From Candidatus Bathyarchaeia archaeon (GTDB lineage Archaea > Thermoproteota > Bathyarchaeia > 40CM-2-53-6): a stretch of 64,000 bases of DNA. Positions 1 through 64,000 of the stretch are shown piece by piece. Both the position numbers and the translations under genes were made by a program. Below the pieces are notes generated by a model that saw only the letters and a list, made by a program, of their open reading frames with translations, did not search any database and was not told the origin of the DNA. The number at the start of each line of letters is the position of its first letter. The stretch's first letter is position 1. The stretch covers positions 110,147-174,146 of the forward strand of contig JBEKSC010000002.1 in assembly GCA_049517415.1 (NCBI GenBank), written 5' to 3'.

Positions 1-1552
1 TATCAAGGGTGGAAGAGAATGGGTAGAGGATGAAAAGAACATTAAACCGCGCCCAACAGTGCGCGCTTCCACGCCTATTCACAGCGCTTTCGGAGGAATC
101 GATCGCGGCTCCACTTTCTGCCTGAGACTGACGGGAGATTACATTCGACCAAGTAATCTAACTTGGTCAGGAGCCGAAACTTGTGATCAATGGGAGACGA
201 TTCTTAGGATCAAGACTCCTCTAGGCGGCACATATCTTGATCGACCGAAGACTGAGACTGTTTGCGTCCTGAAGGTCGTCAACACAGGTGGAACGTATCA
301 GGAGAAGACTGTCAAGAATTGTGAATACTATTACCCACACACTGTAGTCAGCACGTGTGTTGATTTGAGAGACATCATAAGAACTCAAACAGAACTTACC
401 GCGAAGGGAAAGAGCGTTACCAAACTGCCCGAACACTTTTACAAGCTTAATGGCATTTACTCGTTTTGGAGTAATGCCGATCTCGTCAGCGGAAAAGGTC
501 TCCCGCTTAATTTGAAGGACCCCGAGAAAGAACTGATCAAGAAATACGGCATTTCAGCGTACGGATTCTTCACATACACTGTTGACGTGTGGGACGAATT
601 CAACGACAATATCGTTAAACTGAGAAAAGGCATGAGAATCATGCGCGGCGGATTACAACTAGCAACGAACGGGATGCCACAAGGCGAATTGATTCTAATA
701 CCGCTCACTCGAAACATTGGATATCAACACAACTCGCATGTACTTGTCCACTTTGCTCTCGCTGAACCAGATCTTGGCAGAAAAGGGTTCCAACCTGAAC
801 TTGAAGAGTTGGCCGAAAGAATTGCGGTATCTATCGTTGAGCTTCTCCTAGACTGGAAATCCCATCTAAAGTCAACTACTGGCGTCACCCCCCAAATCAC
901 TCAAGACAAAGAGATTCACACTTGGAAATCCGAAATGGAACAACATGAGAAGACCTCGCCTCTGATAATCAATAGAAAAGACATCTTTCTCCCGACGAAT
1001 GAGGTTGCTCTCACAGCTACACCGATGGTCGAACAAGACGTTGTCTCGCTTTTCAATCAGCTTCTAGCGGGAGGTGTGATAAGAGGAATAAAGCTGATGT
1101 CAGCGAGCCAGCATAAGCAATACGATGGCCTGTGGAAGGGCTATATGAAGAAACCATTTGAGCATTACCTGTTTGATAAGGGAAAGAATCCCCTAGGTGT
1201 CGACCAAGCAACTCCGACCGAATTTGAGTCGCCCCCTTACGTCTTGGAGTACAAATACAACTTCGACGCTTTGCTCGAAGAGATCGAACAGGGCGAAAAA
1301 GATCCATCAGCAATCGGCCTAGTCGTCTGCTGGGAGATGGGAGACAGTTGGAAGAAGAAATACAGTGTCACACCGCTCCTTCACTTCTCGAATCTTCAGC
1401 ATAGGGACGTTCACGGAGTAACACATTTGATCCAAGATGCGGCGACAGGGAAGTACACTATTCGAGCAGTCATTTTGAAAGAACTCATTGAATTCCTCAA
1501 CGATCCTGACGGTGTGCAGGATTATCAGAAGCAGAAATACATGGAAGATTAA
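1..1552 (+). CDS. 5'-truncated protein with C-terminal restriction-endonuclease-like domain; probably a GHKL/MORC-type ATPase-nuclease
   Basis: Frame is open from base 2 (IKGGREWVEDEK...), so the gene starts before the window. C-terminal EQDVVSLF...YDG...LEYKY...LVVCWE resembles a PD-(D/E)XK-like nuclease. The ATPase N-terminus is inferred, not visible. Confidence 0.5.
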   Translation, partial: IKGGREWVEDEKNIKPRPTVRASTPIHSAFGGIDRGSTFCLRLTGDYIRPSNLTWSGAETCDQWETILRIKTPLGGTYLDRPKTETVCVLKVVNTGGTYQEKTVKNCEYYYPHTVVSTCVDLRDIIRTQTELTAKGKSVTKLPEHFYKLNGIYSFWSNADLVSGKGLPLNLKDPEKELIKKYGISAYGFFTYTVDVWDEFNDNIVKLRKGMRIMRGGLQLATNGMPQGELILIPLTRNIGYQHNSHVLVHFALAEPDLGRKGFQPELEELAERIAVSIVELLLDWKSHLKSTTGVTPQITQDKEIHTWKSEMEQHEKTSPLIINRKDIFLPTNEVALTATPMVEQDVVSLFNQLLAGGVIRGIKLMSASQHKQYDGLWKGYMKKPFEHYLFDKGKNPLGVDQATPTEFESPPYVLEYKYNFDALLEEIEQGEKDPSAIGLVVCWEMGDSWKKKYSVTPLLHFSNLQHRDVHGVTHLIQDAATGKYTIRAVILKELIEFLNDPDGVQDYQKQKYMED

Positions 1553-1821
1553 GTTCTAAAATCGTGCGTGCCTCTGAAGTGTTCGTCGCAGTAAAAAACC
1601 TCCGATATGTAGAGTTTCAGCCTAGCGACTTTTCGTTCGCAATCTCGGAAATCACAGAATTTCATGAATTAGAAAGGGGATTTGTAAGAAGAAAAATCTC
1701 GGGAGCTCGTAGGCTCCTTGCGCTACATATGCTAGCAGTAGCAAAATTGATTTAGTGATCTGATGAATTCTCTAGCTCACAGAGGATTACTAGATATTGC
1801 CATTGTAATGGGTGCGGACAT

Positions 1822-2787
1822 ATGAGAGCACTTGACCTTTTTTGTGGTGCAGGTGGTCTCTCTTTGGGATTCAAGAAGGCCAAGTTTGAAGTAACAGGCG
1901 TGGACGTAAATAATGCAGCCAAAGAGACATTCGAACTGAATAGGATTGGCAAGTTTATCACAGCGGACCTTTCAAGCGAAACAATCGATGGGGATTATGA
2001 CATAATATTAGGCGGACCACCGTGCAAACCTTGGGCAACAATTAACACAACACGAAGGGGCAGTTATCATCCGGATTACAAGCTCCTGACTCGGTTCTTT
2101 GATCATGTCATAGCTGCAAAGCCGCGCGCATTTCTGATGGAGAACGTCCCCACTCTGCGGAACCAACTGATCCTCAAGAGACAACTAGAAAGAGTCCGTG
2201 AAGTTGGGTACACATTTGTCAGTCAGTCAATAAGATATAGTGAATTCGGCGCACCAACGAGTAGACGTCGCCTAATGATTTTCGGAGCGAGAAAGGGAGA
2301 TAGGAAATGTAATGGCCAGATGAACAAAGCAGAACGTTTCTTCAAGAATCTTACGTCGCAGCAGACTGACCCAACAACTGTACGGAATGCGATCTGGTAC
2401 CTTCGCAACAAAGGCAAGAATGAAGCACCAGATCATCAATGGCCGGACCTGAAAACTATTGACAAATACCGTAAGTTTTATGAGACGGGTAAGTACGGCT
2501 GGTACATTCTCAAATGGAACGAACCCTCGCATTCATTTGGTAATGTTCTGAAGACATACGTTCTTCATCCTGATTCCTTCAACGGAGGAATTACGCGAGT
2601 AATTTCTGTAAGAGAAGCCTGGCGGCTGCTAGGATTCAACAAAGGTTTCAGATTGCCACAGAAAATAGGAATGGAAATGAAGTACCAACTGGCGGTCGAC
2701 GCAGTCAGTCCCTGTTTCTCTTGGCGGGCAGCAAGAGCTGCCAAGGAGGTGCTGAATCCAGATGACTCGAGGGATGACTTCAACTAA
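1822..2787 (+). CDS. DNA (cytosine-5) methyltransferase, DrmMII-like
   Basis: Motif I DLFCGAGG, motif IV GGPPC, motif VI ENV, motif VIII-like PTSRRR. Confidence 0.92.
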   Translation: MRALDLFCGAGGLSLGFKKAKFEVTGVDVNNAAKETFELNRIGKFITADLSSETIDGDYDIILGGPPCKPWATINTTRRGSYHPDYKLLTRFFDHVIAAKPRAFLMENVPTLRNQLILKRQLERVREVGYTFVSQSIRYSEFGAPTSRRRLMIFGARKGDRKCNGQMNKAERFFKNLTSQQTDPTTVRNAIWYLRNKGKNEAPDHQWPDLKTIDKYRKFYETGKYGWYILKWNEPSHSFGNVLKTYVLHPDSFNGGITRVISVREAWRLLGFNKGFRLPQKIGMEMKYQLAVDAVSPCFSWRAARAAKEVLNPDDSRDDFN

Positions 2788-3436
2788 GCGTGCTGAGTTT
2801 AGAGAAAAACTTCTGGTATGGTGGAAAGATAATAGGAGAAATTATCCATGGAGAGATACTCGGAACCCGTACAGAATACTCGTATCTGAGATTTTCCTGC
2901 ATCGCACGAGAGCAGATCAAGTAGCTCCTGTTTACACTGAGTTCATCAAAGAGTTTCCGACTGTTCAACATCTGTCGAAGGCAAGACAAGCCCAAGTGAC
3001 GAGAATACTTCGTCCTCTTGGGCTGATCTGGAGAAACAAACTCCTCAAACCACTGGCCAGGGAAATTGTTTCTTCTCACAATGGCAGGATTCCTTCCACA
3101 ACATCGCAGCTGGAATCACTGCCTGGAGTCAGCAAGTACATAGCGGCTGCCGTGAGTTGTTTTGCTTTCGGGAATGTGGAACCACTACTGGATACAAACA
3201 CCGTGAGAATTCTGGGAAGAATGTTCGGTTTAATCGTCAATGACGGCTCGAGAAGGAGCGACAAGTTCTCAGAAATTTATACGTCACTGATTAAAGTCGA
3301 CGAACCTCGATACTTCAATTATGCAATGGTCGATTTGGGTGCTCTCGTCTGCTCAGCGAGAGACCCCGCATGTCAAATTTGTCCGGTGAACGATATGTGC
3401 AATTACGGAATATCAAGGTTAGGTAGATCCAAGTGA
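2762..3436 (+). CDS. HhH-GPD Fe-S DNA glycosylase, Mig-like T:G mismatch glycosylase
   Basis: YPWRDTRNPYRILVSEIFLHRT, HhH LPGVSKY, LDTN, Fe-S motif CxxxxxxCxxCxxxxxC; overlaps the MTase gene. Confidence 0.8.
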   Translation: MTRGMTSTKRAEFREKLLVWWKDNRRNYPWRDTRNPYRILVSEIFLHRTRADQVAPVYTEFIKEFPTVQHLSKARQAQVTRILRPLGLIWRNKLLKPLAREIVSSHNGRIPSTTSQLESLPGVSKYIAAAVSCFAFGNVEPLLDTNTVRILGRMFGLIVNDGSRRSDKFSEIYTSLIKVDEPRYFNYAMVDLGALVCSARDPACQICPVNDMCNYGISRLGRSK

Positions 3437-6400
3437 GAGAGATATTCTTCACAGAGCTCGTTAGACAGGTCCTAGGCCCGAGCACTGGACCCACTGAATC
3501 AATGGACAAAGATCCACGCAACGAGTATGTGACAGGTATACTTGAGCCCAGGGATTACGACAGAGGACACTTGGAAAACTACGGCAACGCAGACATCGGC
3601 ATGTTCATCCCTGAAGAGGAACACGAGGAAGACGACTCTGATGTCGCAAATGATTTCGGCGGCATTCCGACGAACCTTGACCCCTACGCGTTTCCCAAGA
3701 GTATGGGTGTTTCATTTGTTGTGTGCTCCGAAAGCAAGCCGATGGTTGATTTCTGTGTAACTTGGGCGCGCTATAACAGAGAGAACAATCTTTGGCGAAG
3801 AAAACCCGACAAATTGATCGAGCATGGTTTCGATATTTCGCAAACAGAGCCCAAGCGATGGGTACCATCGTCCGGGGTCCAAGTCGTTCTACGCAGCAAG
3901 CAGCAAAGTAATAATGCATGGCACGTGTCTATTTTTATCATCAACACCACGAAAGTCAAAGAAAAATTCCTTGATACGTCCGAACTGATTTTTCAACCAC
4001 AGATTCGCGTCCATTTTCACGACGATGTGATGTCTCTACCCGTGGACAGAAGGCGATTCTCAGAGGACGAAGAAGGACAGCTGGAGCTGCTTTACGCCAA
4101 TTTGCAGTGCCTCGCCAGAGGACATATGTGTGGTGCTACATGGCGGCAGATCGACCCGGAGAGACCATTCGCAGGGAACGCTGGAGACTCCGCATTTCTC
4201 CCCGAAGACATAAAACAACTTCCACCAATAGAACGTACATTATTTGTCAATCCAGACGTTCGAAGCGAATTCCTGCCTTCATACACCGTTACACAAACAA
4301 CTATGGAGGCACAAGAGATCAGCGAATTGAAAAAGGATGCAGATGCGTCTCTGCTTTCTGAAATGTGGGATTTCACGCAACTGTCGAAACCCCTGAAGGC
4401 GATAGCGGATGAGTATGAGAGATGGATTGAGAAGCAGAAAACAACTGGTATCGGACTCGACAAGCCTTCGCGCAATATCGCAGAAACAAATCTCGTCAAA
4501 TGTGATACGTCACTGAAGCGCATGCGTGAAGGTATTGAGCTGCTGCAGAAAGATGATGTCAGACTAGCTTTCTGCTTCATGAACCAGGCCATGAATATCC
4601 AATCAAACTGGACTAGATCCCAGAATCTGATTTGGAGGCCGTTTCAGCTTGCATTTATTCTGCAATGCATTCCGAGCCTCGAATCGAAAACTCACCGCGA
4701 TAGAAGAGTCTGCGATCTCCTGTGGTATCCTACAGGAGGGGGGAAAACCGAGGCATATCTGGGCCTGATGATCTTCACACTCGCGCTTCGCAGGATCAGA
4801 AACACCCAGAGCCCACTCGCAGGAGGTGGAACTGCGATCTTCTCTAGGTATACTCTGAGACTTCTCACGATTCAACAGTTCAGGCGAACGCTTGCCGTGA
4901 TAACCGCGTGTGAATATTTGAGAACGCTCAACTGGAAGCCGTCCGGAACGATGTCTGAACAGAAGAACCTCTGGGGTGGACAGAGGTTTTCAGTCGGCCT
5001 CTGGGTTGGAGCTAATGTCACACCCAACAACATCGTGGACAGAAGTGGCTGGGATAACCGATTGAACCTCAACAGGAGGTATATCGGAGCGGTTGGTATT
5101 CTCAAGTACGCGCACAAAAAGGCGGGAGGACCGAGCGAGCAAATAATCTATCAGGGTGAAGAACCTGCTCAGGCTCTCAAGTGTCCAAGTTGCGCGACAG
5201 TTCTCGCAGTGCCATCAATCGGCCTTACCGGAAAGGAGCACGAAATATACTGGGTAATCCGGGCCAGCTCGAAACCACCAGAAGATTCGGCTGCTCTTAG
5301 CTACAAGCAGTTCAGCGTCAAACAGGTAACGGTGAGAAATCTCCCTCAACCAGGATTCTTTGTCCTACACGTCAAGTTTTCCATATCTTCCAACAGGCTG
5401 GTAGATGACAGTCTCAATGAATGGAGATTCCATGTCGAGAAGACACTGCAGTGCAAGTTTGAGTGCTCAGTTGCCAGCAGACCAGGATATTTCATTCGAC
5501 CCGCGCCGGACGTTTACAAACGCCCTGTCGATTTCGAGATACGCTGCCCGAATCCAGATTGCAAGCTCAATTCAGTGAATTGGCAGGAGATGGTTCCATC
5601 TGCTGCTGGTACGGCGTTCTGCGTCCCACTTGAGCCTTTCGCAATCCCCGGGAACGGAAATGCTTCGCACGGGATACCCATTCCTGCCTATACAGTGGAC
5701 GCTCAGATCTACGCCCGATGCCCTTCCATAATCATAGCTACGGTAGACAAGTTCGCCAGACTGCCCTTCGAGCCACGCGCTTCTTCTCTCTTTGGCAATG
5801 TTAACAAATACGATTCGCTGTGGGGATATAACAGAGACGTGTCACCTCCTGATACGGGAAAAGCGAAACCCGGGAAATCAGTTCCTGTTGGCCGGTTCGA
5901 CCCTCCTGAACTCATCGTACAGGATGAACTTCACCTCATTGAGGGACCTCTCGGCAGCATGGTTGGGCTATATGAGACCGCTGTCGACACTCTGGCAACG
6001 AGTTGGAAAGACGGGGCACCTGTCATTCCAAAGTACATAGCATCCACAGCAACAACAAAACAGGCACTCACTCAGATTATGTCATTGTTCAACAGGGGAT
6101 TGCATCAGTTTCCTCCTGCTGGTCTAAACGCACTGGACAACTTTTTCGCAAGTGGTGAGGAAGGGCACCCACTTGATGATAAGGCAGGAAGGCTCTACGT
6201 CGGAGTTTGCTGTCCCGGAAAAGGGCCACAGACTCCTACTGTCAGAATCTGGTCCAGTTTGTTGCAGGGAGCAGAACGAATCAAGAAATCGCCGGGTGAT
6301 TTATCCGAACTTCAGCATTACTGGACAGTTGTTGGATACTTCAACGCTATCCGTGAACTCGCTGCTGCAAGAGCGCTGTACAGGCAAGACATTCCCGACT

Positions 6401-7254
6401 GGATAAAACAAATGGACGGTGCGGCAAATGCACGCTCAATCGATGATACGAACATGCTAGAGCTTCACAGCAATGTTGGATCAGCAGAGGTCTCCGCGGT
6501 GCTTGAAAGATTAGAAAAGGAAGCGACGATTGATGCTGTCATGGCAACTTCGATGTTCGGCACTGGCGTGGACATCGACAGGCTTTCGTTGATGATTGTG
6601 CATGGTCAACCAAAGACAACTGCGAGCTACATTCAGGCCACAGGGCGTGTAGGAAGAAAAAAAGCCGGCCTTGTTGTCACGTTTCTGAGGTCAACTCGCC
6701 CACGGGACCTTGACCACTACGAGTTTTTCACAGGCTACCATCGTGCTCTTCACAAGTACGTCGAGCCCGTTACAGTCGCACCATTCTCCACGCGAGCGTG
6801 TGATCGAGCGCTCGGTCCAGTAGCCGTCGCAATACTTCGCAATGGAATATTGGTTGAGACAGTAGGCATCGATCCATCGTGGGCGCCAGAAAGCGAATAC
6901 TGGAAGAAGGCTACGAGTCAAAGTGGTTCCAGATTGATGAGAACCAACAAAAACGCGCCGGAGCTTCACATTATTGCCGGGAATTTCGATACTCGCGCGG
7001 AGAACCAGCCAGGGAGCAGGAAAAGGGCAAAGAACGCTACTAAGAATGATATTGAGTCTTTCTATGAAAAATGGGAGAATGTGGCGAAGATGGAGCCGAA
7101 CCTGTTGTACTCTGAACCCTCTTTCAATTATGTACCCGACAATGCTGTGGTTCTCGGAGATGAGCAGCACCTGCAACACAAGAAGCGCGTTGTAGCCGAG
7201 AACACCCCGCAGTCAATGCGAGAGATGGAGTCAACAACGAGGTTCAGTGGTTAG
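3433..7254 (+). CDS. drmA: DISARM helicase DrmA
   Basis: PTGGGKTEAY, RYTLRLLTIQQFRR, QDELHLIEGPLGSMVGLYE, ATSMFGTGVDIDRL, YIQATGRVGR; directly followed by a DUF1998 gene. Confidence 0.9.
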   Translation: MREIFFTELVRQVLGPSTGPTESMDKDPRNEYVTGILEPRDYDRGHLENYGNADIGMFIPEEEHEEDDSDVANDFGGIPTNLDPYAFPKSMGVSFVVCSESKPMVDFCVTWARYNRENNLWRRKPDKLIEHGFDISQTEPKRWVPSSGVQVVLRSKQQSNNAWHVSIFIINTTKVKEKFLDTSELIFQPQIRVHFHDDVMSLPVDRRRFSEDEEGQLELLYANLQCLARGHMCGATWRQIDPERPFAGNAGDSAFLPEDIKQLPPIERTLFVNPDVRSEFLPSYTVTQTTMEAQEISELKKDADASLLSEMWDFTQLSKPLKAIADEYERWIEKQKTTGIGLDKPSRNIAETNLVKCDTSLKRMREGIELLQKDDVRLAFCFMNQAMNIQSNWTRSQNLIWRPFQLAFILQCIPSLESKTHRDRRVCDLLWYPTGGGKTEAYLGLMIFTLALRRIRNTQSPLAGGGTAIFSRYTLRLLTIQQFRRTLAVITACEYLRTLNWKPSGTMSEQKNLWGGQRFSVGLWVGANVTPNNIVDRSGWDNRLNLNRRYIGAVGILKYAHKKAGGPSEQIIYQGEEPAQALKCPSCATVLAVPSIGLTGKEHEIYWVIRASSKPPEDSAALSYKQFSVKQVTVRNLPQPGFFVLHVKFSISSNRLVDDSLNEWRFHVEKTLQCKFECSVASRPGYFIRPAPDVYKRPVDFEIRCPNPDCKLNSVNWQEMVPSAAGTAFCVPLEPFAIPGNGNASHGIPIPAYTVDAQIYARCPSIIIATVDKFARLPFEPRASSLFGNVNKYDSLWGYNRDVSPPDTGKAKPGKSVPVGRFDPPELIVQDELHLIEGPLGSMVGLYETAVDTLATSWKDGAPVIPKYIASTATTKQALTQIMSLFNRGLHQFPPAGLNALDNFFASGEEGHPLDDKAGRLYVGVCCPGKGPQTPTVRIWSSLLQGAERIKKSPGDLSELQHYWTVVGYFNAIRELAAARALYRQDIPDWIKQMDGAANARSIDDTNMLELHSNVGSAEVSAVLERLEKEATIDAVMATSMFGTGVDIDRLSLMIVHGQPKTTASYIQATGRVGRKKAGLVVTFLRSTRPRDLDHYEFFTGYHRALHKYVEPVTVAPFSTRACDRALGPVAVAILRNGILVETVGIDPSWAPESEYWKKATSQSGSRLMRTNKNAPELHIIAGNFDTRAENQPGSRKRAKNATKNDIESFYEKWENVAKMEPNLLYSEPSFNYVPDNAVVLGDEQHLQHKKRVVAENTPQSMREMESTTRFSG

Positions 7255-7256
7255 AT

Positions 7257-8987
7257 ATGCCAGGACAGGCTCTCAGGCCATCGCAGTTCATCTACACTTT
7301 TGGAGTTGGCAGCATAATTGAAGCTCCAGGAGGCCCGAGGCTTGTCCCTGCTTTTGAGAAATGGGGGAGAGTGTTTGGTCCAGGTAGAACTCCTCCCGTT
7401 TCCATGTTTGCTATTCCAGATAGCACAAGTTCTTCACTCATTGATGACGGCCTGATCTTTCGGATTCCCACTAACGTCGATCTGAACGAGCCAGAGAATG
7501 TGCAGGTCTTCTTTACAGAGCGTTTTCCGGAGTGGGCACTCTGCGTCCCCCACGGGTACCTCTTTCAACTTCCTAAGGATGACAGAACAAGGTGCCCCGA
7601 CTGCCTGAACTCTGGTTCAACAAAATCTGCGCGACCGAAAGCAATTCGCTTCGTCAGGGCATGCCCGGAGGGTCATCTCGACGATGTGGACTGGTACGGA
7701 ATCATCCATTCGTTTGGGAAAAGTTGCAACAGTACGGTTTATCGCTGGAATTCGGAGGGTGGGTCATTGCGAGATGTCGAGATTTCCTGTACATGCGGCG
7801 CAAGAAAGACCCTGCAGGATATTTACAGGGAAACAAAGCACTGCACTGGCCGATTTCCGGAAAGTGGTACAGCTTTTTCAAGCTGTTCGAAGGAAGCAAA
7901 GGTCACACTGCGGGGTTCTTCGAGCCTTCGGATTCCCGAAGTCTTCACAACCATCACAATCCCTCAGTTCGCATCACGACTTCATAGAATTCTAGATAGC
8001 TATCAAATGAGAACAATACTCGCAACACGAAAGGCCTGGACCAAAGCAGATTTGGTTGACGCACTGAAGAATATGTCTGAGCTCGATCCGAATCTTTTCG
8101 ACCCAAGAACTATTGACGAAGTGAACACACAGACTGAGGAACGATTACTCAAGAGTATTGATGACCTGAGGCGGTTTGCACTTAACAGGCCAACAACACT
8201 TTCAGCAGTACGCGAGATGGAATTCAACGCTCTTCAAGATGCTGCGGAGAACGGCCATCCTCCTGATCCAACTTCCGAGAGCCCAGAATTCCAAGTGAAC
8301 AAGTTCAAAGTAAGGAAAGACGTTCCGTTCTCGTCTCACAACTACAGAATCGCGCCGGTGGAGAGGCTCCGAGTTGTAACCGTTCAAAGAGGCTACAGGA
8401 GACTCGGAACAAACCCAGATTCCAACAAGCTGGTAAAAACCTTCTACTTTGATGGAAACAGGAAGTGGTTTCCTGGACTGGAGCAAATTGGCGAAGGGAT
8501 ATTCATTGACTTCGGAAAGAACAAACCGAAATTGACCTCTGAGGAGTGGAACAACGAGTATCAAAATCGCATGGACCTGCAGTTCCATCCTGTTTTTGTT
8601 TGGTGGCATTCGCTTTCACACAGGATCATTACGGCACTCTCAATTGATTCTGGTTACTCATCTGCTGCGATAAGAGAGAGTGTCTACACAATGAAAGACC
8701 CCCGGACAGGAGACGTTTCTGGAGGCGTCCTATTCTATACCACTCAGACAGGCACTGACGGGAGTCTGGGCGGGCTCATTTCACTTGTTCCCGAGTTCGA
8801 GACTGTTCTTTCAGCCGCCATGCGAAATTTGGATGTCTGCTCAAATGATCCACTGTGCAGCGAGATGTCAGTCAAAACCCGTGGCATCAACGGCGCTGCA
8901 TGTTACGCATGCCTCCTGCTGTCAGAGACATCCTGCTCGAACAGGAATATGTTTCTGGACAGAAATCTGTTGAGAGGAAATATCTAA
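7257..8987 (+). CDS. drmB: DISARM DrmB (DUF1998 domain)
   Basis: N-terminal RPSQFIYTFGVGS, CPEGHLDD, HSLSHRII...GYSSAAIRE, GTDGSLGGL, CSNDPLC...AACYACLLLSETSC. Confidence 0.92.
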   Translation: MPGQALRPSQFIYTFGVGSIIEAPGGPRLVPAFEKWGRVFGPGRTPPVSMFAIPDSTSSSLIDDGLIFRIPTNVDLNEPENVQVFFTERFPEWALCVPHGYLFQLPKDDRTRCPDCLNSGSTKSARPKAIRFVRACPEGHLDDVDWYGIIHSFGKSCNSTVYRWNSEGGSLRDVEISCTCGARKTLQDIYRETKHCTGRFPESGTAFSSCSKEAKVTLRGSSSLRIPEVFTTITIPQFASRLHRILDSYQMRTILATRKAWTKADLVDALKNMSELDPNLFDPRTIDEVNTQTEERLLKSIDDLRRFALNRPTTLSAVREMEFNALQDAAENGHPPDPTSESPEFQVNKFKVRKDVPFSSHNYRIAPVERLRVVTVQRGYRRLGTNPDSNKLVKTFYFDGNRKWFPGLEQIGEGIFIDFGKNKPKLTSEEWNNEYQNRMDLQFHPVFVWWHSLSHRIITALSIDSGYSSAAIRESVYTMKDPRTGDVSGGVLFYTTQTGTDGSLGGLISLVPEFETVLSAAMRNLDVCSNDPLCSEMSVKTRGINGAACYACLLLSETSCSNRNMFLDRNLLRGNI

Positions 8988-9511
8988 TGTCTACCGAAGA
9001 TCTGGGCCCCGAGGTCGCGGTTACAGGAGACTTCTGGCTTGGCAGAGGTCTCAGGTCAATCTGGACACTTGTTAGAGACTGCATTTCCAAGGCCGAAAGT
9101 GAAATTCAGATCGCAGCGTATGCAATAGGAGAGAATTCCGACGAGTATGAATTCTTCGAATTGCTGAGAGGTGTGCTAGCGCGAGGAATTCGAGTACTGA
9201 TGATTGTAAATAGGTTTTCCAATCAGCGTGGTTCTGTTCGAGATGCTCTTCTCGAACTTGCAGGGAAATATCCCAGTTTTGCGCTCAAAAGTTTCAACCC
9301 ACGGGACAAAAGAGAAGACCTCCACGCCAAGCTTATTGTGGTAGATCACACGATCGCTCTTGTCGGTTCGGCCAATCTGTCGTTCAAAGGAATGGTCGCG
9401 AATCATGAAGTAATGGTAAAGCTGTCTGGGAAGACTGCTTATTCTGTCGGTGAACTTCTTGACAGATTATCTGCGAATTCTGAGACCATCCAAGAAGCCA
9501 TAGGCAGGTGA
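8987..9511 (+). CDS. drmC: DISARM DrmC, phospholipase D-family nuclease
   Basis: HKD motif LHAKLIVVD...GSANLS...NHE; the ATG at 8987 overlaps the drmB stop (TAATG). Confidence 0.85.
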   Translation: MSTEDLGPEVAVTGDFWLGRGLRSIWTLVRDCISKAESEIQIAAYAIGENSDEYEFFELLRGVLARGIRVLMIVNRFSNQRGSVRDALLELAGKYPSFALKSFNPRDKREDLHAKLIVVDHTIALVGSANLSFKGMVANHEVMVKLSGKTAYSVGELLDRLSANSETIQEAIGR

Positions 9512-9515
9512 CGCG

Positions 9516-10964
9516 ATGGAGGGTGGAAATGAACAACACCTTGCACTCCTTCTGAAGAAATTCAACCAGAAAATGTATCTCGATTATGTCGCCAAAACTG
9601 AACAGATTATCAAGAGTTGTGACGACTCATCACGGTTTACTGACCTTGAGGTAATAAAAACCCCTGATAAAGCAGGCGACCTCGCCTTCAGAGCTGATTT
9701 CGAATTCCCCATTCACATCATGCTATCCCATCCAATCTGCACGTTCAAGTCCCACAGGAATTATCCTGTCGGCAACAAAATGTACATAGCAAACCTCGGG
9801 CTCGTTCCGGTGTTTTTTTCCAGCGTGAACCTGATGAGCGTCCTGAAATTATGGGGCGAACGTGCGACAGGGTTCTTTAATCCCACAAATACGCCTCTTG
9901 CTGACTCCGATGCGATTTGCTGGGAGCTACCCCGCGCGTCCAAACCCGCGCAATTCTCCAGCATGAATTTCATTTTACAAAATGGAGCAGATCCGCAGGT
10001 TGTGGACCCAACCCTGACCACTATTTTCGAGAAGTACTTTCGACTATTGTACTGGACGTTTCCGCATCAAGGTTTCTCGCCGTCCACTCACTTTCTACAT
10101 GGAAATTCGAGGATCAGCTCACAGGTGAAAATATCAAAGAGTCTGTACATCGTCGAGGAGGTGAGAAACCCTTACAGATTTTCCCTCGAAGGAAAGATGA
10201 TTGAAGGAACATATGTCATGCTCAGAGGGCTTAACTTAGATGGTGATAAGTTCCTCTTTCAGTCGTTTCCGGCTGTGCTGGATTCCGAATTGGCGGAACA
10301 AGTGCTTGCTCGACGGAACCTCGAATCAAGTTTCATCAACGGAGTTGTGGCTGAGGTCTCACAGCAAACGGCGAATGAACAGCAGTTCACCAAACATTCT
10401 CTTCTCACAGTGGTATCTGATTACGGAGAATCGTATTACGACATTATTTCGGCGCTAACGGGAATGATTGCTGACTCCAAGTTTGCATGCTCAGATTCGC
10501 TCAGCGAAATCGGACCCTTAGAAGACATCTCTTTGCAGGTCACCGACGCATACCGGATTATCTATAGGATGCTCAAAGTTGAGAGGTCGTTGTCCGAGGA
10601 CATTAACAATGTGTTCGAGCTCGTAATCGACCAGATGTTTCCGGCACTCGTAGAAGACAATGGATTGTTGTTTTATGTTCACCCACTGGCATGGGGACTT
10701 CTAAAGAAGTGGAATTTGATCAGTTCTGAGAAAAACAAGCAGAAAGATGTTCTTCTGCATCTCATACGGCTCTTGCAGATATCGGAAACCAGCTCCTCCA
10801 TGAAGGTGTATTTGGACAAAAGCTCTGACTACTTTCAGAGACTCGCTGTAAGCAAACGGGAACTCACTAGATCAGTGTATCAGCTTGCAAATGCAATTCG
10901 TCTCCTAAAAGTGATGAGAAAGATCTGGACGACAAGCCCTCAGCCGAGCATACATCTACCTTAA
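9516..10964 (+). CDS. hypothetical protein (482 aa), co-transcribed with drmABC
   Basis: Long ORF starting 4 nt after the drmC stop; no recognised motif. Confidence 0.75.
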   Translation: MEGGNEQHLALLLKKFNQKMYLDYVAKTEQIIKSCDDSSRFTDLEVIKTPDKAGDLAFRADFEFPIHIMLSHPICTFKSHRNYPVGNKMYIANLGLVPVFFSSVNLMSVLKLWGERATGFFNPTNTPLADSDAICWELPRASKPAQFSSMNFILQNGADPQVVDPTLTTIFEKYFRLLYWTFPHQGFSPSTHFLHGNSRISSQVKISKSLYIVEEVRNPYRFSLEGKMIEGTYVMLRGLNLDGDKFLFQSFPAVLDSELAEQVLARRNLESSFINGVVAEVSQQTANEQQFTKHSLLTVVSDYGESYYDIISALTGMIADSKFACSDSLSEIGPLEDISLQVTDAYRIIYRMLKVERSLSEDINNVFELVIDQMFPALVEDNGLLFYVHPLAWGLLKKWNLISSEKNKQKDVLLHLIRLLQISETSSSMKVYLDKSSDYFQRLAVSKRELTRSVYQLANAIRLLKVMRKIWTTSPQPSIHLP

Positions 10965-11036
10965 TCGTGAAAGGCCCGTCTTGGCTCGTAACGTCCATTC
11001 CTCTTGGATTCTCACTTTTGGAAAGATCTTGTTTTG

Positions 11037-11411
11037 TCAAGCAGGGACATGCCGAATGTCAATACCTAACTCTTTTGCAACCTTCCCGTATTTGCTTGCG
11101 ATAAACCTGCGATATACCACTCGGTTAGTCAGCACGAGAATTCTCTTTCTTGCTTTAGTCCCTAGTAAGAGCAAGCAGTCTCTTGAAATGTCCCCGAGCG
11201 TAGCCGTACGTAGAGCCTTACTTGATAGTTTCTGCTTGTTTGGTTCCGAGGTCTTGATCTCGCCCACGATCCTTCCGTCTGCGGAAACAAAGTCGCATTC
11301 GTGTTCCTCGCCGCCTGCAAGTTTCATCTTTCTTTTCGTGAGGGGACCAAAATTTCTGCTAAGTCTCGACCTTACATCTGCTTCCTTCTTGAGCCTTTGT
11401 TGATAGTTCAA
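11037..11411 (-). CDS. small PD-(D/E)XK-like protein
   Basis: HECDFVSADGRIVGEIKTS motif. Confidence 0.55.
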   Translation of the reverse strand: MNYQQRLKKEADVRSRLSRNFGPLTKRKMKLAGGEEHECDFVSADGRIVGEIKTSEPNKQKLSSKALRTATLGDISRDCLLLLGTKARKRILVLTNRVVYRRFIASKYGKVAKELGIDIRHVPA

Positions 11412-11420
11412 TTTCTCACC

Positions 11421-12633
11421 TCACAGAGCCACAGTCAACGCCATGGCCTTTAGCTTCGATCTCACAAACTCCTTGAACTCTGGATCGACAGCAAGCCTAT
11501 CCATTACGTAATCGGTCTTCGACTCCTCATCATGCATTAGCATCGCTGTTCTCACGTCCAGTGGACAGCCACAACGAGAGCAGAAACCACTAGTAGGCGA
11601 ATTGACTTCCTGACAACGCGAACACGTCTTGATTCTCAACGTATGTTCTTCGCTGTTCACTTCATCTTCGGTCTTGATACCATTCAGCTTCAGCAATGCA
11701 TTGTCAATATTCCGGCCTGATAGATGCACGTAGGTTGAAGCCATTCTTGAGTCACCAACCCATCCTAGGTACTCCTTCATTTGAGCCTCAGTTAGGACGT
11801 TGGCGAGGTTTGAGGCTCTCGCATGTCTGAAGGAGTGAGGATTAACACGTTTGCCTATCTTAGCTCTTGAGGCTGTGACAGACAGCATCTTTCTGAACGC
11901 GTAGTATTCGAGTGGCTTTGTTGACCCAGCAGATTCGAAGCTGGTCCACAAAGGCGATTCGGGATCAAGTCTTGATGGATGATGGTTCAACCAATCCGAC
12001 AGTGCCTTCGCTGAGAAGATTATTCGCACCCTACGTGGACCCGTTTTCCCCTTCACAATCATGACCGCTCCGTGCGTGTCGAATTGTACGTCATCGACTT
12101 TCAGGGTGAGTATCTCTCCCACTCTGCATCCTGTCTCGTACAGAACGAGTATTAGCGCCCGGTCTCGCTGGTTCTGACAGATCTCAGCCAATTTCTTGAC
12201 TTCGTCCTCTGTTAGAAGATGTTCGGGCAGGACCTTGTGATTATTGTTCCGCCTTGCTCTTATCCATTTTACTTCAACCGGATAATCGTCTTCAGAGTTT
12301 CGTAGCCATTTGTAGAATCTTGATGCATTGCTTTTCAGACAGTTTCGTATCGTATGCTGTGTCTTGTTTCTCGAGGTCGGATATTACTCGGATCATGTCA
12401 GTTTTGGTTGTGCGTCTGAATTCTTTGCTTAGTAGGCTGGAGAGTTTCCTGAGCACGTAGGTGCACCTTACCTGTGTAGGTGTGCTTAGTCCTTCGGCTC
12501 GTATGTATTCTAGAAATTGTTTGATTTTCTTGCGGTTGCTCTCGAGAACTTTCTTGTCATTTTCGAGGTTTGACAGCGCCGCTGTTAGTCTTTGATCGTA
12601 GTGGTGAATATCGAAGGCTACCTGCTGGTTCAT
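11421..12633 (-). pseudogene. tyrosine recombinase/integrase with C-terminal Zn ribbon, frameshifted near 12318
   Basis: Catalytic ETGCRVGE, KGKTG, HSFRH, LGW, TYVH; C-terminal CxxC...CxxC. The N-terminal ORF 12633-12292 continues in another frame as RFYKWLRNSEDDYPVEVKW...LLTEDEVKKL. Confidence 0.88.
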
Positions 12634-12690
12634 GGCTGAAAATTCTTAGAAGGGCCGATATAAGTAAGGAAGCGAACTGAATCTTAAGTT

Positions 12691-12779
<89 letters not shown>

Positions 12780-13010
12780 AGTAAAGGGGGCTTTAGTCCT
12801 TGAGGATCCCGTGGGGGTCAACTTTTCCCATCCTGTTCCATATTTCCTCTGTGTCAATTTCTCGGTGCAGGATCATTTTCACTCAGCACTCGATGAATGC
12901 TCGTAATCTCACAATCCAATAGGGTCCCGCTACCCTCGAAACCTGAGGCGGGTAGGAGGGAGTTGAAGGATTCTTTCGGCGGTAAGGTCGAGAACGAAAA
13001 TTCCTGTAAT

Positions 13011-13553
13011 ATGCATAGCTTTTCGGTTCAGCTTCCAGCTAAAGTAGCGGACTGGGTGGAGAAGGCTGCGCTTGGGAAAGAGAAAACGCCCGAGCAGTTC
13101 CTGCGGGAACTGGTAATCACAAACGTAGAGGAAGAAGCTACGCCTCTAACGCTTCGGCTTCAACGGCTCGACGAACTCGTCAAGAAAATGCAGGTAACAG
13201 TAAAGAAGACGCCTATGCAGGAACAGAAGGACGCCAAAACGACGGTCCACTCTTTAGAGGAACGGGCGAAGAAACGGGACCACCTAATCGAATTAGGATT
13301 GGAAGCCTACGACGAACTGAGGAAGATCGCAGCATCGGAACAGGCTTCTAAGAAATCGGAGGCCCGCCTCCAAGCATTCGCAGTGATGGCTCGCATCGGC
13401 ACATTCAATGCTGCCGTAATCCGCGACGCCGAAAACGATGAACTAGGCCACATCTTAGCGGAACTGGAGGAGACAGACGAGCGTCTCAAAGAACAGCTGA
13501 ATAAACAAGAGAAAAAGGAAGCAGAGGAGAGAGAACGCTATCGACATAGCTAG
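13011..13553 (+). CDS. RHH/CopG-like N-terminus plus coiled-coil protein
   Basis: MHSFSVQLPAKVADWVEKAA...PEQFLRELV pattern; ATG at 13011 preferred over 12897. Confidence 0.5.
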   Translation: MHSFSVQLPAKVADWVEKAALGKEKTPEQFLRELVITNVEEEATPLTLRLQRLDELVKKMQVTVKKTPMQEQKDAKTTVHSLEERAKKRDHLIELGLEAYDELRKIAASEQASKKSEARLQAFAVMARIGTFNAAVIRDAENDELGHILAELEETDERLKEQLNKQEKKEAEERERYRHS

Positions 13554-13641
13554 CGCCGAATCCGCAAGAAACCAACCGAGGCGCCTCAAACTAAAGCGTT
13601 ATCGAAGCGTTCAGGTTAACTTCAGGGTCAGCAGCAAATGG

Positions 13642-13860
13642 TTGAACATAGTCAACCTATTAGCCAAGCTGGAAGGCCGCAGCAGCAGCGCCCTAATGCG
13701 TGAACTCCTCAACCTCGGCCTCGCCCAATACGTCAACATCCACTACCGCACACCCCAACTCATCAGGCAACAACAACTCCAGTCCATGATCAACAAACAA
13801 CCACCCGAAGCCGCATCCCGAGCCAAGGCAGCCCAGAAAAAAGTTTCTGGTAGGTTTTAG
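13642..13860 (+). CDS. RHH-like DNA-binding protein (true start probably upstream)
   Basis: In-frame upstream SVQVNFRVSSKW followed by LAKLEGRSSSALMRELL. Confidence 0.45.
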   Translation: MNIVNLLAKLEGRSSSALMRELLNLGLAQYVNIHYRTPQLIRQQQLQSMINKQPPEAASRAKAAQKKVSGRF

Positions 13861-13875
13861 TATCTCTCGTAGGCG

Positions 13876-14148
13876 TTATTCGTATCCTCTCCCTCTGTGG
13901 AAGAGGTCGGTTATGTACACTACGTTGCCTTCGACCGCGTATATCGCCCGGTAATCGCCAATTCTTAGACGAAAGAGGTCGTGTCTTCCTCTAGTTCCTC
14001 CCAACCTCATTATGTCCGCGCTCGATCTTGATTCGTATGGGTTTGCTTCTAGTGCACGTAGCCCATCTTTGATCCGTGCTTTCATTTTGGGTTCCATTCT
14101 CGATAGGGCTTTAGCAACTGTTCTGTGCAGCTTAACCTTGTATTGCAA
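13876..14148 (-). CDS. RelE/ParE family toxin
   Basis: FRLRIGDYRAIY...HRGRGYE. Confidence 0.88.
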   Translation of the reverse strand: MQYKVKLHRTVAKALSRMEPKMKARIKDGLRALEANPYESRSSADIMRLGGTRGRHDLFRLRIGDYRAIYAVEGNVVYITDLFHRGRGYE

Positions 14149-14337
14149 TCATAGCTCATCCAGAGAGACAAACGCCTTTTTGTCTTTGAGGCGTTCGTAT
14201 TGCCTTTCCATGAACTCTTCGTACACGGCCGACGACATCAACCGATTAAGGATCTGAGTGTACGTTTCGCCTTTCTTTCCCAGCGATCGCAAACGGTCCC
14301 TGGTCTCCTTTTCAACAGGAATAGTCGTAGTTGCCAT
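14149..14337 (-). CDS. antitoxin of the RelE pair
   Basis: MATTTIPVEKETRDRLRSLGKKGETY...VSLDEL; immediately upstream of the toxin. Confidence 0.8.
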   Translation of the reverse strand: MATTTIPVEKETRDRLRSLGKKGETYTQILNRLMSSAVYEEFMERQYERLKDKKAFVSLDEL

Positions 14338-14461
14338 TAGGATCCATCAGGGAGGCGTTGGGTTATGAGTAACTATTAAAACTATAAGCAGTTTATAGCC
14401 CAGAAAAACGTCTAGAATTGGTTATAGAGAATAGGGATATCATTCCCGAAACGTTTCTCTC

Positions 14462-14545
14462 ACTTAGGTTTCCTCGTTGAGCGTAGGGTATGGTTGACGA
14501 AGCCAGAGACCAGGCGTTAGTGTCTAGAACGAGTTTCGGTCTTCG
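14462..14545 (-). pseudogene. truncated PIN-family toxin remnant
   Basis: RPKLVLDTN, then a frameshift to LVSGF, then stop; overlaps the 3' end of the AbrB gene. Confidence 0.55.
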
Positions 14546-14780
14546 CTTCCTCGATGAGTTCGCCTACTTCTTTTCCCGAGAGGCCCATTTCTTTGACGGC
14601 CCGCCAGATCGGTCTCGCTACCTCTTCAAAGGTCACCGAGGCCAGTTTCTTCATGACTATGACGTCACCTATGGCGACCACAAGCAACTGCTCTCCCTCA
14701 CGTACCTTCACAGCCCGCCGAACAGGCTCCGGAATCACAACCTGGCCACGGCATGAAAGCCGCGTCGTGCCCGCAATCAT
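14517..14780 (-). CDS. AbrB/MazE/SpoVT family antitoxin
   Basis: TRLSCRGQVVIPEPVRRAVKVREGEQL. Confidence 0.85.
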   Translation of the reverse strand: MIAGTTRLSCRGQVVIPEPVRRAVKVREGEQLLVVAIGDVIVMKKLASVTFEEVARPIWRAVKEMGLSGKEVGELIEEAKTETRSRH

Positions 14781-15219
14781 AAGTCATAAGTAAGATTAAT
14801 CTTACTTTAATACTTCCCTCAAACCATCCCAGAAAAAGGATGTCTAGCATGTGTAATACACACCTAGCGGGTGAAAATATGGGACATCTACAAGCGGCTC
14901 TAAGCGTTTTCTCGCGTGTTCGCTTCATATTCTTACTCGGTTTGAATGAAAATGCTTGCAGAGGACATTAGAAGTTTCTTTAGAAAACTGCGACGTGATT
15001 CCTAGCGACTGATCTGCCGAAGAATTCTACTTGGTGGAACGAGGCTTCTGGCCCACATGCACAGGTAAGACCATCTCGCCTAGTTAGCCGCTTCTCTGTA
15101 GTCCTGCACATCAACGTTCGCTACTCGGACGAACGACAAACAGCCACAACCGAACAGAGCTCCCGAGAGGTTACATTGAAATGTTAATGTTTCATATGGA
15201 CGGTTAGGGTGTAGTTATC

Positions 15220-16053
15220 TTGCGAATTTCCCCTGGTTTCCCTACAAGGTTTGTTTTTGTTCTCTCGGCGTTAAGCGGGGTCCTGTTCTTTTTGCTGTTC
15301 TCCCCGGTGGTCAGCCTCATTGGGTCAAGTAGTGTGGCAGGAGTAGTTCTCGCCATGGGCAATAGCGAAGCGGTTTCAGCTATCGTGTTAACGGTTTACG
15401 CGTCTGGACTCACAGCTTTGGTAGCAGTGCTCTTGGGTGTTCCTCTCGGCTATCTGCTTGGGAAGTACCAATTTCCCGGAAGGTCGCTGATCGATTCAGT
15501 AATCGAGATTCCCCTCATGATTCCGCACACAGTTGCCGGAATCGCACTCATCACGATATTCGGTTCAGCGGAACTCGTCGGGTCATTCTTCAGTGGATAT
15601 GGAATCAAAATGACAAACAACATTCTCGGCATCGTTCTGACACTTGTCTTCGTCAGCGCCACCTACACCGTGAAGCAAGTTGAGGAGGCGATTAGATCCA
15701 TGGACCCTAAACTGGAACTTGTTTCCCGAAGCCTAGGCGCATCTTCAACCTTCACCTTTGTCAAGGTCACGTTGCCTAACATCTGGCGTTCAGTCGTTTC
15801 CGGCGCAATTTTGACATGGGCTAGGGCTTCGAGTGAGGTGGGCGCCCTATTCATTATGGCATATTACCCACCCGTTGCTTCAATCTTGATTTGGAACCTC
15901 TACGCGGGTTACGGTCTCCACGAATCCATCTCAAACGGCGTTGTGCTCAGCCCAGGAGCAATCAACGTGGCGGCACTGATGATTTTCATCAACTTAGCGA
16001 TCTTCGTCCTCTTCAAACTAATTCAAAGAAAGAGGGAGAAACGAAATGAGTGA
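15220..16053 (+). CDS. molybdate/tungstate ABC transporter permease (ModB/WtpB-like)
   Basis: IPLMIPHTVAGIAL, EAA-loop-like SRSLGAS, WARASSEVGA. Confidence 0.85.
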   Translation: MRISPGFPTRFVFVLSALSGVLFFLLFSPVVSLIGSSSVAGVVLAMGNSEAVSAIVLTVYASGLTALVAVLLGVPLGYLLGKYQFPGRSLIDSVIEIPLMIPHTVAGIALITIFGSAELVGSFFSGYGIKMTNNILGIVLTLVFVSATYTVKQVEEAIRSMDPKLELVSRSLGASSTFTFVKVTLPNIWRSVVSGAILTWARASSEVGALFIMAYYPPVASILIWNLYAGYGLHESISNGVVLSPGAINVAALMIFINLAIFVLFKLIQRKREKRNE

Positions 16054-17101
16054 CGGAGTTGCGGTCCAGAACCTGTCACATTCATGGGGCCATTTCGCAC
16101 TAACGAACATTAACCTCTCCGTCGCCCAAGGAAGCTACTTTGTCTTGCTCGGGCCTACAGGTTCCGGTAAGACCTTGCTCCTTGAGGCGATTGTAGGCGC
16201 CTACCGCCCTAGGGAAGGAAACATAATTGTGGACGGAGAAGACGTTTCCAGCCTCCCACCAGAGAAGCGCAAGATCAGTTACGCGCCGCAGAACTACCTC
16301 CTCTTTGATAATATGACCGTGCGAGGGAACGTTGAATTCGGCCTGCACGCCAAGGGGATCGCGGAAGAAGATCGCAAGAATCGCACAAAGCATCTACTAG
16401 ACTTACTCGGAATCTCGCATCTCGCGAACCGTTTCCCGAGAAACTTGAGTGGCGGCGAGAGGCAGAGGGTTTCGCTGGCTCGTGCGCTAGTTGTGGAACC
16501 TCGCGCGGTTTTGCTCGATGAACCACTTTCTGCAGTGGACGCTGCGACGAAGAGTTCGATCCTTGATTATCTACGCCGCGTTCACAAGGAAACCGGTGTC
16601 ACCGTCATCCACGTAACGCACGATCAGATAGAAGCTGCGACGGTTGCAGACAGAATTGGTGTGATAAAGGACGGGAAAATGGTTCAAGTCGGCGCGCCAA
16701 CAGATGTTATTGAGAGCCCTTCGACTGAGGTTGCATCAATGTTCAGGTCGGAGAATTTGTTCGCCGGCAATGTAACACGAAAGGAGGCTAGCCTTGCTTT
16801 GGTCGAGATAGGCGACGGGAAGATCATTGAGGCTGTGACAGACCGGACAGGGCCGGTTATGCTTCACATTAGGCCTGAGGAGGTTGTGGTTTCCAAACAT
16901 GCCGTCGACTCGAGCGCCCGCAATAGACTCTCGGGGACAGTGGCTGAGGTTACTGATCTAGGGCCGACTGTTAGACTGCGAATTTCGGGCGAGAAACGCA
17001 TCATGGCAATAATCACCCGACGGTCGTTCTTTGAAATGCAGCTCAATATCGGGTCCGAAGTCCATGCCATCTTCAAGGCGACGTCAGTAGAAGTTCTTTG
17101 A
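16046..17101 (+). CDS. molybdate/tungstate ABC ATPase with TOBE domains (ModC/WtpC-like)
   Basis: GPTGSGKT, LSGGERQR, LLDEP, SSARNRLSG...FKATSV. Confidence 0.9.
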   Translation: MSDGVAVQNLSHSWGHFALTNINLSVAQGSYFVLLGPTGSGKTLLLEAIVGAYRPREGNIIVDGEDVSSLPPEKRKISYAPQNYLLFDNMTVRGNVEFGLHAKGIAEEDRKNRTKHLLDLLGISHLANRFPRNLSGGERQRVSLARALVVEPRAVLLDEPLSAVDAATKSSILDYLRRVHKETGVTVIHVTHDQIEAATVADRIGVIKDGKMVQVGAPTDVIESPSTEVASMFRSENLFAGNVTRKEASLALVEIGDGKIIEAVTDRTGPVMLHIRPEEVVVSKHAVDSSARNRLSGTVAEVTDLGPTVRLRISGEKRIMAIITRRSFFEMQLNIGSEVHAIFKATSVEVL

Positions 17102-17248
17102 AAGAGAAAGGAACATACGAAACACTCCTAACTGACGCGATTACCTTTGACGAGTTAAATGCACTCACCCGGCCGAGAAAATTCGCGAAGTGAGTCCAAG
17201 AAACACCACATTAATAGCGCCTGCGAGCGGATACTTTGCTGATGGCTG

Positions 17249-17718
17249 TTGGCTGTCGATATTCGGGTTAAACGGGCTCCCGCATACAGAGTAGCCTCTA
17301 TGCTCCGAGTCGGGCCATACGACAGGAACATGCTCCGGGCTGAATTTAGCCAGCTTGTAAAATGGGCGAAGAAGAGAAAGCTTGGAACTGGGAAATGGAT
17401 GTTGTATTTCATCGATGAGCCTGGTGGGCGTAGGCCCGCGAACAAGCTTCGGTCAGAAGCCTGCCTCCAAATCAAGGGCAGGGCGGAGAGCGAGGGGAAG
17501 ATTAAGGTGAAGAAGCTTCCCGCACAAAAGGTCACCAGTGTCACGTTCAACCCTGACAAAGTCTCTCCCCGCTTAGTCTACTCGGGAATCTATGGATGGT
17601 TGAAGTGGGGGGGTTCAAGGACACGGTCACGGGCCGAGAAGTATACGTCGGAAACCCTTGGCGCAACCCTCGTGCTTGGGTGAACACGGAAATTCAGGTT
17701 CCCGTGAAAAGAAAATAG
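17249..17718 (+). pseudogene. GyrI-like small-molecule-binding protein, frameshifted in a G7 run (17607-17613)
   Basis: VYSGIYGWLKW continues in the shifted frame as FKDTVTGREVYVGNPW...NTEIQVPVKRK*, a typical GyrI-like C-terminus. Confidence 0.75.
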
Positions 17719-17797
17719 AGACAGCTTACTCAAATCCCAATCCGACGCTGCACCCAGCCGCCCAGTCTGGCCCATAGGGCGTGAGCTGAGTCAGTGA

Positions 17798-18364
17798 TTA
17801 CGGGCGCGTGTTTGATGCCTGCATTAGTGTCTCTAGCAGCTCGGTTACATCCGCTTGCTTCGCTCTTTTTCTGAGGTAGGAATAGTCGAGTCTGCCCTGT
17901 TGCATCGCCAGAACTGAGACGGCGTCCTGCTCATCTTGGACTCCTCGGTCTCTTCTGGCAAGTTTGTTTACAATGAAGTCTTCAGGGCCAATTGCGAACA
18001 TTTCGAAACGGTCAGCGAACGGGCGCACTTTCACACGCCGACGTAGAGTCTCCCTATCGAAAACAACGCCGTCAGGTTTCGTCCACATTTCGACTTCCAA
18101 CATTTCTTTAAGGTCCGTCACAAAGAAGAGCGCTGCGTCAGGGTGAGGCTCTGGTGCCAGCTGGTAACCCAATTTCTGTAGACGGCCTTGAAGTTCGATG
18201 CTCTTCTCGTAACTCGCTGCGATGGCCAAATCCACATCTTGGGTGGCTCGAATTTGACCATACGCTGCTAGGGCAAATCCTCCGATGAGCATATGCTGTA
18301 TGGACAGCTTATCGAGCGCGTTGGTTAACTTTCGCAGTGCTCGCGATGTTCCGGGCAAGTTCAT
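17798..18364 (-). CDS. nucleotidyltransferase-fold protein (DUF6036-like)
   Basis: LIGGFALAAYG.IRATQDVD, PEDFIVNKL...DEQD. Confidence 0.75.
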   Translation of the reverse strand: MNLPGTSRALRKLTNALDKLSIQHMLIGGFALAAYGQIRATQDVDLAIAASYEKSIELQGRLQKLGYQLAPEPHPDAALFFVTDLKEMLEVEMWTKPDGVVFDRETLRRRVKVRPFADRFEMFAIGPEDFIVNKLARRDRGVQDEQDAVSVLAMQQGRLDYSYLRKRAKQADVTELLETLMQASNTRP

Positions 18365-18725
18365 TTACCTCTTGGAATCTTTCATACGGCGATATACCGC
18401 TCTCAACTAGCCTTCTTGCAAGCCCCGCCTGATGCAGCGCCTTTTTGATATCATTCTCATTGCTCCGAAGAGACAAATCACGAAGGCGGTTGTATTGTCT
18501 CACGAACTGTTTGCCAATCGGCGTAGCACGGAGGATTTGTCTTGGTCGGCCCACACCTTGTTTTCTTGAGACTTCCGGCAACAGGAGGCTACGTGCTCTG
18601 AGCTCTTTGACCAGCGCCATAGTTCTATCGTGGCTCCCGCCCATCTTCTCCGCCAGCTCCGACACAGACAACTCCCCTTGGGAGCAATGAGAGAGAATGC
18701 TCGCAGCTAAGTCGATTCGCAGCAT
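18309..18725 (-). CDS. winged-helix protein, probable partner of the nucleotidyltransferase
   Basis: LSVSELAEKMG...GVGRPRQILRATPIGK; overlaps the NTase gene. Confidence 0.65.
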   Translation of the reverse strand: MLRIDLAASILSHCSQGELSVSELAEKMGGSHDRTMALVKELRARSLLLPEVSRKQGVGRPRQILRATPIGKQFVRQYNRLRDLSLRSNENDIKKALHQAGLARRLVESGISPYERFQEVNELARNIASTAKVNQRAR

Positions 18726-19012
18726 TCACCTCACCGCATTTATTCCTATTTTCAGGAGTAAATTAGGCTCGTGCCGACATATAAAGACAGAAGCAACGTA
18801 GTCTGCTCGTATACAGCCGACGCCCAACCCCTTAGAAATCTTGAGGACTTGCCTTCAACTGATGACCTGCTCACCATGGTCGAGAAATTTCGCGAACTGA
18901 GTTCAAGAAACACTAGTGGGCGTGAAGAGCCTCGCACGGGAAAATATCGTTACCGGGAAACATTGGGAAGGTTGTGAGAAAATTGTCGACTGTTCGATCG
19001 CTAAATGTTCTG

Positions 19013-20038
19013 TTATAACGGGTTGCCGGTTGATGAATCGTCAATGTAGATTGGGGGTACCGATGTCACTTGGATTTGGTTATGGTTGACGTTATTGTTG
19101 TTGGAATTTTGCAGCAAATCCATTCCCGTACTATAGGGTGGGAGGGTGCTTCCTCCTTTGACCTGGTTGTTGTCGATGACGTTGTTGCTTGAACCAAATA
19201 GAACTATTCCGCCGTATCTGTTGTTGGTTAGCTGGTCGCTATCGATCTGCGTGTTGTTGGCTAGAAGAGCGATTCCGATATCGTTGCCGGTAAGGTTATT
19301 GTGATCGACCTCAGTGCTGCTTCCGGCTAGATATAGCAAAATGCCCGCGGATTGTTCGACGTTTACAAGATCGGGTCCGCAAGCGGTTGTGTTGTTGCAT
19401 TCATTTTCTGACACATTGTTATGGTCGACTTCGCTAACGGCTCCGAACCCAATCTGTATACCTGCCGCAGCATTATTCGATGGAGCACCCGTGCCATCAA
19501 CTACGTTATAGTTAACCATCACCTTTGAACCGAGGCAATTTACCGCGATTCCACCGTTCTGATAGTTGTATATGGAGTTGTGGTCAACGTCCCCCAATGT
19601 GGACCCAATAATACAAGACGGCTGACTAGACGGAGACCCTGCATCGGTCGTTGCATAATAGACCGCTACACCGTGCTGTGCTCCATCACGCGGGTGGTCG
19701 CCAATATCATGAATTGTGCTATGATTCAGATCAACACTTGCCTGATGAACTAGAACGCCAAAGTACCGAGCGTCATGAATGTTTGCGTTGACAACTGAAC
19801 CACTTGAACCGGGTGCAAAGTACACGCCAATGTCGCATCCAAATGCGTTAAGCTCACCACTGATCTTAGCTGTGGCGGTCACGATGATACTCGCAGTTAG
19901 ATTGACGCCATCCCTGAAGTAACCCGTCGCCGTACAGGAAGTTGCGAATGACGGAGCAGCTGCTACCGTTGCTCCGAATAATATGAACAGTACAATCGTC
20001 AGTTCCTTACCCTTCAAGAAGTCAAATTCTCCTTTCAC
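19013..20038 (-). CDS. secreted right-handed parallel beta-helix (NosD/CASH-like) protein
   Basis: Signal peptide; repeated VDHNN / N..GI motifs. Confidence 0.75.
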   Translation of the reverse strand: MKGEFDFLKGKELTIVLFILFGATVAAAPSFATSCTATGYFRDGVNLTASIIVTATAKISGELNAFGCDIGVYFAPGSSGSVVNANIHDARYFGVLVHQASVDLNHSTIHDIGDHPRDGAQHGVAVYYATTDAGSPSSQPSCIIGSTLGDVDHNSIYNYQNGGIAVNCLGSKVMVNYNVVDGTGAPSNNAAAGIQIGFGAVSEVDHNNVSENECNNTTACGPDLVNVEQSAGILLYLAGSSTEVDHNNLTGNDIGIALLANNTQIDSDQLTNNRYGGIVLFGSSNNVIDNNQVKGGSTLPPYSTGMDLLQNSNNNNVNHNQIQVTSVPPIYIDDSSTGNPL

Positions 20039-20557
20039 GTTGGGTATCGGTCAAGGTAGGAACGGATTTGTCCATTTAAGGCGAGGGAACCAAGTGACTA
20101 AATTGTGTCAGTTTGGTGCAAGCGTGTCATTGGTCTTTGATATTTCCAAACGGAGCGTGCCATCACCGTGAACGTGGCTCTCGGAAACATAATTCATGTG
20201 AGAATTGACCCGATTACGCGTAGAACCCTACAGAAAGCGCGGGGGAGGCCGTAACGTCAAGGAACGTATAATGACCGGGGCATCATTTACTCCTGCTTGC
20301 GATAGATGGGTCAAGGACTTGGCCTGCAAATAGTAACGCTTTTCAAAAGCAGTAAAACGGGCGACGTTTGACTCAGAAAACTGAGTCACCCCCCTGAGGA
20401 GTCTCTTCAAGCGTGCGCGCACCATTGGGTCCGAATGGGGGCTCGGCAGTAGGGCGAGAAAAGAGATGCCTAGCATATGTTATACACTAGGTAAGGAATA
20501 CAGTACGCCTCCAGGAGCGCTAGGTCATAATTTTCCATTGACCACCATGATGCACTA

Positions 20558-22003
20558 TTGCTTTCGATGATGAATCGATGGTGTGGGGACCTGCAGCCAG
20601 CAAATCGTAACCCTTCTCCGAAGCTTTTCGGGACTTCTGGCATCAGAGGGTCAGCAAGCGGATTCTTCACTACAGATTTTGCGGAGAGGCTTGGCCATAC
20701 ATTTGCGACGTTTCTCGAGAGTCGTGGAACCGTCTACGTTGGTCGTGATGTAAGGTTGCATTCAAAACCAATCCAAGGCGCTTTGATGAACGGCCTCCTA
20801 GCGGGGGGAGTGGATGTTATGGATTGCGGGCTTGTGCCAACACCAGCTTTACTCTTCGCGATGAAGGAGGCTGAATCCGCGGGGGGTGTTATGGTTACGG
20901 GAAGCCACACGCCACCTGAAATTGCGGGCGTATTGTTCTTTCTCAGTGATACTGGGGAGATGGATCCGCGCGGAGAGAGGTTATTTGAAGGGATCTACGC
21001 GTCCGCACCGTGGCGGCAACATCCCTCCGGCAGAAAGGGTTCGATGGGTTCCCTCGGAATTCTTGACGCCTATACCAAGACGCTCGAGGCGAGTATAGGT
21101 TACATCGGCGGGTACAAGGTTGTCGTCGACCCCGGTAACGGGGCTACGTGCGCAACGCTAGGCCGCGTTCTGGAAAGGTTAGGATGCAAAGTTGAGACTA
21201 TAAACGGTAATCCTGACGGGCGATTTCCCGGCCGCCCCCCGAACCCTCAGCCTTCTACACTTACCCAGCTCTCGAGAGCCGTGAAGAAGACGAACGCAGA
21301 CCTAGGGGTCGGAACTGATAGTGACGGTGACCGAGCCCTATTCGCAACGGAACAGGGGCGAGTGTTATGGGCCGACCTAACAGGCGCAATTTTCGCGAAA
21401 AACGAATTGAAGAGCCATGCTGGCGGAACAGTGATCAGCACAGTGAACACGTCAAGCATCATCAAGCTTCTATGTCAGGAATACGAAGGGAACCTCACCG
21501 TCACTAAGGTTGGGCCTCCGGCAATCGCTGAAGCGTTGCGTACCACTGAGAACGTGATATTTGCAACCGAGGAGTCTGGGAAGCACATCTGGCCAAGTAT
21601 CATACTCTACGGGGACGCGGCTTTCTCATCGGGCAAGCTGCTACAGATTATGAAGTCTGAAGGAATGAAATTAGAGCAACTTCAGGGCGACCTCCCGAAG
21701 TTTCACCAGTCCAAATCAACAATCCCGTGCCCAGACCAATTGAAAACTGAGGTGATGAAGTTTGTCACACTCTCGTGGAAGGCACGGTCGCGAGATGGGC
21801 GAACGCAAACCTCAACTATCGACGGCTTAAAGGTCGAGTACCCGGACTCATCGTGGTTTCTAGTGAGAACTTCCGGCACTGAGCCTCTACTGAGATGTAA
21901 TGCTGAGGCCCGAAGCCTGCGACGTGCGCAGGAACTTCTAGGGAGAGCAACTAAACTAGCACTACGAGGTATTAGGATGGCAGGGGAAACGCAAGGAACT
22001 TGA
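20558..22003 (+). CDS. alpha-phosphohexomutase family enzyme, probable phosphopentomutase
   Basis: LFGTSGIRG, TGSHTP, DSDGDR, EESG, RTSGTEP; overlaps deoC. Confidence 0.8.
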   Translation: MLSMMNRWCGDLQPANRNPSPKLFGTSGIRGSASGFFTTDFAERLGHTFATFLESRGTVYVGRDVRLHSKPIQGALMNGLLAGGVDVMDCGLVPTPALLFAMKEAESAGGVMVTGSHTPPEIAGVLFFLSDTGEMDPRGERLFEGIYASAPWRQHPSGRKGSMGSLGILDAYTKTLEASIGYIGGYKVVVDPGNGATCATLGRVLERLGCKVETINGNPDGRFPGRPPNPQPSTLTQLSRAVKKTNADLGVGTDSDGDRALFATEQGRVLWADLTGAIFAKNELKSHAGGTVISTVNTSSIIKLLCQEYEGNLTVTKVGPPAIAEALRTTENVIFATEESGKHIWPSIILYGDAAFSSGKLLQIMKSEGMKLEQLQGDLPKFHQSKSTIPCPDQLKTEVMKFVTLSWKARSRDGRTQTSTIDGLKVEYPDSSWFLVRTSGTEPLLRCNAEARSLRRAQELLGRATKLALRGIRMAGETQGT

Positions 22004-22674
22004 TATCCCGCACGCAACTGGCCGGTATGATAGATCACTCGGTGCTGCGTCCTGACTCGACCGAGGAGGATGTAAAGAATGGGTGCAAGTTGGCGGTTGA
22101 CCTTGGTTTGGCCGCGGTTGTAGTCAACCCAGCACATGTTCCAATAGCGGCAACTTACCTCAAGAATTCAGCCGTGAAGACTTGTAGCGTCATCTCTTTT
22201 CCGTTCGGCCTTTCCACGACGGAAGCGAAAGTCGCCGAAACAAAAGGCGTTCTGGCCGAAGGGGCAGAGGAAGTGGATATGGTTTTGAACTTCAGTGCCC
22301 TCCGCTCAGGCCGCGAGGGATACGTCTTGAATGAGGTAAAGAGCGTTGTAGGGTTGGCTAAGACTTACACGAAGAAAGTGGCTGTCAAGGTTATTCTTGA
22401 AACATGCTACCTGAATGATGCTGAGAAGGAGAAGGTGTGCCTATTGGCAGTTGAGGGGGGTGCCGATTTTGTAAAGACCTCCACAGGATTCGGCTCAGCC
22501 GGAGCCACTGTTGGTGACATTCGGCTGATGAGACGAACTGTTGGTTCGAGAGTGGGTGTGAAGGCAGCGGGTGGCATAAGAACCACCGACCAGGCGCTGC
22601 AAATGGTGGAGGCGGGGGCGAACAGAATAGGAACTAGCTCAAGCCTTTCCATTCTTGAAGGAATGACACGCTAA
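22000..22674 (+). CDS. deoC: deoxyribose-phosphate aldolase
   Basis: IDHSVL, FPFG, VKVILET, FVKTSTGF, VKAAGGIR, RIGTSS. Confidence 0.95.
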   Translation: MISRTQLAGMIDHSVLRPDSTEEDVKNGCKLAVDLGLAAVVVNPAHVPIAATYLKNSAVKTCSVISFPFGLSTTEAKVAETKGVLAEGAEEVDMVLNFSALRSGREGYVLNEVKSVVGLAKTYTKKVAVKVILETCYLNDAEKEKVCLLAVEGGADFVKTSTGFGSAGATVGDIRLMRRTVGSRVGVKAAGGIRTTDQALQMVEAGANRIGTSSSLSILEGMTR

Positions 22675-22747
22675 GATACGCTCATTTATGATTGAAAAAT
22701 CATCTTTGCGAAATCTTATATCGGCCTCGGACAGCGATTGTTAGTTC

Positions 22748-24301
22748 ATGTCGAAGCCAACGGTCTTCGTTAGACAAGCTACGGGCCTCGTGAAGAGCGT
22801 TAGCCCGTGGGCGCTATTCTTCGCGATGCTTGGCGAGATAGGGTTCGGAACCGGCCTGCTGTTGGTGAACGTCGCGAACTCTTTCTTCTCGGACGGCAAC
22901 CCGGGCGGTAACGGCGTTGATGCGACGCTGCTGCTTCTGTTTTTCGTAATTTTTGAGTCCTTCATCTTCTATCACGTTGTTCGTTCGGTTGGAAGGACGG
23001 GTGGGGATTACGTTTGGATGAGCAGGAATATTGGGCCCGTACTGGGCGGTGCGCTCATCCTCGGTTTCGTCTTCACTGGTATGCCGTTCTTGGCTGTGTC
23101 GGCGAACTGGTTCGTCACATTCTCACTCGCACCCAGCATATCTACAATCGCTGCGGTGTCAGGGAACAGCGGCCTGACTTCCTTCTCAGCGATGCTAACT
23201 ACTTCGACGGCGTTGATAGTCATGGGATTGTCTTTGATTGCGGTATTAACAGCAGTTGACATAGTATCGCCCAGGTCCGGATTTCAACTGCTTGCAGCCC
23301 TAACCATAATACCGCTCATAGGCACATTCATTATGGCAGGCGTCTTCTTGGGTTTCGGCCCAGCTGGCATACAGGCTTCCGTCTCAAACTTTCTTTCACA
23401 AAACGGCGGTTCATACACGCAGATAGCGTCTCAATACGTTGGCCCCGGTGCGTCACTTTCCGGCGTAGTGCTTCTCATTCCCTGGCTTTTCTTCACTCTG
23501 CCATGGGTTAACAACGCAGCAGCATTTTCAGGGGAGTTGAAGAATCTAAAGAGGTCGGCGTGGATAGGCACAGCGCTTCCCGGCGTTTTCAGCGGTCTGA
23601 TGTTAGCCGGGTTCATCGCGTTGTTCAATTGGGGTTTGGGTTTCAATTTCGCAATGCAAGCCCCGATCTCGTGGCCGGGTTCGTTGTATGCCATGGGCGT
23701 TGTCCCGAACATGCTAACAATCGCGACCATTGCGATTCGTGATAATCCGACTCTGATGTGGGTGATGAACGTGACCTTTGCCGTCTGGTACCTAGCTTCC
23801 CTTCAGCAGACGATTCTTTCGGTTTCGCGCTATATTCTTGGGATGAGTTTTGATAGGCTGATACCCGTTCAACTCGCGCATGTTAGTGATAGGTTCCATT
23901 CGCCAACCGCAGCCCTATTGTTGTGTTTCGTGGTTGCGATTCCAATGGTATTCATAGTTTCCTTAACAAACTGGACATCGCTTTACACTACGAGCGCTCT
24001 TGGGAGCGTGTTCTTTGCCTTCATCGGAATAACCGCGATAATCTATGGGTGGAGGAAGAGAAAGCAACTCGGGGGGACTGGGCCCGCTCTCATAGTATCC
24101 GGCTTGCTAATCGCCCCATTCTTCCTGTACGTTACATACCAGTTCCTGGCCCTACCCTTCTACGGCATCAACAACATCTCATGGGGAATCATGCTCTTCT
24201 TCTGGGTTCTGGGCGCGCTGCTCTACCCCATAGGTAAATGGTACTACGGAAGGAAAGGGTTAGACCTAAGCCTAGTCTTCAAAGAACTTCCACCCGAATG
24301 A
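22748..24301 (+). CDS. APC family amino acid permease
   Basis: FVRQATGLVK, GGDYVWMSR, SFDRLIP; 12 or more TM helices. Confidence 0.85.
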   Translation: MSKPTVFVRQATGLVKSVSPWALFFAMLGEIGFGTGLLLVNVANSFFSDGNPGGNGVDATLLLLFFVIFESFIFYHVVRSVGRTGGDYVWMSRNIGPVLGGALILGFVFTGMPFLAVSANWFVTFSLAPSISTIAAVSGNSGLTSFSAMLTTSTALIVMGLSLIAVLTAVDIVSPRSGFQLLAALTIIPLIGTFIMAGVFLGFGPAGIQASVSNFLSQNGGSYTQIASQYVGPGASLSGVVLLIPWLFFTLPWVNNAAAFSGELKNLKRSAWIGTALPGVFSGLMLAGFIALFNWGLGFNFAMQAPISWPGSLYAMGVVPNMLTIATIAIRDNPTLMWVMNVTFAVWYLASLQQTILSVSRYILGMSFDRLIPVQLAHVSDRFHSPTAALLLCFVVAIPMVFIVSLTNWTSLYTTSALGSVFFAFIGITAIIYGWRKRKQLGGTGPALIVSGLLIAPFFLYVTYQFLALPFYGINNISWGIMLFFWVLGALLYPIGKWYYGRKGLDLSLVFKELPPE

Positions 24302-24514
24302 ACCCCTGAATAACACAGGCCACCTCATCTGCGTCGTTAACAGGAAAACCAAATCCCGTCGTTTGATCGACTCCACCCGGCACGAACGCCGACGACGCCA
24401 TCGCTGAATACCTCTACGTAGAATGGATCACAAGAAAAGAGCATGCAAGGCTCCTGAAAACGCTGGGAATATTCGCTAACCCACCATAGAACTACTTCTT
24501 CTCCAAGTATTTGA

Positions 24515-24524
24515 GAACAAAAAT
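24515..24524. repeat. attL core GAACAAAAAT
   Basis: Identical to 31416-31425. Confidence 0.8.
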
Positions 24525-24582
24525 TAGGGTTAATATTTTATACTAGAAACATCCTATTCTAGGGTTTGAGGCAGTCAGAGCC

Positions 24583-24900
24583 TTGAAACCAGTCCTTAAC
24601 ACGAAGGATGGAACTCTGAGCGTCGAAGGCTCTCGGTTCCTAGCTCCAAGGATAACCGTGTCCTCGGAGATAACTAACCCCATAGGCCCTCTTAGTTTTT
24701 TGGGGCCAGTCGAACCGGAATACACCCCTGCGATTCCGGTAGAGTGCAAGTGCCACGGAAGATGCAAAGTGGCTTTGAAACCTAAGTGCGTATGCCGATG
24801 CCACGGTAAAGGCCATAGCGAAGCAATAAGAAAAGTAAACCATACCATTGAGGAATATGGGGAACACAATTCCCCTATTCTGAGGTATATCTATGCCTAA
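24583..24900 (+). CDS. Cys/His-rich small protein
   Basis: ECKCHGRCKVALKPKCVCRCHGKGH; overlaps the integrase start. Confidence 0.55.
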   Translation: MKPVLNTKDGTLSVEGSRFLAPRITVSSEITNPIGPLSFLGPVEPEYTPAIPVECKCHGRCKVALKPKCVCRCHGKGHSEAIRKVNHTIEEYGEHNSPILRYIYA

Positions 24901-26095
24901 AGGAATACATCTAATTAACCCTAAACTAACCGCCTTCCGTCAAGACGCTAATATCAAGAAGTGGCTGGATAGCCTGCATAAGAATACTAGGGCTGGTTAT
25001 GAGTCATGCCTGTTTCAGCTATGCGACCAATTAGCCTTAACGGGATCGCAGGTAAAGGATCTAGCAAAAGATAACCCAATTGAGCTGTCTCTAAGAGTAA
25101 AGGTCGTAGTGAAGAGGCTTCAAAATACGCGTGAAGTTTCAGACAGGACCATAGGCTATCGACTAGCGGCATTAACTAACTACCTGAACCTGTTCGAATT
25201 AGAGGCCCCCAGACTGTTGGGGCTGAAAATTAAAAGAGGCAAGTCTGCCACGCACCCGCTGATAAGCTGGGAACTAGCGAATAAGATAATTTCCCTAACC
25301 CCTGAGAAATATCAACCTGTCTTTAAGCTGATGCAATGGGGCCTAGACCTGGAACGCATATGCCAAATCAACGTAAACCCATACGTCAAATCAATAGAGA
25401 AGAAAATTATGGACAGCGTTAAGGAGCAATTAGAGAACCCTAAGAATGATTTAATCCGGTTAGACGTAGATGGCAGGAAGGGTAACGCTGATCCATATTA
25501 CATAGTGTTGCCCAGAGAAGTAGCTGGCTTGCTGCCAGTCAGGACTATTAGATATTCTGACATTATCAGTAAGGATGCGGTTAGGCGTAGTTGGCGTGTC
25601 GGACTGAAAAGAGCTGGCCTGCCGATAGATAGTAAACACGGCCCACATAATTTACGCTCTTGCTGGCTGACCGAAGCCACAAAGAGGGGACTGGAACCGG
25701 TGCTCCGAGAATTCCAGCTCGGCCACTCAGTTGACAGCCTGAATTATCAGAGAATCACGCAAGATTATGATTGGGTTTTAACCCAGTTCCGCAAGTCCTG
25801 GGCTATGAATGAACCTTCAGCAACGAGGAAGGAACTTGGTGAGCGAGATAAGAAAATTAGCGAACTAGAAAACCACAACGAGGAGCTTCGGCGGATTATC
25901 GGTGAAGACCTGTTGGAGCAGCAGTTGAAGCTACAAGACCAGATATTGCAGTTACTTAAGGAACGGGGCCTCCGCACGCAGATGCCCATTTCAGAGTACC
26001 CGCCCGACATCAAGGAATTACAGGATCAACTAAACAGAACCACAGAACGGCTGCTTAGATTAGGATTAATTAAACCAGGGGACGAGTTCGGGTAA
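24893..26095 (+). CDS. tyrosine recombinase/integrase with C-terminal coiled coil
   Basis: GRKGN, HGPHNLRS, LGHS...NYQR catalytic pattern. Confidence 0.8.
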   Translation: MPKGIHLINPKLTAFRQDANIKKWLDSLHKNTRAGYESCLFQLCDQLALTGSQVKDLAKDNPIELSLRVKVVVKRLQNTREVSDRTIGYRLAALTNYLNLFELEAPRLLGLKIKRGKSATHPLISWELANKIISLTPEKYQPVFKLMQWGLDLERICQINVNPYVKSIEKKIMDSVKEQLENPKNDLIRLDVDGRKGNADPYYIVLPREVAGLLPVRTIRYSDIISKDAVRRSWRVGLKRAGLPIDSKHGPHNLRSCWLTEATKRGLEPVLREFQLGHSVDSLNYQRITQDYDWVLTQFRKSWAMNEPSATRKELGERDKKISELENHNEELRRIIGEDLLEQQLKLQDQILQLLKERGLRTQMPISEYPPDIKELQDQLNRTTERLLRLGLIKPGDEFG

Positions 26096-26288
26096 ATCAC
26101 CGCCCCCCGCACTTCCATATTGTCTAGTTCCGCAATTTATGTTCTAATAGTCATAATATATTCTCGACTATAACCTTAGTTATGGGTAGACTGTTACCGT
26201 AGGTAAGGATGAAAACCGATAAGTTTATATAGGTATATATTATAAGGGCTAAGCAAGGAGATACTTAAAAAGTATTTGGTGCTTAATA

Positions 26289-26483
26289 ATGAAGCAAATG
26301 AAGCGAAATATGCTAAGGGTGCAGGAAAGCCACCCGAACGTGAATCACAAGGACTACTCGCAATTCAAAATCACGATTCCCGTTAACGAAGCTAGATTAC
26401 TGAAACTGAGTCAGGGAGACTTACTCATAGCAACTATTCAGAACGATAAGCTCGTCTACAGTAAACTAGCAGGAGGGAATTAG
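26289..26483 (+). CDS. AbrB/SpoVT-like DNA-binding protein
   Basis: QFKITIPVNEARLLKLSQGDLL; AT-rich TATA-like region upstream (26224-26243). Confidence 0.7.
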   Translation: MKQMKRNMLRVQESHPNVNHKDYSQFKITIPVNEARLLKLSQGDLLIATIQNDKLVYSKLAGGN

Positions 26484-26487
26484 AATT

Positions 26488-27051
26488 ATGAAAAATGAAA
26501 AGAAAATTGAGCCGTGGATGCAAAACGCGGCGAATCGATTAGCGTCAACGACGATTAAGGTAACGAGTCATGAATTCAAAGGAATTCCGTTCGGGGAACT
26601 CGTACTAAGATTAACGGATGGCAAAACAGTTCCATTCAACAAACTAACGGAAATCCAGCTTAACTACTATAAAGAGAACGTATTACCGAACAGTCAAGGT
26701 AACCCCGCTAGGCAAGGAACACCTAGCGGAAGAAGCAGCAACCAAACAGGCAGTGGAAGTGGCAGTCAACTTGGTTCCCCAAGCCTAGATGATTCAAACG
26801 TATCAATGGACGATTTTCCGCAAAGCGAAGAACCAATTTGGATCAGGCAACCCGGACTAGGCTGCCGAGTAATTATAGTCGGAAGCAAAGACGAATTAGC
26901 GCAACTGAAAGCGGTAGGCGGCTTAACTGGTTGGGGTGTCGCCGGATATTATGACGCAGGCGTGAGCCACCAGGGCGCATACTTCGTTTACTTGATACCT
27001 GACTCAGCCGCCGCGGATATTGATACAGGCTTAGGACACCAACCCAGTTGA
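26488..27051 (+). CDS. hypothetical protein with Ser/Gly linker
   Basis: ORF in a tight operon with a GGAGG RBS. Confidence 0.6.
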   Translation: MKNEKKIEPWMQNAANRLASTTIKVTSHEFKGIPFGELVLRLTDGKTVPFNKLTEIQLNYYKENVLPNSQGNPARQGTPSGRSSNQTGSGSGSQLGSPSLDDSNVSMDDFPQSEEPIWIRQPGLGCRVIIVGSKDELAQLKAVGGLTGWGVAGYYDAGVSHQGAYFVYLIPDSAAADIDTGLGHQPS

Positions 27052-27063
27052 GGTAAGCAAGCG

Positions 27064-27453
27064 ATGTCAATTTTGACTGGGCCAGAAACCCCAAAGAAGA
27101 TGTGCCCCATATGTGGGATCAGTTACAGTTACGAAATTCGGTTCAGAGAAATGCTCGGGTTGCGAGTCTGTCAGAAATGTTTTGATTCTCAGGGCATCGC
27201 TGACCAAATTCGGCAACTGAAAGCTCGGGCGCAGGGTGAACGTGAAGCACTAGAACGAGCTATTGCTAAAGACAAAGCAGACCAAGCAGCTAATCAGAAT
27301 CCAGCACCTAGCATCATGGGCAACTGCTATGAATGTGGGCTTCCGTCTGTCAAACTCACCAAACTAAGTAATGGGCATTCCTATTGTCGTAGGTGCGCTG
27401 AACCCCGCAACAGAAGCGCAATGGGGTTAGTTGAAAGAAACCTGGCGCAGTAA
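27064..27453 (+). CDS. double Zn-finger protein
   Basis: CPIC..CQKC and CYEC..CRRC; GAGGT RBS. Confidence 0.65.
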   Translation: MSILTGPETPKKMCPICGISYSYEIRFREMLGLRVCQKCFDSQGIADQIRQLKARAQGEREALERAIAKDKADQAANQNPAPSIMGNCYECGLPSVKLTKLSNGHSYCRRCAEPRNRSAMGLVERNLAQ

Positions 27454-27613
27454 CGTGAAGCCTACTCCTCCTTTACCTAAAGTTCCTCGACCTCCACGAC
27501 CCACGATTAAGATTCAATGCGCTAATTGTGGCCTAGAGAAAGAGGCGCTTCTTCCGCGCTACTGCCTCGACTGCAGCCGAGCCTATCACATGAGGCTAAC
27601 TAAAGGCGAATGA
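27431..27613 (+). CDS. small Zn-finger protein
   Basis: CANC...CLDC. Confidence 0.55.
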   Translation: MKETWRSNVKPTPPLPKVPRPPRPTIKIQCANCGLEKEALLPRYCLDCSRAYHMRLTKGE

Positions 27614-27616
27614 CTA

Positions 27617-27883
27617 ATGACTAACCCTAACCTGAAACCTCCTGAAACCTACCGGAAAAAACCAGTTAAAGTAACGTCAGCGGAATGCGTTGAATGTCAC
27701 GCCACGTTCACGCCCCGCTTCAAGGTGCTAATCTACGAACCAATCTTTTGTGACGCGTGTATTTCTAGGCTGGTGATTCTGGGAGTGAAGGCGATGCTGG
27801 ACCGGCGAGGCAAAATCACCCATTACGAACAAGTCGCATCGAAGAAAGAAGAGCCGATCATGGAGGCCGCTGTTTACGTGTAG
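27617..27883 (+). CDS. small Zn-finger protein
   Basis: CVEC...CDAC. Confidence 0.6.
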   Translation: MTNPNLKPPETYRKKPVKVTSAECVECHATFTPRFKVLIYEPIFCDACISRLVILGVKAMLDRRGKITHYEQVASKKEEPIMEAAVYV

Positions 27884-27977
27884 GTACAAAGCAGACGCCA
27901 GTAAAATTCATCCTGCAACCCCCCGAAATGAAAGGAGAAGAATCGGCATAATTTACCAATCCCACAAATTCAACGAC

Positions 27978-28679
27978 TTGACCGCTAACCTAGAAGCCTT
28001 GAAACAACACGGCACCATAGCGGACTACCAAATCACCCAGTACGTAAGCGACATTAACGAACCGGACATCATAATCGAATTAGCCCTCCTGGACGGACGA
28101 ACAGTAAGAGTCGCCACAGAATGTAAGAATTGGAACCCGTACACAAGCAAAGGAGTACCCTATACCCTCAACTCAACGAACTACCAGCATGAAGTACGAC
28201 CTAAGTTCTTTGAGAACGGCGCAAAGAAACCCTTCGATTACAGCCTAGCATTATTCCATAATCCACTAGACCACACCCAAGCCGACTATCCACTAAACCG
28301 AGACGGCGTAAGATACGTGGACGACGAAGACCTATTCAGCACCCTGCTAGGCATCCTCGAAGAAGAATACGGCCCTGAAGCATGGTCATGTATCTATAAT
28401 GGGTATGCTATGCCTAGACGTGGGTTTAGTTATAGTGTAAGTAAGGGTAATTGGATTAGTGGTTGTTCTAATGAATCTAATTTAGTGGGTTCAGTTGCGG
28501 CACCCCGAGCCCCGTTAGCTTCATGCGAGGGCGAGGCATTTGTCCGTGGGCCTGAGCCTTGTCCTCGTTGCGGCTGTGTGTTTTGTGGTTGCAGTAGCGC
28601 AATAACTAGTTCACATGTGACAGGTACGGCGTCCTCACGGACGCTTTACTATGGAGATAGTGTTTTTGGAGGACATTAA
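27978..28679 (+). CDS. PD-(D/E)XK nuclease-like protein (frame open further upstream)
   Basis: EPDIII...ATECKNW. Confidence 0.6.
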   Translation: MTANLEALKQHGTIADYQITQYVSDINEPDIIIELALLDGRTVRVATECKNWNPYTSKGVPYTLNSTNYQHEVRPKFFENGAKKPFDYSLALFHNPLDHTQADYPLNRDGVRYVDDEDLFSTLLGILEEEYGPEAWSCIYNGYAMPRRGFSYSVSKGNWISGCSNESNLVGSVAAPRAPLASCEGEAFVRGPEPCPRCGCVFCGCSSAITSSHVTGTASSRTLYYGDSVFGGH

Positions 28680-28999
28680 GCAGCGTCAAAGGGGAAGCTC
28701 CCACAGGGGCGACGCTGAAGTCAACTCCAAACGCCTTCGTGGTAGTAGGCGACGAGCTCATTATCTCCATTCCCCAAAATATTCCTACATTACAACGCCT
28801 TCCTCGTTACGCCGACTGTGCTGGCGGTCGGCTAACTTGCTTGTTGGGGTCTCCGGACCCAAATGAAAACCCATTTCTCGGAGCCACAGAAATGTGGGTG
28901 ACGGTCAAGCCTCCCCAACAATCCAACTTACCTTACAGCCCAAATTTTGCCGTATGGTAATTTTTCCCCTATAACAAACCAGTTGGTGCGTAGTTCTCT

Positions 29000-29611
29000 T
29001 TGTTGCCCGATACCTCAGTTGTGATAGCTCTTATAGTAATGGAACTTCTTATACTGCTGAATCTTGCGATGTCGAGTGATGAGGACGCAGTTGTAGTAGG
29101 CATCATGAGCCTAGGGGTCGTGGCTGCCCTTGGTATCTTGGAAGCCCCAGCTTATGTTCCTTTGTCGTTAAAGGTTATTTGGTTAATTTGCGACGCTGCC
29201 CTAATCGTTCTTCTCTGTTATTGGTACATTTCGACGAAGCGTGCTGAGAGATTTCTTTTTGTGATTAAACCAACCCTTGCTCAATGGGCTAAAATGGTCG
29301 TCAACTATGCGAGTGGAAGGATTGTCATAGTTCAAGCTGGGATACCATCGAATGGGCGTTACCATGTCGTCCAAGAATTGTCTCATTTTGCTGAAGCCAA
29401 AGAATACTTGGAGCGGCGTTACAAAGATATCTATGGTAAGTGGACTGAAGCCAATTCAGATGTTAAGAATTACAATGATTTGATTGACCGTGGCGAACAG
29501 GATACAGCATTATCTGCTCGGTATAAGTTGGGAGCTGTTGAAAGGTTAGACGCTTTTCGTAGAGACTTAACGACCCTATTGGAGAGGATAGATCTCGGTA
29601 AGGAGAGTTGA
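29000..29611 (+). CDS. membrane protein (3 N-terminal TM helices)
   Basis: Hydrophobic N-terminus, soluble helical C-terminus. Confidence 0.6.
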   Translation: MLPDTSVVIALIVMELLILLNLAMSSDEDAVVVGIMSLGVVAALGILEAPAYVPLSLKVIWLICDAALIVLLCYWYISTKRAERFLFVIKPTLAQWAKMVVNYASGRIVIVQAGIPSNGRYHVVQELSHFAEAKEYLERRYKDIYGKWTEANSDVKNYNDLIDRGEQDTALSARYKLGAVERLDAFRRDLTTLLERIDLGKES

Positions 29612-29982
29612 AGTTAGGTGATGGGCTCAACATACACGGCTTAATACTTGCTTTCTGTATGATTGTCAACCACTTGTCCTTGCCAAAATCAGGGTTACCT
29701 TACAGATTATAGCCCAATAAATTCGGCTACGTAGGAGTAGGAATTATCTATCATCGTAGTAGTAATAGTAATTCGATCGTTATTTCTTTACTGTGGGTTT
29801 AGGTTAATGGGTTACTGTGACTCGTTTCTTGTGTACTTGCCGTTTACGGTTAGTATTGGTTGCTACATGTGTACCTGGACTGGTCTGAGTTAGTCGTGTT
29901 CCTCGTGAGGGCTGTTAACTTACTGGTATGCGACTTCCGAATGGTGAGAATTCTGCAGTAATCAAGTTAAGAGTAGTACCTG

Positions 29983-30016
29983 GCCTCGCCGCTGTGAGGC
30001 TTCCTTTCTTTTCTTC
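29983..30016 (+). terminator. hairpin plus pyrimidine tract
   Basis: GCCTCG-CCGCTG-TGAGGC followed by TTCCTTTCTTTTCTT. Confidence 0.35.
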
Positions 30017-30370
30017 ATGCGACCTCAAACAGCCCGTAATCAAACCTCTAATCTAACCCGCATAAGTATCGAATCGATATAGATTACCATAACTTATGGG
30101 AGTGCGTAGACTGATAGAGATGGTCAACCGATCCTAAGCACGGTTAATTATATGGCGTCGAATCGGAGCTTAATTCAGGTCGTTAGCGTTTAATTTACCC
30201 GTAAGTTTCCTGTTGGGGATGCCGTTTGCTAGCTTAACTCTGAAGGGGATGCCGCAAGGCTCCGGAAGCCTCCCCCCATTAGACGTTTAACTTAGGGATG
30301 TTTGGCGTTACCGCAATCTTAGAACGTTAGTTATGGAGTAATAAGTACTTGAACGTTGGAAGCCTACACC

Positions 30371-30865
30371 ATGAGTAAACGAGTCATAATTCTCCTGTTA
30401 GTTACGTTAATTGGTTTAACGATTAGCGACTTTACGCCTGCTTATGGGCAATTCAATGGTTACCCTCAAACCAGCCCCGCAAACCCGACAGCTAATCAAC
30501 CAATTACTTTCAGTGTGACAATCTCGAACTCAGAAGTATACCTGGTTACATTTTCCATCTACCCTAACGCGTCCTTGAACTTATGTGATACTGGAGACTG
30601 GCTCCAGCTTAGTCCGTCCCTAACGCTTCATGCTTCGCCTAATAGTGAAAATGTTTGGAGCGCCACCTCAACGGCGGGCCTGCCTGCTGGGCTATACGGC
30701 CTTGTAGTCTACGCTTACTATGCTAATGTTGGTAGCCCAATGTGCACCGTCTTTAGGGTAGCGAAGCCGACGCTTCCCGTCCCTGAATCTAATGCAATCC
30801 AAATCGTAGCGTTCATGGCGCTCGCAGCTTCGCTATACTTACTACGACGCAGGAGGAACGAGTAA
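30371..30865 (+). CDS. secreted surface protein with PEF-CTERM-like sorting signal
   Basis: Signal peptide; PVPES + TM helix + RRRR. Confidence 0.75.
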   Translation: MSKRVIILLLVTLIGLTISDFTPAYGQFNGYPQTSPANPTANQPITFSVTISNSEVYLVTFSIYPNASLNLCDTGDWLQLSPSLTLHASPNSENVWSATSTAGLPAGLYGLVVYAYYANVGSPMCTVFRVAKPTLPVPESNAIQIVAFMALAASLYLLRRRRNE

Positions 30866-31338
30866 TGCGGAATGCATGGATAATCGTCGTCACCGTCTTC
30901 CTTCTATTCACGCCTCTAGCGGTTAGTGTGGCGTACGGACAGCAGTTCAGCATAACGACTTCCCCGCCAGTTCCTGTGGCCGGTCAATCTTTTACGTTTC
31001 ATGTGGTAAGTGTTCCGCTTAGTCAGAATATGCTTATGTACCAAATACTGACTACGGGCTGTCCGCAAATCCAGTGGAATACCACACCTCTTTCTCCTGT
31101 CGTTTCGAGTGATAAGAACGGTGACTTCGATTACACGCTAAGCTCAGGGTTGCCAGCAGGTTTCTACTGCATTCTCCTAATGTCGGACAATGGGAAGAAC
31201 AATGGGGATTTCTCTGAAGTTTTCGGCATGTCAATAGTGGTTTCGCCTGCCAAGCCCGTGCCTGAGTTCAGCGCAACCGAAATCGTAGCGTTCACGGCCC
31301 TTGCAGCTTCCCTAATCGTTCTACGGCGGAGACACTAA
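30865..31338 (+). CDS. secreted surface protein with PEF-CTERM sorting signal (paralog of the previous gene)
   Basis: Signal peptide; shared TSP.xP.A.Q..TF and GLPAG.Y motifs; PVPEF + TM + RRRH. Confidence 0.8.
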   Translation: MRNAWIIVVTVFLLFTPLAVSVAYGQQFSITTSPPVPVAGQSFTFHVVSVPLSQNMLMYQILTTGCPQIQWNTTPLSPVVSSDKNGDFDYTLSSGLPAGFYCILLMSDNGKNNGDFSEVFGMSIVVSPAKPVPEFSATEIVAFTALAASLIVLRRRH

Positions 31339-31368
31339 GACCCTAACGCTTGTATGAGTAATAATAAC

Positions 31369-31806
31369 TCATTTTTGGGTTGATTTTCCGTGTTTCTTAA
31401 TTAAAATGAATTTCTGAACAAAAATCCTCGTGTACTCCTCTAAATCCAACTTCAAAGCTTCTTCAGGTTTAACCCAAACGTAATCCTGCAGCTCCCGCCC
31501 ATCCAACTTCACCTTAGAACTCTTCGCTTTCAGAACATAGTCCATGAAGATGAAGTGTTCGTGCTTGTGAAAGCCCTTCGGGTAAATTGCCTGCTGAACG
31601 ATCAGCAGTTCAACCGGTTCGGCCTCCAAGCCTGTCTCCTCCTTCACCTCTCGCCTAATCGCATCCTCCGACCGTTCTCCAAGCTCAATATGGCCGCCTG
31701 GGACGGTGTACTTGTCGCCCCACTTGTGCGAGCGAACAATGAGAACCTCGCCCTTCTCGTTTACGACGAGGGCGCCGACTGTGGCTTCAGGGTAAGTTTG
31801 GGTCAA
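31369..31806 (-). CDS. NUDIX hydrolase (C-terminus supplied by the element)
   Basis: PGGHIELGERSEDAIRREVKEETGL Nudix box. Confidence 0.92.
   Translation of the reverse strand: MTQTYPEATVGALVVNEKGEVLIVRSHKWGDKYTVPGGHIELGERSEDAIRREVKEETGLEAEPVELLIVQQAIYPKGFHKHEHFIFMDYVLKAKSSKVKLDGRELQDYVWVKPEEALKLDLEEYTRIFVQKFILIKKHGKSTQK
31416..31425. repeat. attR core GAACAAAAAT
   Basis: Identical to 24515-24524; lies inside the NUDIX CDS. Confidence 0.8.
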
Positions 31807-31857
31807 AGTAACACTTTCTCGGAAGGAAGCGTCTTAGGTCACTCCAGTTGCTGGGCT

Positions 31858-32046
31858 CTAGCTCCTGCCCATCATCGTACCGATAACTCCAACGACAGAG
31901 ATCAGGCCCCCAACTATCAAAATGAGGGGCTCCTGTGTTCTTAGGTAGACTAGGCCTGTGAAGACGATCAGTGCCATTAGGCCTGTGACGTTGACCATGG
32001 CTACTCTTGTTTGCGGCCTCAAGCCCGTGCACCAACTAGCAATCAA
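31858..32046 (-). CDS. small two-TM membrane protein
   Basis: Two hydrophobic segments. Confidence 0.5.
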   Translation of the reverse strand: MIASWCTGLRPQTRVAMVNVTGLMALIVFTGLVYLRTQEPLILIVGGLISVVGVIGTMMGRS

Positions 32047-32231
32047 TCAAGAGCTCCCCGTAGCCATCTATATTTCTATTCTTCCAAGGGAATCTAATAA
32101 CAAGGCAAACCGCATTTAGAGGGAAGGCGGCGCAGTTCATCTTGAGTACGACACCGAAACGTACTACGCGCAACTTGCGCTGACTAAAGCGGATGAAGAC
32201 AGCTGGAGGCTGAGTCACGCCAACAACTCCT

Positions 32232-33398
32232 TTGATCCCTGTTCTGAACAGGTTCTCCGCGGACGTAGTCAAACTCACGGAGGAAGTGTATGCCACCGAA
32301 ACGCTTGCCGTACTTGAGGCACTAACGAAACCCGTTGGAACATATTATGTCCGCTGCAACACCTCCAAGCTCTCAGCAAAAGAACTTCTGAACAGCCTTC
32401 AGCAGAGGGGCCTCAAAGTCATCCAACATCCACTAGTCCCCGAAGCCCTAGGCATTCAAGTGGAAGGCCCCTTCGAGATTCCACCCGCCGAACGAAGGGT
32501 TGTTGTGGATAAGCATACTGCTGAGTCGGTCTTGCAAGGCGCGAACGTTTACGCCCCAGGAATTCTAAACTGCGAGGGCCTTAGGTTCGGGGAGGATGTT
32601 GCTGTCGTCTCTGAGCTAGGGGATGAGCTTGCAACCGGTGCGGCGAACATGAGCGCGAACGACATCCTAACCTTCAGGAAGGGCCTGGCTGTTCAGGTAA
32701 AGCACAGGCGTTACACGGCCCCTCAGGTGAGGGATTTACCAGAATTCTCGGAGGGTCTGCTCTACCCGCAGTCGCTCGCGGCCATGGTAACAGCCCACGC
32801 GCTCGACCCTCAAGAGGGCGAGACCGTTGTTGATATGAACTGCTCGCCAGGCGGAAAACTATCCCACCTCAGTCAGTTGACGCATAATTCTGGAAAAATT
32901 TTCGGCTTCGATAGAAACATAGAGAAGGTAGGGCAGGCTCGTCAGACGCTAACGCGTTTGGGCTGTAGGAATGTTACACTTTCGATTCGTGATACCAGGT
33001 ACTTGCACCTAGACTTGGCTGATTTGCAATCCGACCGCACCTTGATCGACCCGCCATGCAGCGCTCTCGGCCTCAGGCCCAAAGTCTACGACTTCTCGAC
33101 CATAGACCGCGTGAATAACTTAGCAAATTATCAGAAACAATTCATCAAAGCTGGAAGCAAGGTAACAAAACCAGGGGGAATTATCGTCTATAGCGTCTGC
33201 ACCTACACAACACAGGAATGCGAGCGAGCAGTCGAATTCGCCGAGCACGACTGCGGGCTCAGTGTAGTGGAACAAAAGCTATTCCTTGGTTCAAAAGGCC
33301 TCGCGGCGCTCACGCCATCCGCCAGCAGTTGTCAAAGATTCAACCCAAACGTAGATGAAATCGGATACTTCATCGCAAAATTCCAACGCCAAGCATGA
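32232..33398 (+). CDS. RsmB/NOP family RNA m5C methyltransferase with PUA domain (NSUN6-like)
   Basis: GANVYAPGI (PUA), DMNCSPGGK, DPPCSALG.RP, YSVCT. Confidence 0.88.
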   Translation: MIPVLNRFSADVVKLTEEVYATETLAVLEALTKPVGTYYVRCNTSKLSAKELLNSLQQRGLKVIQHPLVPEALGIQVEGPFEIPPAERRVVVDKHTAESVLQGANVYAPGILNCEGLRFGEDVAVVSELGDELATGAANMSANDILTFRKGLAVQVKHRRYTAPQVRDLPEFSEGLLYPQSLAAMVTAHALDPQEGETVVDMNCSPGGKLSHLSQLTHNSGKIFGFDRNIEKVGQARQTLTRLGCRNVTLSIRDTRYLHLDLADLQSDRTLIDPPCSALGLRPKVYDFSTIDRVNNLANYQKQFIKAGSKVTKPGGIIVYSVCTYTTQECERAVEFAEHDCGLSVVEQKLFLGSKGLAALTPSASSCQRFNPNVDEIGYFIAKFQRQA

Positions 33399-33442
33399 AG
33401 TTTTAACGCCCAACTCTCCCGAATAATGGACAGGGAAATTAG

Positions 33443-33733
33443 TTGGAGTTGCCCGAGAACGTTCTGACGAAAGGGAAGGCTGGAAAACTTGAGGTTAGGG
33501 CCCTCGACTCACGCGGGAGGTATGTGATGTGCAAGTACCTCGACGCGAAGACAATGAAACCCGCCGATAAGAAGCGCAAGCTCATGCTTAAGGACCAGAA
33601 TGGGAATGTGCTCGAATATTTCATCATCCCGATAAAGGACCCCAAGCGCGCGCTTCTCCTAACCGCAAGTTCTGAAGAGAAGGAACGTCAAGTCTGGAAC
33701 GAAAGCCAAGGAAAAGCTGAGGATATCTGGTAA
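33443..33733 (+). CDS. hypothetical protein
   Basis: Compact ORF with plausible composition. Confidence 0.6.
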   Translation: MELPENVLTKGKAGKLEVRALDSRGRYVMCKYLDAKTMKPADKKRKLMLKDQNGNVLEYFIIPIKDPKRALLLTASSEEKERQVWNESQGKAEDIW

Positions 33734-33743
33734 CACAATCCGC

Positions 33744-34352
33744 CTAGGGCGCGACGGGCAAGATTTGAATTAAAGACTTCAATGGGACGCCATCAATCTT
33801 CGTCTTACCACTCTTATTGACCAAGACAAGAACGCCTACAGGCTTGGCCTTCGCCTTTCGCAAAGTCTGTATCGCTGCCCTATGAGTCTGACCGGCCCGT
33901 AGAACGGCGTCTACAATCAGCACCTTCTTTCCGGCAACTTTGTGAAACGAGGGGTTGACCAAACCTGGCAGTTTCTTATGTGCTACACGTGGGGGGCGAA
34001 CGGCCGCGAATGGCTTGTCGAGTTCTTTGGCTATAGCCACGCTGAGAACCATCCCACTCCCTTCAACCGCAACAATCACGTCAGGTTCACCAAACTCCAA
34101 TGCACGAACCGATTCCCGAATTAAATCCGCTAACGCCGAAGCAACAGCAGCCATTCGCTTTCCATGCGCGCCTATAGTGCTCCAGTCAACGAAAACGTCA
34201 TGGGGCGGAGGTCTCGAAGCTCGCTCCTTACCTTTCAACAGTAACCAGACGACTGTGTCTGGCTGAACCTTCAATTCGTCGGCTATCTCATACGTTGACA
34301 GCCCTCTGGACTTTAGTTCCTGCGTCCGTTTGACCAATTCACGCGAGGCCAT
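33744..34352 (-). CDS. orotate phosphoribosyltransferase-like protein with N-terminal HTH (GfcR-like)
   Basis: ELKSRGLSTYEIADEL...WLL, DVFVDWS, VLIVDAVL. Confidence 0.82.
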   Translation of the reverse strand: MASRELVKRTQELKSRGLSTYEIADELKVQPDTVVWLLLKGKERASRPPPHDVFVDWSTIGAHGKRMAAVASALADLIRESVRALEFGEPDVIVAVEGSGMVLSVAIAKELDKPFAAVRPPRVAHKKLPGLVNPSFHKVAGKKVLIVDAVLRAGQTHRAAIQTLRKAKAKPVGVLVLVNKSGKTKIDGVPLKSLIQILPVAP

Positions 34353-34402
34353 TCAGTCGAACCCACACCACGCTATCATTGACCGAGGTCTTATAAGAGG
34401 TA

Positions 34403-35437
34403 ATGAGCCACTCAACTCCTTCGCAACACCCCCGCGCAGTCACCGAAGGAAAGATGTCGTTGGTCGAAACTTCCCCCACAGCTAATACAGCTCAGAAGGA
34501 TTCATTCGAAATTTCACGTCAAGAAGTTCGCGGGCCAATGAATTTGCAGGAAACGGTCCTGAGCGCCCAAACCTCAGAACCTGAATGGGTAAGGGAAGGC
34601 GCGTCCTTTGTTGACATCGAAGAGTTGGATGGCACACCCGTCAAGTACACCTTAAGCCAGGTGGGGGGCGTGGATGATTTCAAACTCAATGTGAACGCAA
34701 TTTCGCAAACGCACAATGAGCGAATGGCCGCTGGCCTACGGTCGCATTTGAAGCGTGTTCTCGGTTTAAGCGACAACTTGGAGTCATTCTACGATAAATT
34801 TACTCATGAAGCCGAACCGCTTCAGTCAACTTTCGCGCACCTTAGGGGCCTTCGCCTCATGCGCGGAACCAACCTCTATGAAAGCCTGATCTGCTCCATC
34901 CTCTCACAGAATAACTCAGCACTACTCTGGAACCGAACCGCGAGGCTTCTCATGCGCCTCTATGGCCACAGAGTTCATTTCTCCGACGGGACCACATCGT
35001 TCCTATTTCCGAGACCAGAAGCTATGGCTGCACTGAAGCCAAGAGAACTTCGCTCGAAGACATCCATGGGGTACAGGGCGAAGCCTGTCGTTCAGGTCTC
35101 CCGTTTGGTTGCCGCCGGGAAATTACCCCTCGATAACTTCCTTACGCAGCATTATGACAAGGCTATGGAGGCACTCATTGACCTTCCCGGTGTTGGCCCT
35201 AAAGTTGCGGATTGCTTCCTACTATACGGGGCAGGTCGACTCGAAGCCGCCCCCGTCGACGTCTGGATTCATAGAGTAGTCACAAAGCTGTACTTTAGGG
35301 GGAGAAAGGTTAGCAGGCTCAAGACCGCACGGTTTCTGCGCGACCGCTTCGGAGAATGGGCGGGGTACGCGCAATTGTACCTCTTCGACTTCGCACGCCG
35401 CGGCGGCATCGGCAAGGCAACTAAAGCTAGCAAGTAG
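34403..35437 (+). CDS. 8-oxoguanine DNA glycosylase (OGG1 family)
   Basis: ILSQNN, MGYRAK, LPGVGPKVADC, PVDVWI, WAGYAQLYLF. Confidence 0.85.
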   Translation: MSHSTPSQHPRAVTEGKMSLVETSPTANTAQKDSFEISRQEVRGPMNLQETVLSAQTSEPEWVREGASFVDIEELDGTPVKYTLSQVGGVDDFKLNVNAISQTHNERMAAGLRSHLKRVLGLSDNLESFYDKFTHEAEPLQSTFAHLRGLRLMRGTNLYESLICSILSQNNSALLWNRTARLLMRLYGHRVHFSDGTTSFLFPRPEAMAALKPRELRSKTSMGYRAKPVVQVSRLVAAGKLPLDNFLTQHYDKAMEALIDLPGVGPKVADCFLLYGAGRLEAAPVDVWIHRVVTKLYFRGRKVSRLKTARFLRDRFGEWAGYAQLYLFDFARRGGIGKATKASK

Positions 35438-35450
35438 ATGATGGCGGTCT

Positions 35451-35978
35451 CTAGGCGTGGCGCCCCTTTGCGGCCTGTTTCTGTACAGGTTTTCGTTTCA
35501 ACTTGGTTCCGCAGACTAAGCAGACCTGAGAATCTGCTTGAGCGTACCGCCTATAGCAAGCGGGGCAATAGTAAGTCCAACTGAACTTCTCTCGGATTCC
35601 TAACGTGGCCAAGGGCTGGTAGGCTATACCAATCCCTTCCGCAACATTTTGCACAGCATAATCGTCGCTCACAATGACAGGCGTCTTCCCCTCACTACGA
35701 AGTTCAAGTGCCAAGGCCAAGACGCCCGTATCCGCTTTCGAAAGCACCACTCTATCCCCGAGTACCCTTGCCTTCTCAGCGACCTCCTCCAATGAAGCTG
35801 AGGTTGGACTCCGAATCCTAAGCTTCCCAGAAGACTTGGAAATCGCCAGCCTGTATGACGGGCCGGTTTGTTCTCGCAATTCATCTGTAACCTCGGGAAC
35901 CGAATAGCTTTCAAAATCAAGCCCAAGAGGGTCGAGGCCCATGATTAGGGCCGAAGTGTCTAGAACTAGAACTTTCAG
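35451..35978 (-). CDS. nob1: Nob1 endonuclease (PIN domain + Zn ribbon)
   Basis: KVLVLDTSALI upstream of the track ATG, LSKADTGVLALA, SDDYAVQNVA, CPAC...CLVCG; apparent CTG start at 35978. Confidence 0.88.
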   Translation of the reverse strand: MKVLVLDTSALIMGLDPLGLDFESYSVPEVTDELREQTGPSYRLAISKSSGKLRIRSPTSASLEEVAEKARVLGDRVVLSKADTGVLALALELRSEGKTPVIVSDDYAVQNVAEGIGIAYQPLATLGIREKFSWTYYCPACYRRYAQADSQVCLVCGTKLKRKPVQKQAAKGRHA

Positions 35979-36841
35979 AAACCTGCTCGCTCCATCTCGT
36001 GAAGGCGAGTTAGGCTTCCCAAGGGTGGGACGGGGCTTAACCGCACGAACACGGAGTAATGCTTAGCCTTGCGAACCGCCAACTTGACATCCTGGGAAAG
36101 CTCCCTTTGAAACCGCCCATCAGCGACGACGAGGGCCCTTAATTTTGGATTCGCCATTTGAATTGAAACAGACCTCTCCATCGACAGAACCGTCGGCCTC
36201 AAGAATTCAAGAGGGCAGATGAAAGTGACAACGAACGCATCCACCGTTGAATCAACTACGGGCCCACCCGCTGAAAGAGCGTAAGCCGTGGATCCTGTAG
36301 CGGTCGAGACGATGAGCCCGTCTCCCCTGAACTGCAGAAAAGGCTCAGAATCAACAGCAAGCCGGAGATCAAGCATCTTCGAGGGGCTTCCCGACGATAC
36401 CACGAGCTCATTGAGCGCGTCGACCACGTGTGTTCCGTTTAGGTCGACGGCGAGTTTTGCGCGTTTTTCTAGCCTGCATTTGCCCTTAGCGAAGAGTTCT
36501 ATGGCATGCTGAGCTTTAGTCGGTTCAACTTCAGTCAGGTAGCCGCGCCTTCCCATGTTCACAGCTAGAATTGGTGTCTCCGGTTCGGGGATGGTCATTG
36601 TTGTTTTGAGGACTGTTCCGTCTCCTCCCACGGTTACGATAAGGTCTGCTTTGAGATCCGACAAGTCCTTACCGCCGCCTAGTCGGCCTCGTTTTGCCAA
36701 TTCCAGTTCAGCTGTGACCGCTATACCCTTCTTCCTCAGCTGCTTAGCGAGGGTTGCCGCCACTTCAACGGCCTGCGGTTCATCGAGCCTAGAAACGAGG
36801 CCGACCTTCAAAGCCAATTTCGCTTCTCCGAGGGGAGACAC
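35975..36841 (-). CDS. nadK: NAD kinase
   Basis: GGDGTVL, ALNE, GDGLIVSTATGSTAYALSAGGP. Confidence 0.93.
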   Translation of the reverse strand: MSPLGEAKLALKVGLVSRLDEPQAVEVAATLAKQLRKKGIAVTAELELAKRGRLGGGKDLSDLKADLIVTVGGDGTVLKTTMTIPEPETPILAVNMGRRGYLTEVEPTKAQHAIELFAKGKCRLEKRAKLAVDLNGTHVVDALNELVVSSGSPSKMLDLRLAVDSEPFLQFRGDGLIVSTATGSTAYALSAGGPVVDSTVDAFVVTFICPLEFLRPTVLSMERSVSIQMANPKLRALVVADGRFQRELSQDVKLAVRKAKHYSVFVRLSPVPPLGSLTRLHEMERAGF

Positions 36842-36992
36842 TACCTGTCGTGAGGATAATTAAGTAATCCACTCAGGCCAAGGTTAGGTTTGGTTTCGCG
36901 AAACTTTGCGCGAAGGGCTGAATGACCAGACAAGCTTTTAGACGTAGAGGAGGCGTTAGGTGCTTTCGAGCTTAGCTTAAGGGCGAAGAAAA

Positions 36993-37388
36993 CTGAGCAA
37001 ACCTGTAGACGTTGGGACCCTAAAGATCGGCCACTACGTAGTTGTGGATGGGGAACCTTGCAAGATTGTTGAATATGAAAAATCAAAACCAGGCAAACAC
37101 GGAGCCGCGAAGGCTAGAATTGTAGCCATCAGTGTTACAACTGGAACAAAGAAGAACGTAATCAGCCCTGTAGACGCACGCATTGAAGTTCCAATGATAG
37201 AGAAGAAAACGGGACAGGTACTCGCTTTCATGGGCAACAACGTTCAGATCATGGACATGCAGTCCTACGAGACCTTCGAAACTCCAATGCCGGAGGAAGA
37301 GGAGATTAAAGCGAAACTGGCTCCAGGCGTCGAAGTTGAGTACTGGCAAATGCTGGGACAGAATAAGATAATGCGAACGAAGGGCTAA
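36993..37388 (+). CDS. eif5a: translation factor aIF5A
   Basis: [13 protein letters not shown] hypusine motif; N-terminal [12 protein letters not shown] begins at CTG 36993. Confidence 0.95.
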
Positions 37389-37423
37389 TTCTCCCGTTCC
37401 CACGCGCCTTAGGAGGCCCCCCG

Positions 37424-38353
37424 ATGCCTTTAGTCTCGCACATCAAACTGACGAAACGCATGTCACTTTCCGGCATTGCAAGGCAGATGGAATCGGTTAA
37501 AGTCCTTGGGCCCGGCCGTTTCGGGAAGGCAGTAACTATCCTTGGAGGCCTGTTTAGAGACGACGAGTGCGTCAAGCTGATTTCTCTTGCTGGCCCAATT
37601 GTCCCCGGAGGCCTTAGAACAATCATCGCAGACCTGATTGACGATGGCCTGCTAAATGGGGTCGTCACAACTGGCGCAAACGTAACACATGACATACTCG
37701 AAGCCCTAGGACATCGGCACATAGCGGGAACGGAACTGGCGGATGATAACAAACTGAAACGTCAAGGGCTATCCAGAATCTACGACCTTCTAGTCACCCA
37801 GAAAGCAATCGAACACCTAGAGAAAGCAACTCACCGCATGCTCAACCGCATCCCAGAAACAAGACGCCGCAACATAGCCAGCTACGAGTTACTATGGGAA
37901 TTCGGCAAGCAGATCAGGGACAGACGCTCGATTCTTCATATCGCATGGAAACGTAAAGTCCCCATCTTCTGCCCCGGCATTTTTGATTCAATGCTCGGGC
38001 TGAACCTGTGGACCTACAGCCGATTCAAGCCGCTCTTCATTAACCCGTTCAAGGATTTCTCAAGGCTTGTTGACCTAACTTACGAGAGAAAGAGAGTTGG
38101 GGCAATAATCCTTGGTGGCGGAATGCCGAAACACCATGTCCTAATCGCAAACTCATACAGGGGCGGCGTGGATGCAGCGATTCAAATAACACTCGACCGC
38201 CCCGAGGGTGGCGGTGCAAGCGGTGCACCTCTCGAAGAGGCGATTAGTTGGGGCAAAATCAAGACTCCTAATAGAATAGTCACGATCGTTGGAGACGCTA
38301 CGGTGATATTCCCTTTGCTTACTCTAGCGGCCCTAGAGAGGATGGGGAAGTAG
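37424..38353 (+). CDS. dys: deoxyhypusine synthase
   Basis: TTGANVTHD, GGGMPKHH, SGAPLEEAISWGKI; adjacent to aIF5A. Confidence 0.92.
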   Translation: MPLVSHIKLTKRMSLSGIARQMESVKVLGPGRFGKAVTILGGLFRDDECVKLISLAGPIVPGGLRTIIADLIDDGLLNGVVTTGANVTHDILEALGHRHIAGTELADDNKLKRQGLSRIYDLLVTQKAIEHLEKATHRMLNRIPETRRRNIASYELLWEFGKQIRDRRSILHIAWKRKVPIFCPGIFDSMLGLNLWTYSRFKPLFINPFKDFSRLVDLTYERKRVGAIILGGGMPKHHVLIANSYRGGVDAAIQITLDRPEGGGASGAPLEEAISWGKIKTPNRIVTIVGDATVIFPLLTLAALERMGK

Positions 38354-38355
38354 GC

Positions 38356-38718
38356 TCATCTTAACCGTGGGATGTGGACTTCAAGGACGCCCCGTTTGAA
38401 CCTCGTGGTAATTCTTTTCTCGTCAACGGAGACGGGCATGCGAATTCTGGCACGATAACATGTGAATTCCCCATGCCTGTGCTTGGCGCCGAGGTCCCTG
38501 AACGTGATCTTCTTGTTGGTCTCCGCATAAACTTCTAAGGAATCATCCGTCGGGCAGTGCAGCTTAACCTGTTTGTGGTCCACGTATGGTAAATCGACGG
38601 TTAGAACGACCTCGTTGGCCGCCACGTACAGATTGTATAGAGGTTGGATGCATGCGGTGGCAGCGTTCCATCCTGACCCATGGGTGGAGAATTCGCCTTT
38701 CGGTTCAGAACTCATCAT
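38356..38718 (-). CDS. Hsp20/alpha-crystallin family protein
   Basis: VDLPYVD...FKRGVLEVHIP. Confidence 0.8.
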   Translation of the reverse strand: MMSSEPKGEFSTHGSGWNAATACIQPLYNLYVAANEVVLTVDLPYVDHKQVKLHCPTDDSLEVYAETNKKITFRDLGAKHRHGEFTCYRARIRMPVSVDEKRITTRFKRGVLEVHIPRLR

Positions 38719-38721
38719 GAT

Positions 38722-39483
38722 TCACCCGTACATTGGCGGGAGATCGTATTCATGAGACTTGTCCATTTTGAGCATCTCTTCGTGGGTACGGTGCATCATA
38801 TCCTTACTTTTCAAGCGTATTTCTTCCCCTCTCTTCAGAAGGTCGGAAACGTCAACATTCAGACCGAGTATCTTGTTGACCGCGTTTATCGCAACCGCGG
38901 CTGCTTCAGGGTCGGGGTAGTTGTAGTAGGATTGGGTTAGCAGCGTGATTGCGGGAACGGATGCTTCAGCACATTTTTGGAGGATTAGCCCGTAAACGCC
39001 AACTATGTAACCTTCCTCTAAGACTTCAGCCGCCCCGCGAAGCCTCGACTCCAACTCCTTACTTGAAAGCGCGGCAAACACTTTTGGAGCATCTATGTCC
39101 TGGCGGTTCGCAACAGCCATTCCACCCAAGGAGAGCATCAGCTTAGTGCTCTTTGTTCGAGCCCAGTCAACGATATCAGCCGCAAGTGGCCTGATGAGGC
39201 GGACTGGGATCGTTGTCTCAGAGATTAGGACAACCAAAGAGTTGTCTGCGAATATGCGGATAGGTGCTTTCGGAAGGCCGCCGTGCAGAACGATCATTGG
39301 TGGAAGAAGGTCAGACTCGATAGCGCCCACCTCCTTTAACTTCAATTCACTAATGATATGAGAAGCCGCCAGCAACCCGACAAGCCCTACATCGGGAAGG
39401 CCGTTCACAATGACCGCCCCCTTAGGAATCGAAGCGGATTCCAAAATGCGCAAACCGTCTTTCCCAGATAGGCTATTGGACAT
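38722..39483 (-). CDS. proteasome assembly chaperone (PAC2) family protein
   Basis: GLPDVGLVG, PIRIF, YPDPEAAA, C-terminal MYG. Confidence 0.88.
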   Translation of the reverse strand: MSNSLSGKDGLRILESASIPKGAVIVNGLPDVGLVGLLAASHIISELKLKEVGAIESDLLPPMIVLHGGLPKAPIRIFADNSLVVLISETTIPVRLIRPLAADIVDWARTKSTKLMLSLGGMAVANRQDIDAPKVFAALSSKELESRLRGAAEVLEEGYIVGVYGLILQKCAEASVPAITLLTQSYYNYPDPEAAAVAINAVNKILGLNVDVSDLLKRGEEIRLKSKDMMHRTHEEMLKMDKSHEYDLPPMYG

Positions 39484-39612
39484 CTCAAGACCCTTTTATG
39501 AAAACTGTGAGCTGAAGCCAGAGCAAGATTAGGGAGTAATTAAACGGTTCGCAGAAGTTACAAGAACTTTTAGGATGCATCAACCAACGCATCAACCGCA
39601 TCGTGAAAATGC

Positions 39613-40953
39613 ATGAGTGCACTCGAAGGCCTAGGCAAATCGCTTAGCGACGCAATGAAGAAACTACTGCGAATGGCGGTTGTTGACGAAAAAGCAGTCA
39701 AGGAACTTGTCCGCGACCTTCAACGGGCCCTCCTTCAATCTGACGTTAACGTTAACCTGGTTATGCAGATCTCTCAAGCCGTCGAGAAGCGTTCACTCGA
39801 AGAAAAGCTGCCGCCTGGAATCTCACGCCGCGAACACGTCGTTAAGGTTCTCTATGAGGAACTGACCCGATTCCTCGGCGAGGAACCGAGCAAACTCACT
39901 GTCGAACCCGGCAAAACCCAAGTTATCATGCTCGTTGGAATTCAGGGTACCGGGAAAACAACAGCCGCAGTGAAACTTTCACGCTTCTATCAAAAACGCG
40001 GTCTGCGCCCCGCGATAATCTGCGCCGACACCTACCGGCCAGGCGCCTTCGACCAGTTGAAGCAACTTGCTGACAAAGTTACCGTACCCGTTTACGGTGA
40101 ACCGAATTCTAAGGATACGTTGAAAATAGTGAAAAAGGGCATGGAGCAATTCTCAAACCAAAAGTACGACCTGATCATCGTGGACACGGCAGGGCGTCAC
40201 AAGGATGAAAAAGAACTGATGTCCGAGATGCGTGACCTAGCCAAACAGATTCAGCCCAACGAAATAATCCTCGCGATTGACGGCTCAATCGGCCAAGCTG
40301 CAATGTCCCAGGCGGCCGCCTTCAATGAGAGCACAAAGATCGGCTCGATTCTAGTAACAAAACTTGACGGGACGGCCAAAGGAGGAGGCGCACTCTCAGC
40401 CGTTGCCGCAACCCACGCCAAAATCAAATTTGTTGGAACGGGAGAAAAAATCGATGACATTGAGCAGTTCATCCCATCGAGTTTTGTGGGACGCCTCCTC
40501 GGAATGGGCGACATCAAAGCATTGGTCGACAGGGTTCGTGAAGCAGAAATCGTCGTACCGCCGAAGAAAGCAAGGGCCTTCCTGGAGGGCAAGTTCACGT
40601 TGAAGGACATGTACGAGCAAATGGTCGCAGTTCGAAAAATGGGCCCCCTGAAGAAACTGGTTGGCATGATGCCTGGCGGAATGAACATACCCGACGACGC
40701 TATGGAGAACGCTGAGAAGAAACTCGACGCTTGGCGGGTCATCATCCAATCTATGACGAAGGGTGAGATTGAGGACCCGAAACTCGTCGATTCCTCACGG
40801 GCGAGGAGAATCGCACATGGCTCAGGTACATCCGACAAGGACGTGAAAGAAATGGTGAATCAATACTTCATGATGAGGAAGATGATGAAGAGCATGAAGC
40901 GTCGCGGCGGCGCTTTCGGAAGGGGTAAAATGCCATTCCCAACACGGCCCTGA
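39613..40953 (+). CDS. srp54: signal recognition particle protein SRP54
   Basis: GIQGTGKTT, DTYRPGA, DTAGRH, TKLDGTAKGGGALS, Met-rich M domain. Confidence 0.97.
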   Translation: MSALEGLGKSLSDAMKKLLRMAVVDEKAVKELVRDLQRALLQSDVNVNLVMQISQAVEKRSLEEKLPPGISRREHVVKVLYEELTRFLGEEPSKLTVEPGKTQVIMLVGIQGTGKTTAAVKLSRFYQKRGLRPAIICADTYRPGAFDQLKQLADKVTVPVYGEPNSKDTLKIVKKGMEQFSNQKYDLIIVDTAGRHKDEKELMSEMRDLAKQIQPNEIILAIDGSIGQAAMSQAAAFNESTKIGSILVTKLDGTAKGGGALSAVAATHAKIKFVGTGEKIDDIEQFIPSSFVGRLLGMGDIKALVDRVREAEIVVPPKKARAFLEGKFTLKDMYEQMVAVRKMGPLKKLVGMMPGGMNIPDDAMENAEKKLDAWRVIIQSMTKGEIEDPKLVDSSRARRIAHGSGTSDKDVKEMVNQYFMMRKMMKSMKRRGGAFGRGKMPFPTRP

Positions 40954-41026
40954 AGGACGCGGAAAATATTCCAAGAAAGTTAATTAGCGTCCCTTCAGTC
41001 TCCTAGCAAATTTCAGGTCATGTCTC

Positions 41027-41320
41027 ATGGTAAGGCGCTCAAAGGGCTACCGCTCGAGGACGCGGAGCCTACTCCGGAAGAGACCTCGGGAGCGAGGAAA
41101 AATCGGCCTCAGCCGCATCCTCCGTACCTATAGCCCAGGCGAGAAAGTCACCATCATGATTGAACCCTCCGTACACAAGGGCATGCCCCACAGACGCTAT
41201 CATGGAAGGGTTGGAGTAATTCATGCCAGACGCGGAAAGTCATATGTGGTTCATGTCACGATGGGTCGTCAGACGAAACAAATTATCGCCCGACCTGAAC
41301 ACATCACCCCCGTACGTTGA
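41027..41320 (+). CDS. rpl21e: 50S ribosomal protein L21e
   Basis: SKGYRSRTR...HKGMPHRRYHG. Confidence 0.96.
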   Translation: MVRRSKGYRSRTRSLLRKRPRERGKIGLSRILRTYSPGEKVTIMIEPSVHKGMPHRRYHGRVGVIHARRGKSYVVHVTMGRQTKQIIARPEHITPVR

Positions 41321-41665
41321 GTGAACCATTTGCCTAGGAAAATCATCGATTCTAAGCCCGCCACTACCTCCGAAGCAAAAAGAACCCTGGAACGCGCGAA
41401 GGAAGATGAGCTAGGAGAATTTCAGAGGCGCACACTTGACTACGCATCCAAGTTCGCCAGGATCTCACCCGCTAAAGCCGAGAAGCTTGTAAAGGAATTG
41501 GGAGAGAAGCATCAACTCGAGCGGAAGGATGCAATTCAGATTGCCAACACAATGCCAAGGTATACCGAAGAATTACGAACCATTCTTACGGTCAAAGGGC
41601 GAATAATCACGGGTACCCAATTGGAAGACATTCTGAAACTTCTCAACAGCTATCGAGAAGATTAG
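41321..41665 (+). CDS. rpo4: RNA polymerase subunit Rpo4 (F)
   Basis: QRRTLDYASKF...IANTMP..EELRTIL; conserved position after L21e. Confidence 0.9.
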   Translation: MNHLPRKIIDSKPATTSEAKRTLERAKEDELGEFQRRTLDYASKFARISPAKAEKLVKELGEKHQLERKDAIQIANTMPRYTEELRTILTVKGRIITGTQLEDILKLLNSYRED

Positions 41666-41867
41666 CCCACAACTAATTCTCGCTCTTAATTCCGGCGCAT
41701 AAGGCAGGAAAACCTTTTTTCCCTCCGAACCCACACGTCCTAGTGGATATGCTGAACGTTGCCTGATTCCGGCGATTCCACATTTACCGTGATTGAAAAG
41801 GCACAGAGGCCAAACACCTACTTCCTTTAACGCGAAATCTTGTGCACCTACTTCTGGTGGAACAAAG

Positions 41868-42524
41868 ATGAGTGTGAATACAAAGAGTCCAGATGAGAAT
41901 CGGGGCACCAGTTCGACTCACTCAGGGTTTAGGCCAACTACTGGAGGCGGTGGGGAGGGTGGCGTTCCACCGCGGCTTTACGAGGAGTACGCATACGTGC
42001 TGGATTTCTTGCAATTCGGCCGGCCTGGAACGGACAAGCCTAGGCACCTTGCCCTTCCAACGGTGCAGGTTATCGGTGAAACATACTTCACGCTTCTCGA
42101 GGCCGAAATCCGTGTAGGAACACAGGCAAACATTCACGAGCGCGTTTACATTGGAAAAGAGCGGCGAGAGAAAATTAACCGTATCATCGGAAGAATCAGC
42201 TACAACGACCTCACTGCGAATGCGAAGGCGGAGTTGCTTCCGGTGCTAGAAGACCTGATCGCTAACCAAGAGCAAAGGTTCGTTTCCTTTTTCAATAATT
42301 CCCAAGCCATAACACCACGCATGCATGCACTGGAGCTGCTCCCGGGAATCGGAAAAAAATCGATGTGGCAAATAATAAACGCCAGGGAGAAAAACCCCTT
42401 CACCAGCTTCAAGGACGTTCAGGAGCGAACGAACGTAGGGGACCCCGTCAAGGTCGTCGCTAAACGAGTCTTGGACGAATTGGGCGGGGAAGAAAAGTAC
42501 CGGGTTTTCTCGAGAGCGCTTTAG
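41868..42524 (+). CDS. DUF655 putative RNA-binding protein
   Basis: EEYAYVLDFL, FTLLE, RMHALELLPGIGKK. Confidence 0.9.
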   Translation: MSVNTKSPDENRGTSSTHSGFRPTTGGGGEGGVPPRLYEEYAYVLDFLQFGRPGTDKPRHLALPTVQVIGETYFTLLEAEIRVGTQANIHERVYIGKERREKINRIIGRISYNDLTANAKAELLPVLEDLIANQEQRFVSFFNNSQAITPRMHALELLPGIGKKSMWQIINAREKNPFTSFKDVQERTNVGDPVKVVAKRVLDELGGEEKYRVFSRAL

Positions 42525-42556
42525 ATACGACGTATGAATACTCCGAGAGAGCTGGT

Positions 42557-43657
42557 TTGCCCAACCGGGTAATCATGCACGTAGACCTCGACTACTTCTA
42601 CGCCCAGTGTGAAGAGAACAAAAACCCAGATGTACGGGGAAAACCCGTCGTGGTTTGCGTTTACTCCGGCAGGACCGAGGATAGTGGTGTAGTCAGCACG
42701 TCCAATTACCTTGCCCGGAAATATGGGGTAAAGGCCGGCATACCCATCGCCCGCGCGAAGAAGATTCTTGAATCCTCGGGCGCGATTTTCTTTCCAATGA
42801 ACCGCCCGCTATACGAACAAGTATCCGAGGGGGTAATGGAAATCTTGCGGGAACACGCTGACGCATTTGAAAAAGGGGGAATTGATGAGGCTTACCTAGA
42901 AATTTCAACTAGAACGAACGGCAAATTCGATCAGGCTGAAAACATCGCGAATGAAATTAAGCGGCAGATACTCACTGAAGAACAGATAACTTGTTCAATT
43001 GGAATCGCACCCAACAAACTCGTAGCCAAGATTGCATCCGACGAGAGAAAACCCGATGGACTCACCATGGTGAAGCCGGAAGAAGTCAGCAGTTTCTTGT
43101 CCGAATTGCCAGCCTCGAGGATACCTGGGGTAGGGAAGAAAGTAGAAGATAAACTGAACCAAATGCAAGTCAAGACGATAGCTCAACTTTCTACAATCAG
43201 TCCCCCGATCTTGGTTGAAACCTTCGGGGAAAATTTAGGGGGGTATCTTTTCCAGGCCGCCCGAGGAGAGGACGACGAGCCGGTAAAGGAAAGGGAACAA
43301 CCAACCCAGCTAAGCCGAATCGCTACCTTGAAGCGAAATACTCGAGAGCTACCAGAAATGCTCCCCCTCCTAAGCGAACTCGCAAATGCAACAACCGCCA
43401 AACTGAAAGAAAGAAGTATGATGTGCAAGTCGGTAGCAATCATAGCTATACTAAACGACCTCTCTATTCACACAAAATCGAAAACATTGGAACAACCAAC
43501 CGCAGACGAAAAAACCATTGTGAACGCTGCAGAGGAACTGATGAAGGAATTCTTGGAATCAATGCCCAGTGCTATCGTGCGAAGGACAGGAGTAAAGGTT
43601 TCCACATTGTCGAAGCTAACCGGGCAGACAGATATGTCTAATTTCCTGAAGGTGTAG
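42557..43657 (+). CDS. dinB: Y-family DNA polymerase IV
   Basis: HVDLDYFYAQ, SNYLARKYGV, IDEAY, NKLVAKIASD..KPDG. Confidence 0.95.
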   Translation: MPNRVIMHVDLDYFYAQCEENKNPDVRGKPVVVCVYSGRTEDSGVVSTSNYLARKYGVKAGIPIARAKKILESSGAIFFPMNRPLYEQVSEGVMEILREHADAFEKGGIDEAYLEISTRTNGKFDQAENIANEIKRQILTEEQITCSIGIAPNKLVAKIASDERKPDGLTMVKPEEVSSFLSELPASRIPGVGKKVEDKLNQMQVKTIAQLSTISPPILVETFGENLGGYLFQAARGEDDEPVKEREQPTQLSRIATLKRNTRELPEMLPLLSELANATTAKLKERSMMCKSVAIIAILNDLSIHTKSKTLEQPTADEKTIVNAAEELMKEFLESMPSAIVRRTGVKVSTLSKLTGQTDMSNFLKV

Positions 43658-43702
43658 CTCCAAGGAAAGTCTACTACTCATCGCACCGTTGAGGAATTTG
43701 CC

Positions 43703-44527
43703 GTGGCCTGGGTTCGACGTGAACTTGACTCGATAGGCATCCCTCCGCTCAAGAGGTTCGGACAACATTTTCTAATTGACAAAGAGGTACGCGAGCGCCT
43801 AGTCGAGCTGGCTGAACTAACCCTTAATGATACAGTCCTCGAGGTGGGCCCTGGCCTCGGTTTCTTGACGGTAGCGTTGATAGGGAGAGCAGGACGCACA
43901 ATAGCGATCGAAAAAGATCGGACACTCGCTGCATATCTGAAAGAGAAATTCTCAAAGCAACAGAATTTGACAGTTGTTCAAGCTGACGCGCTAACTGTCC
44001 AGATCCCAGAAGGTTCGAAAGTCGTTTCCAGCCCCCCCTACAACATTTCGTCAAAGCTCATACTTCTAATCATGAACAGTCGATTTCGACTGGCGGCACT
44101 GTTGATGCAAGAGGAATTTGTCCGAAGGTTAACAGCCTCCAGTGGGTCTCGCGAATACGGACGGATCAGTGTGATGCTACAATCCAAGGCCACAGCCAAA
44201 CTTGACATGAAAGTCCCGCGGGACGCATTCTACCCGAAACCTAGAGTTGACTCCGCCCTCGTTACAATTAGGCCTAGCATCGAAAAGCCTCAGGCCCAGA
44301 ATCAGCAGTTATTCATCGACATGGTACGAGCGCTGTTCACCCAGCGCCGCCGAAAACTGAGAGGAGTCTTGGCGAGATATCTGAAAGCCCGATACCCAAC
44401 GCTAAGTGACAAGATAATTCAACAAATACCGCTAATTGACAAGCGAATCTACGAACTCAACCCAAACGAGTTAATCGTATTGTCAAACCAGATCGCTGAG
44501 GCAACCACGGAATCTGGAAGTGAGTGA
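43703..44527 (+). CDS. rsmA: 16S rRNA dimethyladenosine transferase
   Basis: FGQHFLID, EVGPGLG, PPYNISS, YGRISV. Confidence 0.94.
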   Translation: MAWVRRELDSIGIPPLKRFGQHFLIDKEVRERLVELAELTLNDTVLEVGPGLGFLTVALIGRAGRTIAIEKDRTLAAYLKEKFSKQQNLTVVQADALTVQIPEGSKVVSSPPYNISSKLILLIMNSRFRLAALLMQEEFVRRLTASSGSREYGRISVMLQSKATAKLDMKVPRDAFYPKPRVDSALVTIRPSIEKPQAQNQQLFIDMVRALFTQRRRKLRGVLARYLKARYPTLSDKIIQQIPLIDKRIYELNPNELIVLSNQIAEATTESGSE

Positions 44528-45224
44528 ATCGCCGATTAGGGTAATTCTCCTAGAACCCGAAACAGGGGGAAACATTGGCTCCATAGCTCGATCAATGAAG
44601 AACTTCCAACTCAAGGATCTCTGGATAGTGAACCCGCAAACCCCTATCAATGACGAGGCAAGGGCATTTGCAATGGGCGGCCTCGATGTTCTCAAATCGG
44701 CTAACGTCGTCAGCACCTTCAGAAAAGCGCTGAAGGGAGTTAACTTGGTTGTAGGAACCAGTTCTGTGGCTGCAACAAGCACATCCAACCTTTCCAGAGT
44801 ATCAATCAAACCAGCCGAACTCGCTAAGAAAGTTCAGGCAGTCAAAGGGACTATTGCAATCGTCTTCGGAAGAGAGAGCTCCGGATTAAGCAACCGAGAG
44901 GTAGAAGGATGCGACTTCATGGTTACAATACCTGCAAGCCGCGAATACAACGTACTTAACATAGCCACCGCCGCCTCAATCATCTTCTACGAAATCTTTC
45001 ACCAAAGAATAAGAGGACGAAGCTTTGAGTTGGCCTCAAGACCTGTCATGGAAAGGCTCCTCCGGCAATTTGACGGCCTACTGAAACGAAGTAACATGGC
45101 ACCACATAGGCGTAGACTCGCCCATCGAGCATTCCGCAACCTGACCTCACGCGCTTTTGTTTCAAAGCGCGAAGCCTCGCTCCTCCTCGGACTATTTAGG
45201 AAGCTACAAACAGAGCTGACGTAA
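44520..45224 (+). CDS. trmJ: TrmJ-family SPOUT tRNA methyltransferase
   Basis: NIGSIARSMKNF, VFGRESSGLSN.E, LNIATA. Confidence 0.88.
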   Translation: MSESPIRVILLEPETGGNIGSIARSMKNFQLKDLWIVNPQTPINDEARAFAMGGLDVLKSANVVSTFRKALKGVNLVVGTSSVAATSTSNLSRVSIKPAELAKKVQAVKGTIAIVFGRESSGLSNREVEGCDFMVTIPASREYNVLNIATAASIIFYEIFHQRIRGRSFELASRPVMERLLRQFDGLLKRSNMAPHRRRLAHRAFRNLTSRAFVSKREASLLLGLFRKLQTELT

Positions 45225-45254
45225 GCCATCCTGAAGAGCAGGCAGTGTTAGACC

Positions 45255-45836
45255 ATGAGAATTCTAGTTCTCGCTACTCTTTTGATAATTCTTGTCTGCG
45301 TGTCACCAGCTGCAGCCACCGGATCTGGAACTGGCTCGGTAATAGTCCAAATTCAAGGATATGGAACAGTTCAGGGCCAGTTACAGAACGCGCTCATACA
45401 GTCAAACAATAACGTCACGATGTCGATGGTTGTGAACGATCAAATCCAGACCCCTCAGGGCTCCTTCCCCATCCAAGCGACCGGCGACTGGAAAGGAGTT
45501 CTGAACAATTCAACGCTATCGGGAACAATCGATAACGTTCAAGGAAAAATCCAGGTCTGCATAATTCTCTCATGCAACGACGTCGACTTTAACGGCCACG
45601 GGACTTGGACGGGGCAACTTCAAACCACATCGTCTGGAAGTGGAAACTACACTGGAACAATAACTATCACGAACTCTCCGTACCCGCAGATTCAAAAAGG
45701 CCAAACAATTCCCATTTATGGCTCATGGGCCTCGAACTTTGCATCCGCCGTCCCTGAGTTCAATTACTCCATCAGTCTACTGCTTGTAACTCTAACGGCC
45801 GCAATTATCCTGACGCATAGAAGACGAAGAACGTAG
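45255..45836 (+). CDS. secreted surface protein with PEF-CTERM signal
   Basis: Signal peptide; AVPEF + TM + RRRR. Confidence 0.8.
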   Translation: MRILVLATLLIILVCVSPAAATGSGTGSVIVQIQGYGTVQGQLQNALIQSNNNVTMSMVVNDQIQTPQGSFPIQATGDWKGVLNNSTLSGTIDNVQGKIQVCIILSCNDVDFNGHGTWTGQLQTTSSGSGNYTGTITITNSPYPQIQKGQTIPIYGSWASNFASAVPEFNYSISLLLVTLTAAIILTHRRRRT

Positions 45837-45970
45837 GTCTGCCTGCCACGCCAAGATTGCGCGCGAGAGCAGGACATCAGGGACCGAGGTGGTCGAGAGC
45901 TTCGAGATGAGAGCATGTAAGCTTAAGTAACACTCGATGCAATCTCGCTAAACTCCCTAGTGGATTAGAC

Positions 45971-46495
45971 ATGAAGGGTAGAAACTACAGGCAAATCAAA
46001 GGCCAGCCATACACTAGGGGAAAATATATTCACGGCACTCCGCCGCCGAAGATATCGAAGTTCATGATGGGAGACACGAAGGCACATTTCGAATATCGAA
46101 TATCTTTGGTAGCACAAAGCCCAGAACAGATCAGGCATAATGCACTCGAAGCAGCACGCGTTGCAGCAAACAAGGTGTTGTTCGACGCGTTGGGCGAAAC
46201 GGGTTACAAGATTCATCTTCGAGTTTACCCCCACATCATCCTTCGAGAGAACCGAATGATCGCAACCGCAGGCGCCGACAGGCTACAAGAGGGAATGCGA
46301 AGAGCCTTCGGTAAACCGAGCGGAAGAGCCGCTAGGGTGAAGACGGGACAGTCAATCCTCGACCTTTACGTTAACAGCAATGCGATCGACGCTGCGAAGA
46401 AGGCAATGCGGGTCGCGTCTACAAAACTTGCGGTCGCTTGCATTGTGACCCAAGAGACGTTGGCACCGGCTGCCGTCCCTGTCTTGGCAAAATAA
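45971..46495 (+). CDS. rpl10e: 50S ribosomal protein L10e (uL16)
   Basis: QIRHNALEAAR, GADRLQEGMRRAFGKP. Confidence 0.96.
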   Translation: MKGRNYRQIKGQPYTRGKYIHGTPPPKISKFMMGDTKAHFEYRISLVAQSPEQIRHNALEAARVAANKVLFDALGETGYKIHLRVYPHIILRENRMIATAGADRLQEGMRRAFGKPSGRAARVKTGQSILDLYVNSNAIDAAKKAMRVASTKLAVACIVTQETLAPAAVPVLAK

Positions 46496-46512
46496 GACGT
46501 TTTTTGCGATCC

Positions 46513-47244
46513 TTACTTTTGGCCACAGACTAACGCGACCACACCTAAGGGCATCTTTCCAGAAAGTGTACGCTGAAACCCGGCACCGAGAAGTGCCTCC
46601 GAGGTTTCATTCGCCGTTGAGGATTTCAATATCGTATTTGCAAGATAGATGAGGGTACGCTTCCAATAGCCAGAAACAAGGCCACCAATAGCTGGAAGGA
46701 CGTGAAAGATGTGGAAGTTGTAGAGCCGCCACACGAAAAGCCCTTCTGGCCTAACGAAGTCGACTGAGAGAAACCAACCAGAGTGAATTAAGACTCTCAG
46801 CGAGTCCCGGAACATGGCCGGTTTATCAGCAAAATTACGCAACGCCAAACCGATTGTTACATACCCGAAAGTTGCGTCGCGTAATGGAGGATATTCTCCT
46901 ACGGCCCTTACAAAATCGACCTTACATTCACCCTGAAACATGTGCTTTTTCCGGTTCGCTATGCTCAGCATCGCAGGGCTCAGATCTAGACCAACAATCA
47001 AACCACCATCCCTAATCGTACGACTTAGCTCGAAAGTGACAGGCCCTGTCCCGCAGGCTAAATCCAACACCATAACCTCTCCAGAGAAATCCATCTTTGC
47101 GAACATGCGCCTCCTCCAAACCCAGTCGAATGAAAGAGTCATCAGGTGCAGCAGGACGTCGTACTCTTTCTCAACGTCCGTGAAGATAGCCCTGACGAAT
47201 CTTGCTTTGTCAACGAACCTAGTTGGGATTTCCATCTGAGCCAT
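46513..47244 (-). CDS. UbiE/COQ5 family methyltransferase
   Basis: YD....LS...WRR, LDLACGTG, LALRN. Confidence 0.85.
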   Translation of the reverse strand: MAQMEIPTRFVDKARFVRAIFTDVEKEYDVLLHLMTLSFDWVWRRRMFAKMDFSGEVMVLDLACGTGPVTFELSRTIRDGGLIVGLDLSPAMLSIANRKKHMFQGECKVDFVRAVGEYPPLRDATFGYVTIGLALRNFADKPAMFRDSLRVLIHSGWFLSVDFVRPEGLFVWRLYNFHIFHVLPAIGGLVSGYWKRTLIYLANTILKSSTANETSEALLGAGFQRTLSGKMPLGVVALVCGQK

Positions 47245-47314
47245 ATGCTTGGGTGCCTCTCACGCAAAGGAACGGTTAAGTTGCGCAGTCAGCCTGCTAC
47301 ACCGATGTCTGGCC

Positions 47315-48325
47315 ATGTACCAACTAGAAGAAGATAGCATAATAGATGAGATAAGAAGGCGCGGTTCGAAGAGAATTCTCCTCCAAATGCCTGAAGGCCT
47401 GAAACCAACCGGATTTAGACTGGCAAAGTTGCTTGAGAAGGAAACGAAAGCCGAAGTTTTCGTCTCAGGTGACCCTTGTTACGGTGCCTGTGACCTTGCG
47501 TTCTACCCGAAGAAGCACATCGACGCTGACTTACTCGTTCATCTTGGGCACGCGGAGATTCCGGGCGAATTCCCCGACGAGAACGTTTTGTATGTTGAAG
47601 CACGGGCGGACGTGCCAATACTCGAACCAATGATTCAGGCCTTGAAGATGTTAGAGAAGGAGCAAGTGATCGGACTCGCTTCAAACGTTCAGCATATTCA
47701 TCAGATCGATAAGGCCAAAGAAATTCTGGAAGGCCACGGAAAGAAGGTGCTGATTGGTCGCCCATCGGGGTGGCTAAAGTATCCGGGGCAGGTTCTCGGA
47801 TGTGACTACGGTAGCGTAAGGGCAATTGCTGAGAAAATTGACGCCATCATTATTTTGAGCGGAGGAGATTTCCACGCCCTCGGAATTCCGTTGGCAACAG
47901 GCAAACGGACCATCGTCGTCGACCCATTTCAACAAACAGCGAAAGACATGACCGAAGTGTGTCGAAAACTCCTCCGCAAGAGGTGGATCAATATTGAAAA
48001 ATTCAAACAAGCCAAGAGGATCGGAATCATTGTTGGCCTAAAGAGTAGTCAAATGAATATTTCTCTTGCGCGTCGGCTCAAGGAGCTCTTGGAAGATAGG
48101 CAGTATTCAAGTATCTTAATTTGCGCAACCGAGGTGATTCCTGAGACCCTAGGCTCCTTCACAGACTTAGACGCCTACGTCGAAATCTCATGCCCACGAA
48201 TAAGCACCGACGACCAAGAACGTTATCGCAAACCCATCCTTAACCCGGAAGAGGTCATGATAGCATTAGGGAAGAAGAGCTGGGAAGATTACACAAAAGG
48301 AATGACGTTAGAAGAATGGCATTAG
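47315..48325 (+). CDS. dph2: diphthamide biosynthesis enzyme Dph2
   Basis: LQMPEGLK, CYGACD, GQVLGC, CPRIS. Confidence 0.93.
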   Translation: MYQLEEDSIIDEIRRRGSKRILLQMPEGLKPTGFRLAKLLEKETKAEVFVSGDPCYGACDLAFYPKKHIDADLLVHLGHAEIPGEFPDENVLYVEARADVPILEPMIQALKMLEKEQVIGLASNVQHIHQIDKAKEILEGHGKKVLIGRPSGWLKYPGQVLGCDYGSVRAIAEKIDAIIILSGGDFHALGIPLATGKRTIVVDPFQQTAKDMTEVCRKLLRKRWINIEKFKQAKRIGIIVGLKSSQMNISLARRLKELLEDRQYSSILICATEVIPETLGSFTDLDAYVEISCPRISTDDQERYRKPILNPEEVMIALGKKSWEDYTKGMTLEEWH

Positions 48326-48338
48326 ACCCGACCAAGGG

Positions 48339-48977
48339 TTGAAGGCTCTTATCTTGCACTCCCGACCCGTCCTGATTCGAAAGCGCGACCTAACCATCAA
48401 ACTGCAGCAGGCAATGTCTCACCCCGAACCCCAAGTTGCCCTCGAGCAGTACACTATCCCAGCCGACCTAGCGGCAGACATCCTGTTCGAAGCATGCTAC
48501 GTATACGGGGACATCGAAAATAAATCGGTGGCAGACCTCGGCACAGGAACGGGAAGACTCGCCCTAGGCGCTTCAATCCTCGGTGCGGGATACGTAGTCG
48601 GAATCGACCTAGACCCCACCAGCCTTCGCGTAGCCTCAAGGAACGCCAAACTGCTGGGGATACATCCAGATTGGGTATGCGGTGTCGTAGAAGGCCTAAG
48701 GGGAAGGGTTGATACAGTTCTAATGAACCCGCCATTTGGGACCAAGCAACCGCACGCCGATATTCACTTTCTTCAGACCGCCCTAGCCTTGGGGACAACC
48801 GTCTACAGTATCCACAAATCTTCCACTCGCGAATATCTCACTCGCTGGTTACAGGGACGAGCAAACAAGACCGAAAGAATTCTGAGTACAAAAATGGAAA
48901 TTCCACATCAGTTCTCCTTCCACACAAAGCGAAGCCGCAAAGTCGAAGTCGACGTATTCAGGATTCGGCCGAGTTAG
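48339..48977 (+). CDS. METTL5-family methyltransferase
   Basis: LEQY, DLGTGTGRL, MNPPFG, YSIHK, FHTK. Confidence 0.9.
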   Translation: MKALILHSRPVLIRKRDLTIKLQQAMSHPEPQVALEQYTIPADLAADILFEACYVYGDIENKSVADLGTGTGRLALGASILGAGYVVGIDLDPTSLRVASRNAKLLGIHPDWVCGVVEGLRGRVDTVLMNPPFGTKQPHADIHFLQTALALGTTVYSIHKSSTREYLTRWLQGRANKTERILSTKMEIPHQFSFHTKRSRKVEVDVFRIRPS

Positions 48978-49114
48978 TTCGATTTGCGCCTGCCCTTATA
49001 TACAGGGCTGCAATCTAACGCACACAAATCTGCGCAACTGTTGGAGAAATATCTTTCAGAGTCACTGACTCGGCGAAGAAATCTAGGTCTCGATTACAAC
49101 TCTGGTGGTAAGAA

Positions 49115-49684
49115 TTGAGTAAGGTACGTGAAATGGTTCAACCCGTCCTTCCCGGAGACAAATTAGGAGTCGTGGAACAATTCCTTCCTGGCGTTGGCAC
49201 CTACGAAAAGGAAGGTGTGATTTACGCAAATTTCACCGGGAACGCTAACATTGACCTGAAGAACAAGCGCGTGACCGTGGTTCCAACCACGAGGGTACCC
49301 AAACTTCCCAAGGAAGGAGCTACAGTCATTGCATCGGTGATACATGCACAGGAGAAGATGGCGACCGTGAATATCTGGAAGATAGATGACAAACTGCTGC
49401 ACAACCCATTCACAGCAATACTTCACATCTCCTCATCGAGCCCCCGATATGAGAGAAACATGTCAGATGTATGCAAGTCAGGTGATATACTCCGCGCAAG
49501 AATCATCGATATGACTAACAGAATTCCACAACTGACAACAGCGGGTCGCGGTCTAGGAGTCGTTAAAGCCTTCTGTTCCAACTGTGGAGCTGTATTGGAG
49601 TTTAAAGACAGAAAACTCCAGTGTCCATCATGCGGAAACCTTGAGAGCAGGAGGCTCGCAGAAGATTACGAACAAGCTGCGTAA
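49115..49684 (+). CDS. csl4: exosome subunit Csl4
   Basis: VLPGDKLG..EQFLPG.GTYE, GDILRARI, LGVVKAFCSNCG...CPSCG. Confidence 0.92.
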   Translation: MSKVREMVQPVLPGDKLGVVEQFLPGVGTYEKEGVIYANFTGNANIDLKNKRVTVVPTTRVPKLPKEGATVIASVIHAQEKMATVNIWKIDDKLLHNPFTAILHISSSSPRYERNMSDVCKSGDILRARIIDMTNRIPQLTTAGRGLGVVKAFCSNCGAVLEFKDRKLQCPSCGNLESRRLAEDYEQAA

Positions 49685-49692
49685 AGGTGCGA

Positions 49693-49980
49693 ATGATGGA
49701 AGTCAAGGTTCTATCAAAATCGAAGAACGACCTTAAGCTCGAAATAGTTGGCGAGGACCATACCTTCTGCAACCTACTTCAGAGCCTCTTACTTGAGGAC
49801 AAGAACGTAGAGATTGCAGGTTACGACCAACCCCACCCGCTAATCAGGTCAAGCATCGTCTACGTGAGAACAAAACGCGAAGCTTCACCCGAAAAAGTGC
49901 TTCTGAACGCCTTGGCTGGCATTCAGGAACTTAACAAGGAGTTTAACGAAAAATTCGCCAAGGCCGTCGGACCTACCTAA
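49693..49980 (+). CDS. rpo11: RNA polymerase subunit Rpo11 (L)
   Basis: GEDHTFCNLL...AGY..PHPL. Confidence 0.93.
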   Translation: MMEVKVLSKSKNDLKLEIVGEDHTFCNLLQSLLLEDKNVEIAGYDQPHPLIRSSIVYVRTKREASPEKVLLNALAGIQELNKEFNEKFAKAVGPT

Positions 49981-50348
49981 TGAATAACGAAGAGACCCTT
50001 CGCCAAGTCATGCGGAACAAGCAACTTGCCAGTTTGGGAGATGCGTTCGTAAATTTCGTCTACTCTTTGGCGCTAACTCAGGCTAACGGAAAACCCCAAT
50101 CCGTGAAGGTCAGCGATAGAATTCTTGCGGAAGCCTTCAGGCTTTCAGGCCTACGTAAATATCTCGGAACTCGGATCTCAAAGAAAGATCTCGCAAACGC
50201 CTCAGAGTCTCTCTTGGTTGATGCATACCAGAAAAAACTCATCACAATCGAGGAAAGCGTGAAAATCCTCAGTGAAGACCCTGATGGCCTACAAGCAGGG
50301 CTCTCAAAACTGATGAAACTAACTGCAGAGCGCATAGCTCGCAGCTAG
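49980..50348 (+). CDS. archaeal RNase III-like domain protein
   Basis: LASLGDAFVNFVYSLA; conserved position after rpo11. Confidence 0.7.
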   Translation: MNNEETLRQVMRNKQLASLGDAFVNFVYSLALTQANGKPQSVKVSDRILAEAFRLSGLRKYLGTRISKKDLANASESLLVDAYQKKLITIEESVKILSEDPDGLQAGLSKLMKLTAERIARS

Positions 50349-50362
50349 CTGGCGACCTTCTG

Positions 50363-50899
50363 TTGCTCAAGAAAGAAACTAGAATCTTAGGTCTAAGCGC
50401 AACACCACGCCTAAAAGGTGGGCCCATTGTCGTTGGCGCCATTTTCAGGGGTAGCTCTTGGCTCGACGGAATCCTGACCTGCACCTTGAGGCCCGAGAGG
50501 GGTCGCGAAACGTTGACGCTGTCAAGGGCGATAATGAGGTCTAGGCAGTATCCGCAATTGCATGCCGTCATCATTTCGAGCGATCAAAGTGTCCTCCGAG
50601 AGAATCACATCACAGAGTTAACGCGCAGACTCAAGTTGCCAGTCATATTATTACTCAAACGCGCGTCGGTAAAGAAACGTATACATCCGCTGGGAGGTAA
50701 GCAGTATGATCTAAACATTAACGGTGAACGACTTCATGTCTCCGCCAAAGGGATAAGCTGCCAGAAGATTCAAGAATTGTTCAACGTTGGCTGCGCTCCG
50801 GATTCTCACGTTCCTGAAGCTGTGAGAGTTGCGGACCTCATAACGAAGCAAGCGTTGCGTTTACTTGATGGCGGACGACGAAAATCGCGGTCGCAGTAA
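50363..50899 (+). CDS. DUF99 (UPF0215) family protein, degenerate
   Basis: KKETRILG, VGAIFRG..WLDG, VPEAVRVADLI. Confidence 0.7.
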   Translation: MLKKETRILGLSATPRLKGGPIVVGAIFRGSSWLDGILTCTLRPERGRETLTLSRAIMRSRQYPQLHAVIISSDQSVLRENHITELTRRLKLPVILLLKRASVKKRIHPLGGKQYDLNINGERLHVSAKGISCQKIQELFNVGCAPDSHVPEAVRVADLITKQALRLLDGGRRKSRSQ

Positions 50900-50925
50900 C
50901 TCACGTCGCGCATAATTTGGACGGT

Positions 50926-51138
50926 TTATCCTTCGCTAAGCCGTTTCTCAATAATCTTGTCGTCCTTGAATTGGTACTGCCGCTGACACAAGTCGCATTG
51001 GAAGTTGAACTCGTTAACTTCCGTACCCCGCTCCCAAAGCCTAACATGACTCTCCCGAGTCAGAGGACCCTTGCAATGTGGACAATTTGTTGATTGGTCC
51101 TCGAACAACAATTCATACGAGCCTCGCCAACGCCTCAA
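50926..51138 (-). CDS. small Zn-finger protein
   Basis: CPHC...CDLC. Confidence 0.55.
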   Translation of the reverse strand: MRRWRGSYELLFEDQSTNCPHCKGPLTRESHVRLWERGTEVNEFNFQCDLCQRQYQFKDDKIIEKRLSEG

Positions 51139-51502
51139 TCCTTAGAGGAACAATCGCCCCGTCCATTCGAAGCTCAAACCAACGGTCGCAGGTTAAGCAG
51201 CGGAATAATGGAAATCCTTCTTGACCAAGCAACTTCAACCCGCAAATTGGACAATCCAACCTAGGCCACTATTCTTGCCGCCAGCGTTGCAACGAGTTAA
51301 GATGCGACAGGAGAACTGACCTAGGACTCAGTCCTAAAGAAAAGTGGAATTGAGGGTTCAGGGAGAACAGCGAAAGTATCCTCGGGCTAATAAGACGCTG
51401 AACCGAGTTCAAGCATCGAAGCTTCAAATTCCACTGCCCACACAATTAGACCCCCACAAGGAGCGCTCTCCGTTATCTACGTAAGAGTGAGAACAAGCAC
51501 CT

Positions 51503-52462
51503 TCAAGGAATGAGAACTATCTTGCCGTAAGCGTTAGGCCCCATTACTTCGCGGTGTGCACGCGCTGCTTCTGCTAGCGGAATCTCCTTCCCCACAACGG
51601 GGCGTAGCGTGCCGTCTTCTAATCCCGCGTAGAGGGCCGAGTGAATTGTGAATGATTCCTCAGGCGTTATGTTGAAGAGGAGCATGGCGAGAATCGACAG
51701 GTCCCGCACCATAGCATCCCTCGGGTCAATCTCTATTCTACCCCTACTGCCAATCACTACGACGCGTCCACCCATCGCTAGCGTCTTCAGATCCTTGTCA
51801 AGATTGACGTTGGCAAGCATCTCCAGAATCACGTCAACACCGTGACCTTGAGTTAATGGTTGAATTTGATCGAGATAGTTGGGCGCACGATGGTCTAACA
51901 CATGATGAGCACCTTGTTCGATCACTAACTTTCTTCCTCGTTCAGTGCCGCCTGTTCCAATAACCTCTAAGCCAGCGGCGCGCGCCAACTGTACCGCCGC
52001 GACGCCGACTCCGCCCGAGGCACCGTGAACTAGAACAATCTCTCCTGGAGTCGTTTTAGCAAGTTGGAAAAGCGCCCGGTAGGCAGTAGCGTAAGGGATG
52101 TTAACTCCAGCACCCTGCTCGAACGTTACCTTATCAGGTAAGGGATGTACTTGGTGTTCGTCGCACAGGGCCTGCTCAGCATACGCACCACTTATGCTAC
52201 CTGAAATGTAAACGCGGGCACCAACTTTCACGCGGGTAACACCTTCGCCTACGGCTTCTACGATACCTGCTGCATCTATACCAGGCGTGAACGGTAAAGA
52301 GGGTCTCCTCGAAGTGCCCGAGCGAGTGTAAGTATCTGTGGGGTTGACACCTGCAGCCTTCACACGAACCAAAACCTGCTTCGGGCCGGCATGGAGATCC
52401 GGCATGTCCTCCAACACCATAACCTCGGGCCCACCGAACGTCCGAACCCTAATCGCTTTCAC
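51503..52462 (-). CDS. NADPH:quinone reductase (MDR family)
   Basis: GGPEVM, GVNP.D, HGASGGVG, GKIVLIP. Confidence 0.92.
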   Translation of the reverse strand: MKAIRVRTFGGPEVMVLEDMPDLHAGPKQVLVRVKAAGVNPTDTYTRSGTSRRPSLPFTPGIDAAGIVEAVGEGVTRVKVGARVYISGSISGAYAEQALCDEHQVHPLPDKVTFEQGAGVNIPYATAYRALFQLAKTTPGEIVLVHGASGGVGVAAVQLARAAGLEVIGTGGTERGRKLVIEQGAHHVLDHRAPNYLDQIQPLTQGHGVDVILEMLANVNLDKDLKTLAMGGRVVVIGSRGRIEIDPRDAMVRDLSILAMLLFNITPEESFTIHSALYAGLEDGTLRPVVGKEIPLAEAARAHREVMGPNAYGKIVLIP

Positions 52463-52711
52463 TCCTATCCCACCGACTTATCCAGAAGCGTACGCCTCAA
52501 AGAGTCAGATATTAACGAATCCAGTGCCCAATTCCCGCCGCCACCTACAAACCTTCCCCTTCCGTCAGACCACCACACACACCAACCGACTTTCTGCTTG
52601 AAGAAGGCAACCAAATTATCCACAATTAGCCAACCAAAATCCGAAAGCAGCCAACTTGAAGACATCAAGCTTTTTTTACGATCCGCACAGCACTTTTGTA
52701 GGAAGATTGTG

Positions 52712-53194
52712 ATGGATAAGCGGAAACAGCACGTTCTGTTTATTTGCGCTGCCAATGTTTTCAGAAGCAAGTTGGCCGAGCAGGCTATGCGTGATTCCTA
52801 TGGCGACCGTGTAATTGTTAGGTCAGCTGGAATTTTGCGTCCACCCCCTGGTGCGCGAGCAGAGAACTTGGAGGATCCTGAAACAGCTCCAATTCTGCGT
52901 GCTCACGGAATCAAACCTCCAACCGGCCTATGTCGCAAGGTGGAGCGGGCGGATTTGCAGTGGGCTGATCATGTGCTAGTGATGGAAAGTTGGATGAAAA
53001 AGATTCTTGCCGAAAGGTACCCGAAGTTTGCTTCTAATGTCGAGCTGCTACGAAGATTCGCTCACATGCGAGGCAACCTGAACATAGCTGACGACGACCC
53101 TGACTCAGGGGTAGTCACTGAGAAGAGAGTTATGACTGCGTGCACACAAGTGTATGCGGCGGTCAACAGAATAAAGCAGCTAAACCTTCTTTGA
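52712..53194 (+). CDS. low-molecular-weight protein tyrosine phosphatase/ArsC family protein
   Basis: VLFICAANVFRS, RSAG, ADHVLVME. Confidence 0.8.
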   Translation: MDKRKQHVLFICAANVFRSKLAEQAMRDSYGDRVIVRSAGILRPPPGARAENLEDPETAPILRAHGIKPPTGLCRKVERADLQWADHVLVMESWMKKILAERYPKFASNVELLRRFAHMRGNLNIADDDPDSGVVTEKRVMTACTQVYAAVNRIKQLNLL

Positions 53195-53484
53195 ACGCAA
53201 CCGGTTTTCCGGCAGTCGATTGATTGAGAAATTCATGGCTGCGGGGTATTATGGTGTCTGTACGCACCATCAGACCCACACAGACTGGGCTCGGCTGGTT
53301 CCTAACGGGATGCGCAAAAGTAGTGATCAAACAACGAACGAAAACGGTCCTCTTGCGTGTGGGCTTGATTTGAAACAAACTTGCCTTGGCGCATTTTCAG
53401 TAGTGAAAACTCGTCAGGACGTTGAATTACATAAGCTAATTTATGCGACCTCTTGGAACACCCACTCAGCTTAGGGGTGGTGCT

Positions 53485-54270
53485 ATGAAAGTCGTTGTCA
53501 CATCCGACCATCACTTAGGTTACGCAAATGCTGACAAGACAGCATTTAACGCCTTCCTCGACAACCTCAGTCAAGAAAGCGATGTTACCCACGTGGTTCT
53601 TCTTGGGGATGTTGTGGACATGTGGAGGAGGGATGCTTCAGGGGTATTCCTGGAACACCACGACACGGTTGCTAAGCTTCTTACTCTCAAATCCAAAGGT
53701 GTCCAGGTATTTTATGTGGCGGGAAATCATGATTATCATGTCTTGGACCTTCACAACCCAGCATATCCCCTTGAGTTCACGAATGAATTGAATCTGACTG
53801 ATGGAGCGGTCAATTACCGTTTCGTTCACGGATACCAGTTCGATCCCGAACAGAAAATACCCTTCATGGCATTCTTGTGTCGAGTAATGTCCGACCAAGG
53901 CGGTGCCCTAGAGAGTAACTTATGGGTAGATTTCCATAGCGCGAACACTATTCTCTCGAAGATGGAACCGTCTTTCATAAAAGAAGATCTAGCAAAGGTA
54001 GCTCAGCGGCTTCACCAGCGCCCTGAGGATAGACTAAAGGGATCTCTCAATAAGATCAATTCAACTGCTTGTAATGCAGTCAAGCCTGGGGAAGTTCTCA
54101 TATTTGGTCATACCCACGTTCCATTCATCACCAAAGCGGAAAACGTGGTGAACACCGGTTCTTGGGTTAAAGACGCTGCTATCTACAATACCTATGTGGA
54201 GCTTAGCGGTGGAAAGCCCAAGCTCTTCGTATTCGGTGGGCACGAAATAACTGAACGCACAGAACCTTGA
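53485..54270 (+). CDS. calcineurin-like metallophosphoesterase (LpxH-like)
   Basis: SDHHLG, LGDVVD, GNHD, VHG, GHTH, NTGSW. Confidence 0.88.
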   Translation: MKVVVTSDHHLGYANADKTAFNAFLDNLSQESDVTHVVLLGDVVDMWRRDASGVFLEHHDTVAKLLTLKSKGVQVFYVAGNHDYHVLDLHNPAYPLEFTNELNLTDGAVNYRFVHGYQFDPEQKIPFMAFLCRVMSDQGGALESNLWVDFHSANTILSKMEPSFIKEDLAKVAQRLHQRPEDRLKGSLNKINSTACNAVKPGEVLIFGHTHVPFITKAENVVNTGSWVKDAAIYNTYVELSGGKPKLFVFGGHEITERTEP

Positions 54271-54593
54271 CAAAGAAACGGCCAACTGTTTACAGTGTAT
54301 GCCTTGTTCTTCCGTGGTCCGAGCACGGGACTGTGTGTGAATGGAGTAAAAGTCTCTAGCCCTGTGGGCGTAGAAAGTTCTCCGCGGTTGGTAAGCCCCA
54401 AGACCAAATGACCAAAACCCGAATGTTTGAAGCTTGATGGCTGAATCAAAAATCGCATTTCGCTGCATCCGCCGTTTTTAGAGTGATTTCGTAATTTCGC
54501 GTGATTTCATGACTTTGAGCGCGTGCTTGGCGGACAGCAGGAGCGAGGGGGAGAAGGTGTTGTTGTGCGCGCGTCTATACCCACACACTTTGA

Positions 54594-55196
54594 TTAAACT
54601 CCGGCTTGGTAGTATGGCGGGATTGAGACCATCGGTATGCCGACGCATATTGTGCTTTGGAAGGGATAAGGTGGGAAGGGGTAACCTTGGGGCCAATCAG
54701 GGTAAAGATAGCCGTACACTCGAACTGTGCTTCCGAGTGGAATGGTAGTTGGGGCTAAGGGATAGAACCAAATTACGAAAGTTTGTGGTTGAGACGAAAC
54801 GGCCCCCTGAGAGATTACTGTTCCATACACTGTCAGACAGCTTGAATCATTATAGAACGATCCAACGATGCTGACTGGTTGCCCCTCATTGCACACGTAA
54901 GGATTCATGGGGAATTGGCATGCGGGATTATTGACGTTGAAGTATGGGCTGTAGTATGGGTTGTAGGAAGTTTGCTGCGTAGTCGTCGAAGTAGTTGACC
55001 AAGTGGAAGTGGTCGTAGTAGTTGTCGTCCAAACGCTTGTCGTTGAAAACATGTTCGTCGTAGTCGTCATAACTAGCTTTGGATTCGCTTCAAAGTATAG
55101 AGGTTCAGCAAGTAAAGCCACGATGGCAACGGCCACTAACCCGACTGCAAGCGCCAACACAGTGTAACTAGGGTGGTTAGATTGGTTTGATTGCAT
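54594..55196 (-). CDS. membrane-anchored Thr/Pro-rich protein
   Basis: N-terminal TM helix, poly-Thr linker. Confidence 0.65.
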   Translation of the reverse strand: MQSNQSNHPSYTVLALAVGLVAVAIVALLAEPLYFEANPKLVMTTTTNMFSTTSVWTTTTTTTSTWSTTSTTTQQTSYNPYYSPYFNVNNPACQFPMNPYVCNEGQPVSIVGSFYNDSSCLTVYGTVISQGAVSSQPQTFVIWFYPLAPTTIPLGSTVRVYGYLYPDWPQGYPFPPYPFQSTICVGIPMVSIPPYYQAGV

Positions 55197-55449
55197 CGTC
55201 CTCTAGCTCCGAAAGAACTGCGACCCAGTGACATATATTCAGAGTGGACGAATCATCCTCTTTGCACTACTGCAAACTACGCGTATCTCAATTCAAACTA
55301 CGCGTACTACGCTAATTGCTGGGCGATAGGTTAGCGTATGCAGTAGGGACTGGTGAAGGAGGCGTTCGCATGTGCGCGTGTGCCATTGTCAGTGCCACTG
55401 CCAGTACGCGCCCCTGTATGTCACGCATCATATCATCACCACCAGGACC

Positions 55450-55567
55450 CGTCGGCCGTCCTCCATTCGATATGACCATGACCCAGCGGTTACCTTCCGT
55501 AATGTAGAGTAAAGGTGTGGTTCACCGACTGGGTGTCTTCCTAGTCGATTGTTGTGAGAAGAACGAA
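55450..55567 (-). pseudogene. fragment of a deazaflavin (F420)-dependent nitroreductase (DDN) family gene
   Basis: VLLTTI/RKT..R*TTPLLYITEGNRWVMVISNGGRP, with a frameshift and a stop. Confidence 0.55.
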
Positions 55568-55645
55568 GAAGACACAATAAAAATATCTGTTGTTGTGCGC
55601 ACCAGTAGAGGCACACACACGTCGACTAGATGAGCAGTTAGAGAC

Positions 55646-56617
55646 CTAGAGCGTCAGCCGTGTCCCTTTCAGGACGGTTACGCCGTCGAATTTGACGTGT
55701 GGGCTCTTGAAGACGAGGTCAATGTGAGTTGGAGCCTTGTTTTTTCCTCCCAGCCTAGTGTTGTCTCCCAGTGCTACATGCGCTGTCCCCAACATTCCTT
55801 CATCTTCGATTATTGAGCCTCGAATGTGAGCCAGCGGGTTCAGTCCGATGCCGAACTCGCCAACGCGGAATGAAGCGCGGCTCTGGGTTTCTCGCAGTAT
55901 TCGGCTGAGCGATCTGGCATCAGATCCCCCACCGATGCTTAGAGCGACTCCTTGCTGGATATTGATCTTGATGTGTTGTTTCACAACACCTGTCACCGAG
56001 GTGCTTCCATCGACCAAAAGGACTCCGTTAGTGGCCTTCTCCAGTGGGGCTATGTATGCCTCGATGTCTGGTGCGCCAGTCGCGTCTCCAGGCCGAGTAG
56101 CCATCCCGCTAACGCCATGGCCTAGCCTTCCTTGCACATTGAACTCAAGGTTAGTGCCTGCTGGGTTCGTAACTCTGATGTGCTTTGCGCGGGTCAATCT
56201 GTGGACGAGCCGGTTGAGGATTTTTTCACGCTTGGGAAAGTTGGCGGACATGGCGCTAGAAGCCAGAACCGACATAGTTGCCCCTGCCATTGATATGAAT
56301 CGGGCACCGTTCCTACACGCGGCGGTTCTAGCGTTGGTGTGGAAGAGTGTGGTACTCGTTGGACAGATAACGACGTCTGCAGAGAGCATTGCAGCGAGAA
56401 CCGGGAGCGGGGGTTCACTTCCGGGGAGAGTTCGAGGTTTCATCGTTATCTTGCTCGCTTCGATGCCTAGTCGAGAAGCCGCGGCCACAATTGTAGTAGC
56501 AATCGCGGGATCCGTCGCTGAATCAGTGACGATGAGAACCTGCTCGCCAGGCTTTGCATTGGCACAGGTGCGGAGCAGATTCACCGCTCCGTTGAACCCT
56601 CTGCGCATCATTCTCAA
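55646..56617 (-). CDS. leucyl aminopeptidase-like protein (M29/aminopeptidase T)
   Basis: GEQVLIVTD, GTNLEF, GEFGIGLNP, EDE...GTAHVALG...HID. Confidence 0.85.
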   Translation of the reverse strand: MRMMRRGFNGAVNLLRTCANAKPGEQVLIVTDSATDPAIATTIVAAASRLGIEASKITMKPRTLPGSEPPLPVLAAMLSADVVICPTSTTLFHTNARTAACRNGARFISMAGATMSVLASSAMSANFPKREKILNRLVHRLTRAKHIRVTNPAGTNLEFNVQGRLGHGVSGMATRPGDATGAPDIEAYIAPLEKATNGVLLVDGSTSVTGVVKQHIKINIQQGVALSIGGGSDARSLSRILRETQSRASFRVGEFGIGLNPLAHIRGSIIEDEGMLGTAHVALGDNTRLGGKNKAPTHIDLVFKSPHVKFDGVTVLKGTRLTL

Positions 56618-56881
56618 GGACCTTGACTATCATATGACTTGATCGATGGTTAAGAGAGTATCCAAGAGCTCAACACGAAATTCGCTTGAATCACGGACTG
56701 TGTGTGGATAAGCTGGTGCGCACAACACCACACGAAGACGGACTCGGACTCCACGAATAGAACCTAAGATAGAGGCGTTGGAGGGGTCTAAGCCTAATGA
56801 AGCACGTTCCGGGTCTATACAAAATGGAATCTATGAAGGATTAGCATATATTGATTCGCCGTGTTCCTGGTCGAACGATGA

Positions 56882-57136
56882 GTGATGGGTTTCGATCCAA
56901 TAACCGTAGTGAACTTCGTTCTATCTATCATAATATTCGTCTTGGGCTTTGCGCTGTATGGTAGGAAGAAGAACGTCATGACTCTCTACATCGGCATAGC
57001 TTTCGGCCTTTTCGCCATATCTCACCTGGCAACCTTGCTTGACCTTGCTGCCACTCTAACAGTTCCGCTCATAGTAGTCCGGGCAATTGCCTACATTGTA
57101 GTCATCCTTGCATTGCTCACGTTTTGGAAGAAGTGA
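56882..57136 (+). CDS. small three-TM membrane protein
   Basis: Hydrophobic; FGLFAISH. Confidence 0.65.
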   Translation: MMGFDPITVVNFVLSIIIFVLGFALYGRKKNVMTLYIGIAFGLFAISHLATLLDLAATLTVPLIVVRAIAYIVVILALLTFWKK

Positions 57137-57580
57137 AACTGGAAAGACTCTGGCTTTAGTGATTCACCCACACAAAAACGAGTACAACCGACGCTTCAAG
57201 TTACGAGGCTCGCACCAGTAGTACTGTGTGTGGGTCAGCTGGTGCGCACACACTTTTTGACGACGAACGACCACGGTTCAATTTACAACGCCCGCACTGG
57301 GAGAGGGTGACACACACTAGACGAACGACGGTTCAAATCTGGACACACGCAACAATACACTCCCCAAAGAAAACGGAGTGCACAATCAATTAAGAGCGTA
57401 GAAGATCATTGAGTAGACTCGGCGCGCATGGTGAGGAGAGACTACCAGTCGTACTTCGATCACGAGCACATCAAGCAAAAGAGGCGATAGATTAGGACGC
57501 TAGGTGTGTGCGCGCACCGGTATTACCCAACAACAGTTCTTATTGTAGTGAGTGGGTCAGGCGTTTAGTGGGTTCGTGTC

Positions 57581-58321
57581 TTGAATATTGGAGAGAGATT
57601 GTCAGCAATCAGAAGGATACTCGATTCGGGCCCGGACGCAACCGGGACTTGTGAAGTACTCGAACTCCTAGGTGCATGCAGCCTTTCGTCAGACATCTTA
57701 GGTGAGTTGAAACTTTACAGCGAGTGCTTGCCGATGGTGGAGGAGGTGGGTTACACTGCACCACAAAGGTACATGCATTTTCTGTGGGATGCCTTGGACA
57801 AGCTTCCAATAAGTATCATCGTGGACTTCTCAATTCCCTTCAGAAGGATCCTTGCCAAGAGACTGTTCGCAAGCTGTGGGCGTAACTTCATCGCAGAAGA
57901 GAATGTGCGATTCAACTTTCCGCAGAATCTTGAGGTCGGTGACGATGTGTTCCTGAACCGTGGCGTGTTCCTCGACACAAAGGGTGGCGTTGCGTTAGGG
58001 AACTATGTCGGCCTCGCTGAGGATGTCCAAATCTTCACACATAAGCATTCAGAGTCAGACCATGTTGTCAGGAAATACGAAAAGGTGTCCTTGAAGGATT
58101 TCGTCATGGTCAACTCGGGCGCAATGATCCTGCCAGGCGTCACCATAGGTGAGCAGGCGGTTGTTGCTGCTAGGGCCATTGTCCATGATGACGTGCCACC
58201 TAATGCGGTGGTGGGCGGGGTACCTGCGAAAGTCTTGCGCGATCGCAGGACAGACGGAAGAACTCGAAAGGAACTAAACCATATCTGGCTACACAAATCA
58301 GCCTTCCAGGATGAGCAATAG
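57581..58321 (+). CDS. hexapeptide-repeat acyltransferase
   Basis: ILPGVTIGEQAVVAA...VVGGVPAK. Confidence 0.85.
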   Translation: MNIGERLSAIRRILDSGPDATGTCEVLELLGACSLSSDILGELKLYSECLPMVEEVGYTAPQRYMHFLWDALDKLPISIIVDFSIPFRRILAKRLFASCGRNFIAEENVRFNFPQNLEVGDDVFLNRGVFLDTKGGVALGNYVGLAEDVQIFTHKHSESDHVVRKYEKVSLKDFVMVNSGAMILPGVTIGEQAVVAARAIVHDDVPPNAVVGGVPAKVLRDRRTDGRTRKELNHIWLHKSAFQDEQ

Positions 58322-58358
58322 AGTTGTCCGCACGACCAGATAGCTTCCATGTAGACCT

Positions 58359-61322
58359 CTAGTGATTTTGTGTCCGGTCGCTTGGTGTTTGCGTAAATGT
58401 GATTGTCAGTAGGCATGGCTTGCCATTCAAGGGAAGAATGACTTCTCCGTCGGACAATCTGAGGTCAAATTCTCTCTTCTCATTATCTGAATCCACGTGT
58501 AGTATGCCCGGGAGGCTTTCGGAGTATCCGTCGGATGTGGTCCTGTGCGCCCACACCTTAAGCTCGCGTGACAGGCTGGCTGGAAGCTGGACAGTGGCGC
58601 AGCGTATCGAAGAGAAAGAGGAGATCTCTCCGGATGCAGCTTGGAGCTTTTCTTCTTTGTCGGGGTATCGGAGTGAGACCTCTGCCGCTCTGGGTTGGCC
58701 GGCTTCCGTGATGGTGAAGAATGCCCGTCCGCTTTCGCGTTGATCTTCCAGCAGCTCGAGAACCGTCCGATTGACAAAAGCGCCTTGGCGCCTCATCGCT
58801 ATGGTCATGCTCACTGTCGCAGCGCCAACGAGAAGAGCCAAAGCTCGTGGTAGAGCGTCTTGCCAGATAAGCAGACCGTGGAGAAAAAGTGTGACAAGAA
58901 ATAGGAGATATACCCCCGCGGTGATAAGCGGATTACCGAGAAGACGATAGATCACAGCTGGCAGACGCTCGCCTTTTCTGCGGCTGGCGACCATCAAAAG
59001 GTCCGGAAAAATTCCTCCTAACAACGAAACGAGAATTACACCCATGACGCTGAGGATTTCTGTAAACGAGCCTGTTCCGGTCATGACGAGCCACTCAGTC
59101 AAGAGGAAAGCGCATATCGCCGGAATCAGTGGCAAATAGCAGCGCCCAAGTCTACTTAGCATGACTTCTGTGAGGGGTTGAAAGAGTCGTCCTTTCCCGA
59201 CAAAACCCGCATCCGTTCTTGCTGATGCCTCTCCTTTCTCCAATGCTTTCCAGATTTCTTCAGGGATCTTGCGTCCTCTCCTCAGCGTGAGACAAACCTC
59301 GTAACGAACGTCACCTGCACGGGCGACATCTCCCGACGCCTTAACGAGACCCTCAGACACTAGCGCATCCAGCGTATTGCGAATCTTTGTCTCATCCTGG
59401 CCAAGGTGCGTCGCTGCCTCGGCCGCGGTCACGGCTTGCCGCTTCATAGTCCCCTGACGCAGAAGCCAATTGACAAGTCGTCTCTGGTCTTCAGGCAGCG
59501 CCACAAGATCGGCCATGGTCAGGCCAACGGTATCCCACTCTCCCCTCGGAGTCAGCTTCAATGATGAGTCAACATGCACGAGAACGCTTTCTTGGCTTGC
59601 CTCATGAACCTGCAGGGTCAGGAAGAAACCACGTTTGCGGAGCTTTGGAATCTGTTCGAAAGTTGCGGTAGCATTCCAAGTGTCCCCGAAGACAATGTGC
59701 GTGCGGCGAGTGACATCGTCTGCTTGGATGTCGAGACGGAACTCGGGCTTATCATCAGTGAGCCCGAGATAGGTCAGGCCAAGGCGAACCCCGGGTCTTT
59801 CGACCTTTCCCTCAGCCACGGCGCCCTCGCTGCTTCGTAGGAGTAGCTGACCTCTGCGACGCGGCAGTCTCACAACTACGTGCCTTCGTGTCGGAGACCA
59901 CTCGCGAGTCACATTGAAGAGACCTAACACATTGATAATCGAGGACATTCCGAGCCCGAGTATGACAAGTATCGATCCAAACAAGTACACGACGGAACCG
60001 ACTACGTCAGCGAGCGGAACAAGCGCTGTGCCTGATTCTCCAACCAATACCTGTGGTGCGACAGCGCCGTTTACTGCAAACACCCATATACAATAGATGA
60101 CCGCGGCCGTGGCCGTCGCACTGACTGCGCCGCACATCAGAGAGCGGCCACCAGGGTCGCGCCGAAGTACCACCTGAGCGCAGCTCCCCAACGATGTGTG
60201 GCCGAAATAGGCGGATAGCACGACGCCAAAGACTAGGTACAAGACCGAAGGATGGAACGTGCGCCCACTCAAGACGGGTAGGTTCACATAAAGTAGATTT
60301 GCTGGCTGCATGTAGCCCAATGCAAGTAGAGATAGGATCAGAATCAGAGCGATATTGACCGCACCAACTACAAGTGCAGAAGCCACAGTGGCACTAAGCG
60401 ATTTGAACCGCACAACATAAACCCCGACAAGAAAAAGTAGCCCGACCCACAGCTCGGCGCGTACACCTGTGGCATCTGCCAGCGTGACTGCGAACCCGAC
60501 GTAGTCCGCAATGAGTGCTAGCCAACAACTGGCGAATAGGCTCACTATCAGCATCAAGCTGCCCACTCGTCCAAGGTAGTCTTCCGCAAGACGGCCAATG
60601 AAGATGCTGCCGTAGCGGATGCTTCCGTTCCTGATGAGCGCCTCGGACATGAAAGCAATCGTCAACACATTGACCAAGCCTAACGAGATTAGGATCACCA
60701 TTCCAGCCAGAGGGCCGATACCGGCTACTGCGATGGGCAAGGCCAGATACCCTGCTCCCACCGTCTCTGTCAGCGTCAGGCCAAAAGCGGTCCAAAAAGG
60801 TGGTAGTGAGTCAACCCGATTTCCCAAGCTAGTCCAAGCCCATCGAATCGAGTCAGCTGCCCTATCGCGAGTAGCAAAGACCGCGTCCAAGGGTTGACCG
60901 TACATTTGCCTGTAGGTCCGCTGAACTTGGTCTCCGTCGAGCCCCAATACCGCCCGGATTCCTGGCACAGCCTGACGGGTTGGTCTGTACTTCTTGCCTA
61001 GGATGTGAGCGAGAGCAGCCCGAATCTTCGGGCTATCTGGTACTAGGAACGCCCATTGCGGCGCGTACCGTTCCAAGTCTTGGATTGTTGGACGCATCGG
61101 AGGCTCACGGCCCAGAGCTAGAGCCTCCAAGAAGGCGAGGTTACGCTCATCAGCCGCGTCTTGTGTGAGAAAACGCTCCATCATTTGTCGGGATTTCGCC
61201 TTGTGTTGCGCCGTCCAGCTCTCAATGGCGAAGAGTAGCGTGCTCGCTCGCTTCGCCGAGAAGCCCTGCAACAACTCTTCACGGCTGAACTCGGGCTCGC
61301 CGGATGCCATGATCACCATCAC
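58359..61322 (-). CDS. aromatic amino-acid-permease-like protein with N-terminal, internal (including wHTH) and C-terminal soluble domains
   Basis: TETVGAGYLALP permease TM1, AYFGH; TM bundle split by a ~250 aa insert containing a wHTH (~59238-59525). Confidence 0.72.
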   Translation of the reverse strand: MMVIMASGEPEFSREELLQGFSAKRASTLLFAIESWTAQHKAKSRQMMERFLTQDAADERNLAFLEALALGREPPMRPTIQDLERYAPQWAFLVPDSPKIRAALAHILGKKYRPTRQAVPGIRAVLGLDGDQVQRTYRQMYGQPLDAVFATRDRAADSIRWAWTSLGNRVDSLPPFWTAFGLTLTETVGAGYLALPIAVAGIGPLAGMVILISLGLVNVLTIAFMSEALIRNGSIRYGSIFIGRLAEDYLGRVGSLMLIVSLFASCWLALIADYVGFAVTLADATGVRAELWVGLLFLVGVYVVRFKSLSATVASALVVGAVNIALILILSLLALGYMQPANLLYVNLPVLSGRTFHPSVLYLVFGVVLSAYFGHTSLGSCAQVVLRRDPGGRSLMCGAVSATATAAVIYCIWVFAVNGAVAPQVLVGESGTALVPLADVVGSVVYLFGSILVILGLGMSSIINVLGLFNVTREWSPTRRHVVVRLPRRRGQLLLRSSEGAVAEGKVERPGVRLGLTYLGLTDDKPEFRLDIQADDVTRRTHIVFGDTWNATATFEQIPKLRKRGFFLTLQVHEASQESVLVHVDSSLKLTPRGEWDTVGLTMADLVALPEDQRRLVNWLLRQGTMKRQAVTAAEAATHLGQDETKIRNTLDALVSEGLVKASGDVARAGDVRYEVCLTLRRGRKIPEEIWKALEKGEASARTDAGFVGKGRLFQPLTEVMLSRLGRCYLPLIPAICAFLLTEWLVMTGTGSFTEILSVMGVILVSLLGGIFPDLLMVASRRKGERLPAVIYRLLGNPLITAGVYLLFLVTLFLHGLLIWQDALPRALALLVGAATVSMTIAMRRQGAFVNRTVLELLEDQRESGRAFFTITEAGQPRAAEVSLRYPDKEEKLQAASGEISSFSSIRCATVQLPASLSRELKVWAHRTTSDGYSESLPGILHVDSDNEKREFDLRLSDGEVILPLNGKPCLLTITFTQTPSDRTQNH

Positions 61323-61859
61323 GCCCTTTCCTTCAAGAGATCAACTGATAGAATAGAGCTTCCAATGATCATCTACTACCATCAATTCCGCGGTGTATAC
61401 GTCTTGTGTGAGAACTTTGCCTTAGTGAACATTTTCAAACACCCTAACCGCTTCGAACAGAAGCGCGTACGGACGCTTGAATACCGAATATCATCGGAAG
61501 TTTTCCTCTCCTCGTGAAGCAGTGAGGACCATCAAATTGGAATGGAAGAGCATGTGAGGTGTGCTACCGCGATGGCGGGAGGAGCCCGATTTCTTGTGCT
61601 TTCCCTTGGAGACCACCGGCCTTCCTGTCTTTTCGCGGACTTCAATCCCAAGGAGCTCACATGGATTGTCAGGAGCAAGAAGAGAACGATAGAGATTCAA
61701 CCCCGAACTCTGAGTAGGGAACGCTCCTCATAGGAGCGAATTCTTGGAAGATGGGGAAATCCCCAAATTGTTATATGCCAGCTGAAACAGGCACATTAGT
61801 TAGACTTATTCCACCCATCAATTCAGTTCATCCTGCTCGATTGAGGACAGGGATGGCTT

Positions 61860-62720
61860 TTGGTCACAGTATTAGAGACTCTCATTGCTCTTGTAGAATT
61901 GATGACGGTCATCGCAGTAGTCGCCTACTTGGTAAGTCGCACGAATTGGTTCTTCGACCTCTGCAACCGTAAGATCACACTGAGAAACGGGCTCCTCATA
62001 GTGGGTATTTTCGGCGCGATGTCAATTTTCGGCAACTATAGCGGAGTTGAGATCTTCGGAGCAATAGCCAACGTAAGGGACTTGGGCCCGATGATTGCTG
62101 GACTCGTAGGCGGTCCCATCGTCGGGTTAGCCACAGGCTTGATCGGCGGAGCATACAGATATTCCATGGGCGGATTCACGGCAGTTCCGTGTTCTCTCGC
62201 AACGGTGCTCTCGGGCCTGTTCGGAGGGTTGGTCTGGATATGGAAGAAGAGGCTGATTGGTGCTGTCTGGGCGACGGTATTCGCATTTTCTATGGAGTCA
62301 CTTCACATGGCCCTGACACTCGTGATAGCTCGACCTTTCAGCGAGGCGCTTGCTGTTGTTCAGGTTCTGTATCTCCCCATGACCATCAGCAACTGCGTGG
62401 GCATGGCAGTCTTCGCGTACATCGTTGACAACGTGATCAACGAGAGAAATACAGCGATACAAAGGGATCGACTCCAACAGGAACTGATGCAGAAGGAGAT
62501 ACGGATCCGTGAGCTTGAGATAGGCAGGCTCAAGAAGTACTCATCAGATCTGGAGGCCACGGTTCAGAAACTCGAGATAGTCATTGACGAGGACAGCGTC
62601 CGAAAAGAGGCTGAGAAGGTCATGGGCACGGAATTCTTCCAGGAATTGATGAACCAGATAACTGTGGTGAAACGTCGGCGACCCACGGAACCCCCTGCTC
62701 CGATCCCACAGTCATTCTGA
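61860..62720 (+). CDS. 5TM-LYT (LytS/YhcK-type) receptor with coiled coil and short helical tail; no kinase domain
   Basis: GAIANVRDLGPMIAGLVGGP.VG...GLIGGAYR; no His-box or ATPase domain. Confidence 0.85.
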   Translation: MVTVLETLIALVELMTVIAVVAYLVSRTNWFFDLCNRKITLRNGLLIVGIFGAMSIFGNYSGVEIFGAIANVRDLGPMIAGLVGGPIVGLATGLIGGAYRYSMGGFTAVPCSLATVLSGLFGGLVWIWKKRLIGAVWATVFAFSMESLHMALTLVIARPFSEALAVVQVLYLPMTISNCVGMAVFAYIVDNVINERNTAIQRDRLQQELMQKEIRIRELEIGRLKKYSSDLEATVQKLEIVIDEDSVRKEAEKVMGTEFFQELMNQITVVKRRRPTEPPAPIPQSF

Positions 62721-62815
62721 ATTGTCCGCGAGCGTTGTCCATTCTTCGGATTCCGCGACACTCCGAAGCATTTTAGGCCTTCATCAGATAGTACACGCGG
62801 AACCGAGGTCTGGGT

Positions 62816-63577
62816 ATGGGATCCGTAGTCGCAATTCATTCGTTTAGAGGCGGCACAGGCAAGTCAAATCTGACCGCAAACTTGGCCTACTGCTGCGCCA
62901 GTCAAGGAGCCCGTGTGGGAATCATAGATACTGACATCCAATCGCCAGGCATCCACGTGCTGTTCGGTCTTGGAGAGGCAGTGACCAAGTACTGCCTCAA
63001 CGACTATCTAAAAAGTAGATGTTCCATCAAGGAGGCCGTCTATGACGTGAGCGAGAGACTCTCTCTTCCGGAAGGAAGTATCAGTCTCATACCTTCGAGA
63101 CTTAACGCCGCGGCTATTGTCGGGATGTTGAAAGAAGGCTTCGATGTTCAAAGGCTCAGCACTGCTGTCTCAGATCTCAGCACAGGGCTGAAACTGGATG
63201 TATTGCTTGTGGATACTCACCCCGGTGTTGAGGAGGATACGCTGCTTTCGATAGCTCTCTGCGACATTCTGGTTGTGATACTTCGCCCCGACGAGCAGGA
63301 CTACCTCGGAACGGCCGTGACCTTCGAAATTGCGAGGAGGATGGAGGTCCCTCGAACCTTACTGATCGCAAATAGGGTACCTCCAGAGTTGGACATGGAT
63401 CAGCTCTCAGCGGAGCTGGAGAAAGCGTACAAGGTCCCAGTTATTGGCGTGTTGCCTTTCTCATATGGCCTTATGATGGCTCAGAGCAAGCAGGTGTATT
63501 CCTTTGCCTCTCCCAACGATCCATTCTCCCTCGCGACTAAGGCCACCGCCGAGAAGATCCTCAAGAGCCGTCAATAG
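62816..63577 (+). CDS. MinD/ParA family ATPase (deviant Walker A SFRGGTGKS)
   Basis: IHSFRGGTGKSN, DTDIQSPGIH, DTHPG, RPDEQDY.GT. Confidence 0.88.
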   Translation: MGSVVAIHSFRGGTGKSNLTANLAYCCASQGARVGIIDTDIQSPGIHVLFGLGEAVTKYCLNDYLKSRCSIKEAVYDVSERLSLPEGSISLIPSRLNAAAIVGMLKEGFDVQRLSTAVSDLSTGLKLDVLLVDTHPGVEEDTLLSIALCDILVVILRPDEQDYLGTAVTFEIARRMEVPRTLLIANRVPPELDMDQLSAELEKAYKVPVIGVLPFSYGLMMAQSKQVYSFASPNDPFSLATKATAEKILKSRQ

Positions 63578-63924
63578 GCAGGCGGGCCACCGAACCGCAT
63601 CCAACCACTTCATCGTTCAGTAACTATCGTACCACCGTTCGTGGGAGAAAGAAAGATGGGTACTAGACCGGCTGTGGATGTCTGAGGAGAATCCTAATAC
63701 TTTCCTACTCACATTTGTGTGCGAGAAACAGGTCGACATGACTGGTCTCAATGAACACGAACTGCCGTCCCTGAGTTTCCTCTTAGTGAAAAGCTACCCT
63801 AGGGCGTGGCAGGAATTCTGGGAGCGCGTCGGACTTCTTTTCCCTCGCTCTTTTCCAACATCTTCTTACACTAGCGACAGTTTCGGCACTCACAGCGGAT
63901 TCCGATCGTTACCTCGAATGCATC

Positions 63925-64000
63925 CTAAGTTTTGGACGTCTTCTTGAATTTCGAAATCACTAAGGCAACTGCGAGGACTATGACAAACCAGACGATGATA
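63925..64000 (-). CDS. 3' end of a membrane protein starting beyond the window
   Basis: IIVWFVIVLAVALVISKFKKTSKT*. Confidence 0.5.
   Translation of the reverse strand, partial: IIVWFVIVLAVALVISKFKKTSKT

Follow-up and report, generated by a model that had tools for sequence, protein, structure and literature searches.

Coliphage 21 and e14 are prophages that replace the C-terminus of icd by means of a long homologous stretch of the gene end which they bring along. This gene is a listed target of both in the cited section of PMC12540744. The closest described systems in archaea are the cryptic integrated elements of Thaumarchaeota (Krupovic et al. 2019, PMC6563490), for which the cited sections report att sites typically 8–26 bp in length (13 bp in NitEve-E2), a location in tRNA genes for 39 of 68 elements and in the 3'-distal part of a protein-coding gene for 14 of 68, with the AsnC regulator among the targets. 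Element-derived sequence with a new stop reconstitutes the target ORF, and the insertions were checked by empty relatives. Integration at a gene's 3' end by an element that brings a new stop is known from bacteria and has been reported for Thaumarchaeota (PMC6563490), so the case presented here is not surprising in itself. A Nudix hydrolase gene, mutT, is targeted by streptococcal ICEs, which use serine integrase triplets, disrupt the gene and are conjugative (cited part of Ambroset et al. 2016, PMC4701971); in PMC3218068 NUDIX genes are carried by elements, not targeted. Among archaeal integrases, that of SNJ2 is aided by small proteins of its own operon (cited part of Badel et al. 2021, PMC8371274).

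The window analysed here is a stretch of 64,000 nucleotides from the 2.65-Mb genome of a Bathyarchaeia archaeon from peat. It very probably harbours a small, circle-forming cryptic integrated element, whose own tyrosine integrase recombined a 10-bp core into a NUDIX hydrolase gene. The short att, the location in a CDS 3' end, the new stop, the tyrosine integrase and the empty relatives are shared with the thaumarchaeal elements, especially NitEve-E2, as is, with many of them, the lack of a recognisable replication gene; the AsnC regulator is also the target of a sister element in the present genome. In contrast to the cited account of those elements (PMC6563490), the host belongs to Bathyarchaeia, seven codons are displaced as compared to 8 nt, the integrases fall under the Pfam and NCBIfam thresholds, and tRNA genes are the target of none of six mapped relatives as compared to 39/68. 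The main text of that study names no NUDIX gene as a target. Recurrent, site-specific targeting of a Nudix hydrolase gene is common to this case and the mutT ICEs (PMC4701971), but the integrase here is of the tyrosine type, the ORF is left open and no conjugation genes were found. The enzyme is an archaeal tyrosine recombinase of a mobile element like those of the SSV1, pTN3, pT26-2 and SNJ2 types (PMC8371274); it differs from them in that its target is no tRNA gene and in that, unlike for the suicidal SSV1, pTN3 and pT26-2 integrases, att lies outside the integrase gene.

The direct repeat GAACAAAAAT occurs only twice in the window, and the start-to-start spacing of 6,901 bp agrees with the predicted circle size. 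Taken alone, this repeat is evidence of modest weight; the 10-mer is present nine times in the genome, and when 30-nt zones were paired at random at the same spacing, 5 of 20,000 pairs had a 10-mer in common. The integrated NUDIX ORF on the minus strand encodes 145 residues with the C-terminus IFV-QKFILIKKHGKSTQK*, and scripted removal of the element in silico restores a protein of 137 residues ending IFV-LKYLEKK*. GC content is 46.5% in the element and 51–52% in the 10-kb flanks, and a search for tRNA genes in the 64-kb window found none. The neighbouring host gene of about 164 residues is truncated and its remainder was not found in the assembly; it lies outside the element, and this rearrangement is distinct from the integration. 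Coordinates are presented in Table 1.

Table 1. Features of the integrated element and its surroundings (positions in the 64,000-nucleotide window)
Feature	Position	Strand	Basis or remark
Last 33 codons of conserved ~164-aa host gene, normally facing the NUDIX gene	24388..24490	+	outside the element
Displaced native NUDIX tail LKYLEKK* (residues 131-137)	24492..24515	-	identical tail in G014 empty allele
att core, integrase-side copy GAACAAAAAT	24515..24524	+	sequence and empty-allele alignment
17-bp element-end motif	24535..24551	+	10 nt inside core
orf105, Cys/His-rich	24583..24900	+	overlaps integrase start
Tyrosine recombinase, intact, 400 aa	24893..26095	+	invariant residues, AlphaFold/Foldseek; C-terminal long helices
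AbrB/MazE-like small DNA-binding protein, 64 aa	26289..26483	+	weak match, E 0.06
187-aa protein without family	26488..27051	+	only three further relatives in 1.84 billion representatives
Three small Cys-rich (zinc-finger-like) ORFs, 129, 60 and 88 aa	27064..27883	+	sequence
233-aa ORF, N-terminal part PD-(D/E)XK / Mrr-type nuclease-like	27978..28679	+	lead only
Predicted membrane protein, 203 aa, cargo	29000..29611	+	hydrophobic N-terminal half
Two paralogous secreted-looking proteins	30356..31338	+	each ends in VPE-x followed by a hydrophobic helix and a basic tail
Substitute tail supplied by the element, (Q)KFILIKKHGKSTQK* (NUDIX residues 131-145)	31369..31415	-	ORF reading
Host NUDIX hydrolase gene, integration target	31369..31806	-	PF00293, residues 8-132
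Inverted copy of end motif	31391..31407	-	8 nt inside core; codons F133-H139 of new tail
att core, NUDIX-side copy	31416..31425	+	covers codons I128-F129-V130 and first base of codon 131

At the level of sequence, the decisive evidence for insertion is the empty allele of the same-genus genome G014. Its DNA aligns to window positions 24388–24521 (90%) and 31416–32119 (93%) as adjoining and overlapping pieces, and its NUDIX protein (93% amino acid identity) has an empty site and ends FVLKYLEKK*. The element therefore resides in a CDS and not in a tRNA gene, its boundaries are at 24515 and 31416, and the native tail has been displaced, all as proposed in the original prediction. An empty-type tail (IFV-LKYLEKK) is also present in P0041, while P0022 and P0030, identical at 125 of 127 core residues, end IFV-IKYLEQ. 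Unusual tails were noted in the further homologues P0101, P0103, P0125, P0130 and P0135. The ending QKFILIKK, put forward earlier as a substitute supplied by the element, was found in only two of the 134 homologues read, both identical to the window protein; orthologues do not natively end this way, and relatives without the element join at the predicted codon and not at different junctions. No integrase of this clade is located beside the NUDIX orthologue in the other 45 family genomes having one, and NUDIX neighbours none of 24 other integrase loci, so that no second full-length element was seen here.

Excision was checked in contigs (not reads) of four of the 20 runs that contain the stretch; rare variants drop out of contigs, and neither the circle junction nor the exact own-strain empty site is present in the four contig sets. 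Depth is flat over the element and its flanks in these sets, and contigs from all four runs span both junctions, the left one as far as 30469 and the right one over 30820–31466 or beyond. Over 15,790 bp that include the left junction, a contig which looks independent matches at 100% identity. A joint of 24518 to 31425, seen in three of the four runs, was considered as excision and rejected because the five other letters between its sides match the G014-type allele and the loose end at 24388 continues into an intact neighbouring gene, pointing to a co-occurring sister species. The element appears to be fixed and quiet in the sampled population.

The catalytic residues of tyrosine recombinases follow the pattern R...H-x-x-R...H/W...Y. 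In the integrase, R155, H252, R255, H278 and Y285 are invariant across 16 homologues, and K196 is a candidate for the catalytic K. Its AlphaFold model (pLDDT 84.5) retrieved 11 Foldseek matches at E<=0.001, with XerA, lambda Int, integron IntI and XerH in the top rows and Tn1549 Int also among the matches. The best of these are all of the tyrosine recombinase fold, XerA and lambda Int coming first with E about 1e-4, and TM-scores range from 0.25 to 0.42 for this flexible, two-domain model. As judged from the model, the integrase is a divergent tyrosine recombinase with the core-binding and catalytic fold. Pfam PF00589 does not match it and matches only two of the 16 homologues (best E 0.003), and its weak profile matches are NF040815 (E 0.0037) and phrog_1 (E 0.0092). 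No relatives were found in IMG/VR contigs, phage records or plasmid records. The ORF is unbroken and begins about 370 bp inward of the left repeat, which agrees with the earlier reading that it is not split by att in the manner of SSV1.

Many related integrases have an orf105 homologue in their locus, frequently in the position immediately upstream, and the protein is a candidate accessory or directionality factor which might aid the integrase as the operon proteins of SNJ2 do. Family searches gave no match for orf105, the 187-aa protein or the 203-aa membrane protein. The 88-aa Cys-rich ORF has a homologue in the related element L062, and the 233-aa ORF has no Pfam match; its matches bearing PD-(D/E)XK / Mrr families score 0.84–0.88, which is a lead only. 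The endings of the two secreted-looking paralogues are what we take to be PEF-CTERM-like, a label for which NCBIfam and Pfam gave no match, and the first paralogue shares 86% identity with cargo carried by the sister element of contig C18. Virion, conjugation, casposase or replication genes were not recognised among the element ORFs in Pfam, NCBIfam and PHROGs, although divergent folds could escape. An integrase by one end, a direct-repeat att confirmed by an empty relative and the absence of virion, conjugation and casposase signatures in these databases are features that this element has in common with the cryptic elements of Krupovic et al. (2019), for which excision as a circle is a further trait. 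One copy of the element is present in the genome.

The related integrases are associated with other gene ends or intergenic targets, and each of the six elements for which both ends could be mapped carries exact direct repeats of 8–14 bp. Close homologues (43–50% identity) differ in target and core and have similar end motifs. L074 and L064 have inverted 9–11-bp end motifs as well and are located in CDS 3' ends for which relatives have empty alleles; a clear inverted end motif is missing from both sister elements, that on C18 and that on C1. Site reuse is seen for three pairs: L062 with L085, L068 with L074, and the sister element on C1 with L091. An assignment of L062/L085 to a CDS 3' end was dropped, as the spot appears between divergent genes in relatives. 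Exact repeats of at least 12 nt near distant integrases were mostly at chance level and were accepted only with a confirming empty relative.

The two copies of the 17-bp end motif match at 13 of 17 positions, the edges having been picked with both ends in view; the genome background for a match of at least 12/17 is 6.9e-5 per site. The motif is a putative binding site of the integrase or the accessory factor, and its copy at the integrase side possibly also serves as the TATA box of the orf105-integrase operon. The substitute tail starts with the translation of the inverted copy, and we infer from the reading frame that it keeps the NUDIX gene open. At the same offset the motif is found in five of 46 family orthologues (own 13, G013 14, G015 14, G010 12 and G006 12), the remaining 41 scoring 9 or less, and in G013 and G015 the displaced xKYL tail is still present downstream. 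On the NUDIX tree the motif label needs four changes, at least three being forced by well-supported branches, and 132 of 500 label shuffles were as low, giving no sign of clustering and thus being consistent with scattered events. At sequence level this implies that the same codon was struck separately three to four times.

It seems probable that the circle form of the element recombines its 10-bp core with an identical stretch in the final helix-coding codons of NUDIX; the integrase or its small partner orf105 would bind the 17-bp motif inverted 8–10 nt inside both ends. The NUDIX frame would then read into the element end, so that the motif and the next bases are translated up to the first stop, and the new Q-K-F-I, like the native L-K-Y-L, would close the terminal helix. 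In the AlphaFold model of NUDIX, whose alignment consists mostly of native tails and is biased toward helix, a helix of residues 124–138 crosses the recombination point 130/131 and its end is completed by the substitute tail. Since Q-K-F-I resembles L-K-Y-L and finishes this helix, NUDIX probably still folds. Tolerance of such tails would make repeated hits by the clade at this codon possible within the genus, followed by decay to short scars.

A tyrosine integrase acting at the 3' part of a housekeeping CDS, with the element end completing the gene, is common to this locus and phage 21/e14; those prophages carry a long homologous gene end, whereas about four residues resemble the native tail here. 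By analogy with icd, the substitute tail may be a selected, purpose-built part of the attachment site, its functional helix end keeping the enzyme active, a reading that we regard as possible but rather less than even. Positions 3–4 of the tail are aromatic and then aliphatic in all four motif lineages (QKFI, QEFI, ERYI and VHFI, as compared to native xKYL), the modelled helix is completed by new residues, and the sister element on C1 replaces the native N-terminus MKRVALYL by the look-alike NKRRIALYL. However, the tails bear no relation to one another past residue 4, their lengths lie between 15 and 26 residues, and the first residues are those that the end motif encodes, so the likeness need not mean selection at the protein level. 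The C18 sister element, in its AsnC regulator target, leaves a one-residue tail, G* only for QIGFKG*, and the Pfam NUDIX domain stops at residue 132, so little may need rescue.

The different targets and cores of close homologues with similar end motifs, together with the structural match to Tn1549 Int, would also suit a relaxed integrase of the Tn916/Tn1549 type that recognises its own ends and inserts into numerous AT-rich look-alikes, NUDIX being just a favoured one. Such systems have heterologous coupling sequences and a conjugation module, whereas exact repeats and no conjugation gene match are found here; the exactness of the repeats in 6/6 elements, the reuse of sites (NUDIX in three to four lineages and the three shared sites above) and the single copy make this improbable. 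We consider it equally unlikely that the element belongs to an unrecognised family of small proviruses or satellites and is not plasmid-like, despite its small size, zinc-finger and nuclease-like ORFs and membrane proteins and the suggestion, in the cited part of PMC6563490, that cryptic elements of this sort could represent new viruses or plasmids: capsid, terminase and packaging ATPase have no match in Pfam, NCBIfam or PHROGs, the integrase has no relative among viral, phage or plasmid records, and related elements share barely more than integrase and orf105. A repeat arising by chance or from assembly error, with ordinary drift behind the differing tails, is a reading that the nine genomic 10-mers could suggest; it is refuted by the G014 allele joining at exactly this point, the identical 15,790-bp contig and the junctions bridged in 4/4 runs, and has a negligible chance of being right.

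For integration by the element's own integrase, as preferred here, a wider interpretation can be offered tentatively, and we give it somewhat less than an even chance. The integrases would form an undescribed, Bathyarchaeia-centred clade, missed by Pfam, that avoids tRNA genes and retargets among CDS ends by changing the short core while keeping the inverted end motif. Its ends would be dual-coded, recombinase-binding DNA being also selected to encode a tail that completes the helix or, where the target is a 5' end, an N-terminus resembling the native one, and the NUDIX codon would be a hotspot colonised independently several times. No description of this clade or of the NUDIX hotspot was found in the literature searched. 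Precisely mapped short att sites are now available for a divergent archaeal integrase clade, and since standard profiles miss it, such elements go unannotated in Bathyarchaeia genomes. Odd C-termini in this NUDIX family may be explained as scars of repeated insertion, and the integrase-att pairs, few in number, testable and differing in target, may serve as a model for specificity switching in tyrosine recombinases.

The 6,901-bp element is bounded by two copies of the 10-bp core repeat GAACAAAAAT, which were confirmed in the sequence at the predicted positions and spacing (6,901 bp apart). The window holds no third copy of the repeat, and nine are present genome-wide. GC content is 51-52% in the flanks versus 46.5% in the element, and no tRNA genes were found in the window. 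The integrated NUDIX open reading frame ends in IFV-QKFILIKKHGKSTQK*, and scripted excision between the repeats yields a 137-aa protein ending in IFV-LKYLEKK*, with the crossover point between V130 and residue 131. This is the ending (FVLKYLEKK*) found in G014, a genome of the same genus (93% amino acid identity), in agreement with the proposed coding-sequence target and displaced native tail. The G014 DNA aligns to the window in two adjoining, overlapping pieces (24388-24521 and 31416-32119), and differing junctions, which the original prediction had named as evidence against it, were not seen.

Among 134 homologues whose tails were compared (15 from the cluster listing and the best of 664 matches), 100 have native-like x-x-[YF]-[LM] tails, 8 have x-x-[FY]-I-L tails and 26 have neither, although for 7 of these 26 the search pattern failed to anchor. 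The QKFILIKK ending, which had been considered as a possible native one, occurs in only two of the 134, both identical to the window protein. The homologue P0041 ends in IFV-LKYLEKK, while P0022 and P0030, identical to the window protein at 125 of 127 core residues, end in IFV-IKYLEQ. Both the earlier observation and its interpretation stand. Named homologues of the NUDIX protein and of the integrase come from Candidatus Bathyarchaeia.

Coordinates and characteristics of the element, its surroundings and related elements
Feature	Location	Strand	Size	Remarks
Left core	24515-24524		10 bp	integrase side
Right core	31416-31425		10 bp	NUDIX side
Integrase ORF	24893-26095		400 aa	AlphaFold model, structural matches, invariant residues
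NUDIX hydrolase gene	31369-31806	minus		PF00293, E 8e-24, residues 8-132
AbrB/MazE-like ORF				weak match
Three zinc-finger-like ORFs
Nuclease-like ORF				lead only
Orphan ORF, membrane protein, two secreted-looking paralogues				remaining element genes
C-terminal part of 233-aa ORF	28400-28679			composition unlike coding sequence
Stretch ahead of cargo genes	29612-30355		740 bp	no ORF of at least 50 aa starting inside
Sugar-phosphate and transport genes	17730-24388			phosphomannomutase, DeoC aldolase, permease-like
C18 element (L132)	G000 contig C18 25726-36538		10.8 kb	14-bp core; Lrp/AsnC-domain gene 3' end
C1 element (L134)	G000 contig C1, L134 1629-11335		9.7 kb	8-bp core; luciferase-like monooxygenase gene 5' end
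C5 element (L133)	G000 contig C5 60329-67621		7.3 kb	11-bp core; intergenic, between divergent genes, presumably uracil-DNA glycosylase-like and ribosomal L40e-like
Short dispersed repeat	L133 ~9330-9410; L056 ~8080-8170		~45-80 bp	MITE-like

The integrase has no match in Pfam and only weak ones in NCBIfam and PHROGs. Its AlphaFold model (pLDDT 84.5) has tyrosine recombinases as structural matches, among them XerA and lambda Int, and residues R155, H252, R255, H278 and Y285 are invariant across 16 homologues. As predicted, the reading frame is unbroken and the att sites lie outside it. Homologues of orf105, the Cys/His-rich 105-aa ORF overlapping the integrase start, occur in many related loci, often immediately upstream of the integrase, and none was found in locus L085. 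Searches of Pfam, NCBIfam and PHROGs recognised no virion, conjugation or replication genes in the element, and searches of viral contigs, phages and plasmids found no relatives of the integrase. The two stretches at 28400-28679 and 29612-30355 could harbour an origin or an RNA.

A 17-bp motif is present at both element ends, read inward: on the left it is ATTTTATACTAGAAACA, set in from the core by 10 nt, and on the right a copy matching at 13 of 17 positions is set in by 8 nt and falls among the codons for residues F133-H139 of the substitute NUDIX tail. The odd NUDIX tails would be translated element ends. The integrase or orf105 would bind these inverted motifs. Since the last helix of the modelled integrated NUDIX protein spans residues 124-138 (block pLDDT 88-92), with disorder beyond ~140, its second half would be supplied by the element, Q-K-F-I replacing L-K-Y-L; the underlying alignment of 65 mostly native-tailed sequences biases the model toward this result. 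The protein with its new tail would be folded and active. The new tail may be under selection for its function, or may simply be tolerated read-through. Selection is favoured by an aromatic-aliphatic pair conserved in four lineages and by the C1 element, which provides a look-alike N-terminus for its target; tolerance is favoured by the unrelated distal tail residues and by the C18 element, where QIGFKG* of the Lrp/AsnC-domain protein is replaced by a single-residue tail, G*.

We also scored the left-end motif against the sequence that follows codon 131 in each of the 46 orthologues detected across the 59 family genomes. Five (own, G013, G015, G010 and G006) match at 12-14 of 17 positions, all with one shared offset, and the other 41 score at most 9 at every offset from 5 to 13; as background in the own genome, scores of at least 12 occur at 6.9e-5 per site and those of at least 14 at 5.7e-7. 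Directly behind the NUDIX gene, G013 (L051) carries an 89-bp scar flanked by two CTTCGTTC copies, beyond which a KYLE tail lies displaced and shifted by one base. G015 (L052) retains ~550 bp of remnant DNA with a single zinc-ribbon gene, together with a displaced FVSKYLSSRY*. Neither contains an integrase, and each may be a decayed element or a non-autonomous mini-element mobilised in trans. No second full-length element was found at this site in the other family genomes with an orthologue or among the other integrase loci. A tree of 25 of the 46 genes requires four changes of motif label, at least three of them forced, and the site is empty in the nearest relatives, G014, G018 and G021. A single old insertion followed by several precise excisions is possible; the simplest reading is three to four separate insertions, and with it a repeatedly used site.

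Matches to an alignment of the integrase family occur in 16 of the 59 genomes, with four matches in the own genome. Our survey covered 25 loci identified by collection scans, 20 regions in relatives and 3 in the own genome, most of them lacking one end or left aside. Six elements, including that of the window, have both ends mapped and an empty allele in relatives. Their cores are 8-14 bp, and their targets are four CDS 3' ends (NUDIX, the Lrp/AsnC-domain gene, a secreted protein at L074 and a small membrane protein at L064), one CDS 5' end and one intergenic site. The C18 site is empty in G014, G018 and G021, and the C5 site in G014 and G021; at L091 (G003) a 25-bp repeat encodes the same VALYLQDK stretch as the C1 site. 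Inverted end motifs measure 9 bp at L074 and 11 bp at L064, and none is clear in the C18 and C1 elements. Further elements with more distant integrases are surrounded by direct repeats of 17 bp (L089, G011:C5) and 14 bp (L102, G016:C1). For the 25 scan loci, ARAGORN gave a single tRNA, which lies ~10 kb away from the integrase; the 20 regions of relatives yielded none. The integrases of C18, C5 and C1 are ~26-30% identical to that of the window, and the clade is divergent, bathyarchaeal and apparently tRNA-avoiding. Because the C18 and window elements have orf105 and an 86% identical secreted cargo gene in common despite integrases only 26% identical, their sequences suggest module exchange.

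The block at 17730-24388 is a second rearrangement beside the element: no counterpart was found in the G014 region used for comparison, and the block adjoins a gene cut short at 24388, the 5' portion of which was not found in the assembly. For the dispersed repeat at L133 and L056, each of the genomes G013, G014, G018 and G021 has 12-29 matches; G000 carries several copies of a short repeat, possibly a different one.

The sequencing runs in which the stretch occurs come from metagenomes of peat, wetland or soil, and 4 of 20 were compared over 23000-33500, all as contigs. Depth is flat over element and flanks, and contigs bridge both junctions of the integrated form. The element would have a circular intermediate; of the two joints proposed for checking, that of the circle was absent from these contigs, which cannot reveal rare excision, and an empty-type joint appeared in three of the four runs. 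As the sequence of the latter is that of the G014-type allele, we read it as a probable co-occurring sister species, and the element looks fixed in the samples examined.

Of 68 thaumarchaeal elements described in PMC6563490, 14 lie in the 3'-distal part of a protein-coding gene. The same paper gives att sites down to 8 bp and describes NitEve-E2, in which element-derived sequence replaces the stop codon and reconstitutes the ORF; the window element likewise supplies a new gene ending and would keep the gene open. In the parts consulted, PMC8371274 gives further archaeal CDS targets, PMC13626063 assigns 39.9% of provirus insertions to CDSs, PMC4701971 and PMC13693407 describe streptococcal ICEs that disrupt mutT via serine integrases, and PMC12540744 names icd as the target of phage 21 and e14. 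Passages of PMC10848311 report two Bathyarchaeia viruses with integrases and contain no elements like ours. No literature on this integrase clade or on an archaeal NUDIX target was found, supplementary tables (PMC6563490 Table S2) being outside the scope. Integration at CDS 3' ends with a replacement stop is already known; new here, and modestly interesting, are the integrase clade and the NUDIX site.
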